Assembly (NCBI GenBank): GCA_021498095.1
Contig: JAIZWK010000001.1
Location: 690,001 to 722,000, forward strand
Direction of reading: 5' to 3'
Source: Candidatus Harpocratesius repetitus
GTDB lineage: Archaea; Asgardarchaeota; Lokiarchaeia; Sigyniarchaeales; Promethearchaeaceae
Length of the DNA stretch: 32,000 nucleotides
Positions 1 to 32,000 of this stretch are shown piece by piece. The first letter of the stretch is position 1. The number at the start of each line of letters is the position of its first letter. The notes beneath the pieces are model-generated. The model was given only the letters and a program-made list of their open reading frames with translations. It was not told the DNA's origin and ran no database searches. Both the position numbers and the translations under genes were made by a program.

Positions 1-39
1 TTTTTAATCACACAAAGAATTAATCTGGATCGATCTTCT

Positions 40-3000
40 ATGGAAAAAAAAAAAATAAAATTCATAATAATCATAATATTCATTCTTTCATTTGTTCCAA
101 TTTCATTCTATAAACTTAATTATTTTACTGATAGTAATATAACAGAGAATTCTTTTGATAAAATTGCTTATACATCAATCCAATCAACTATTTTAAAAGA
201 TCTTTTTCCTTCATCAATAACAGCACAAGAAAAAGACCAAGTTTTAATTGATCAAGATTTATCCAATTATGTTTTTATCATTTTTGATGAATCAGTAAAC
301 TTTGATCAACGAGATTCCCTTATTGAAAAGATTGATAGAAATGCTCAAATAAAATATAATTATAAATATATTCCTGTAGTATCAGTTAAATTTTCTCAAG
401 ATATCAACAAAATATACCTAAATAATCAAAATTCTTTTTATGGAATAAAAAAAATAACTAAAATTCATAAAACACAATTTGAGGAATATAATGATTTAAG
501 TAGTTTAAACAAAAATCAAACGAAAATTCTTGATGATCAGGTGAATTTAAATGAACTTTTGGAAAATTGGTGGTTAAATGCAATAGGTGTTGATAATGTT
601 CCATATACAGGGAAAGGAGTAAAAATTGCAATCATAGATACTGGAATTTCAGTTCATCCTGATTTCTTTGAAAATGGAAATCCCAAATTTTCACGAATAG
701 TTGCTAATGTCAATTTTAGCAGTGAAACAGGGGTTTTAGAAAAAAATTATTATTTTGATGATTATGGTCATGGAACTCATGTTGCAGGAATTGCTGCTGG
801 AAGTGGATATCTTTCAAATGGCGAATATTGTGGCGTTGCCCCTCAGGCTCTTCTTTACAATGCAAAAATTTCAAATTCTTCTGGATTTATTCAAGAAGAT
901 GATGTAGTCGCAGCAATTGAATGGTGCATAGATGAGCAAGTAGATATTATGAGTATGAGTTTTGGAGATATAAATCCCGAAGTTTGGACCGTTCAGACTC
1001 TTGCAATTCAAAAGGCGGTAAAAAATGGAATTCTCGCATTTTCTTCAGCTGGTAATAGTGGTCCTGGTTTTTTTACTTCTGGGACTCCTGCAAGTGGATT
1101 ATACTCAATAGCTGTTGGAGCTACAGATAAAAACAATCAAGTATCTTACTTTAGTAGTTGGGGTCCAACATTTTCTAATCAATTAAATCCTGAAATTTGT
1201 GCTCCTGGGGTTGATATTGTTGCTCCTTTATCAAAATCATCTATTTTAGATCTTGAATTCTCAATTAGAGATAAAATTGTTGGTTTGTCTTCAAATTTTG
1301 GTTATATCCCATTATCTGGAACAAGTATGGCCAGTCCAATGGCTGCTGGTGCTGCTGCTCTTTTAATCGAAGCTTTTCCTGAGGCTTCTCCTGAGACTAT
1401 AAGAAACGCCTTGATTTTGGGAGCATCTTCTTTAGAAACTAAGACTCTTGAGGGTGAGATGGTGAGAGATGGTGCTGGATTAATCAATGTAAGTAAGTCT
1501 TTACAAATTTTAAATGAATGGAATTCTTCTATCGATGGAGTCAATAATAATGCTCGTTTATTTCCTCGGATTTTTCCATATTCTCCATTTGATTTTTTTA
1601 AATATCCAGGAGAAGCGGTACTTTTAAATTATACCCTAATTATGGGTTCAGCTAAATCAATAGAATTGGAGCTTCCCCATATTTCTGGAATTAATTTCAG
1701 TATTCTTTCAGATGTTTCTTCACTTCATGAAAAAGTTATAACTATCCCAATTTATGCAAGAATTCTATATAATGCGACTCCTGGTACTTATTTTGGGAAT
1801 TTTACAATTAAGAACTCTGAATCTGGAATGATTTTAGATCAGATCTTTTTCAATATTTCTGTTGAAATTCCCAAAGCTAAGATTTTTTTTGATTCATACC
1901 ACGGATTGAATGATTTTTTTCCTAATAATATTAGCACATATTCCCAAATAGATTTGTATCACCTATTTTATTCATTATATTCCCAAGGATTTCAAGTAAT
2001 TTTCAATATGGAACATTGGACTCCTTTCTATAATGCATCTAAAGATTCTCCAATTCTATCGAGTGAAATTCTAAGTAATATCGATATTTTAGTCTTACAG
2101 AGACCTGTTATCCCTTTCAGCTCGTATGAAATTAAAGAGATATCAAATTTCTATAGAAAAGGTGGATCAATCTTATTTTTAGGAACAGTAAACAATTTAA
2201 TGTGCTCCGATTCTATAAATTTACTCTTTCAAACACTAGGAATTAATGTCAGTTTGGGAGAAAACATGATAAATCTTAAAAATTACGGCTTCTTCTCGCA
2301 AGCAATTAATTTTAACAATATCAGTATCAATAAAGATTCATCCATTTTTTCAAATATTTCAGAGTTTTATTATGGATTTGGAACGACTTTTCTCAATCAA
2401 TCAAATTTAACTCCTTTAGTTGAAGTAAATGGAAAAAATGTTGCAGTAGAAACAGAATCAATAAATTCATCAGGAAAATGTATTCTTTTTGGTGATTATC
2501 ATTTTTTAACGACTTCAATATTTACGTCAGATTTATATTATTCTAATTTTTCTTTATTAGCAGAAAATCTTTTTGATTATTTGATACCGAATCGAAGTAT
2601 TCAGGTAGATTTTGCATTTAAACAGCAAAATCGCGCCAATGTTGAAATTGTCCCAATTAAATTTTATATTGTTAATTCCACTTCTAGAGAGATTCTATCC
2701 AATTTCTCTATTGGACATTCTTTAAATTGCTCTCTGATATATCCAAACGGAACAGAAATATCGTTAATTCCAATTAAGGACTCTTCCAACTTTGGGTATA
2801 TGGTGTCAATTTCGTTAAATAATTTGAATTATAGTAAAAATCCTCTTATCATTAAAATTAAAATACTCGTAAATGACCGAATTTATGAAGATCAATATTA
2901 TTATATTTATGAAACTCCCAATTTCATATCATCTTATAAAATTTTAAGTTCAATTAAAAATATTGATCGAATATATTCACAATTTACTAGTTTTTCAATT

Positions 3001-3849
3001 AATTCTACAGATTTGATTGGAAAAGCTAATATGCGCGCAATTATTTTTCCCAATTCTTATTTCTCAAAAAATAATCTAATTGAGCTTTTTTCAAATATAA
3101 CAGAAAATGGGACAAAATCATTGATTTCATTTTATTTTAATAAATTAGAAACCGCTGGAAAAATAATTCTAACACCAAATTATGATATAAATGATACAAT
3201 TGATCGAATTGATTTATTTCCAAATCGAATTATGTTTAATTTAATTGATTATCTTCCAGAAATAATGCCAAAATCATCATATATTGGAGATATTCGATTT
3301 AATGATATTTCTGATGGAAAATATGTATCTCCAGTTCAAATAGCAATTGGACAAGAAATTCCTTTAAAAGTGGTTATAAAAGATGATGATGATTCTATAA
3401 TTAATAGAGATAATTTTGTTGTTACATGTTCAATATTTCCAGGAATTATATATCATGGAATTTTTAATCCTATGTTTCCTTCAGAGATATGGCAATATAA
3501 TTTATTTTTTGATCATTCAATAGATGCTTACTTTGGAAATATACTTGTTAATTCAGAATATAAATTTTCTTCAATAAACAAGATAGAAAAATATACGACT
3601 GAATCTGATTATTATGTATTCTATACTATGGCTTTAATTTCAATAATAGATCCTAGTGGAGGGATTAATTATTATCCCCTCTTTCTTATTCCTTACAATA
3701 AACCGATTGAGTTAACTAATTATTCCCCAGTTATTCTTTTATATGGGATTGTTGGAGTAATAATTATTGGAATACAGAAGAAATCATTTATTTTAGAAAA
3801 AATTATGAAAAAATCAAAAAAAAATCAATTACCAAGAAGAGAGAGATAA
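40..3849 (+). CDS. Membrane-anchored S8 (subtilisin-like) serine protease with a C-terminal GIFT/DUF4350-like domain
   Basis: Complete catalytic triad motifs AIIDTG (Asp), HGTHVAG (His) and GTSMASP (Ser), plus oxyanion motif SAGNSG. N-terminal signal/TM segment and a likely propeptide. KIFFDSYH...IDILVLQRP...FYRKGGSILFLG resembles a GIFT-type flavodoxin-like fold. C-terminal TM (VILLYGIVGVIIIGI) followed by a basic tail. Confidence 0.9.
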   Translation: MEKKKIKFIIIIIFILSFVPISFYKLNYFTDSNITENSFDKIAYTSIQSTILKDLFPSSITAQEKDQVLIDQDLSNYVFIIFDESVNFDQRDSLIEKIDRNAQIKYNYKYIPVVSVKFSQDINKIYLNNQNSFYGIKKITKIHKTQFEEYNDLSSLNKNQTKILDDQVNLNELLENWWLNAIGVDNVPYTGKGVKIAIIDTGISVHPDFFENGNPKFSRIVANVNFSSETGVLEKNYYFDDYGHGTHVAGIAAGSGYLSNGEYCGVAPQALLYNAKISNSSGFIQEDDVVAAIEWCIDEQVDIMSMSFGDINPEVWTVQTLAIQKAVKNGILAFSSAGNSGPGFFTSGTPASGLYSIAVGATDKNNQVSYFSSWGPTFSNQLNPEICAPGVDIVAPLSKSSILDLEFSIRDKIVGLSSNFGYIPLSGTSMASPMAAGAAALLIEAFPEASPETIRNALILGASSLETKTLEGEMVRDGAGLINVSKSLQILNEWNSSIDGVNNNARLFPRIFPYSPFDFFKYPGEAVLLNYTLIMGSAKSIELELPHISGINFSILSDVSSLHEKVITIPIYARILYNATPGTYFGNFTIKNSESGMILDQIFFNISVEIPKAKIFFDSYHGLNDFFPNNISTYSQIDLYHLFYSLYSQGFQVIFNMEHWTPFYNASKDSPILSSEILSNIDILVLQRPVIPFSSYEIKEISNFYRKGGSILFLGTVNNLMCSDSINLLFQTLGINVSLGENMINLKNYGFFSQAINFNNISINKDSSIFSNISEFYYGFGTTFLNQSNLTPLVEVNGKNVAVETESINSSGKCILFGDYHFLTTSIFTSDLYYSNFSLLAENLFDYLIPNRSIQVDFAFKQQNRANVEIVPIKFYIVNSTSREILSNFSIGHSLNCSLIYPNGTEISLIPIKDSSNFGYMVSISLNNLNYSKNPLIIKIKILVNDRIYEDQYYYIYETPNFISSYKILSSIKNIDRIYSQFTSFSINSTDLIGKANMRAIIFPNSYFSKNNLIELFSNITENGTKSLISFYFNKLETAGKIILTPNYDINDTIDRIDLFPNRIMFNLIDYLPEIMPKSSYIGDIRFNDISDGKYVSPVQIAIGQEIPLKVVIKDDDDSIINRDNFVVTCSIFPGIIYHGIFNPMFPSEIWQYNLFFDHSIDAYFGNILVNSEYKFSSINKIEKYTTESDYYVFYTMALISIIDPSGGINYYPLFLIPYNKPIELTNYSPVILLYGIVGVIIIGIQKKSFILEKIMKKSKKNQLPRRER

Positions 3850-3896
3850 TGCATTTCATTTTTTTTTTATGATTACTTAGAGATTTTGAGAAACTA

Positions 3897-4133
3897 ATGT
3901 CGAAATATGATAAATATAAGGATAATAATATTTTTCCTCATAAACATTGCCCAGTGTGTTTTAATATAGTACCTGAAGATGGGACTGAATTCGGTGAATA
4001 TTGTTCTGCTGAATGCGCAGAAACGAAAAAAATTGAAAAAAAGAGTAAAAGGAAACGTTATATTATAATGTTTTCATCCTATGGAATTATGATAGTTATT
4101 TTTGTGGTAATGATGATTCTATCAAATAAGTAA
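3897..4133 (+). CDS. DUF2116-like Zn-ribbon protein with C-terminal TM helix
   Basis: HKHCPVC...YCSAEC motif, a basic linker and a hydrophobic C-terminus, which is the typical archaeal DUF2116 layout. Confidence 0.75.
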   Translation: MSKYDKYKDNNIFPHKHCPVCFNIVPEDGTEFGEYCSAECAETKKIEKKSKRKRYIIMFSSYGIMIVIFVVMMILSNK

Positions 4134-4162
4134 TAAAAAAGATGAAATTAAGGTTATTTCTT

Positions 4163-5905
4163 TCATTTTTCTGATAAAACTGATTGAATTCGGTTTTTTA
4201 TCCAATTTATATCCATCATTGCCATTAAAGGACCCAATCTTGGGCCCTTCTTATTCCCTAAGAAAATTAAATAAAATGCTTGAAAAATTTTCATAGGTTT
4301 GACATTTAATTCTTCTTTAATATTTATCATGATATCTTTGATTTTTTCTTCAGTAAGTTCCTTTTCTTCTTGGATTTTTGAGAAAAATGTTTTAAGTATC
4401 ATGAATTGGTCTGAATTTAGTCGTGAAATTATTTCTGGGGTTATTTCTTCAATTATAGAAAATCGAATTATTTTCTGAGATAATTCTTTTTTAATTTGAG
4501 GATTTTTTTCATTTTCAATCAAAGCATTCATTTCTTGAATCCAATTTGATGCTTTTTTTAGTTGAATATTCAATGAATCAATATTAAAATCTTCAATTCC
4601 ATATTCTTTTAACAGATATTTTCTGGTTCTATTGATTATACCTTGTTCTTTCAAGATTGGTTTAAGTTGAGCAAGAATCGTTATAAAACGAAATGGAATT
4701 TGATATTTTAATGTTTTTGGAATTTCATTAGGAATTATAAGAGGATAAATATATTCTATTTCTCTTTTCTCACTTTCTGATGTAGGTTCTTCTAATCCAT
4801 AATAAATTCGTTCAATTCGTTGAAATTCATTGTAATACTGCTCCATTTCTTCAATTCGAATTGAAATGTGCTTGTTTGGATTTGTTTGATAGATTAACAT
4901 TCGGAGGATTTTCGCTTCTGCCATTTCAAGGAATTTTGAAGGAGTAAATACTATTCCTTTTGAAGTTTTCATATCACGATCCCCTAGTCGCAACCATTCA
5001 TAAGCAACTTTTATTGGTCCTTGATATCCATATACTTTTTGACAAAGTTCTAATCCAGTATCATAAGAACCTCCCGGAGTGCAGTGATCTTTTCCCGCTG
5101 GTTCGCAAATTGTATTAAAAATAGTCCATTTAGCAGGCCAATCTAATCGCCAATTCAATTTAACTAATCCACTTTCTATAGTGACTCTACCATTATATCC
5201 ACAACTGGGGCATTTATAGATGCATTCATCTGTTTGTTCTATATATTCTAATACCCTGTTAGGACTGATTGTTCCATCTTTTTGTTTCTTTTGTGTTGAT
5301 TGGCACTTTTCACAAATTACCATCGCCCCCATCCAAGTCTTTTGTTGCTTAATATAATCTTGCTTTTGCTCTGGCGACATTGATTTAGTTAAATATCTTG
5401 CTACAATTTCTTTGACTAATTCATTTTTTTTTAATCCAATTCTGATTTTTTCTTTCATTTCGGTTGTTTTATATAGATTATGTGTCCAAATAATTTCAGC
5501 ATTTATTCCCATCTCTTTAAATGTATCTTGTAGTTCATTTCCAAAGAATTCTGCATAACTCTGTGTGTCTTTTGGATTAAAAGGGTTTGGTATTAAAGCA
5601 AAGGGTTTCCCTAAATGCTTTTTTGCATAATCAGATGAAATGTATGATGGAAATCGTTTAGCTGCATCTAAACTATCAATAAACAATCTAAACTTAACAG
5701 GAAATCCTTTTTCAGAATAAATTCTCCGAATTGCTTCACAAATTAGTAATTCACGCATAATCCCCATATGAATATGTCCACTGGGTGTTTTTCCTGTTGC
5801 CAAGTTAACTTCTTTCGGATTTCTTGATCCAATTTCTTTTATAATTGATTCAAGCCAATGATCTGGAAAATGAGTTTGGCTTTTAACTTCATTAGTCTGA
5901 TCCAT
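4163..5905 (-). CDS. lysS: Lysine--tRNA ligase, class I
   Basis: TGKTPSGHIHMG (HIGH-like), KLNWRLDWPAKW, EPAGKDH, DMKTSKG (KMSKS-like), two CxxC pairs and C-terminal KKGPRLGP. Confidence 0.95.
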   Translation of the reverse strand: MDQTNEVKSQTHFPDHWLESIIKEIGSRNPKEVNLATGKTPSGHIHMGIMRELLICEAIRRIYSEKGFPVKFRLFIDSLDAAKRFPSYISSDYAKKHLGKPFALIPNPFNPKDTQSYAEFFGNELQDTFKEMGINAEIIWTHNLYKTTEMKEKIRIGLKKNELVKEIVARYLTKSMSPEQKQDYIKQQKTWMGAMVICEKCQSTQKKQKDGTISPNRVLEYIEQTDECIYKCPSCGYNGRVTIESGLVKLNWRLDWPAKWTIFNTICEPAGKDHCTPGGSYDTGLELCQKVYGYQGPIKVAYEWLRLGDRDMKTSKGIVFTPSKFLEMAEAKILRMLIYQTNPNKHISIRIEEMEQYYNEFQRIERIYYGLEEPTSESEKREIEYIYPLIIPNEIPKTLKYQIPFRFITILAQLKPILKEQGIINRTRKYLLKEYGIEDFNIDSLNIQLKKASNWIQEMNALIENEKNPQIKKELSQKIIRFSIIEEITPEIISRLNSDQFMILKTFFSKIQEEKELTEEKIKDIMINIKEELNVKPMKIFQAFYLIFLGNKKGPRLGPLMAMMDINWIKNRIQSVLSEK

Positions 5906-6008
5906 TTCGCTTCAATTAGAAAAATAATTACATGATTATGAATTTTGCCAATTATTATAAAAACAAAAAAGATAAGAGTTAAGTCAAATTTCTTATAATG
6001 ACAAGAAA

Positions 6009-7832
6009 ATGCGAATTGCTGTGATTAACCGCGATAGTTGTAAGCCTAACGATTGTGCTTCAGGGCCAAATAAACCATGTATTAAATATTGTCCACGAAA
6101 TCGCACCGGTGATGAAACGATAAAACTTTGGGATGATGGATTTCCTCATGTAAATCCATTATTATGTTCTGGATGTGGAATTTGTGTCAAAAAATGTCCT
6201 TTTCACTGTTATACAATAATAAATATTCCAGAAAAGTTAGAAACAGAAGTTGTTCACAAGTATTCACCAGATGGTTTCAGTTTATTTCGAATGTTATTAC
6301 CAACAAAAGGAAGAGTTCTAGGAGTAGTCGGTCAAAATGGAATAGGCAAATCTACTGCTCTAAAAATCCTTTCTGGATCATTAAAGATGAATTTGGGAAA
6401 ATTTGGTAAAGAGCAGCCCGAATGGGATGAAATCATTTCAAATTTTAAAGGTTCAATCCTCCAAGAATATTTAACATTGCTAAGAGATAAGAAAATAAGG
6501 ATTATTCATAAACCACAAGAAATCACAGATATTCCAAAATTTGTTAATGGTAAAGTAATTGATATATTAAAGAAGATTAATGATTCTCCTAAAATAGAAG
6601 TTCTTTCTAAAGAATTAGATTTAGATCTTTTACTTAATCGAGATATTAGTGTATTAAGTGGTGGAGAATTACAAAGGGTTGCCATTGCTGCAGCTTTATT
6701 ACGCGATGGTGAATGCTATCTTATCGATGAGCCATCATCCTATTTAGATGTGTCTCAAAGGTTAAGAATGGCAAGATTAATTCGAAAACTCCCTCAAGAC
6801 TCTAAAAGAGTAATTGTAATTGAACATGATTTGGCTATTCTCGATTTTTTAAGTGATCAAGTTTGCCTTTTATACGGAGAACCTGGTGCTTATGGTATTA
6901 TTTCAAATGTAGCTGGAGTTCGAGTTGGAATAAATACATTTTTGAATGGATATATTAAAAGTGAAAATATGCGATTTCGAGAAGAACCTATCCAATTTCA
7001 TGATAGACCTCCAGCTGATACATTATTTTATGCTTCAAAAGTAGTATGTGAATATAATGACATGGAAACACAACTTGGTGACTTTCATTTAAGAATTAGT
7101 GCTGGAGAAATTCATGCAGGTGAAGTAATTGGTATTTTAGGTCCAAATGGAAGTGGAAAAAGTACTTTTATAAATTTGATTGCAGGTATAATTCAACCCA
7201 CCAAAGGAAAAACCTTGCAAACAGAAGAATTAAAAATAGCGGTTAAATCTCAGTATATTGAATATGATCCAGAAAAACCAGTATTTGATATCATTCAAAA
7301 AATTAAAGGTTCTCCACATTTTGATATTCAGTATAAAAAACGAATATTACGAGGTTTAAAAATTGAGACTCTAGAAAATCGAACAATTGAAGAGCTTTCA
7401 GGAGGAGAATTACAAAGAGTAGCAATTGCTGATTGTCTAACTGAAGAAGCTGATCTTTATCTTATTGATGAACCTTCTGCATTTCTGGATGTTGAAATGA
7501 GGCTTGCAATGGCTATAATTATTCGTAAATCCATAGAAAGTAATAAAAAAGCCGCTTTCGTTGTTGAACATGATATCATTACTCAAGATTTTATCAGTGA
7601 TTCTCTAATTGTCTTTAAAGGTGAACCTGGTAGTAACTGTTTTTGTACTCCCCCGCAAGATTTAAGATCTGGTATGAATGATTTTCTGAAAATGATGAAC
7701 ATCACATTTAGACGAGATTTATCAACCGGACGACCTAGAGTAAATAAACTTGGATCAAATATTGATAAAATGCAAAGAAAAATTGGTGAATACTACTATA
7801 TTCCGACAAAAGATGAAGAACCATATTTATAA
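6009..7832 (+). CDS. abcE1: ABCE1/RLI ribosome-recycling ATPase
   Basis: N-terminal double Fe-S domain (C..C..C..CP; CSGCGICVKKCP), two Walker A motifs (GQNGIGKS, GPNGSGKS), two LSGGELQR signatures, DEPS Walker B motifs and C-terminal RPRVNK...GEYYY. Confidence 0.97.
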   Translation: MRIAVINRDSCKPNDCASGPNKPCIKYCPRNRTGDETIKLWDDGFPHVNPLLCSGCGICVKKCPFHCYTIINIPEKLETEVVHKYSPDGFSLFRMLLPTKGRVLGVVGQNGIGKSTALKILSGSLKMNLGKFGKEQPEWDEIISNFKGSILQEYLTLLRDKKIRIIHKPQEITDIPKFVNGKVIDILKKINDSPKIEVLSKELDLDLLLNRDISVLSGGELQRVAIAAALLRDGECYLIDEPSSYLDVSQRLRMARLIRKLPQDSKRVIVIEHDLAILDFLSDQVCLLYGEPGAYGIISNVAGVRVGINTFLNGYIKSENMRFREEPIQFHDRPPADTLFYASKVVCEYNDMETQLGDFHLRISAGEIHAGEVIGILGPNGSGKSTFINLIAGIIQPTKGKTLQTEELKIAVKSQYIEYDPEKPVFDIIQKIKGSPHFDIQYKKRILRGLKIETLENRTIEELSGGELQRVAIADCLTEEADLYLIDEPSAFLDVEMRLAMAIIIRKSIESNKKAAFVVEHDIITQDFISDSLIVFKGEPGSNCFCTPPQDLRSGMNDFLKMMNITFRRDLSTGRPRVNKLGSNIDKMQRKIGEYYYIPTKDEEPYL

Positions 7833-8024
7833 TAAATCAAATTTATAAATTTAGACTTCAAGATACAATTGTAGCAAGATATTTTTTAAAAAATCCTTTT
7901 TTAACTTCATATTATTTAAATTTATCGACATTAATCGAAAAATTTAACTTTTATTTTCAATTCTCTAAGTTAGATGCAAGATATTTTTGTATCTATTAGA
8001 ATATAATTATTGAGTGTGAACTAA

Positions 8025-9050
8025 ATGGGACATAGAAGGCAATCCGCCCCTCGACATGGATCTTTAGCATATCTGCCAAGAAAACGAGCAAGATATGGAA
8101 AGGGACGTGTCCGTCACTGGCTTCCCTATAATGATAAGGAAGTTAGATTTCAAGGATTCGCTGGATTTAAAGCAGGAATGACACATGTTGCATATATAGA
8201 AGATCAAGAACATAGCCCTTTCTTCGGTAAAGAATTAGTTAAAGCTGTAACTGTTCTTGAAACACCTCCACTCGTTTTATTTGGAGTAAAAGTATATCAC
8301 CGAGATGAATATGGATTAAATGCTATAGGTGAATTATATGCAAAAGAGTTGAAACCTGAATTAGGTCGAAAAATCCAGATTCCAAATCCAGAAACCTATA
8401 ATTTCGAGGAAAAATTAAAAGATCTCGAGTCTAAAATTCAAGATCATGATGAAATTCGAGGATTATTCCATACTCAACCATGGAAATCTAGTGTTCCCCG
8501 AATAAAACCCGATATCCTTGAAATTAATGTGACTGGCGGCAATGGCAGTGCAAAAGCTCAATTTAATTTTGTGTTGGAGCGCTTAGGGCAGGAAATTAGA
8601 GTTCGAGATGTTATTGAAGAAGGTACTTTGATTGACACAATTGGTGTTAGTAAAGGAAAAGGATTTCAAGGTGCTGTTAAAAAATTTGGCATTAAATTAA
8701 TGTCTCGAAAGAATCGAAAAGGAAAGCGGAGAGTTGGATGTATTGGTCCATGGAAACCCCCAAAACTACTTTATACTATTGCTAGATCTGGTCAAATGGG
8801 ATATCACCAACGGGTAGAATATAATAAACGTATCCTAAAAATCTCTGAAGATAGTGATGAAATTAATCCTAAAGGTGGATTTATTCGATATGGTCTTGTA
8901 AAAAGTGATTATTTAATCATACTAGGTTCAGTTCCAGGTCCAAAGAAGCGGTTAATTAGATTGAGAGATTGCATGAGACCTCGAGAAAATTTCAAGGTTT
9001 CAGCACCGGAAATTACTTATATTAGCAAACTCAGTCAACAGGGGAAATAG
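8025..9050 (+). CDS. rpl3: 50S ribosomal protein L3 (uL3)
   Basis: PRHGSLAYLPRKRA, FAGFKAGMTH, SKGKGFQGAVKKFG and GQMGYHQRVEYNK motifs. Confidence 0.98.
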   Translation: MGHRRQSAPRHGSLAYLPRKRARYGKGRVRHWLPYNDKEVRFQGFAGFKAGMTHVAYIEDQEHSPFFGKELVKAVTVLETPPLVLFGVKVYHRDEYGLNAIGELYAKELKPELGRKIQIPNPETYNFEEKLKDLESKIQDHDEIRGLFHTQPWKSSVPRIKPDILEINVTGGNGSAKAQFNFVLERLGQEIRVRDVIEEGTLIDTIGVSKGKGFQGAVKKFGIKLMSRKNRKGKRRVGCIGPWKPPKLLYTIARSGQMGYHQRVEYNKRILKISEDSDEINPKGGFIRYGLVKSDYLIILGSVPGPKKRLIRLRDCMRPRENFKVSAPEITYISKLSQQGK

Positions 9051-9060
9051 GTGAAATAAA

Positions 9061-9858
9061 ATGGCAACAAAATCCAAATCTGTTAAAATTCTCGGTTTAG
9101 ATGGGACTGAAAAAGGAAATATTGAATTACCTGATGTTTTTAACCTTTTTCCAAGATTTGATCTCATCCAAAGAGCTGTAGTTGCTTCTGAATCCGCTCA
9201 AAAACAACCCCAAGGGCGCGATCCTTTAGCAGGAAAAAGAAATACTGCTGAAAGTTGGGGAACAGGTTATGCTTCAGCAAGAGTTCCTCGTTTAACGGGC
9301 TCTGGTTATCCTTCTTCGAGAAATGCGGCTTTTGCCCCTGGTGTTGTTGGGGGACGATTAGCACATCCTCCTCGAGCTGAAAAAGTAATTGCAAAAAGAA
9401 TTAATAAAAAAGAGAAAATTCTTTCTTTGCTTTCAGCTATTTCTGCTACTGGTAGAATTGACTTAATTAAAAACCGTGGTCATAAAATAAATGATGAAAT
9501 GGAATTTCCTTTAGTCGTTGATGACAAGCTCCAAACATTAAAGAAAACTACTCAAGTCATTGAAGTTTTTGATAATCTTGGATTAATTCCTGAAATTGAT
9601 CGTGTGAAAGAAGGGCGACAAATTCGAGCTGGAAAAGGAAAGAGACGTGGAAGAAAATACCGAAAGAAAGTAGGTCCTTTAATTGTAATTAAAGATGATT
9701 TTGGCATTTTTAAAGCGGCTCGAAATATTCCAGGAGTAGATGTAGTGAATATCAAGAATTTAAGCTGTAAGAATTTAGCACCAGGAACACATCCTGGGAG
9801 ATTAGTAATTTGGACTCAATCAGCTTTTCAGAATTTAAAAAAATTTGAGGTGAATTAA
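9061..9858 (+). CDS. rpl4: 50S ribosomal protein L4 (uL4)
   Basis: [25 protein letters not shown] and [14 protein letters not shown] motifs; GGTGA Shine-Dalgarno-like sequence upstream. Confidence 0.98.
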
Positions 9859-9860
9859 AA

Positions 9861-10127
9861 GTGGTTAACAACTATTTTACAATAATTAAGAAACCTTTGG
9901 TTACTGAAAATACATTTGATTTAATTGAAGATCAAAATAAAATTGTTTTTATTGTTGATAGAAAAGCTAATAAATATCAAATTAAGGAAGCAATTGAAAA
10001 ACTCTATAATGTTCAAGTTGCTAAGGTGAATACCTTAATAAATACCGAAGGAACAAAAAAAGCATTTGTTAAACTTCACCATGATTATTCTGCAGCTGAT
10101 TTAGCAATTAAATTAGGAATTTTCTAA
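9861..10127 (+). CDS. rpl23: 50S ribosomal protein L23 (uL23), GTG start
   Basis: [24 protein letters not shown] and KKAFVKL...AIKLGI motifs; canonical position after rpl3-rpl4. Confidence 0.97.
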
Positions 10128-10164
10128 TTTTATTTTTTTGTTATTTTTTGTATAATTTTTTTTT
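10128..10164 (+). terminator. Oligo-T tracts after rpl23 (archaeal-type terminator); forms the intron 5' exon
   Basis: TTTTATTTTTTTGTTATTTTTTGTATAATTTTTTTTT immediately follows the rpl23 stop. Archaeal intrinsic terminators are U-tracts; the function here is inferred. Confidence 0.5.
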
Positions 10165-10699
10165 GTGCGACAGAGTTAAGCTTAGTGGCAAAATTTCATA
10201 TAATTAGACCGTCTTTTCAGGGGACGCGTGGGACTCATGGCGACTTCAATTTCAATGATTGGGGCTCGAAAGCATCCATGAGAATGTACCGAAACTATCA
10301 ACTCTCGATTGGTGTAGGGCTACCCAGTAAAATTCCATGGCGAATTAGCATGAACTCGTGATTGAAGCTTCGTGAATTATACGCTGCGAAAGGAGAGTTG
10401 ATGTCTATTAGACGACGCAGCCGGACCAAACAGGCAAAAGCGTTAGGAACACATGGTGGAAAATCGTGTGTAACACCTGAACAAATAACGCTCGGAGTAA
10501 AGCGAGCGCCTACCGAATTTGTTATACGTTTACCATTAAGAACTCTGGAAACCTTCATCCCTGCTTGTGGCGAGATGAAGGGTGAGATTGGGAAAAAGCG
10601 AATGCCCCGAGTAATGTTGGGGATAGACCTATTGGTCAATCCGAAAGGATGCCCACTTCTCATGGCTCTACTTGAATTGGACGTATAGGAGACTTCTCC

Positions 10700-12229
10700 A
10701 TGACCGACATTTGCGAGACGAATCAACCCGTGCAAGGTAGTCAACACCACCAGCATGCCGATATTACATGGATTTTCATGAATCGTGAAGCTGCAAAACG
10801 TGGTGTGAAAAAGCTCCAACAACAGATATTTCAAGCAACTCGTGATAAGAACTTCTATACGGCTCGCCGACTTAAAAAGCTTTTATTTAAATCATTAAAT
10901 GCAAGATTTCTTGCCGTCCTTACAGTTACGTCCAACCAAGGTCGGTATACTCCAGATGTTGATGGAATTATTTTTAAAACACCTGAAGAAAAATGGGATC
11001 TTGTAGAAGATCTACGAAATATTAAGGAATATCAACCAAAACCCGTTCGTTTAGTGTACATTCCAAAACGTAATGGTAAGAAGCGGAAACTCGGTATTCC
11101 AACTATTAAAGATCGGGCAATGCAAATGTTGGTATATATTACAATGATTCCCGAATGGGAAGCACGTTTTGAACCTCACAGTTTTGGTTTTCGCCCAGGA
11201 CGAAGTCCTATTGATGCAGTCCATTATATCGGAGGAAATTTTGTTCCAAAGAAGGGAAAACGGCCACATCCGGGCTGGGTGCTTGATGCAGACATTTCTG
11301 CTTGTTTCGATAATATTAATCACAGTGCACTCCTCAGAAAGCTTCGTTATGAGCCCCAAATTGGTCTTATTAAAAGGTGGCTTAAAGCAGGCTCCATTTC
11401 TAAAATCGGATTTTCGTCTACCAATAAAGGTACACCACAAGGTGGTCCTATCAGCCCACTACTTGCCAACATTGCTCTTGATGGCATGGAACGAATATTT
11501 GGAATCTATAACAAATATGGAAGATATGTAAATCCTTCTCAACGACGTGGATCGAATAAACAATTGACAGTTTATCGATATGCTGACGATTTTATCGTTA
11601 CCGCACTTAGTAAAGAAATCCTAGAAGACTATGCATTACCAAAACTTAAAGAATTTCTTGAATCTCTTAGTTTATCATTAAACCACGCGAAAACCAAGAT
11701 TATTAACGTTTCAGAAGGTTTTGATTTTTTAGGTTTCCACTTTCATAGGTTTCATCGACGTGATGGCTCGGTTAAGCAGTTTATTTATGCTCCATGCCGT
11801 GACCGTTTAGATTCGTTTTTGAGGAAGTTGAAAATTTGGCTACGAAAATCTCAACACCTTGCTGTTGAAGAAATTATTACAGGATTAAATCGTAAAATTA
11901 AAGGTTTCTGTAATTAGTTTAAATGGAGTAATGCTCATAAAGCCTTTGTCTACCTTAACCATCGTATCTATAAGATGCTGTGGAATTGGGTAAGACATAG
12001 ACATCAAAGGAAACGTGGCGCAAAATGGTTAAAATATCGATACTGGCAACCAGTAGGAAAGAACAAATGGTTGTTCCACTTTAAAGGAGTAAAATTAATT
12101 GAATCTTACAAATTGACTACTCAATGGTGGAAACGACCTTCCGTTCGTCTTCAAACTTCTGTTTTCGACCCAAGTGCGGTTGACTATTGGAATAAGCGTT
12201 CTAATCAAGCAGTTTGGATTAACCCTTAA
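10700..12229 (+). pseudogene. ltrA: Group II intron RT/maturase with one in-frame TAG (11915-11917) and no HNH endonuclease domain
   Basis: RT0 (VKKLQQQIF...NQGRYTPDVDG), RKLGIPTIKDRAMQ, SFGFRPGRS, DADISACFDNI, GTPQGGPISPLLANI and catalytic YADD. Domain X reads GFCN*FKW and the frame continues (11975 is in frame with 10700) through LWNWVRHRH...VFDP...YWNKR to TAA at 12229. AGGAGA SD upstream of the start. Confidence 0.88.
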
Positions 12230-12256
12230 ATATTTAATGATTACGGGTGTGAGTCT

Positions 12257-12326
12257 GAGCCGGATGCGATGAAAGTCGCACGTCCGGTTCTGACGAACAG
12301 GGGGACTTATGTCTCCCCTGATTCAT
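12257..12326 (+). ncRNA. Group II intron catalytic domains V and VI
   Basis: DV is GAGCCGGATGCGATGAAAGTCGCACGTCCGGTTC (GAAA tetraloop, AC bulge). DVI is GAA-CAGGGGGAC-TTAT-GTCTCCCCTG-A-TTC-AT, with the branch A at 12321. Confidence 0.93.
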
Positions 12327-12636
12327 GCTTCCTGGTTTTTTATTATTAGTTTTAAGATGCAAATTTTCTTTAATTCGCTTAAATGAGCAAAACTTACATA
12401 ATTTTAATCTACAAGAAAAATAAGCGGGGTTAAAGACATACTTTTCTCGAAAGAGTGCTTTGGAATCCATTCTTAATCAATTTTATGTTACAATCACTAT
12501 AGGACATGGCTCTATTGAAAAAAAATTAAAATGCTCTCTAAAAGGGGGCATTACCCCCATTAGCTACATTTTTTTTCCTATTAAATCTAATTTCTTTTTG
12601 TACTACAATAATAGTTCATTTCATAATAAATAGAAT

Positions 12637-13020
12637 CTACGATTGGATGCTATTTTTAATTACGAAGGAACAATTCACAGACACCTTGGTTTGGACTTTT
12701 TCCCTCCATTTTTCGTTTAATTGAAATAATCGTTTAATTTCTGAATTATTCCACTCATTAAAGAGAATTTTTGGGCTAAATCGGTGCGGAACAATGGTAA
12801 TCCATAAGATTTTATGTTCATTTATGATTGTAATATATGCTTGAAGTCGCTGTTCTAAACCCTCAGGTGTTTTAAGACCAGTTTAATGCACACGAGTCTT
12901 AATCCCACTATTAATATTCTCCGCCAGATTATTTTATATAACTTTTGCCACAAATAGTCTTGTATTTCCTTTATAGCAACTGTAACTGCGGAGAGCATAT
13001 TTTTTACCAGTTTGAGAGTT
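12637..13020 (-). pseudogene. Decayed DDE transposase-like remnant (C-terminal part)
   Basis: One minus-strand frame gives about 128 codons with only two internal TAA: NSQTGKKYALRSYSCYKGNTRLFVAKVI*NNLAENINSGIKTRVH*TGLKTPEGLEQRLQAY... The NNxxExxNxxIKxR...GxK segment resembles the catalytic Glu helix of DDE transposases. The family cannot be assigned by eye. Confidence 0.35.
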
Positions 13021-13536
13021 TTATAAAAAATATCAATTTATGCATATCCCTGCTTTTCCTTGTCATAAGCTTTAAAATGGTACATACTTTGCTTAAAAAT
13101 TTCAGAATAGTTGCCAATAAGTTTTTTTTGAATTAAAATTTTGAAATAATTTAAAAAATAAGGCTTTTCTTAATTGATCCTTCCTTCTTAAAAATAGTCC
13201 GATTGGATTATAAAGTAGAAATTTTCTTAAAATCATATAATTTTTATGAGGTTATAGCAGAATTCGAAAAATTGAAGAAAATTCGGAAATCTTGCATCAT
13301 TTATCCATAAACTCCAAATCTATCCCAATTTTAAAATTGTCGAAAAATCGTTTAAGAAAAATATATATAATTGAGTCAATAATTCAAAGAAAAATGATGG
13401 AAATGTGAAATTCTTGACCGCATTTAAGGGTTTAAAAATGCCGACTCAAATAGTAATTGGATGCGCTGGAGTATTGTCGAAAATATTGGTCCAAAAGATA
13501 GAATTTGATTAAGATAAAAAAAATTGCTAGAGCCTC

Positions 13537-15045
13537 TTATAAAATATTTATAAATATTAATGATTTTGTGGAAAAAAATAATATAACAAAAAAGATAATA
13601 AAGAAAAGATCAATTTTCTGAAATTTATTTTTAGATGTCATTTTATTGAAAGAAAAGAGAATTACTATTAAAAAATAGAGTGAAATCAGAAAAATTCCCT
13701 CAATTCTTAAATTGTTAGTCGGAAATAGATTAAAATTAAGCGTATTTTGCAAATATAACTCATTTTTTGACAAAACTGATCTGAAAATGAAAATAAATAC
13801 GCTCAAGATACTCAAAATTATCGTTGAAATAAATTTAAATGTATTCGATTTTATCTTTATTTCTTTTAATATTAAATTCTTCTTCTTTTCGATTTTTATA
13901 TGTTGTTTAAAGATATGGTTAAGTATATAATAAAAATCAATACTTTTCTCACTATTTCGATTTAAAATTTGAAGAAACGTTTCTAATATAATTGAAATTT
14001 TTTGATCTTTCCCTTTTTTTTTAAGAAGATTAAAAAATTTAGATATTGGATTAAAACTTAAGTAAATTTTTATTAAATTTCTCTCTGAAATATTCTTAAA
14101 AGTCGAATTTTGAATTGATTCAAGTAATGCAAAATGAGCTGATGAGAACTGAAGATAATAACTCATCTTTTCAAGAAACTTAATTATTTCTAGTAGAGTT
14201 ATCTTATTATTCCTGCTATTATTTTCTGTTATTATTACTGGAAAAGAAATAATCCATCTTTTTTCAAGAAATACAAGTACCATAAGAAAAATTGATAAAA
14301 ACGAAAACCGATCAAGATTGGATTGAATATAGAAGAGATTTGCAAAGAAAAAGAGAATTGGGTAGAAAATTGTGATAAATGTCAAGATCTGCAGATGAGT
14401 TTCGAATTTTGATAAGAAAATCTCAAAGCGATATAAAAGTTTTTCTTCAAATTCTTCTACTAAAGAATGGTTTTTACTAAAAACTTTTGCTGAAATAAGG
14501 TGGTGATATAAATAATTAAATTCTTGAGAAAAAAATCTGATTTCCATTAGTTTTTCTTTTATACTTGCTCCAAAAAGAATTTCTTGGATTTTTTTTGAAG
14601 TATTTATTCCTAAAGTGGGAAAATATCTAAAAAAATTTATAATATAAACAAAAAAGTTTTCAGATTTATGAATAATTTGTGAATAAATTGTGAAATACAA
14701 GAGAAAAAAGCGATAAGAATCAATTTTTTTATTTTCTTGTTCTTTTGTTTCAATTAATAATATATTATTAGTATAGAAATATAAAATAAAAAAAGATGTA
14801 AGTAAAAAGGATAAAAATCCAGTACTTTTTGGTAAAAAAATAAAAATGATAAAATAAATTAATGTTAAACAAAAAAGAATTAAGAAATTCGCTTTTTTGA
14901 TCTGTTCATTTGTTATTCCATAAATGTATTCGATTCTATTTAGTTCTACTTTTTGATTTTTATTTTTAAAAAGAATTGGCTTTGATTTGAATTTTTGGCA
15001 CAAATTTATGTATAATTTTTGGAAATATTCATTAATTTCAATCAA
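13537..15045 (-). CDS. Pilus inner-membrane platform protein (TadB/TadC- or FlaJ-like, T2SS-F type)
   Basis: Three clusters of TM helices separated by two soluble domains; last gene of an operon with a pilus ATPase and prepilin peptidase. The call rests mainly on topology and context. Confidence 0.6.
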   Translation of the reverse strand: MIEINEYFQKLYINLCQKFKSKPILFKNKNQKVELNRIEYIYGITNEQIKKANFLILFCLTLIYFIIFIFLPKSTGFLSFLLTSFFILYFYTNNILLIETKEQENKKIDSYRFFLLYFTIYSQIIHKSENFFVYIINFFRYFPTLGINTSKKIQEILFGASIKEKLMEIRFFSQEFNYLYHHLISAKVFSKNHSLVEEFEEKLLYRFEIFLSKFETHLQILTFITIFYPILFFFANLFYIQSNLDRFSFLSIFLMVLVFLEKRWIISFPVIITENNSRNNKITLLEIIKFLEKMSYYLQFSSAHFALLESIQNSTFKNISERNLIKIYLSFNPISKFFNLLKKKGKDQKISIILETFLQILNRNSEKSIDFYYILNHIFKQHIKIEKKKNLILKEIKIKSNTFKFISTIILSILSVFIFIFRSVLSKNELYLQNTLNFNLFPTNNLRIEGIFLISLYFLIVILFSFNKMTSKNKFQKIDLFFIIFFVILFFSTKSLIFINIL

Positions 15046-15057
15046 AATATTCTCTTC

Positions 15058-15486
15058 CTAATAAAATTGAATGAATTTTGAATCATTAGATATTTCTACA
15101 ACATATCGAGATATTGTTTGATTTAAACCACTAACTTGAATATCTTTTGAAATCTTTAACTCAAATTGAATAAAAATACTTAAATTATTATTATAGAAAA
15201 ACAGAGTAATGTTTCTAATTTTGTTTTCAAAAAAACCTTCAATTTTTCCTTTTTGACTGTATTGAAGTTGGACTAATTCGCTGTAATTTGAGGAGAATGA
15301 TAGTTTTGATATCTTTTCATAGTTTTGCTTCAGACTTTCAATATCTGAATAAATTTTTTCAAGATCAGAGTTTGAATTCACTCTTAACCATGACAGGTTG
15401 AAAATTGGAATAAAAAATGGAAGAAAAATCAAGTTTAGAATTAACCCAATTACAATTATTAGATATTTTTCAATAATTTCACTCAT
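15058..15486 (-). CDS. Single-TM protein, possible minor pilin/TadE-like
   Basis: N-terminal SEIIE followed by about 20 hydrophobic residues; separated by 1 bp from the ATPase and 12 bp from the platform gene. Confidence 0.5.
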   Translation of the reverse strand: MSEIIEKYLIIVIGLILNLIFLPFFIPIFNLSWLRVNSNSDLEKIYSDIESLKQNYEKISKLSFSSNYSELVQLQYSQKGKIEGFFENKIRNITLFFYNNNLSIFIQFELKISKDIQVSGLNQTISRYVVEISNDSKFIQFY

Positions 15487-15487
15487 T

Positions 15488-17551
15488 TCAAAGTTCTTTT
15501 AATATATAATTATTAATATTACGATAAATTTTATTGATTTTCTTAAATATTTGAAAATTATCATATTCCTGATCTTTAATTAATGAATTGAAAAATGATG
15601 AAAATTCGGTAAAAATGTTTTCTAATTTTGTTAATTCTAATGTGAATAAGGAATTATTCGTATTTGTTAAGAAAGAACGAAATTCACTTATATTTTTTAT
15701 CCATTTTTTCAATTCAAAATTATAATTATATATTAATATAATTTTTACTTCCTTAATTTTTGAGTTATAAACGACTTGATAAATTGATTGAACAATTCTT
15801 CTTGAATCTAGCTTTTTCATAAAAACTATTATACCTAAATCATTTAAACAAGATGGATTAATTTTATAATGTATAATCCATCGATTTAATAGGCCATTAA
15901 TTGAAGAAGCATGAGTGGTTTGAAGTCCTTTTAATCCGGCACTTAGACAATGAAACATTGCATTAGTTTCTAATTTACTTAGTATCTCTCCTAAAATTAT
16001 AAAATCTCCTGATCTATGTAACAGATTATATATCTGTTTTTGCTTATTGTCCTTTCTTGAAGTCTCTGGTTCAACTTTAAATTTGAGTTGATGAGTAATC
16101 TTCTCAAAGATATCTAAAGACTCAATATTTTCTTCTAAATATATTTTTCTATAAGTAGAAGGAATGAAAAGGTCAATAGCGTTTAATAATGTGGTTTTTC
16201 CAGAATTTACTTCCCCAAAAATAGTTATATTTATCTTAAAATAAACTAAAAATATTAAAAAGCTTGCAATTTCATGGTTTATTGTATTTAATCGAATTAA
16301 ATCCATTAGCGTTAATGTTTTTTTTTTTAGATTACGAATATCTACACTAATATTTTTCCAATGTGAAGGGTAAATATCTATACTAATTCTTGCATAAAAA
16401 AATTGTGATTGAAAGACATGAGTAATACTTGGATTTTCAAAATCTAATCTTTTTTTACTTTCTAAGCAAACATATGTTTGAATTGCGTCAAGTTCTGTTT
16501 GATTTAACATAATATTGCTCTCTAATCGCCCATAAATTTGATGGTTAAAATATAGAAAATTATCCCGTTCGTCTAAAAATATTTCTTCAATATGATCATC
16601 TTGAAGAAAAATGAATATTTTTTCAATTTTTAAGAATTTTAATGTCAAAAGAAAAGCAATTTTATTTCTAGAATTGCTATTTATTGATTTATAATAACCA
16701 TCTAATAAATAATTAAATTTTGAAGAAATAACCATGATTCTTTCAGTTAAATCTTGTCTATTATCTAGAAAGTTGAATTTGCTTATTTTTGATTCTAAAA
16801 ATTGATAAAACTGATCAAATTTTGCAAGTAATGGTTTTTCGAGGTTAATTTCATAATAAATTTTCTTATTTTGATATTCAGCATCTTTTACAATTTTGAT
16901 AATAATCATGTCGCGAAAAATCAGATATTTATCGATAATATCTTGAGAATTGGGTATCATTTCTGTTTGGAATTGTAAATTATCTGTTTTTTTTAAATTT
17001 GGAATGATGTCTTTTAATGATTGGATATTCCAAGAAAACATTGCATAATTGGACCTTAAATATTCCGAAATTTTTGATTTTTCAACTAGCCTAACAATTT
17101 TTTCAATATTTTTTAGAACAAAAGAATATTTTTCTGTTTTTGATAGATTGATAAAAACTTGATTTTGGGACTGATAATTTGATTTTATATTTATTAATTC
17201 AAAAAAAAAGGTTACTGAAAATCGTTTTATAAAATGATTTAACTTAAAAATTCTGCGTTCATGTTTAAGATATGATTTCACTATATTTTCATATACTCTT
17301 TGCATCCTATTATATAATTTTTTGAGCAAAGTGAAAATTTCAATATCATCTTTTGATAATCTTAATCCAAATGGGCATTCTACTTCTTCAAATTCTTTCT
17401 GATTATATTTAATAAACTGGGTAAATATACAATTAAAACAATCTTTTTCAATACACGTTCCAGAAAATGAAGATTCTTCAGGGATTAATTTATATAAAGC
17501 ATGATTTTTCTTTGAAAAATCTGATCTTTCAATTTTAAAATAATCCATCAC
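15488..17551 (-). CDS. Type IV pilus/secretion ATPase (TadA/CpaF/VirB11/FlaI family)
   Basis: DDHIEEIF (N-domain motif), Walker A GEVNSGKTT, LEENIE (Asp box-like), FIILGEI (Walker B) and His box QTTHASS. Confidence 0.9.
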   Translation of the reverse strand: MMDYFKIERSDFSKKNHALYKLIPEESSFSGTCIEKDCFNCIFTQFIKYNQKEFEEVECPFGLRLSKDDIEIFTLLKKLYNRMQRVYENIVKSYLKHERRIFKLNHFIKRFSVTFFFELINIKSNYQSQNQVFINLSKTEKYSFVLKNIEKIVRLVEKSKISEYLRSNYAMFSWNIQSLKDIIPNLKKTDNLQFQTEMIPNSQDIIDKYLIFRDMIIIKIVKDAEYQNKKIYYEINLEKPLLAKFDQFYQFLESKISKFNFLDNRQDLTERIMVISSKFNYLLDGYYKSINSNSRNKIAFLLTLKFLKIEKIFIFLQDDHIEEIFLDERDNFLYFNHQIYGRLESNIMLNQTELDAIQTYVCLESKKRLDFENPSITHVFQSQFFYARISIDIYPSHWKNISVDIRNLKKKTLTLMDLIRLNTINHEIASFLIFLVYFKINITIFGEVNSGKTTLLNAIDLFIPSTYRKIYLEENIESLDIFEKITHQLKFKVEPETSRKDNKQKQIYNLLHRSGDFIILGEILSKLETNAMFHCLSAGLKGLQTTHASSINGLLNRWIIHYKINPSCLNDLGIIVFMKKLDSRRIVQSIYQVVYNSKIKEVKIILIYNYNFELKKWIKNISEFRSFLTNTNNSLFTLELTKLENIFTEFSSFFNSLIKDQEYDNFQIFKKINKIYRNINNYILKEL

Positions 17552-17585
17552 AGATATTTTTCATACTTATTTAAAAAATTCGAAA

Positions 17586-18083
17586 TTAAAATAAAAATGA
17601 TAAGATTAAAGAAAGCAATAAGAAAGGAATTAAGGGTATTTTTTTCATTTTCTTATTTATATGTAATATTTTGAAAAGAATAAGAATAAATATAAAAAAG
17701 AAAAAAAAAATAAAGAAATCAGGCAATGAATGAAAAAATAAAGGAAAAATCAAGAAAAAATCGTATTTTTGAGTTGGATTTATTAAATACAGAAGAACTA
17801 TTTTAACATCTGCACCCCCCAAATTACCTTTTATGTTTGAAGCAAGAAATATTAAAAAAACTAATATTTTAAATAGCAGAATATATGCATCCAGTTTATA
17901 CTCTTGAATAAAAATAAAAAAAAGGGAGAAGATAGAATTTACAATAAAGGCTTCTGATATTATGATATGATTTATTTTTTGATAAAGGAGATCTTCATAA
18001 CTAAATATAATAAAAAAAATAACTGTTGATATATTTAAAAGGAAGAATAAATCATTATTTATCATATTCATCCCAAAATTCAA
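17586..18083 (-). CDS. Prepilin peptidase (A24; PibD/FlaK/TadV-like)
   Basis: Multi-TM protein with both catalytic Asp motifs, SYEDL..QKI and LGGADVK. The true start may be one of the downstream Met codons (18071 or 18065). Confidence 0.8.
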   Translation of the reverse strand: MNFGMNMINNDLFFLLNISTVIFFIIFSYEDLLYQKINHIIISEAFIVNSIFSLFFIFIQEYKLDAYILLFKILVFLIFLASNIKGNLGGADVKIVLLYLINPTQKYDFFLIFPLFFHSLPDFFIFFFFFIFILILFKILHINKKMKKIPLIPFLLLSLILSFLF

Positions 18084-18351
18084 TTAGGTTTTTTATTGCT
18101 CTTGCTTTTATATTTTCATCGCGAAATCGATATATTTTTATTCTTCCAAAACACTTTTCTTCAATCAATTTAGCTTTTATTAGAAATTTTAAATGATTTT
18201 TGACACTATTATGATTTAAACCAGATAAATTTACTATATTTGATATATTTGTTTCATGGGTAATTACTAGAATTTTTATTATTTTCGTTCTTCCCTTGGA
18301 TGCAAATATATCTTCAATGTTAAGACCTGGTTCTTTGATTATAGTTTGCAT
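18055..18351 (-). CDS. Winged helix-turn-helix (ArsR-like) DNA-binding protein
   Basis: IFASKGRTKIIKIL...NISNIVNLSGLNHNSVKNHLKFL...LIEEKCFGRIKIYR is an HTH plus wing. Confidence 0.85.
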   Translation of the reverse strand: MQTIIKEPGLNIEDIFASKGRTKIIKILVITHETNISNIVNLSGLNHNSVKNHLKFLIKAKLIEEKCFGRIKIYRFRDENIKARAIKNLIEFWDEYDK

Positions 18352-18360
18352 GATAAATAA

Positions 18361-19566
18361 TCACATCTGGGAATTAAAACTTCGAATTTTGTTACCCAAT
18401 TTCTTATGCATTGTTTCAATGGGTAGATCATTAATTGAAATAAACGATTTTCTCCCTTTGATATTTTTTGAGATTGTATTAATTGAAATTAATCCAAAAT
18501 TTGCAAAATGCTGAAGATAAATCCATAATTGAGTATTTTTTCTCGGAGTTTTGTGTAAATTTAAACAAAGTTTTCCATAATTCTCTTTAATTTCAACAAA
18601 AGTTATTTTAGATTCACCAAAGTCAATAATTGAATCTAAAATTGAGAATAACAAAATATTTTCATGTAAATTTAACGAGTCAATAATATCAAATTGTAAA
18701 TTTGGAATAATATTATTTAAAGCGCTATCAATTTCTTTCTTAGAAACCTTATCAAGTTCTTTAGATTCAGCAATTTTTGTAGAATTTCTGATAATATTTA
18801 AGCCTTTTCTGATGTCTCCTGAACTTTCAATTTGTGATGCAATATATTCAATTAATTCTGTGGAAAATACATCTTGTTTTATAGAAATTTTAATTCTTGC
18901 TGATAGAATATCAATAATTTGATTTTTTGTATATTTTTTTAATGAAATGATATTACCTTGAAGAGTACTTTTCGTTGAATCATCTAAATTTCCTAAAAGG
19001 ATTAAATTTCGAACAATGATTATAAGTGAAATAAAATTTTTTCTATCATAATTGGTCTCATTTAAGCGAGAAAGACTATAAATTAAATTGAAATTAGAAA
19101 ATTGGAGATAATTAAGCTCATCTAGAGTCAATACTAGATAAATTTGCGATTTTTTTAAATAATCTTCTAAAAATGTAATAAGTTCTTGAACTGAATAACC
19201 TCGTGAGGAGAATTTGCAATTTAGATGAAAAAATATACGATTTAGAATATTGTAAGGCGTTTTTTCTTTTCTACAGTTTATATGGATATATTTAATATTC
19301 AAATTTCTTTTTTCTGAAGACATCAATAACATTTTTCCAAATGTTTTAGCAATAACTGTTTTTCCAATTCCGATTTCCCCTTGAATAGTAACTTTTCTTG
19401 AAATTAAGAAAGGATCTTCTAACAGTTTGACAAATATTTTGGAAAGTAAAATCAATTCTGTCTCTCGATGAATTAAAATATCTGGAATATAATTAATCTC
19501 CAAAAATTCTTCATGTAGAAATAACGTTTTCGAAAGAAATTGATCTTCTAAGTAATTTATCTCCAT
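18361..19566 (-). CDS. cdc6: Orc1/Cdc6 family AAA+ protein, probably Orc1-2/ORC2-like subfamily
   Basis: YIPDILIHRE, Walker A GEIGIGKT, YIHINC, Walker B LTLDELN, sensor-2 GDIRKG and C-terminal winged helix PRKNTQLWIYLQHFANFGLI...KGRKS. The subfamily call is from remembered similarity to crenarchaeal ORC2-type wings. Confidence 0.95.
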   Translation of the reverse strand: MEINYLEDQFLSKTLFLHEEFLEINYIPDILIHRETELILLSKIFVKLLEDPFLISRKVTIQGEIGIGKTVIAKTFGKMLLMSSEKRNLNIKYIHINCRKEKTPYNILNRIFFHLNCKFSSRGYSVQELITFLEDYLKKSQIYLVLTLDELNYLQFSNFNLIYSLSRLNETNYDRKNFISLIIIVRNLILLGNLDDSTKSTLQGNIISLKKYTKNQIIDILSARIKISIKQDVFSTELIEYIASQIESSGDIRKGLNIIRNSTKIAESKELDKVSKKEIDSALNNIIPNLQFDIIDSLNLHENILLFSILDSIIDFGESKITFVEIKENYGKLCLNLHKTPRKNTQLWIYLQHFANFGLISINTISKNIKGRKSFISINDLPIETMHKKLGNKIRSFNSQM

Positions 19567-19650
19567 CTGTTTTGTTCACCAAATAACAAATATTAAGAAA
19601 TTTGTCGGAGAGTAATTAAAGAAAAAATGGATGGAAGTTTTCTTAATTAT

Positions 19651-19872
19651 CTATATTCCTTCAAAATAAGAAATAACAGAAATAAATTGTTCTTCAATCC
19701 AATTATAAATATTTGTTACAATTCCAATTAACATTAAAAATAATATTAAAGATAGCGCAATTAATAATCCAGATTCGAGCATTGATCCTCCTGAATTGTC
19801 ATTTAATAATAATTTAATTTTCATCCATATTTTTTTTGAGTTCTTAATAAGTTTCTTTTTTATCATAATCAT
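19651..19872 (-). CDS. Short Flp-like/class III signal peptide pilin
   Basis: Basic leader, then NSG|GSMLE with Glu at +5, followed by the hydrophobic stretch SGLLIALSLILFLMLIGIV. The start may be the Met at 19824. Confidence 0.75.
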   Translation of the reverse strand: MIMIKKKLIKNSKKIWMKIKLLLNDNSGGSMLESGLLIALSLILFLMLIGIVTNIYNWIEEQFISVISYFEGI

Positions 19873-20056
19873 TAATTTTAAAGAAGAATAAAAATTCCGA
19901 AATTTTAAAATTAGCTTTCCACTAATAATATTGTTTAGGATTTAAAGATTTACGTTGTTTTATAACAATGAGGAACCTCGCTTCTTATTCTTGACCGAGG
20001 GAATTAAAGATGAGAATCTAATCTTAGAATAGAAACGTCTTTGATATTACAATGTA

Positions 20057-20179
20057 ATGATTTTTCAAATGAACTGTAATTATCAAATTGAAACGACTAA
20101 GATCCTCGAAGAAAGGGAAAAAAAGCGCAAAATTTGTCAAGAGTTTGCTTTGAGTGTCCCGACTAGTTGGATGTCTTAG
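20057..20179 (+). CDS. Putative 40-aa small protein (MIFQMNCNYQIETTKILEEREKKRKICQEFALSVPTSWMS)
   Basis: ATG at 20057 to TAG at 20179, divergent from the pilin operon, with a charged helical composition. Absent from the ORF track and has no homology support. Confidence 0.25.
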   Translation: MIFQMNCNYQIETTKILEEREKKRKICQEFALSVPTSWMS

Positions 20180-20228
20180 TATATATAACAATATACACAA
20201 AAAAGCGGGTATTAAATCCATAAACATA

Positions 20229-23200
20229 TTATATTTTTATTTTTTTTATTCTTCTTCTTTTAGGTTTAAACTTGATAATTTTTCGTTTTTTTAAAAAATA
20301 AATTCCAAATAGAGCAGACCCAAAACCAAGAAATATTGAAATAGGTTCTTTAATTGTTTCATAATTAAATTCTACTTTGTATATTTTAGAATATTCATCA
20401 ATATCTCCGTTAAAATCTAAAATTTTCAATGAAATATTAATAAATTTATTTGGGTTTGAAATATAAAGAGTAATTTCACTTGTATTGGTTGAATAAACAT
20501 TAGAATCAACAAACCAAATTAACTTTCCAGGTTGGTTTCCAATCAATCCATCAAAAATAAACTTGATATATGTCTGTCTCTTTACTTTTGAAGTATTTGC
20601 GAAAAACGATGAAAATGGGAATAAATCTTTAACTATAGATAAGTTACTAAAAATAAAATAATCTTTGTCACCATCAAAATCAAACACATTTAATGAAACG
20701 GTATAGTTTCCTGGAGTTTCATAAAAATGTATTGGGTTTCTTTCATTTGATTTACATCCATCCCCAAAGTTCCAATAATACTGTAGATGTCCATTCCCTT
20801 CATTTCCGCAAAATATGAATGCAATTTCTTGCTTTTCTACTGCAGTTGTGCTATTTATTATAAATTGGGCTGTTGGGAATAAATCTGATAAAACATAAAT
20901 ATTCATATTTTCAATTATTTGGATATCTCCATCCCAATCCTTCACAATTAAAGAAATAGAGAAATTTCCTACTTTTTGATATAAATGTACTGGAGTTACT
21001 TTACTTGAATTAAAACCATCTCCAAAATCCCAAAAAAATTGAAAAGGTTCATTTCCATATACTCCTTTTGTTGTAAAATTAATTTTTTGTCCTAAAACTA
21101 TTTTGCTTGAATTGAGAATACAAGAAATTTTAGGAAATATATCTTCTTCTACTATTATAGAACATTGAGTTTGGAATTTATCACCATCTGAATCAATAAC
21201 TAATAAAGTAATAGTATAATTTCCTGATGAAGTAAATATATATAAGATACTTACATTCGATGAAATATTTCCATCACTTATATTCCAATAATATGAAAAA
21301 GGTAAATTTCCTTGAAATATATTTGCGCTAATTAAAATGGGTGAGTTTTCAATAATACGACTTGTATTTAACTGAATATTTACTAACGGAGCGAAATCTT
21401 CTTTGACAATAATGATATTATGCTTAGCGCATGTGTCAATATCAAAATTGATATCCATTATTGAAAGATATATTGAATAAACTCCAGGATTTTGATAAAT
21501 ATGAGATGGATTTTCTAAGGATGAATTAAATCCATCTCCAAAGTCCCAAAAAAAAGTTACATTTCCATTGCCTATTGATCCAGTAAACCAAAAATATATT
21601 ATTTGACCAGCAATAATTTCTTCAGAACTAATTGAAAATTGTGCTTGAGGTATTCTATTTTCTCTTATATCAATTATTGAATAAGTTGAAAAGAAATCAC
21701 CATTTCCATCCAGAATTTCAATTGAAACATTAAATATCCCTGACATCATATAAGAATGGATTGGATTGAGTTCATTTGAAATATTCCCATCCCCAAAATT
21801 CCATAAAACTTTAACAGGTTCATTACCAAAACAACCAATAAAATCAAAAGTAATCTGATCTTCACTAAAATAATCTTTTTGAACAAATGAGATTATCCCT
21901 TGAGGTTTTTTATCTTCTTGAATTGAAATGTTTATCGAAATTATATCGATTTGATCGTTTTTATCTTTTAAAATTAATGTCACTTGATATACTCCAATTT
22001 CAGTATAAAAATAACTTGGATCTACCTTCAATGAATGATTTCCATCTCCAAAATCCCAAAAGAATTTAGTTGGTTCATTTCCTTTTGACCCTGTAAAATT
22101 AAATTGAATCTGTTGGTTAACGAATAAAAAATCTTGGTTAATTGTGAAATTTGCTTGAGGAAGTAAATCAATTCCAATTATTATAGTAATTAAGTAAACT
22201 GAAATATCTCCATCACTATCTTGAACTGCAAGACTTACATTATAGAAACCTTCAAAAAGATAAATGTGTATAGGATTCGTTATAGTTGAGTTAGCTCCAT
22301 CTCCAAAGTCCCAAAAGAATTTAGTTGGATCATTTCCTTTTGACCCTGTGAAATTAAATTGAATCTGTTGATTAACGAATAAAAAATCTTGGTTAATTGT
22401 GAAATTTGCTTGAGGAAATAACTCTGTTTCAATTTTTATAGTAATTAAGTAAACTGAAATATCTCCATCACTATCTTGAACTGCAAGACTTACATTATAG
22501 AAACCTTCAAAAAGATAAATGTGTATAGGATTCGTTATAGTTGAGTTAGCTCCATCTCCAAAGTCCCAAAAGAATTTAGTTGGATCATTTCCTTTTGATC
22601 CTGTGAAATTAAATTGAATCTGTTGATTAACGAATAAAAAGTCCTGGTTAATTGTGAAATTTGCTTGAGGAAGTAAATCAATTCCAATTTTTATAGTAAT
22701 TAAGTAACTTGAAATATTTCCATCATTATCTTGAAGCGTAAGACTTACATTATAAAAACCTTCAAAAAGATAAATGTGTATAGGATTCGTTATAGTCGAG
22801 TTAGCTCCATCTCCAAAGTCCCAAAAGAATTTAGTTGGATCATTTCCTTTTGACCCTGTGAAATTAAATTGAATCTGTTGATTAACGAATAAAAAATCTT
22901 GGATAATTGTGAAATTTGCTTGAGGAAGTAAATCAATTCCAATTATTATAGTAATTAAGTAAACTGAAATATCTCCATCATTATCTTGAAGCGTAAGACT
23001 TACGTTATAGAAACCTTCAAAAAGATAAATGTGTATAGGATTCGTTATAGTTGAGTTAGCTCCATCTCCAAAGTCCCAAAAGAATTTAGTTGGATCATTT
23101 CCTTTTGACCCTATGAAATTAAATTGAATCTGTTGATTAACGAATAAAAAGTCTTGGTTAATTGTGAAATTTGCTTGAGGAAGTAAATCAATTCCAATTT

Positions 23201-26120
23201 TTATAGTAATTAAGTAAACTGAAATATCTCCATCATTATCTTGAAGCGTAAGACTTACATTATAAAAACCTTCAAAAAGATAAATGTGTATAGGATTCGT
23301 TTCAGTTGAGTTAGCTCCATCTCCAAAGTCCCAAAAGAATTTAGTTGGATCATTTCCTTTTGACCCTGTGAAATTAAATTGAATCTGTTGATTAACGAAT
23401 AAAAAGTCTTGGTTAATTGTGAAATTTGCTTGAGGAAGTAAATCAATTCCAATTTTTATAGTAATTAAGTAAACTGAAATATCTCCATCATTATCTTGAA
23501 GCGTAAGACTTACATTATAAAAACCTTCAAAAAGATAAATGTGTATAGGATTCGTTATAGTTGAGTTAGCTCCATCTCCAAAGTCCCAAAAGAATTTAGT
23601 TGGATCATTTCCTTTTGACCCTGTGAAATTAAATTGAATCTGTTGATTAACGAATAAAAAGTTCTGGTTAATTGTGAAATTTGCTTGAGGAAATAACTCT
23701 GTTTCAATTTTTATAGTAATTAAGTAAACTGAAATATCTTCATCACTATCTTGAACTGCAAGACTTACATTATAGAAACCTTCAAAAAGATAAATGTGTA
23801 TAGGATTCGTTATAGTTGAGTTAGCTCCATCTCCAAAGTCCCAAAAGAATTTAGTTGGATCATTTCCTTTTGACCCTGTGAAATTAAATTGAATCTGTTG
23901 ATTAACGAATAAAAAGTCCTGGTTAATTGTGAAATTTGCTTGAGGAAGTAAATCAATTCCAATTTTTATAGTAATTAAGTAAACTGAAATATCTCCATCA
24001 TTATCTTGAAGCGTAAGACTTACATTATAAAAACCTTCAAAAAGATAAATGTGTATAGGATTCGTTTCAGTTGAGTTAGCTCCATCTCCAAAGTCCCAAA
24101 AGAATTTAGTTGGATCATTTCCTTTTGACCCTGTGAAATTAAATTGAATCTGTTGATTAACGAATAAAAAATCTTGGATAATTGTGAAATTTGCTTGAGG
24201 AAGTAAATCAATTCCAATTTTTATAGTAATTAAGTAAACTGAAATATCTCCATCATTATCTTGAAGCGTAAGACTTACATTATAAAAACCTTCAAAAAGA
24301 TAAATGTGTATAGGATTCGTTTCAGTTGAGTTAGCTCCATCTCCAAAGTCCCAAAAGAATTTAGTTGGATCATTTCCTTTTGATCCTGTGAAATTAAATT
24401 GAATCTGTTGATTAACGAATAAAAAATCTTGGTCAATAGTGAAATTTGATTGTGGAATTATATTTTTGATTACAACAATATAAGATATCTTTTCACAAGT
24501 AATTTGATGTTCTTCTTCATCAGTTATTGTCAATGATATTGAATAATTTCCCATTTCACAATAAGAGTGTATTGGGTTAGTTTCAGTTGAGTTAGTTCCA
24601 TCTCCAAAATCCCAAAACAAAAAAAATAGACCAGTACCAGTTAATCCTGTAAATTGAAATGAAATATCTTCATTTTCATATGATAAAGTTATATTTGATT
24701 TGAAATCAGGGAATAAGGGTCGAAATATTTCTATTGTATTTGATAAAGAACTAGATACAATTGTTGTTCCAGAAAAAAAAATTCTAAAATAATAAATAGA
24801 AATATTTGCAAAATTATCAATTTTTTTCAATTCCGACCAAAGTAATGCAAAACTTAATTTCGATTGATTATCTTCAAATTTTGAAATTGAAAAATTGAGT
24901 GATTCCCATTCTTCATCTATTTTTAATTGTAAATCAAACATTGAAGAATTATATTGATAGATGTTTTTTTGCATATTATCTTGAAGAGTAAACATGATAG
25001 ATTCATTAACTGTAAAATTTTTACAAAAAAGTGTCAAATTCAATGATTGTTGATAAAAGTTAATCGAAAATGTGTTATTTATTATGTAATAATTTGAAGA
25101 ATTTCCCCATAAACTAAAAGAAAAATTTCCGATCTTTTTTGGATTTTCAAATTTAATATTAGATATATTATATTCTATATTAATTGAGATAAAAACTAAA
25201 TTTGATCTTAATTCCCATTCAATACCTTCAAGATTTATTGATGAATTATTTGAATCTACAACGAAAAAATCAAATTCAATAAAATCATTGTTAACATCAA
25301 CTTCTTCTGCTGAATTGTTAATGAAATTAATATACGATATACAAGGCTCTATTTCTACATCTAAAATTATTTGGTTTTTGATAAATTCTTCATTTTCGGG
25401 TATATTTAAAACTAGAGTATAGTTTCCTATATCAGTAATATTAAAATCAAAGAAATTAATTACTAAAATTCCTGAATTATTTAGTTCATATTGAGAATAA
25501 TAGGAAACTGTTTCATTTTTAATTAATTCACAAAATAATTCTCCAAAATCATATGCTTTGGTCATATTTTCGAATGCAATAATTTGATTTTCATATAATC
25601 TGTAGTTATTAAATTCCAAAGAGATTTTCTGATGATTATTAAATAAAGATGGTGTATATTTTGAAATATTGACACTAGTTGGATATTTGTCAACCACAGA
25701 ATTACTTGGTTCATCATTAATGTAAAGGAAAAATGTTAAAACTAACCAATATTGTTTTGTCAACATTCTTTGATTCAATGACAATTCAGTTAAGTTAATA
25801 TTTGTATATAATTCATGATATCCATTATTTTCAGGGCAGTCTATTATATAAATTGATTTTTCAAATAATAGATCGATTGATAGACTTTCTGGGGTTTCAT
25901 TCAAAAAAAAGATTTTTACTCCTAAATTCTCTGAGGTTTGAGAATAATAATTCCAAGTAGCATTTATTTTTATTAATTCATCTATAAAATAGTTTTCTTT
26001 ATCTGTTTCAATTTTTGGTGGTGGATCTAATGCAAAAAAAGCATTTACCACAATAAAATAATCTAAAATCGCCGTTATACAAAGGAAAAGAGTGATTGAA
26101 ATAATTAAAGTTTTTTTCAT
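20229..26120 (-). CDS. Giant PKD-repeat cell-surface protein (about 17 PKD domains, 1963 aa)
   Basis: Repeated WDFGDG...NPIH.Y...G.Y.VSL PKD motif. N-terminal signal/TM, C-terminal TM (ISIFLGFGSALFGIYFL) and a basic tail. Confidence 0.92.
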   Translation of the reverse strand: MKKTLIISITLFLCITAILDYFIVVNAFFALDPPPKIETDKENYFIDELIKINATWNYYSQTSENLGVKIFFLNETPESLSIDLLFEKSIYIIDCPENNGYHELYTNINLTELSLNQRMLTKQYWLVLTFFLYINDEPSNSVVDKYPTSVNISKYTPSLFNNHQKISLEFNNYRLYENQIIAFENMTKAYDFGELFCELIKNETVSYYSQYELNNSGILVINFFDFNITDIGNYTLVLNIPENEEFIKNQIILDVEIEPCISYINFINNSAEEVDVNNDFIEFDFFVVDSNNSSINLEGIEWELRSNLVFISINIEYNISNIKFENPKKIGNFSFSLWGNSSNYYIINNTFSINFYQQSLNLTLFCKNFTVNESIMFTLQDNMQKNIYQYNSSMFDLQLKIDEEWESLNFSISKFEDNQSKLSFALLWSELKKIDNFANISIYYFRIFFSGTTIVSSSLSNTIEIFRPLFPDFKSNITLSYENEDISFQFTGLTGTGLFFLFWDFGDGTNSTETNPIHSYCEMGNYSISLTITDEEEHQITCEKISYIVVIKNIIPQSNFTIDQDFLFVNQQIQFNFTGSKGNDPTKFFWDFGDGANSTETNPIHIYLFEGFYNVSLTLQDNDGDISVYLITIKIGIDLLPQANFTIIQDFLFVNQQIQFNFTGSKGNDPTKFFWDFGDGANSTETNPIHIYLFEGFYNVSLTLQDNDGDISVYLITIKIGIDLLPQANFTINQDFLFVNQQIQFNFTGSKGNDPTKFFWDFGDGANSTITNPIHIYLFEGFYNVSLAVQDSDEDISVYLITIKIETELFPQANFTINQNFLFVNQQIQFNFTGSKGNDPTKFFWDFGDGANSTITNPIHIYLFEGFYNVSLTLQDNDGDISVYLITIKIGIDLLPQANFTINQDFLFVNQQIQFNFTGSKGNDPTKFFWDFGDGANSTETNPIHIYLFEGFYNVSLTLQDNDGDISVYLITIKIGIDLLPQANFTINQDFLFVNQQIQFNFIGSKGNDPTKFFWDFGDGANSTITNPIHIYLFEGFYNVSLTLQDNDGDISVYLITIIIGIDLLPQANFTIIQDFLFVNQQIQFNFTGSKGNDPTKFFWDFGDGANSTITNPIHIYLFEGFYNVSLTLQDNDGNISSYLITIKIGIDLLPQANFTINQDFLFVNQQIQFNFTGSKGNDPTKFFWDFGDGANSTITNPIHIYLFEGFYNVSLAVQDSDGDISVYLITIKIETELFPQANFTINQDFLFVNQQIQFNFTGSKGNDPTKFFWDFGDGANSTITNPIHIYLFEGFYNVSLAVQDSDGDISVYLITIIIGIDLLPQANFTINQDFLFVNQQIQFNFTGSKGNEPTKFFWDFGDGNHSLKVDPSYFYTEIGVYQVTLILKDKNDQIDIISINISIQEDKKPQGIISFVQKDYFSEDQITFDFIGCFGNEPVKVLWNFGDGNISNELNPIHSYMMSGIFNVSIEILDGNGDFFSTYSIIDIRENRIPQAQFSISSEEIIAGQIIYFWFTGSIGNGNVTFFWDFGDGFNSSLENPSHIYQNPGVYSIYLSIMDINFDIDTCAKHNIIIVKEDFAPLVNIQLNTSRIIENSPILISANIFQGNLPFSYYWNISDGNISSNVSILYIFTSSGNYTITLLVIDSDGDKFQTQCSIIVEEDIFPKISCILNSSKIVLGQKINFTTKGVYGNEPFQFFWDFGDGFNSSKVTPVHLYQKVGNFSISLIVKDWDGDIQIIENMNIYVLSDLFPTAQFIINSTTAVEKQEIAFIFCGNEGNGHLQYYWNFGDGCKSNERNPIHFYETPGNYTVSLNVFDFDGDKDYFIFSNLSIVKDLFPFSSFFANTSKVKRQTYIKFIFDGLIGNQPGKLIWFVDSNVYSTNTSEITLYISNPNKFINISLKILDFNGDIDEYSKIYKVEFNYETIKEPISIFLGFGSALFGIYFLKKRKIIKFKPKRRRIKKIKI
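22042..24455 (-). repeat. Intragenic tandem repeat, 255-bp (85-aa) unit, 9 full copies plus about half a copy
   Basis: Unit starts (Pro codon, minus strand) fall at 24455, 24200, 23945, 23690, 23435, 23180, 22925, 22670, 22415 and 22160, an exact 255-bp period with near-identical DNA. Confidence 0.97.
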
Positions 26121-26241
26121 AAAATTTTCTTATTTTTTTTATTTTAAAGTCCGATAGAACACAATGTTCAAATTATTTGAGAGCATAATTGAATCATAAA
26201 ATTCAAATTATTAGGTTTATTGTCTTCTTTTGGTGTTAACT

Positions 26242-26442
26242 ATGGGAAAAGTAAGACCTGTGTTTATTAAAAAAGTTTCAAAAGAACTTGTAGAAAAATA
26301 TCCCGATGTATTTTCAGTAGATTTCGAAGAAAATAAAAAGCTTCTTCAAAAATATACAGTTATTCAATCTAAATTGGTAAGAAATCGAGTTGCTGGATAT
26401 CTTACTCATTTAATGAAAAACTGGAAAGAAAAAATTGAATGA
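26242..26442 (+). CDS. rps17e: 30S ribosomal protein S17e (eS17)
   Basis: MGKVRPVFIKK...FSVDFEENK...SKLVRNRVAGYLT. ATG at 26242 is preferred over the ORF-track start at 26230. Confidence 0.95.
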   Translation: MGKVRPVFIKKVSKELVEKYPDVFSVDFEENKKLLQKYTVIQSKLVRNRVAGYLTHLMKNWKEKIE

Positions 26443-26460
26443 TATCGATAAAAGATTGAT

Positions 26461-26853
26461 ATGTCCGAAAAATCTGTTAAAAAAATGGCGAATTTGCTAC
26501 GAAATGGAGCAACAATGTTGGATAAATATTGTCCAAAATGCAACAGTATATTATTCAGATTGCAGAATAATGATATTTTTTGTCCTAATTGTAATAAAGA
26601 TCTCTCAAAAATAAAGAATCAAAAAGCAGATTTAAATGAAAACCGAAAAGTTTTAACAAATTATGGAAATAAAATTAATCAATACCCAGAATCAACAACT
26701 TTTCATGATCTAAATAAAATTTTTTCCAAAAAAATTAATGATCTATGTTTAATGATGGATTCTACAGAAGATTTATATGTTATTGAAAAAATCTTGTCAA
26801 ATATTGATAAAATTCTTTCTATTATGCAAAAATTGAGAGAATTTCAAAAATAA
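26461..26853 (+). CDS. UPF0148 / Sjogren autoantigen p27-like Zn-ribbon protein
   Basis: MANLLRNGATMLDKYCPKC...LF...FCPNC signature. Confidence 0.85.
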   Translation: MSEKSVKKMANLLRNGATMLDKYCPKCNSILFRLQNNDIFCPNCNKDLSKIKNQKADLNENRKVLTNYGNKINQYPESTTFHDLNKIFSKKINDLCLMMDSTEDLYVIEKILSNIDKILSIMQKLREFQK

Positions 26854-26916
26854 AAAATTAGTGTTTTTATTAATAAATAAAATAAAGAAGATAAATGAAA
26901 ATAGTAAATTACTAAT

Positions 26917-26991
26917 GCTTCCATAGTGTAGTTCGGTCAAGCATTTGAGGCTCTCACCCTCAGGACTCGGGTTCAAATCCCGATGGAAGCA
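26917..26991 (+). tRNA. tRNA-Glu (anticodon CTC), intronless, CCA not encoded
   Basis: Acceptor stem GCTTCCA/TGGAAGC, anticodon arm TGAGG-CT[CTC]AC-CCTCA, T-arm CGGG-TTCAAAT-CCCG, followed by a T-tract. Confidence 0.97.
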
Positions 26992-27046
26992 TCCTTTTTT
27001 TTACCTAATTAATTATTGGTTCAAAACAAATAAAAGAGCTTGAAGG

Positions 27047-28348
27047 ATGCACTCGCGGAAACAGATCACAAAGTATTTTTTCATCAAAACCTTTGGATGT
27101 ACTTTTAATTTTGGAGATTCAATGAAAATCGAAGCTCTTCTAAGAAAACAGAAATATTGTAAAACAAGCGAGATTGAATCTTCAGATATTATAATTATTA
27201 ATACTTGTGCTGTAAAGCATGCTACTGAAACAAAAATTTTACATTACATTTTTGACATACGAAAGCAATATCCAGATAAAAGGATGATTGTTACTGGCTG
27301 TCTTCCACAAATTGGGAAAAAAATGTATCAGAAGATTAAATCTCAAATCCATCCAGATGATCTTATTCTAAAACCTGCAGAAATTCACAATATTATTCTC
27401 TCATTAGGAGAATCTTTGAAAACAGATGATATCCTACATAAACCAGAAATTATTCCTGCTCCTTTTAAGAATGGAAATATAGGAATAATTCAAATTTCTG
27501 AAGGTTGTAATAATTCGTGTACTTACTGCTGTACGACGATTGCACGTGGCAAACTTATTTCATTTAATCCAAAAATAATATTAAATCAAATAAAATCTCT
27601 ATATTTAGATGGTATAAATAATTTCTTCTTGACTAGTCAAGATTTAGGTAATTATAATTATTCTGGATATACTTTAGTTGATCTCCTTACAGATATTTCT
27701 AATCTTCAAGGGAATTTTCAGATTAGACTTGGAATGTTAAATCCAGATTATTTAATTAAAAAAATAGATCCCTTTCTTAGGATTTTTATTGACAAGCGAT
27801 TTTATCGATTTATTCATATGCCAATTCAATCTGGAAGTAATCGCATCTTACAGTTAATGAGAAGAAATTATAAAATTGAAGAAATTGAACAAATAATAAA
27901 AAAATTCAAGAAATTTGATAGAAATTTTACTTTTTCAACAGATATAATTGTTGGATTTCCCTCAGAAACAATTAATGATTTTCAAGATAGTGTTAATTTT
28001 ATCAATCAGTGGAAACCTTTTAATCTAAATATTTCAAAATATTCAGTTCGACCTAATACACTAGCAAAAAAAATGAAACAACTTCCTTCTCAAGATATTA
28101 AAAAGAGATCAAAGTATTTAGATGAAGTCTATAAACATTATTCCCATTTATTAAGAATGAACTGGATTGGATGGGAAGGAAAAGTGTTTGTTTCTGATTC
28201 CAATATTCTTAACAGTAATGATAACGGATATTTAACCAGGAATCTTTATAATATTCCAATTTTTATTGAATCCGGAAAAATTGGAACTGTTTCTCATATT
28301 AAAATTGTTAAGATCATTGGGAATAAAATTATCGGAAAAATTACTTAA
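27047..28348 (+). CDS. mtaB: tRNA methylthiotransferase, radical SAM (MtaB/CDKAL1 type)
   Basis: UPF0004 cysteines (TFGCTFN, NTCAVK, TGCLPQ), CxxxCxxC (CNNSCTYC), HMPIQSGS, TDIIVGFP and a C-terminal TRAM-like region. Confidence 0.85.
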   Translation: MHSRKQITKYFFIKTFGCTFNFGDSMKIEALLRKQKYCKTSEIESSDIIIINTCAVKHATETKILHYIFDIRKQYPDKRMIVTGCLPQIGKKMYQKIKSQIHPDDLILKPAEIHNIILSLGESLKTDDILHKPEIIPAPFKNGNIGIIQISEGCNNSCTYCCTTIARGKLISFNPKIILNQIKSLYLDGINNFFLTSQDLGNYNYSGYTLVDLLTDISNLQGNFQIRLGMLNPDYLIKKIDPFLRIFIDKRFYRFIHMPIQSGSNRILQLMRRNYKIEEIEQIIKKFKKFDRNFTFSTDIIVGFPSETINDFQDSVNFINQWKPFNLNISKYSVRPNTLAKKMKQLPSQDIKKRSKYLDEVYKHYSHLLRMNWIGWEGKVFVSDSNILNSNDNGYLTRNLYNIPIFIESGKIGTVSHIKIVKIIGNKIIGKIT

Positions 28349-29370
28349 AGCAAGAAAAAAGGTTTTAAAATTTTAACATAATGATCTCGAATCGAATATT
28401 CTGCTACGTTCATTGCCTTTGAAGCTGTTTTTTGTGTTAATATCGGTTTTGTTTGGAATTCTTTGGCAATTAATCTATCTGCACAATAAACAACAGTTGC
28501 AGCTAATATATACGGATTTCTTGAACCTCTTATCCTAGCATTTAATTGTTTAAGAATATACAAGCTTTTTTTATGTAATAAGCGCCGATATTCTTCTTTT
28601 TGCCATTTTGAATTTTTTATCTTCATCCTTTTTAATATTTCTTCACTATTTACAATATCATTTATAAATCGGCTAATAAAATCTTCACTTTGATGAGGTT
28701 TTATTCTATTTTCAATAAAATTTTGGTATTGCATATAATCTCTTATAATTAATTTTGGATTGATACGATGTCCCAACAAAGAGAAAGTCTTGCATAATTC
28801 TTTTAAGCTAACAGGTGAATGTGATTTATTTTCTTTAGATGCTTGGAAAATACAAAAACCAATAAGAGAAACGTGATTTACAATGCATGATGCTCTTTTC
28901 TTGATTTCATGGTATAAATATGCTGCTCTATTCTTTACAAGTGTTGATATATTAAGATATTCACAAATTTGGGTTAAAATTTTTAAAATTCTATAATCTG
29001 TTTCATGATTTTTAATTTTTGAAGGTAGTGAATAAAATTTTTTTAGTTTTGAAAATTTTTTTTGTTTTTCTGCAGGAATTAATTTCTTCTTATAATCATA
29101 AAACGTATATTTTGAAAAATAATCAATATGACTCCCCAAGGTGCATATATTGTCCACTGTTTTGCCAATAGAAACAAATTGGGTACTAGAACAAGAACTA
29201 TATTCTTTATTTTCGTTAATCTGAAAACTATTAATGAAAGAAATCGAATTAATAACTAATCCACAATTCTCACAAACAATTTCAAACCCGTTATTTATAA
29301 GTGTCCCATTACATTCAGGACATGTTTTATTTATGGAATTATTGTAGGTGTTTATAATTTTTGAAGTCAT
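28345..29370 (-). CDS. tfb: Transcription initiation factor IIB paralogue (TFB-like)
   Basis: Zn ribbon CPEC...VCENCG, two cyclin repeats and C-terminal HTH TQKTASKAMNVAEYSIRDHY. Confidence 0.85.
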   Translation of the reverse strand: MTSKIINTYNNSINKTCPECNGTLINNGFEIVCENCGLVINSISFINSFQINENKEYSSCSSTQFVSIGKTVDNICTLGSHIDYFSKYTFYDYKKKLIPAEKQKKFSKLKKFYSLPSKIKNHETDYRILKILTQICEYLNISTLVKNRAAYLYHEIKKRASCIVNHVSLIGFCIFQASKENKSHSPVSLKELCKTFSLLGHRINPKLIIRDYMQYQNFIENRIKPHQSEDFISRFINDIVNSEEILKRMKIKNSKWQKEEYRRLLHKKSLYILKQLNARIRGSRNPYILAATVVYCADRLIAKEFQTKPILTQKTASKAMNVAEYSIRDHYVKILKPFFLL

Positions 29371-29582
29371 AGGTTAAAGAAAAAATCAAATTCAAGAGTT
29401 AAATGATTTCTTAGGAATTTTGATGTAATTAAAGTAATTATTATTTCATTTAGATAGTAAAAAGTTTAGATCAGAGAGACATAATTGAAAATAGAATTTT
29501 TATGGATACGATTTTTTATATTTTAAAGCTAATAGTAATGTCGGACTATTTATCTAAATTTTAAAAATATTATTTAGAAAAA

Positions 29583-30731
29583 ATGCTGAAAAAACCAACT
29601 ATTTTTGATTACACGCAAATACAAAATTGTATTATCTATAAATTAAAAAAGAAAAATCTAATTTATAGAGGATTTATGATCGAAGATTTCGATTATTTCA
29701 ATGAAATTGACCAATATTTAAAAGAACATTTAGTAACACAAAAAATAAGCTATATCTTCTACTTTTTTCCTAGAAATAATAAACTAATACTATGGATTTT
29801 TTCACGAAATTATAATATCCATGAGTTTAATTTAATTATCAATGAATTTCTTTCATATTTTTCAATTTTGTTAAAAAATTTATCTGAAGATATCTTAATA
29901 AAATCATTTTTTGTTAATTCTTTTTTACAACATTCAGAAATTGAGATTATAGATGATTTTGATGATGAAAAATTTGAACTTGTAGATCAAAATTCAAATT
30001 CATTATTTATCTTCAAAATTTCATTCAAATTAAAAACACATCAAACAAAATACTGTAATATATTGAAAAAATTCCTAGAATATACAAATACTGCTAAAAT
30101 TCAAACTCTAATTCAGATTAAATCAAAAAATGACTATGTCCAGAAAGTAGCAATAATTGTTTTTTTTAAAACTCTTACTGAAAAAAAAACTCTTGAAGGA
30201 TATATTAAATCACTTAAAATATCTGATTTTCTAGCATTGCATAAAATAAGATTAAAAGACTTTAAAAGAATGATCTCAAAAAAAATAATAAACAATTATA
30301 ATCAAATACGCTTAGATGAAGTTTTTCCATATTTTACTAGAAAAATAGACGAAAAAATCTTTCAACCAAATTATTTACTTAATTCTTTAACTAAAGTTAA
30401 AGAAATACTAAAACATTCCTCAAAAAAATTAAAAATTTCGGAATATTTAATTATAAATAATAAGAATCAATATATTTTTATTTTAAATAACAAAACTCTC
30501 TTAAAATTAACTCAATCTCTACTTAAATATTACCCTAATTGTGTAGATTTTTTAATCATTTCTTCTAATTCTGAATTAATTCAAATCTTAAAAAATAGAA
30601 CTTCAATTGAAAAATTATCAAAATTATCTCTATTTTTTTATGAAAATCTTCAAAGTTTAATGCAAACAATTTTACACGATACCAATCAAGATCAGAAATC
30701 TAGTGAGAGTCCATTATTGATAATCAATTAA
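29583..30731 (+). CDS. Hypothetical protein (382 aa, soluble)
   Basis: Long ORF in AT-rich DNA; no motif recognised. Confidence 0.6.
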   Translation: MLKKPTIFDYTQIQNCIIYKLKKKNLIYRGFMIEDFDYFNEIDQYLKEHLVTQKISYIFYFFPRNNKLILWIFSRNYNIHEFNLIINEFLSYFSILLKNLSEDILIKSFFVNSFLQHSEIEIIDDFDDEKFELVDQNSNSLFIFKISFKLKTHQTKYCNILKKFLEYTNTAKIQTLIQIKSKNDYVQKVAIIVFFKTLTEKKTLEGYIKSLKISDFLALHKIRLKDFKRMISKKIINNYNQIRLDEVFPYFTRKIDEKIFQPNYLLNSLTKVKEILKHSSKKLKISEYLIINNKNQYIFILNNKTLLKLTQSLLKYYPNCVDFLIISSNSELIQILKNRTSIEKLSKLSLFFYENLQSLMQTILHDTNQDQKSSESPLLIIN

Positions 30732-30759
30732 ATATAAATATTATATTAATTTATTTTTT

Positions 30760-31075
30760 AATGATCGTGGGGATCTAGGCAATCCCTTGAAACTCTATAC
30801 AGAGTGGAGCCGTGCCTATAACGGACTGAGAAAATTTCGAAAGAATATGAATTTAGTTAAAAAAATAATCTTACTAACCAATGATACACTCCCTATTTGA
30901 GATGAGCTATGGTAAAGTCATTTTCGTAGGAAAATGATAATTACCTTAAAGAACAAAATCGGCAAGGCCAGGGATGGAGCAACCGTAAGTTCAATAGTTT
31001 ATGCACAAGTTGTGGGGTGTTAAGGTCCAAGATTATAGATTTAATTAAACAATTATTCCTGAAAAATTGATCATT
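30760..31075 (+). ncRNA. ffs: Signal recognition particle RNA (archaeal 7S RNA)
   Basis: Helix 8 GCAAGGCCA-GGGA-TGGAGCAACC (GNRA loop, 30971-74). Helix 6 GTCATTTTC-GTAG-GAAAATGAT (GNAG loop, 30926-29). Alu hairpins GGGAT..ATCCC and ACTCT..AGAGT. Helix 5 pairings (ATAATCTT/AAGATTAT, ACACTCC/GGGGTGT). Terminal AATGATC/GATCATT closes about 316 nt. TATAAATA lies about 25 nt upstream. Confidence 0.88.
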
Positions 31076-31430
31076 CATATATTAATTGAAAAATTATTAA
31101 AAAAAAATTTACAATAAATAAAGAAGCAATACCAATAAATGAGATATTTATTATTTGGTAAATTTCATTCATTACTTTCAATAATAATATGTTAATATGG
31201 GCTTCAATTACCATATTGTTAATGTATTTACTCATTTCTAAAATAATAATTCGTTTAATTTCTGAGATTTTAAGAACTAAATATTCAATTAAAATAAAAA
31301 AAATACTTTTAATTGCAATTTTTGGAATAATTTGAATAAAAAAAAAAAGAAAAAAAACAAAAATGCAAAGAAATGTGTAAATTGAAAATAATTTTAGTAA
31401 AAAATCGAATGTATTGCTGAATAGAATCAT
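31071..31430 (-). CDS. Hypothetical small membrane protein
   Basis: Three hydrophobic segments, 7 bp downstream of the GTPase gene. Low complexity means it could be spurious. Confidence 0.4.
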   Translation of the reverse strand: MILFSNTFDFLLKLFSIYTFLCIFVFFLFFFIQIIPKIAIKSIFFILIEYLVLKISEIKRIIILEMSKYINNMVIEAHINILLLKVMNEIYQIINISFIGIASLFIVNFFLIIFQLIYE

Positions 31431-31437
31431 TTTATTT

Positions 31438-32000
31438 CTACTTCACAATAATTGATGGGAAAATCATTTCTAAGATATATTTAAATGCCTCTATGATCCC
31501 TCTGTTATCTATTGCAATAGTTGGGATTAATTGGACTTTTGATAAGGAATTTAATTGAAAATGTTGATTAATTTCATCTAAACTAATTAAATTATCTAAA
31601 TCTTGCTTGTTTAAACAAATTACAATTGGTAAATCCGAGATTTTTTCCTGTAAATAGAAATTTAATTCATTCCAAGATGAGAGGTTATCATTGAAATATT
31701 TTCTTTGTGAATCGACAACAAACATTATTCCATCTATCCCATAAAGAGTTGCTGGTCTGGTAGACGCATAGAAATCTTGTCCTGTCGCAGTTAAAAGAGA
31801 GATTTTTACTATCCATTCCCCTCCTTTTAATTGTAGTACTCCAAAATCAAAAAAAAGGGTTCTTCCTGTTGTTGTTTCAATCGAAGTTAGTAAGTCTTCG
31901 CGATTAAACGATCTAAATAAATTTTTCAAGCTAGTTGTCTTTCCAGACATAGCACAGCCATAATAAACTATCTTAATCTGAATTTCTTTTTTTTTATAAT
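31438..32000 (-). CDS. mglA: MglA-like small GTPase, 5' end beyond the window
   Basis: The frame is open past 32000 and reads KEIQIKIVYYGCAMSGKTT (G1), RTLFFDF (switch I), TATGQ (TxxGQ G3), DGIMFVVDS and NKQDL (G4). Confidence 0.85.
   Translation of the reverse strand, partial: YKKKEIQIKIVYYGCAMSGKTTSLKNLFRSFNREDLLTSIETTTGRTLFFDFGVLQLKGGEWIVKISLLTATGQDFYASTRPATLYGIDGIMFVVDSQRKYFNDNLSSWNELNFYLQEKISDLPIVICLNKQDLDNLISLDEINQHFQLNSLSKVQLIPTIAIDNRGIIEAFKYILEMIFPSIIVK

Follow-up and report, generated by a model that had tools for sequence, protein, structure and literature searches.

A predicted IIB/CL-type group II intron with specific exon recognition in a repeat behind an archaeal rpl23 gene

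The locus behind rpl23

The window, the whole stretch of 32,000 nt that we analysed, belongs to an archaeal genome of 4.36 Mb (single contig, 31% GC). Pfam searches identified the gene run ABCE1-rpl3-rpl4-rpl23 on its + strand, and the TAA stop codon of rpl23 occupies 10125-10127. Behind this stop codon the sequence reads, in order, T4, T7 (10133-10139), T6 (10144-10149), GTATAA, T9 (10156-10164) and GTGCG at 10165, where a predicted group II intron begins. The following features were annotated.

9861-10127, + strand: rpl23, last gene of the ABCE1-rpl3-rpl4-rpl23 run (Pfam Ribosomal_L23, E = 2.6e-19; ORF list)
10128-10143, + strand: native rpl23 3' flank, containing T4 and T7 (direct sequence reading)
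10144-10164, + strand: 5' exon of the intron, which is the 5' end of the repeat RepA, T6-GTATAA-T9 (IBS2 at 10150-10157, IBS1 at 10159-10164)
10165-12326, + strand: predicted group II intron of IIB/CL type, GTGCG to GATTCAT (Rfam domain V-VI match, domain I covariation model, empty sites)
10700-12229, + strand: intron-encoded reverse transcriptase/maturase with no endonuclease domain (Pfam RVT_N, RVT_1 and GIIM)
12257-12290, + strand: domain V, 34 nt, with AGC triad and GAAA loop
12295-12324, + strand: domain VI, with a bulged branch-point A at 12321 (RNAfold of 12255-12326)
12327-12575, + strand: 3' part of RepA, which is the 3' exon of the intron, 84-92% identical to the 3' flank of intron copy 2 and to intron-less loci
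12649-13562, no strand assigned: two high-copy repeats (12649-13199 and 13238-13562), unrelated to the intron and given for context only (genomic BLAST)

The T9 stands directly before GTGCG, as the original prediction had stated. The same prediction took T9 for an archaeal oligo-U terminator. T9 belongs to RepA, which also occurs in the genome without the intron, and thus is not the native rpl23 terminator. Archaeal transcription terminates at oligo-T. On this basis the T7 upstream of RepA, the first terminator-like oligo-T behind the rpl23 stop codon, is the putative terminator.

The region behind rpl23 looks like a dumping ground for mobile DNA, holding RepA, the intron and the two high-copy repeats. 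Genomic BLAST gave ~25 matches for the first repeat (~551 bp) and ~35 for the second (~300 bp), on both strands in each case, and both are probably MITE-like. The usual archaeal gene order rpl3-rpl4-rpl23-rpl2 is broken here, with rpl2 located ~187 kb away on the opposite strand (C1:887012-887392, minus strand). A short RepA-like fragment lies directly upstream of rpl2, after the stop codon of an unrelated gene, and could mark an old rearrangement breakpoint within RepA.

Class and boundaries of the intron

Rfam model RF00029 placed group II domains V and VI at 12255-12322 (54.8 bits). The solved structure closest to the intron protein is 6ME0_C, the T.el4h reverse transcriptase (E = 4.7e-71), ahead of LtrA (IIA; E = 8e-33) and the IIC reverse transcriptases (~1e-31); the CL grouping of the protein is based on these pairwise matches to solved structures. 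Because domain V has 34 nt with an AGC triad, and because the protein has no endonuclease and finds its nearest match in the T.el4h enzyme, the sequence classifies the intron as non-IIC, of the IIB/CL type. The original prediction had also called a non-IIC intron from the 34-nt domain V and the AGC triad, in agreement with this result. IIC introns are marked by a small domain I without EBS2 and by a 5' exon with a terminator hairpin; here domain I has 383 nt and carries EBS2, and we found no inverted repeat in the 5' exons, which are T/C tracts. The Rfam domain I-IV models (group-II-D1D4) gave no match to 10100-12500 even at E <= 10; these models derive from particular bacterial subsets, and the result has weak bearing on class. 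An nhmmer profile of domain I likewise found no match in 80 bacterial and archaeal loci encoding the nearest proteins.

The 3' end is ambiguous by 1 nt, as the G at 12327 may be intronic. The 3' junction reads CATG in four of the five copies; the G is missing from the empty RepA sites. The +1 position is G in the window copy (copy 1) and in three relatives (G020, G002:C46 and L147), and C in the empty RepA sites. Either the intron ends one base later, with a non-canonical CAUG end, or only G-bearing variants are targeted.

RepA and the intron copies of the genome

The low-copy repeat RepA measures 190-270 nt and begins with T6-GTATAA-T9. The genome holds five full copies, two occupied by the intron and three empty, together with shorter fragments, and one more copy was found in a genome of the same genus. 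RepA was located at the following loci.

Window 10144-10164 and 12327-12575: RepA at copy 1, occupied by the intron
C1:88475-88742: RepA without intron
C1:1799020-1799216: RepA without intron
C1:3383890-3384079: RepA without intron
C1:887768-887810, minus strand: RepA

At the three intron-less loci (C1:88475, C1:1799020 and C1:3383890) the 21-nt leader, which reads T6-GTATA(A)-T9, is joined directly to CTTCCTGG. RepA mostly lies 0-30 nt behind a co-oriented stop codon, as seen at several loci. It occurs in two subtypes that diverge after ~150 nt, and in the related genome G002 its copy has lost 51 nt internally. We found no conserved ORF in RepA and no Rfam match. A small minus-strand ORF running across RepA from 12470 downwards is open only in copy 1; by eye, the copies at 88 kb and 3.38 Mb (e88k and e3383k) have an in-frame stop codon, and we rejected this ORF as a gene.

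Besides copy 1, we identified copy 2 (C1:1130071-1132207, 92% identical, same RepA position), copy 3 (C1:1006866, 98% identical, truncated after 812 nt) and a further trace of 145 nt. The RepA of copy 1 resembles the empty copy at 88 kb, and that of copy 2 resembles the empty copy at 3.38 Mb. The two occupied repeats are thus of different subtypes, each with an intron-less sibling, indicating that the intron entered the same RepA position twice; judged from these sequences, two separate homing events are the most likely explanation. Copy 3 matches IBS1 only (AUUUUUU), as expected for an ectopic insertion, which it would appear to be.

An in-frame TAG (11915-11917) interrupts the maturase region of copy 1. 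The corresponding codon of copy 2 is TAT, and we rejected the idea that TAG is decoded as an amino acid. Copy 2 has a fragmented ORF with several breaks and starts with ATGCG, its first base being A instead of G. All three copies in the genome are defective, and the intron family is decaying there. None of them combines the intact ORF and the canonical splice bases of an active mobile intron; a frame of 514 aa is open in L128, a relative on a metagenome contig.

Domain I and the exon-binding sites

Domain I was aligned across copies 1-3, G020 and L128, and helix models were scored by pair counts. The resulting model contains 107 pairs, with 96.6% of cells paired and 44 pairs showing compensatory change, a covariation signal carried by three diverged domain I sequences only. 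Slid controls reached 32-41% paired. The predicted layout is the standard IIB architecture, with the following elements.

Stems I(i) and I(ii): domain I model
Ib hairpin, with alpha in its loop: domain I model
Ic with Ic1 and Ic2: domain I model
Id stem: intron 166-171/351-356, 175-178/343-346, 191-195/338-342 and 203-208/329-334 (domain I model)
Id2 hairpin: domain I model
Id3 arm: intron 275-281/322-328 and 285-291/301-307, with five and three compensatory pairs, respectively
10216-10221, + strand: alpha, UUCAGG, in the Ib loop; partner alpha', CCUGAA, at 10476-10481 (helix 4 of the model)
10300-10306, + strand: beta, AACUCUC, in the Ic2 loop; partner beta', GAGAGUU, at 10393-10399 in the Id2 loop (helix 10 of the model)
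10336-10338, + strand: candidate coordination loop CAU between Id(i) and Id(ii), from its position in the model
10374-10382, + strand: EBS2, (G)AAUUAUAC, in the multibranched loop of distal Id, with AAUUAUAC itself at 10375-10382
10456-10464, + strand: Id3 terminal loop GUGGAAAAU, with EBS1 GGAAAA at 10458-10463

Two tertiary pairings were recovered in full. Alpha-alpha' (intron 52-57 with 312-317) has six pairs, 100% paired, of which two are compensatory, and beta-beta' (136-142 with 229-235) has seven, 100% paired, of which four are compensatory. Alpha' lies in the same arm as the Id3 terminal loop. A 10-bp pairing at 133-142/228-238 had first been taken for an ordinary stem and is in fact beta-beta'. 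A nested helix, 279-283/312-316, shares bases with alpha' and was set aside for alpha-alpha'. The RNAalifold nesting was not adopted as it stood: it left out beta-beta' and let the Ib stem run across alpha.

EBS1 GGAAAA is complementary to the last six U of the exon (-6 to -1). In L128 the Id3 loop reads GGAAAU and the exon has A at -6; in copy 3 the exon has A at -7, opposite U300. The EBS1 register is not uniquely fixed on such low-complexity targets, as GGAAAA also pairs with nearby U-runs. In G020 three extra bases (UCU) lie between the best IBS1 match and GUGCG; otherwise the pairing has one C-A mismatch.

In IIB introns EBS2 is placed in a multibranched internal loop of distal Id, a hallmark of the class (PMC8643678). 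This loop is the most variable stretch of domain I in the family, and it matches each intron's own exon. In copy 1, EBS2 AAUUAUAC forms 8 bp with IBS2 GUAUAAUU at -15 to -8, all Watson-Crick, and in G020, EBS2 GAAGAAAAG forms 9 bp with its own exon segment CUUUUCUUC at -18 to -10, again all Watson-Crick. L128 combines GAAAAAGGG with UCUUUUUUU through six Watson-Crick and three G-U pairs, and the fit between EBS2 and exon is imperfect in the truncated G008 and L141 copies. Across the family EBS1 is GGAAAA or GGAAAU, and EBS2 changes together with its exon. We demonstrated the EBS1-IBS1 and EBS2-IBS2 complementarity, the intron boundaries, the domain I helices, the empty sites and the defects of the genome's three copies at the level of sequence.

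Since EBS2 is a perfect 8-bp complement of GUAUAAUU and EBS1 reads U6, the predicted target is a specific IIB site of ~15 nt, GUAUAAUU-U-UUUUUU, perhaps with a G after it. Exact matches to the 13-mer GTATAATTTTTTT number five in the genome, among them the copy 1 site and one empty RepA. None of the other four exact targets is occupied, and thousands of other T-runs are likewise unoccupied.

These results suggest a mechanism in which EBS2 AAUUAUAC would pair with GUAUAAUU (-15 to -8) and EBS1 GGAAAA with U6 (-6 to -1). C10336, a candidate EBS3 placed by the model, without covariation, may pair with the G at +1. The intron would have retrohomed into the ~15-nt site at the 5' end of RepA, 16 nt behind the rpl23 stop codon, with T9 read as part of a specific target and not as a generic terminator. 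Mobility would proceed by replication-fork priming, as in other introns without an endonuclease. Taken as a whole, the reading of a CL-type IIB intron without endonuclease, retrohomed via EBS1 and EBS2 into a ~15-nt site in RepA, is one that we consider probable. Its core, a new IIB/CL group II intron with canonical, specific exon recognition and located in a repeat, appears sound.

The intron family at gene ends

Searches for diverged relatives led only to the same archaeal order and to a few metagenome contigs. The small family spans three genera of that order plus these contigs. A pattern scan of metagenomes returned 29 contigs, of which four are family members.

G020: ORF-less intron of ~740 nt
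G008: same archaeal order, truncated copy (G008:C242)
G002: intron at contig ends
L128: metagenome contig, full domain I, open protein frame of 514 aa
L132, L141 and L147: metagenome contigs

G008:C242 and L141 are truncated at the same point and followed by the same sequence, yet their upstream flanks differ. L147 (Ga0164318_10011813) and G002:C118 contain an internally deleted derivative, in which the first ~120 nt of domain I are joined to domain VI; this derivative lies at the same site as the G002 copy.

The original prediction proposed that other copies be collected and their 5' exons aligned, and the preference for U-tracts and gene ends holds across the family sites. The 5' exon ends in a T/C-rich tract in every family member. 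Nine sites have readable DNA on their upstream side, and in each case a co-oriented ORF of 92-488 aa stops 31-110 nt before the site. We estimated the base rate from a crude gene set of this genome, counting tracts (T6+, T8+, Y12+ and Y15+) within 100 nt 3' of a co-oriented gene: 9-17% of all tracts and 27-37% of intergenic tracts lie in such positions. Most sites are preceded by at least one T5+ run, and transcription of the intron would therefore depend on read-through.

From these exons the family appears to be tied to pyrimidine tracts behind genes, in a small sample of related members. The original prediction went further and suggested convergence on terminator targeting through archaeal U-tracts; the position of all nine sites behind co-oriented ORFs agrees with part of it, and its generic terminator reading is unsupported. 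A lineage-level preference for T/C tracts behind genes is a weaker proposition than terminator targeting, and is real enough to test. We tentatively suggest, as a possibility that falls short of an even chance, that this CL-type IIB lineage has specialised on oligo-pyrimidine tracts behind genes, the locations of archaeal terminators, through a poly-purine EBS1 and a mostly purine-rich, fast-drifting EBS2. The tracts would then act as putative terminators, and the gene-end bias would stem from targeting and not from the survival of harmless insertions. If true, base pairing would give this lineage a route to the safe harbour that bacterial IIC introns reach via terminator hairpins.

Alternatively, the intron could be an ordinary site-specific IIB intron whose ancestral target was T-rich by chance, the gene-end pattern being produced by selection and by the location of RepA. 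Selection that purges insertions in genes and promoters would yield the same pattern. Recognition is indeed canonical and specific, and RepA alone explains two of the three sites in this genome, RepA-like sequence being found directly behind stop codons at several loci. The sampled sites are few, the members are related, and a position behind a co-oriented gene is already found for 27-37% of the intergenic T/Y tracts. However, nine of nine sites, from four genomes and several metagenome contigs, is well above that rate. Furthermore, EBS1 stays conserved as poly-purine while EBS2 changes and is yet purine-rich in three of four variants, which suggests repeated moves between pyrimidine tracts. 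The pattern is also absent from more distant introns of the same order, including those in the same genomes, whose exons are purine-rich or mixed. We consider this explanation rather unlikely on balance.

The proposed EBS1 hairpin at 10489-10508

The original prediction placed EBS1 in a different loop, GAGUAAAG (10495-10502), which would read any archaeal oligo-U terminator loosely and make the intron a relaxed seeker of terminators resembling bacterial IIC introns. The letters on which it was built, CGCTCG-GAGTAAAG-CGAGCG at 10489-10508, are present. Three general observations are in keeping with this proposal: a U/C-rich tract behind a gene precedes the intron at every known family site, the purine-rich GAGUAAAG loop could wobble-pair with U-runs with one U-U mismatch, and the protein lacks an endonuclease domain like IIC proteins. 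The hairpin itself is not conserved. It shows no compensatory change in the five aligned members, and three of its six pairs break, in G020 and L128. Its bases are assigned as follows.

10489-10508, + strand (intron 325-330/339-344): 3' strands of Id3(i) and of the Id stem (domain I model)

The helices that compete with the hairpin (275-281/322-328, 191-195/338-342 and 203-208/329-334) have compensatory changes, and A332 of GAGUAAAG covaries with U205 (columns 205/344), as U-A in the three copies of the genome and C-G in G020 and L128. The absence of compensatory change in the hairpin and the covariation of the competing helices thus argue that 10489-10508 is not the Id3/EBS1 hairpin. An initial hand-built model that kept this hairpin was dropped, as RNAalifold and pair counts gave competing helices with compensatory changes. 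The fold of domain I, which the original prediction had named as the check on EBS1, puts EBS1 in the other loop, at 10456-10464.

Other evidence speaks against the GAGUAAAG loop as well. A near-identical motif, GGAGUAAAG, is found in cyanobacterial relatives whose exon is unrelated (ending in AUGGUAA), and every exon would have a pyrimidine opposite U334. A separate loop gives the perfect EBS2 pairings to specific exon segments, with 8 bp to GUAUAAUU in copy 1 and 9 bp to CUUUUCUUC in G020, which contradicts a loose reading of any oligo-U; the four vacant 13-mers and the vacant T-runs point the same way. Matches of UUUAUUY to the GAGUAAAG loop lie at varying distances from the splice site and were judged to be chance in T-rich sequence. 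We therefore regard the relaxed terminator-seeker as very improbable. What survives of the idea is that a purine-rich EBS1 reads the U-tract, through GGAAAA and U6 and not through the proposed loop. The findings that would speak against it were obtained in part: EBS1 lies elsewhere and EBS2 confers a specific non-U target, and the preference for U-tracts and gene ends stands. With low-complexity targets, a plausible purine loop is thus insufficient for calling EBS1, and covariation is needed.

A 3' extension as in Bacillus cereus B.c.I4, with splicing ~130-250 nt downstream of domain VI, would account for the ~90% identity of copies 1 and 2 over ~130 nt beyond domain VI, but its probability is close to negligible, as the same flank is joined directly to the 21-nt 5' flank at three intron-less loci and G020, G002:C46 and L147 carry unrelated sequence after GATTCAT(G).

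Comparison with known introns

The CL-type IIB1 introns of Thermosynechococcus (T.el4h / Th.e.I3; PDB 6ME0, 6MEC) encode by far the closest solved relative of the intron protein. The predicted archaeal intron shares with T.el4h the 34-nt domain V, the AGC triad, the bulged branch-point A, alpha-alpha' and beta-beta', as well as the location of EBS1 (terminal loop of Id3) and of EBS2 (a multibranched internal loop). It differs in its archaeal host and in its poly-purine or AU-rich exon-binding sites with a low-complexity target. The best tblastn segments against bacterial relatives are just 32-41% identical, and domain I is not detected at the sequence level against them.

Bacterial IIC introns such as B.h.I1 and GsI-IIC insert after intrinsic terminators. 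The archaeal intron resembles them in its intergenic position behind a gene and after a T-run, in its protein without endonuclease and probably in being transcribed by read-through only. IIC introns have no EBS2, their EBS1 is short, and what they recognise is a hairpin of DNA or RNA (PMC1702495, PMC8643678). In the archaeal intron, by contrast, domain I is full, EBS2 spans 8-9 bp, the 5' exon has no hairpin, and the protein matches IIC reverse transcriptases much more weakly.

RmInt1 of Sinorhizobium meliloti is an IIB intron without endonuclease that homes into the IS element ISRm2011-2. Both are of IIB type and without endonuclease, with a homing site in a repeated element that is read by EBS1 and EBS2 and of which occupied and empty copies coexist. 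RepA, unlike the home of RmInt1, has no ORF and cannot be recognised as an IS element, and the target is of low complexity. The protein lineage of RmInt1 is class D (PMC8643678), unlike that of the archaeal intron.

Recurrence at gene 3' ends is also seen in another lineage of IIB1/CL type. The introns at the groEL stop codon are reportedly treated by Michel et al. 2007. They have an endonuclease domain, a large 5'-subterminal insertion and one conserved target gene, whereas the archaeal family lies in T/C tracts behind unrelated genes. The groEL introns represent a IIB1/CL1 lineage specialised on a fixed genetic context (PMC12584367).

Group II introns of Asgard-type archaea bear on the origin of spliceosomal introns, and their choice of targets is almost undescribed. 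In a recent survey (bioRxiv 10.1101/2024.12.10.627823) the words 'terminator', 'intergenic' and 'insertion site' are absent. At the present locus the exon-binding sites of one such intron have been mapped, and its homing site is seen both occupied and empty within a single genome. The locus also gives a hint, open to testing, that T/C-rich DNA behind genes is where the lineage lives.

Two further observations concern the setting of the intron and its bacterial relatives. Four intron copies or fragments in the genome (C1:343873, C1:700165, C1:1006866 and C1:1130072) are all on the + strand, between 0.34 and 1.13 Mb. Replication-strand bias is known for introns without endonuclease, and this pattern could fit such a bias, or equally chance or gene-strand bias. 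Among the bacterial loci encoding the nearest intron proteins, L041 and L045 interrupt another reverse transcriptase gene within its YADD motif, indicating an intron inside the ORF of another intron. Their first bases form a 5'-terminal GUGCGAC...GUCGC hairpin, which is absent from the archaeal family.

Follow-up and report, generated by a model that had tools for sequence, protein, structure and literature searches.

Organisation of the locus

The locus lies on the minus strand of the window, by which the whole 32,000-nucleotide stretch of the Candidatus Harpocratesius repetitus genome analysed here is meant. According to the ORF listing of the window, seven co-directional ORFs follow one another in the order pilin, cdc6, wHTH, peptidase, ATPase, minor pilin and platform, with successive gaps of 84, 9, -29, 34, 1 and 12 bp, exactly the order and spacing given in a preliminary description of this DNA. 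The genes of the array are the following:

19651..19872, minus strand: Flp-like prepilin with a class III signal, 73 aa (alignment, weak Flp_Fap matches)
18361..19566, minus strand: Orc1/Cdc6 paralogue, predicted Orc1-2/ORC2 type, 401 aa (Pfam, TIGR02928, search with the winged-helix domain only)
18055..18351, minus strand: ArsR/SmtB-type winged-helix protein (wHTH), 98 aa, obligate neighbour of the window cdc6
17586..18083, minus strand: A24 (GxGD) prepilin peptidase, 165 aa, with a 29-nt overlap with the wHTH gene
15488..17551, minus strand: FlaI/TadA-family secretion ATPase, 687 aa (T2SSE, NCBIfam FlaI)
15058..15486, minus strand: minor-pilin-like protein, 142 aa (AF2 model)
13537..15045, minus strand: FlaJ/TadC-like polytopic platform protein, 502 aa (AF2 model)

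A chance juxtaposition of cdc6 and pilus genes is excluded, since the same arrangement recurs in relatives. A group II intron is found 1.2 kb from the locus. Between and beyond the genes, further features have been located:

19894..19906, minus strand: AAAATTTCGGAAT box with a ANTTTCGG core, about 30 nt upstream of the pilin start
19597..19608, minus strand: CCGACAAATTTC box, 30 nt 5' of the cdc6 start and following a T-run (19615-19627)
17568..17587, minus strand: AATTTCG and then a TTTAAAT box, immediately 5' of the ATPase start
19938..20219, plus strand: RNase P RNA gene (RF00373), divergent from the pilin gene
28345..29370, minus strand: divergent TFB (TFIIB) paralogue, whose orthologues directly precede the type IV filament (T4F) ATPase gene in Thorarchaeia
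29474..29497, minus strand: degenerate DDRE-like element, ATTTTC followed by TCTCTC, 127 nt upstream of the TFB paralogue start

Upstream of the pilin gene, [AT]TTTCG is kept in all members of the family (7/7), and the AAAATTTCGGAAT box is among only five ANTTTCG sites on the minus strand in 7.3 kb. The CCGACAAATTTC box, located like the T-run in the interval that separates the pilin gene from cdc6, has an invariant CCGACAA and occurs in its complete form in 5/7 genomes of three genera; it is probably the promoter or an operator of cdc6. The AATTTCG/TTTAAAT box is a possible internal promoter. With the T-run and box 5' of cdc6 and the ANTTTCG/TATA-like box 5' of the ATPase gene, co-transcription of cdc6 with every pilus gene is only a possibility. 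On the opposite strand, the RNase P RNA gene matches RF00373 over the full model (58.5 bits, E 7.6e-16, under the gathering score of 84), is the sole such match in the genome and has a near-invariant sequence across seven genomes, and a 67-aa ORF at 20024-20227 that overlaps it is spurious. The region 19873-20056, proposed earlier as a promoter for EMSA, consists mostly of this RNA gene.

Type IV filament components

The locus encodes each of the four core parts of an archaeal type IV filament, together with an Epd-like minor pilin, and the full pilus core claimed at the outset has been borne out for ATPase, platform, peptidase and pilin alike. In the pilin alignment, S30 and E33 are invariant after the GG/AG site and precede a hydrophobic helix, with weak Pfam Flp_Fap matches in 7/12 orthologues. 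The window peptidase itself has no Pfam match, while Peptidase_A24 is matched by 13/15 of its orthologues, and D31 and G89-x-x-D92-x-K94 are invariant. The ATPase, the sole strong T2SSE match in the genome (Pfam, 2.8e-11), has FlaI as its best NCBIfam model (1.8e-23, against 5.8e-9 for the TadA model) and carries a Cys-containing N-terminal extension of about 390 aa. For the 142-aa protein, an AF2 model (pLDDT 85) with an N-terminal helix and a beta sandwich matches the archaeal pilins MJ0832.1, EpdB and MJ1288.1. Sequence-only searches gave no identification of the platform protein, whose AF2 model (pLDDT 80) matches FlaJ of M. jannaschii and M. voltae (FlaJ: E 2.6e-6, TM 0.57) as well as MJ1286. 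Pfam misses the platform, the pilin and the peptidase of the window, and Lokiarchaeales possess an ordered, very divergent type IV filament locus that current family models largely overlook.

The "Tad" label first given to these genes was imprecise. A bacterial-type Tad/Flp pilus has been rejected, given the FlaI-like ATPase, the single FlaJ-like platform in place of separate TadB and TadC proteins and the lack of a secretin or TadZ ORF, and the only Tad/Flp-like part of the locus is the Flp-like pilin. As in Epd pili and the archaellum FlaI/FlaJ/FlaK set, an ATPase, a polytopic platform and an A24 class III signal peptidase occur in the window, as do the short major pilin and Epd-like minor pilin of archaeal type IV filament cores, from which the window sequences nonetheless diverge strongly. 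Asgard T4F genes have been reported in a 2026 survey to lie rarely in one locus (surveys: PMC4858521, PMC13705601), unlike the ordered locus of the window, which in addition holds Cdc6 and wHTH genes mentioned in neither survey. A further likeness concerns the Thermoproteales T4P subsystem/clade 4D, which combines an ATPase and a platform with a TFIIB homologue and sometimes RPB8. Thorarchaeia resemble this clade in having the TFIIB paralogue directly 5' of the T4F ATPase gene, with a 121-aa gene upstream of the paralogue. Clade 4D is without a pilin, whereas the window has a Flp-like one, and the TFB paralogue of the window is about 8.5 kb away.

The Orc1/Cdc6 paralogue and its winged-helix partner

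The window Cdc6 is a member of the Orc1/Cdc6 AAA+ family with intact AAA+ motifs, as judged from Pfam matches to Cdc6_lid, Cdc6_C and AAA_22 and a TIGR02928 score of 222 bits (cut-off 181). Across 26 orthologues there is no variation in Walker A, Walker B or the sensor-2 "GDAR", the residues concerned being G63, G66, G68, K69, T70, D149, E150, D251 and R253. It is not the canonical initiator of the genome. A separate Orc1-1-type initiator gene (L001) is found at 902 kb, its product scoring 322 bits to 2V1U (Aeropyrum ORC1) and 319 to 2QBY_A (Sulfolobus Orc1-1), against only 107 and 102 bits for the window Cdc6, and the two proteins share 25% identity.

The winged-helix (WH) domain alone matches only 1W5S (Aeropyrum ORC2) and 1FNN (Pyrobaculum Cdc6) and no initiator structures, in agreement with the earlier reading of its wing as ORC2/Orc1-2-like. 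PR-x-x-TQ and a wing G-R-K/R are common to the window domain and to 1FNN/1W5S; in the alignment with ORC2, PRKNTQ of the window corresponds to PRGYTQ and the wing KGRK to RGRT. The feature definition for the Orc1-2 type, a helix containing Arg and the conserved Thr together with a basic pair in the wing, has been taken from a study in which 1W5S is termed an Orc1-2 homologue and the Thr of PR-x-x-TQ is described as Orc1-2-specific (PMC12490963). Over the full length the best structural match is 1FNN, and the family profile (300 bits to 1FNN, 287 to 2QBY_A, 245 to 2V1U and 185 to 1W5S) does not cleanly separate classes I and II. Aeropyrum pernix ORC2 and Pyrobaculum aerophilum Cdc6, the sole structural relatives of the WH domain, differ from the window protein in their low identity to it and in having no known wHTH partner or pilus linkage.

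The partner protein has an ArsR/SmtB-type fold and sequence profile, as far as can be predicted: it matches NF033788 (ArsR) at 8.8e-9 with 35 bits, under the cut-off of 55, and its family profile matches the CzrA, SmtB and CadC structures at 1e-7 to 1e-5. Together, cdc6 and wHTH form a near-universal, mostly single-copy Asgard pair. The cdc6 orthogroup has a match at E<=1e-40 in 121/151 Asgard genomes, in-genome paralogues scoring just 65-75 bits. The wHTH gene adjoins cdc6 in 35/40 loci, and where loci were found through the wHTH, cdc6 is present in 78/80 and adjacent in all except L146 and L173, which are short contigs. Within a genus, Cdc6 and wHTH (73% and 81% identity) are better conserved than the pilus genes (40-52%), as expected of a core function.

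No publication describing cdc6-wHTH/pilus synteny was found in the literature, and conservation of gene order has been observed at two levels. The cdc6-wHTH-A24 peptidase trio is conserved in two Loki families, while the pair stands beside T4F genes in many Asgard classes, with pilus genes within 8 kb and the T4F ATPase gene no more than 8 kb away in 51/80 loci. The fused seven-gene array is confined to the Promethearchaeum/Lokiarchaeum family. As evidence, the pilus linkage has proved weaker than was assumed at first, since the pair also persists without adjacent pilus genes and in a housekeeping block: in one family (f4) an FtsZ gene lies upstream of it, and Jord/Frey have a second cdc6, in both cases with no pilus genes adjacent. 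Its neighbourhood includes RFC, a TruA-like gene, ABCE1, L3-L4-L23, S17e and RNase P RNA, with the genes for the large and small RFC subunits adjoining the pair in 10/18 families. Part of the T4F linkage might therefore stem from a conserved block close to an origin.

A shared upstream element and its interpretation

In Thorarchaeia and other classes, one element of about 20 nt lies 5' of both cdc6-wHTH and the TFB-paralog/ATPase/pilin operon, an observation that is new here. It consists of the ANTTTCGG core followed by ACCTC and includes the short palindrome GGT-N-ACC. A matrix trained on cdc6-upstream sites only detected sites upstream of the TFB paralogue in 44/67 loci and in 0/67 controls, at a fixed distance of -124 to -162. 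As many as 19/20 positions of the element agree with the Sulfolobus Orc1-2 box known from the literature, and a scan with the Sulfolobus DDRE consensus (PMC6061795), allowing up to 3 mismatches, gave 20 matches in 1.5 Mb, compared with 0 in the control; the top match, with 1 mismatch, lies 5' of a TFB paralogue. The window lacks the full motif and has only the cores at 19894-19906, 19597-19608 and 17568-17587, and such short cores carry little weight at 22% GC. The copy at 29474-29497 is placed where other classes have their high-scoring sites, and scores below zero with the Thor-trained matrix, which is not enriched in the Harpocratesius genome (5 matches against 9 in the control). The Ups/TFB3-like logic suggested in the preliminary description has accordingly found backing in the common motif of relatives, while the copy in the window itself is degenerate.

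Given the conservation of the pair across the phylum, and the close resemblance to the Sulfolobus DNA-damage box of the motif that in relatives the pair shares with a TFB-pilus operon, the Cdc6 is probably the Asgard counterpart of Orc1-2 and a regulator rather than an origin factor. Drawing on the observed gene identities, orthology, synteny and common motif, we consider it somewhat probable that an Orc1-2/ORC2-type switch acts with an ArsR-type wHTH in controlling the TFB paralogue, the T4F genes and its own operon. The Cdc6 would represent Asgard archaea within the non-initiator Orc1-2/ORC2-type branch of Orc1/Cdc6 and would form, with its obligate partner, an ATP-dependent DNA-binding switch whose probable targets make up this small regulon. 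In the presumed ancestral layout, seen in Thor, Baldr and others, a few kb separate the pair from the TFB-paralog/ATPase/pilin operon, and the element of about 20 nt precedes both. A relocation of the pair into the filament operon would have taken place in the Promethearchaeum/Lokiarchaeum family, so that regulator, peptidase, ATPase, minor pilin and platform may be expressed from one transcription unit, while only remnants of the element appear to be left at the pilin gene and at the TFB paralogue farther away. The motif would be bound by the Cdc6 or the wHTH, the trigger may be DNA damage or a cell-cycle cue, and the filament may serve aggregation or DNA exchange. The reader of the motif could also be the wHTH or the TFB paralogue instead of Cdc6.

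The pair could alternatively be a secondary initiator, with Cdc6 and wHTH firing a second origin in the housekeeping block, the pilus genes as passengers and co-transcription incidental. The intact AAA+ motifs, the very high conservation, the adjoining RFC genes and the 287 bits still obtained with Sulfolobus Orc1-1 would all suit such a role. In three closed genomes cdc6 is 39-194 kb from the canonical copy, and in L. ossiferum about 243 kb from a paralogue taken as canonical by length alone. The turning points of the cumulative AT/GC skew fall at 0.52-0.64 Mb, which is closer to 708 kb than to 902 kb, but this signal is broad and weak and its extremes are 70-190 kb from the locus. An origin beside the window cdc6 has been rejected on this last point, for want of space in flanks of 84 and 9 bp and with no ORB-like repeat family in the 12.3-20.3 kb searched. 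The upstream element, single per promoter, at a fixed distance and recurring 5' of the TFB paralogue, has the pattern of an operator and not of an ORB array, and with an ORC2-type WH domain and a canonical initiator already in the genome, a secondary initiator is unlikely.

Somewhat more doubtful still is a division of roles in which the wHTH alone represses the pilus genes and TFB paralogue through the GGTNACC half, while a co-expressed Cdc6 has a separate chromatin, checkpoint or cell-cycle job. ArsR-like regulators are known near archaeal T4P and archaellin genes (PMC4858521), and both the palindrome and the position of the pair after ftsZ in one family agree with this. The ANTTTC half, however, is the part footprinted by Sulfolobus Orc1-2, and the tight pairing across the phylum, with frequent overlap of the two genes, argues for a joint function. 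Archaeal mobile elements often carry Orc1/Cdc6 genes, and the low GC of the locus (22-24%, against 31% for the genome) and the nearby group II intron could likewise point to a plasmid- or virus-derived replication module with a conjugation-like pilus. Yet the flanking 20-32 kb is just as AT-rich, no integrase, relaxase or att repeats were seen around the locus, and the orthogroup is vertical and mostly single-copy in the same housekeeping context; such an origin, effectively refuted by the phylum-wide synteny, is hardly credible.

Under the regulator reading, the closest comparison is with the DNA-damage response of Sulfolobales, comprising Orc1-2, TFB3 and Ups-Ced (PMC6061795, PMC9738581, PMC12490963). 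There, Orc1-2 regulates its own gene via a promoter DDRE and likewise governs tfb3 and ups (PMC6061795, PMC12490963), its footprint covering ANTTTC (PMC6061795). Both systems appear to have a non-initiator Orc1/Cdc6 paralogue alongside a canonical initiator, an ORC2-type winged helix with PR-x-x-TQ and, in Asgard relatives (at up to 19/20 positions), an ANTTTC-centred box 5' of the regulator, a TFB paralogue and pilus genes. In contrast to Sulfolobales, where the targets are dispersed, the Asgard regulator is paired with an ArsR-type wHTH and lies by or inside the filament locus, the TFB paralogue is full length (about 340 aa), and the window holds only degenerate copies of the motif. A regulon of Orc1-2-type switch, TFB paralogue and filament under a DDRE operator may tentatively be traced to the ancestor that Asgard and TACK archaea have in common; the Sulfolobus circuit would then be a dispersed descendant and that of Loki a fused one. 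If this is true, the closest archaeal relatives of eukaryotes would have an ORC-family, checkpoint-like transcriptional control of cell-cell contact or DNA exchange.

Orc1-2 is the sole known master regulator of an archaeal DNA-damage response, so far in Sulfolobales only, and the authors of the Sulfolobales work have raised the question whether this role extends to further members of the Orc1-2 cluster. A probable Asgard counterpart, fixed across the phylum beside Sulfolobus-type targets (a TFB paralogue and a type IV filament) and in many Asgard lineages sharing with them a near-identical operator-like element, bears on how the ORC family came to have functions other than origin binding on the way to eukaryotes, and makes that question experimentally approachable in the cultured MK-D1 and L. 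ossiferum.

The filament locus and its surroundings

The window covers positions 690001-722000 of a closed genome with a size of 4.36 Mb and a GC content of 31%, which belongs to the family that includes Promethearchaeum syntrophicum MK-D1 and Lokiarchaeum ossiferum. The seven co-directional genes of the preliminary description, with gaps of 84, 9, -29, 34, 1 and 12 bp, recur identically in the ORF listing of the minus strand between 13537 and 19872, as follows.

Genes of the filament locus (window coordinates)
19651-19872, minus strand: pilin, 73 aa, Flp-like class III prepilin
18361-19566, minus strand: Cdc6, with Cdc6 lid, C-terminal winged helix and AAA+ core; TIGR02928 cut-off passed
18055-18351, minus strand: wHTH, 98 aa, ArsR/SmtB-type winged helix
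17586-18083, minus strand: A24 peptidase, 165-aa membrane protein; Peptidase_A24 in orthologues plus catalytic Asp pair
15488-17551, minus strand: secretion ATPase, 687 aa, T2SSE family; FlaI is the closest curated model
15058-15486, minus strand: minor pilin, 142 aa; model (pLDDT 85) matches the archaeal pilins MJ0832.1 and EpdB
13537-15045, minus strand: platform, 502 aa; AlphaFold model matches FlaJ

The pilin displays a basic leader, a Gly-Gly/Ala-Gly site, invariant Ser and Glu residues and a hydrophobic helix. A Pfam search with the window peptidase itself gave no match; 13 of its 15 orthologues match Peptidase_A24 in Pfam, and both catalytic aspartates (D31 and that of the G-x-x-D-x-K motif) are invariant among the orthologues. 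The ATPase is the sole strong T2SSE match genome-wide. The identity of the platform as FlaJ was obtained from the AlphaFold-DB fold search only, in which its model (pLDDT 80) resembled FlaJ of two methanogens over nearly the full length (E 2.6e-6, TM 0.57), with Pfam, a PDB profile search and Foldseek against the PDB all returning no match. The locus thus holds every core component of an archaeal type IV filament (T4F), the earlier term Tad being suited to the pilin alone. Residues 1-390 of the ATPase form a long extension at the N-terminus with a Cys cluster (C-x4-C-x2-C...C), which is also seen in orthologues from Thor and from the Loki family f3 and may constitute a Zn-binding or regulatory domain.

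An RNase P RNA gene has been detected on the opposite strand, ahead of the pilin gene.

19938-20219, plus strand: RNase P RNA gene, RF00373, full model, 58.5 bits, E 7.6e-16

It is the only such gene in the genome, and standard annotation would probably miss it because its score of 58.5 lies below the Rfam gathering score of 84. The region is near-invariant in nucleotides across seven Loki-family genomes, where it and the pilin gene always diverge. The 356 bp ahead of the pilin are thus not free promoter DNA; the stretch earlier proposed for EMSA (19873-20056) consists mainly of this RNA gene, and the actual pilin upstream region is 19873-19937. A 67-aa ORF at 20024-20227 was discarded as a gene, since it falls inside the RNase P RNA. 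The gene for a 1963-aa surface protein with PKD repeats (20229-26120, minus strand) comes directly upstream of the RNase P RNA and the pilin, and Loki and Thor loci carry a PKD or Ig-like surface protein at the same place; this protein may belong to the same surface module. On the other side, past the L3-L4-L23 genes, comes a group II intron (10165-12326), which carries an RT ORF. The 1.2 kb between the intron and the platform stop codon (12323-13536) hold no ORF of at least 80 aa and no Rfam match, and a 43-nt imperfect inverted repeat is located at 12650-12692 and 13155-13197.

Conservation of gene order

The order cdc6 to wHTH is almost invariant, with the two genes adjoining in 35 of 40 loci sampled via cdc6. 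A search based on the wHTH motif EKxFGRI[RK]IY retrieved 79 Asgard-labelled loci and one from a MAG labelled Bathyarchaeia, the former covering Loki, Thor, Hel, Baldr, Jord, Frey, Hermod and Sif; cdc6 is present and directly adjoins the wHTH gene in 78 of these 80, the remaining two being short contigs. The trio of cdc6, wHTH and A24 peptidase is kept in two Loki families (f1 and f3), and the full co-directional array of seven genes occurs in the source genome and its two congeners, in MK-D1 and its relatives and in L. ossiferum. The gene order noted in the preliminary description recurs among Asgard relatives as a conserved cdc6-wHTH order, and among family members as the entire array. The genes for ATPase, minor pilin and platform are found on the opposite strand, at a distance of a few kb, in f3, the Asgard genome G005 and an Odin-sized genome; in Thorarchaeia the ATPase gene is about 5 kb upstream of cdc6. 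Altogether, a T4F ATPase gene is located within 8 kb of cdc6-wHTH in 51 of the 80 loci, many of which are incomplete.

A third Loki-order family, f4, has kept cdc6-wHTH with ftsZ upstream and no pilus genes detected. In two of its loci, L051 (genome G016, 6259-9051) and L052 (genome G022), ftsZ directly precedes the pair on the same strand, and downstream of the pair a 261-aa ORF is followed by a signal-peptidase-I-like gene. Second copies of the cdc6 orthologue were observed in some genomes: L042 (G005:C16), L054 (G015:C16) and L083 (G067:C7). Those of G005 and G067 are accompanied by a wHTH gene and their own T4F gene set; in G015 no wHTH was detected with the second copy, and T4F genes are 4-13 kb off.

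Affiliation of the window Cdc6

Three Orc1/Cdc6 genes occur in the source genome. The one at 902 kb is of the canonical initiator type, scoring 322 bits to Aeropyrum ORC1 and 319 to Sulfolobus Orc1-1. The window Cdc6 scores 124 bits to Pyrobaculum Cdc6, 107 and 102 to the same two initiators and 86 to Aeropyrum ORC2. When searched alone, its winged-helix domain matches only 1FNN (Pyrobaculum Cdc6) and 1W5S (Aeropyrum ORC2), and its PRKNTQ...YL...GL stretch and the G-R-K of the wing align with the same features in ORC2. The structure 1W5S has been treated as an Orc1-2 homologue, and an Arg-containing helix with an adjacent conserved Thr, together with a wing Arg pair, has been described as the DNA-binding signature of Orc1-2 (PMC12490963). 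The ORC2/Orc1-2-like wing that had been noticed previously is borne out by the domain search and the alignment, as well as by this published signature. The Asgard orthogroup is deep and mostly single-copy, with a match at E<=1e-40 in 121 of 151 genomes at 29-36% identity; paralogues within the genome reach 65-75 bits only, and the ATPase motifs of the family are all invariant. The family profile scores 300 against 1FNN and 287 against 2QBY_A in the PDB, the two classes not being cleanly separated. From these comparisons of sequence, it is likely that the window Cdc6 belongs to the Orc1-2 clade.

A candidate operator and the proposed circuit

Sulfolobus Orc1-2 regulates its own gene through a DNA-damage-responsive element (DDRE) in that gene's promoter, and also activates tfb3, ced and the genes for ups pili (PMC6061795, PMC12490963); the DDRE, AATAGTTTCRGWDTACTCWS, has an ANTTTC core footprinted by Orc1-2 (PMC6061795). 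A closely similar element, with a consensus of roughly yTAwTACTTTCGGnaACCTCy, is conserved 50-99 nt upstream of the cdc6 start in all but one of 49 loci from Thor, Baldr and several other classes. A matrix built solely on these sites uncovered, within these loci, another class of sites upstream of a divergent TFIIB homologue (TFB paralogue) which is followed by T4F ATPase and pilin genes. Scores of at least 8 bits were obtained in 44 of 67 distinct upstream regions of the TFB paralogue, versus 0 of 67 reversed controls, and these sites are always 124-162 nt before the start. As sites in related genomes are not independent, weight is placed on the two conserved site classes and not on the raw number of matches. 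The published DDRE consensus, which had not been trained on Asgard data, gave 20 matches with three mismatches or fewer in 1.5 Mb of Asgard loci (control 0), the best being AATAGTTTCGGTGAACTCTC, with one mismatch, upstream of a Thor TFB paralogue. This putative operator, common to cdc6-wHTH and the TFB-paralogue/T4F genes in Asgard relatives, is a new result. The 2016 census of archaeal type IV pili (PMC4858521) and the 2026 T4F survey (PMC13705601) do not mention Cdc6/Orc1 in such loci, the latter reporting that T4F genes of Asgard archaea seldom share a single locus; the main text of a paper on the Asgard replisome (PMC12680538) mentions no pili, winged-helix proteins or association of Cdc6 with pili, and the papers found to mention both Orc1-2 and Asgard draw no link between them.

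In two Thorarchaeia loci, a conserved 121-aa gene without a Pfam match (L090, 4424-4789; L125, 2384-2749) comes shortly before the DDRE-like box and the TFB-paralogue and ATPase genes that follow this box, a layout which, as a layout only, recalls the TFIIB-plus-RPB8 association of Thermoproteales T4P clade 4D.

Within the window, the following elements have been located.

Candidate cis elements and the TFB paralogue (window coordinates)
29474-29497, minus strand: degenerate DDRE-like copy, core ATTTTC then TCTCTC; position homologous to the TFB-paralogue sites of relatives
28345-29370, minus strand: TFB paralogue, downstream of the degenerate element
19894-19906, minus strand: pilin-upstream box AAAATTTCGG, ANTTTCG site
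19597-19608, minus strand: cdc6-upstream box CCGACAAATTTC, CCGACAA core invariant in seven genomes
17568-17587, minus strand: ATPase-upstream AATTTCG plus TATA-like box, ANTTTCG site

Copies of the TFB-paralogue element become progressively nearer to consensus in the Asgard genome G001 and then in MK-D1. The pilin and ATPase boxes are two of only five ANTTTCG sites on the minus strand in 7.3 kb. The Thor-type matrix is not enriched in the source genome (5 matches versus 9 in the control, none of at least 6 bits in the window), so the cis evidence in the window is no more than suggestive, and orthology carries the argument. With boxes ahead of pilin, cdc6 and ATPase, the seven genes need not share one transcript: the pilin may form a unit of its own, another unit may run from cdc6 to the platform, and the ATPase may have an internal promoter. 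The T-run that precedes the cdc6 box could terminate pilin transcripts. An 11-fold genome enrichment of the 11-mer CGACAAATTTC was rejected as a regulon signal, since a dispersed repeat, present in about 26 copies, accounts for it. This repeat, which starts with TGATCGACAAATTTCAAATTTGGATGGAAT and has at least 26 copies in the source genome (outside the window, for example at 187106, 250132 and 2701956), inflates counts of that 11-mer, which is also found upstream of cdc6, and probably represents an IS or MITE terminus.

The interpretation that we regard as moderately probable is that the window Cdc6 is an Orc1-2-type switch which, with its ArsR-type partner, controls the TFB paralogue, the filament genes and itself. 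The protein would act as an ATP-dependent DNA-binding switch working with the wHTH, their targets would be the TFB paralogue, the filament genes and their own genes, and in the Promethearchaeum/Lokiarchaeum family the regulator would have been fused into the filament operon. The logic would be that of the Sulfolobus circuit, with the same box before an Orc1-2-like gene, a TFB paralogue and T4F genes; it is this analogy alone that suggests the trigger, DNA damage or the cell cycle, and what the filament would do. A division of roles, in which the wHTH would be the actual pilus regulator, appears quite improbable. A complex prediction from the Cdc6 and wHTH family alignments gave no answer (score 0.02) and counts neither way as evidence. 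A mobile element as the source of the locus is effectively excluded, considering its vertical synteny throughout the phylum.

It is also conceivable, if unlikely, that the window Cdc6 serves as a secondary initiator within an origin-proximal block.

In an unbiased clustering of neighbours, housekeeping genes (RFC large and small subunits, a TruA-like synthase, ABCE1, L3-L4-L23 and S17e) are linked about as often as T4F genes, and the cdc6 of the pair is 39-194 kb from the canonical cdc6 in three closed genomes; in L. ossiferum the distance to the copy presumed canonical is about 243 kb. The locus thus sits in a core block that is conserved and probably origin-proximal, so that linkage by itself speaks less strongly for regulation than it first appeared to. 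The extremes of GC/AT skew are broad and fall at none of the three cdc6 genes, and ORB-like repeats were not found near the window cdc6, nor clearly near the canonical one.

A further arrangement was observed in Jord/Freyarchaeia (L120, L149, L152, L159 and L164) and in locus L087, where a second cdc6 paralogue stands head-to-head with the cdc6 of the pair at a distance of about 110-170 bp; such a pair could mark an origin in Jord/Freyarchaeia and in the class of L087.
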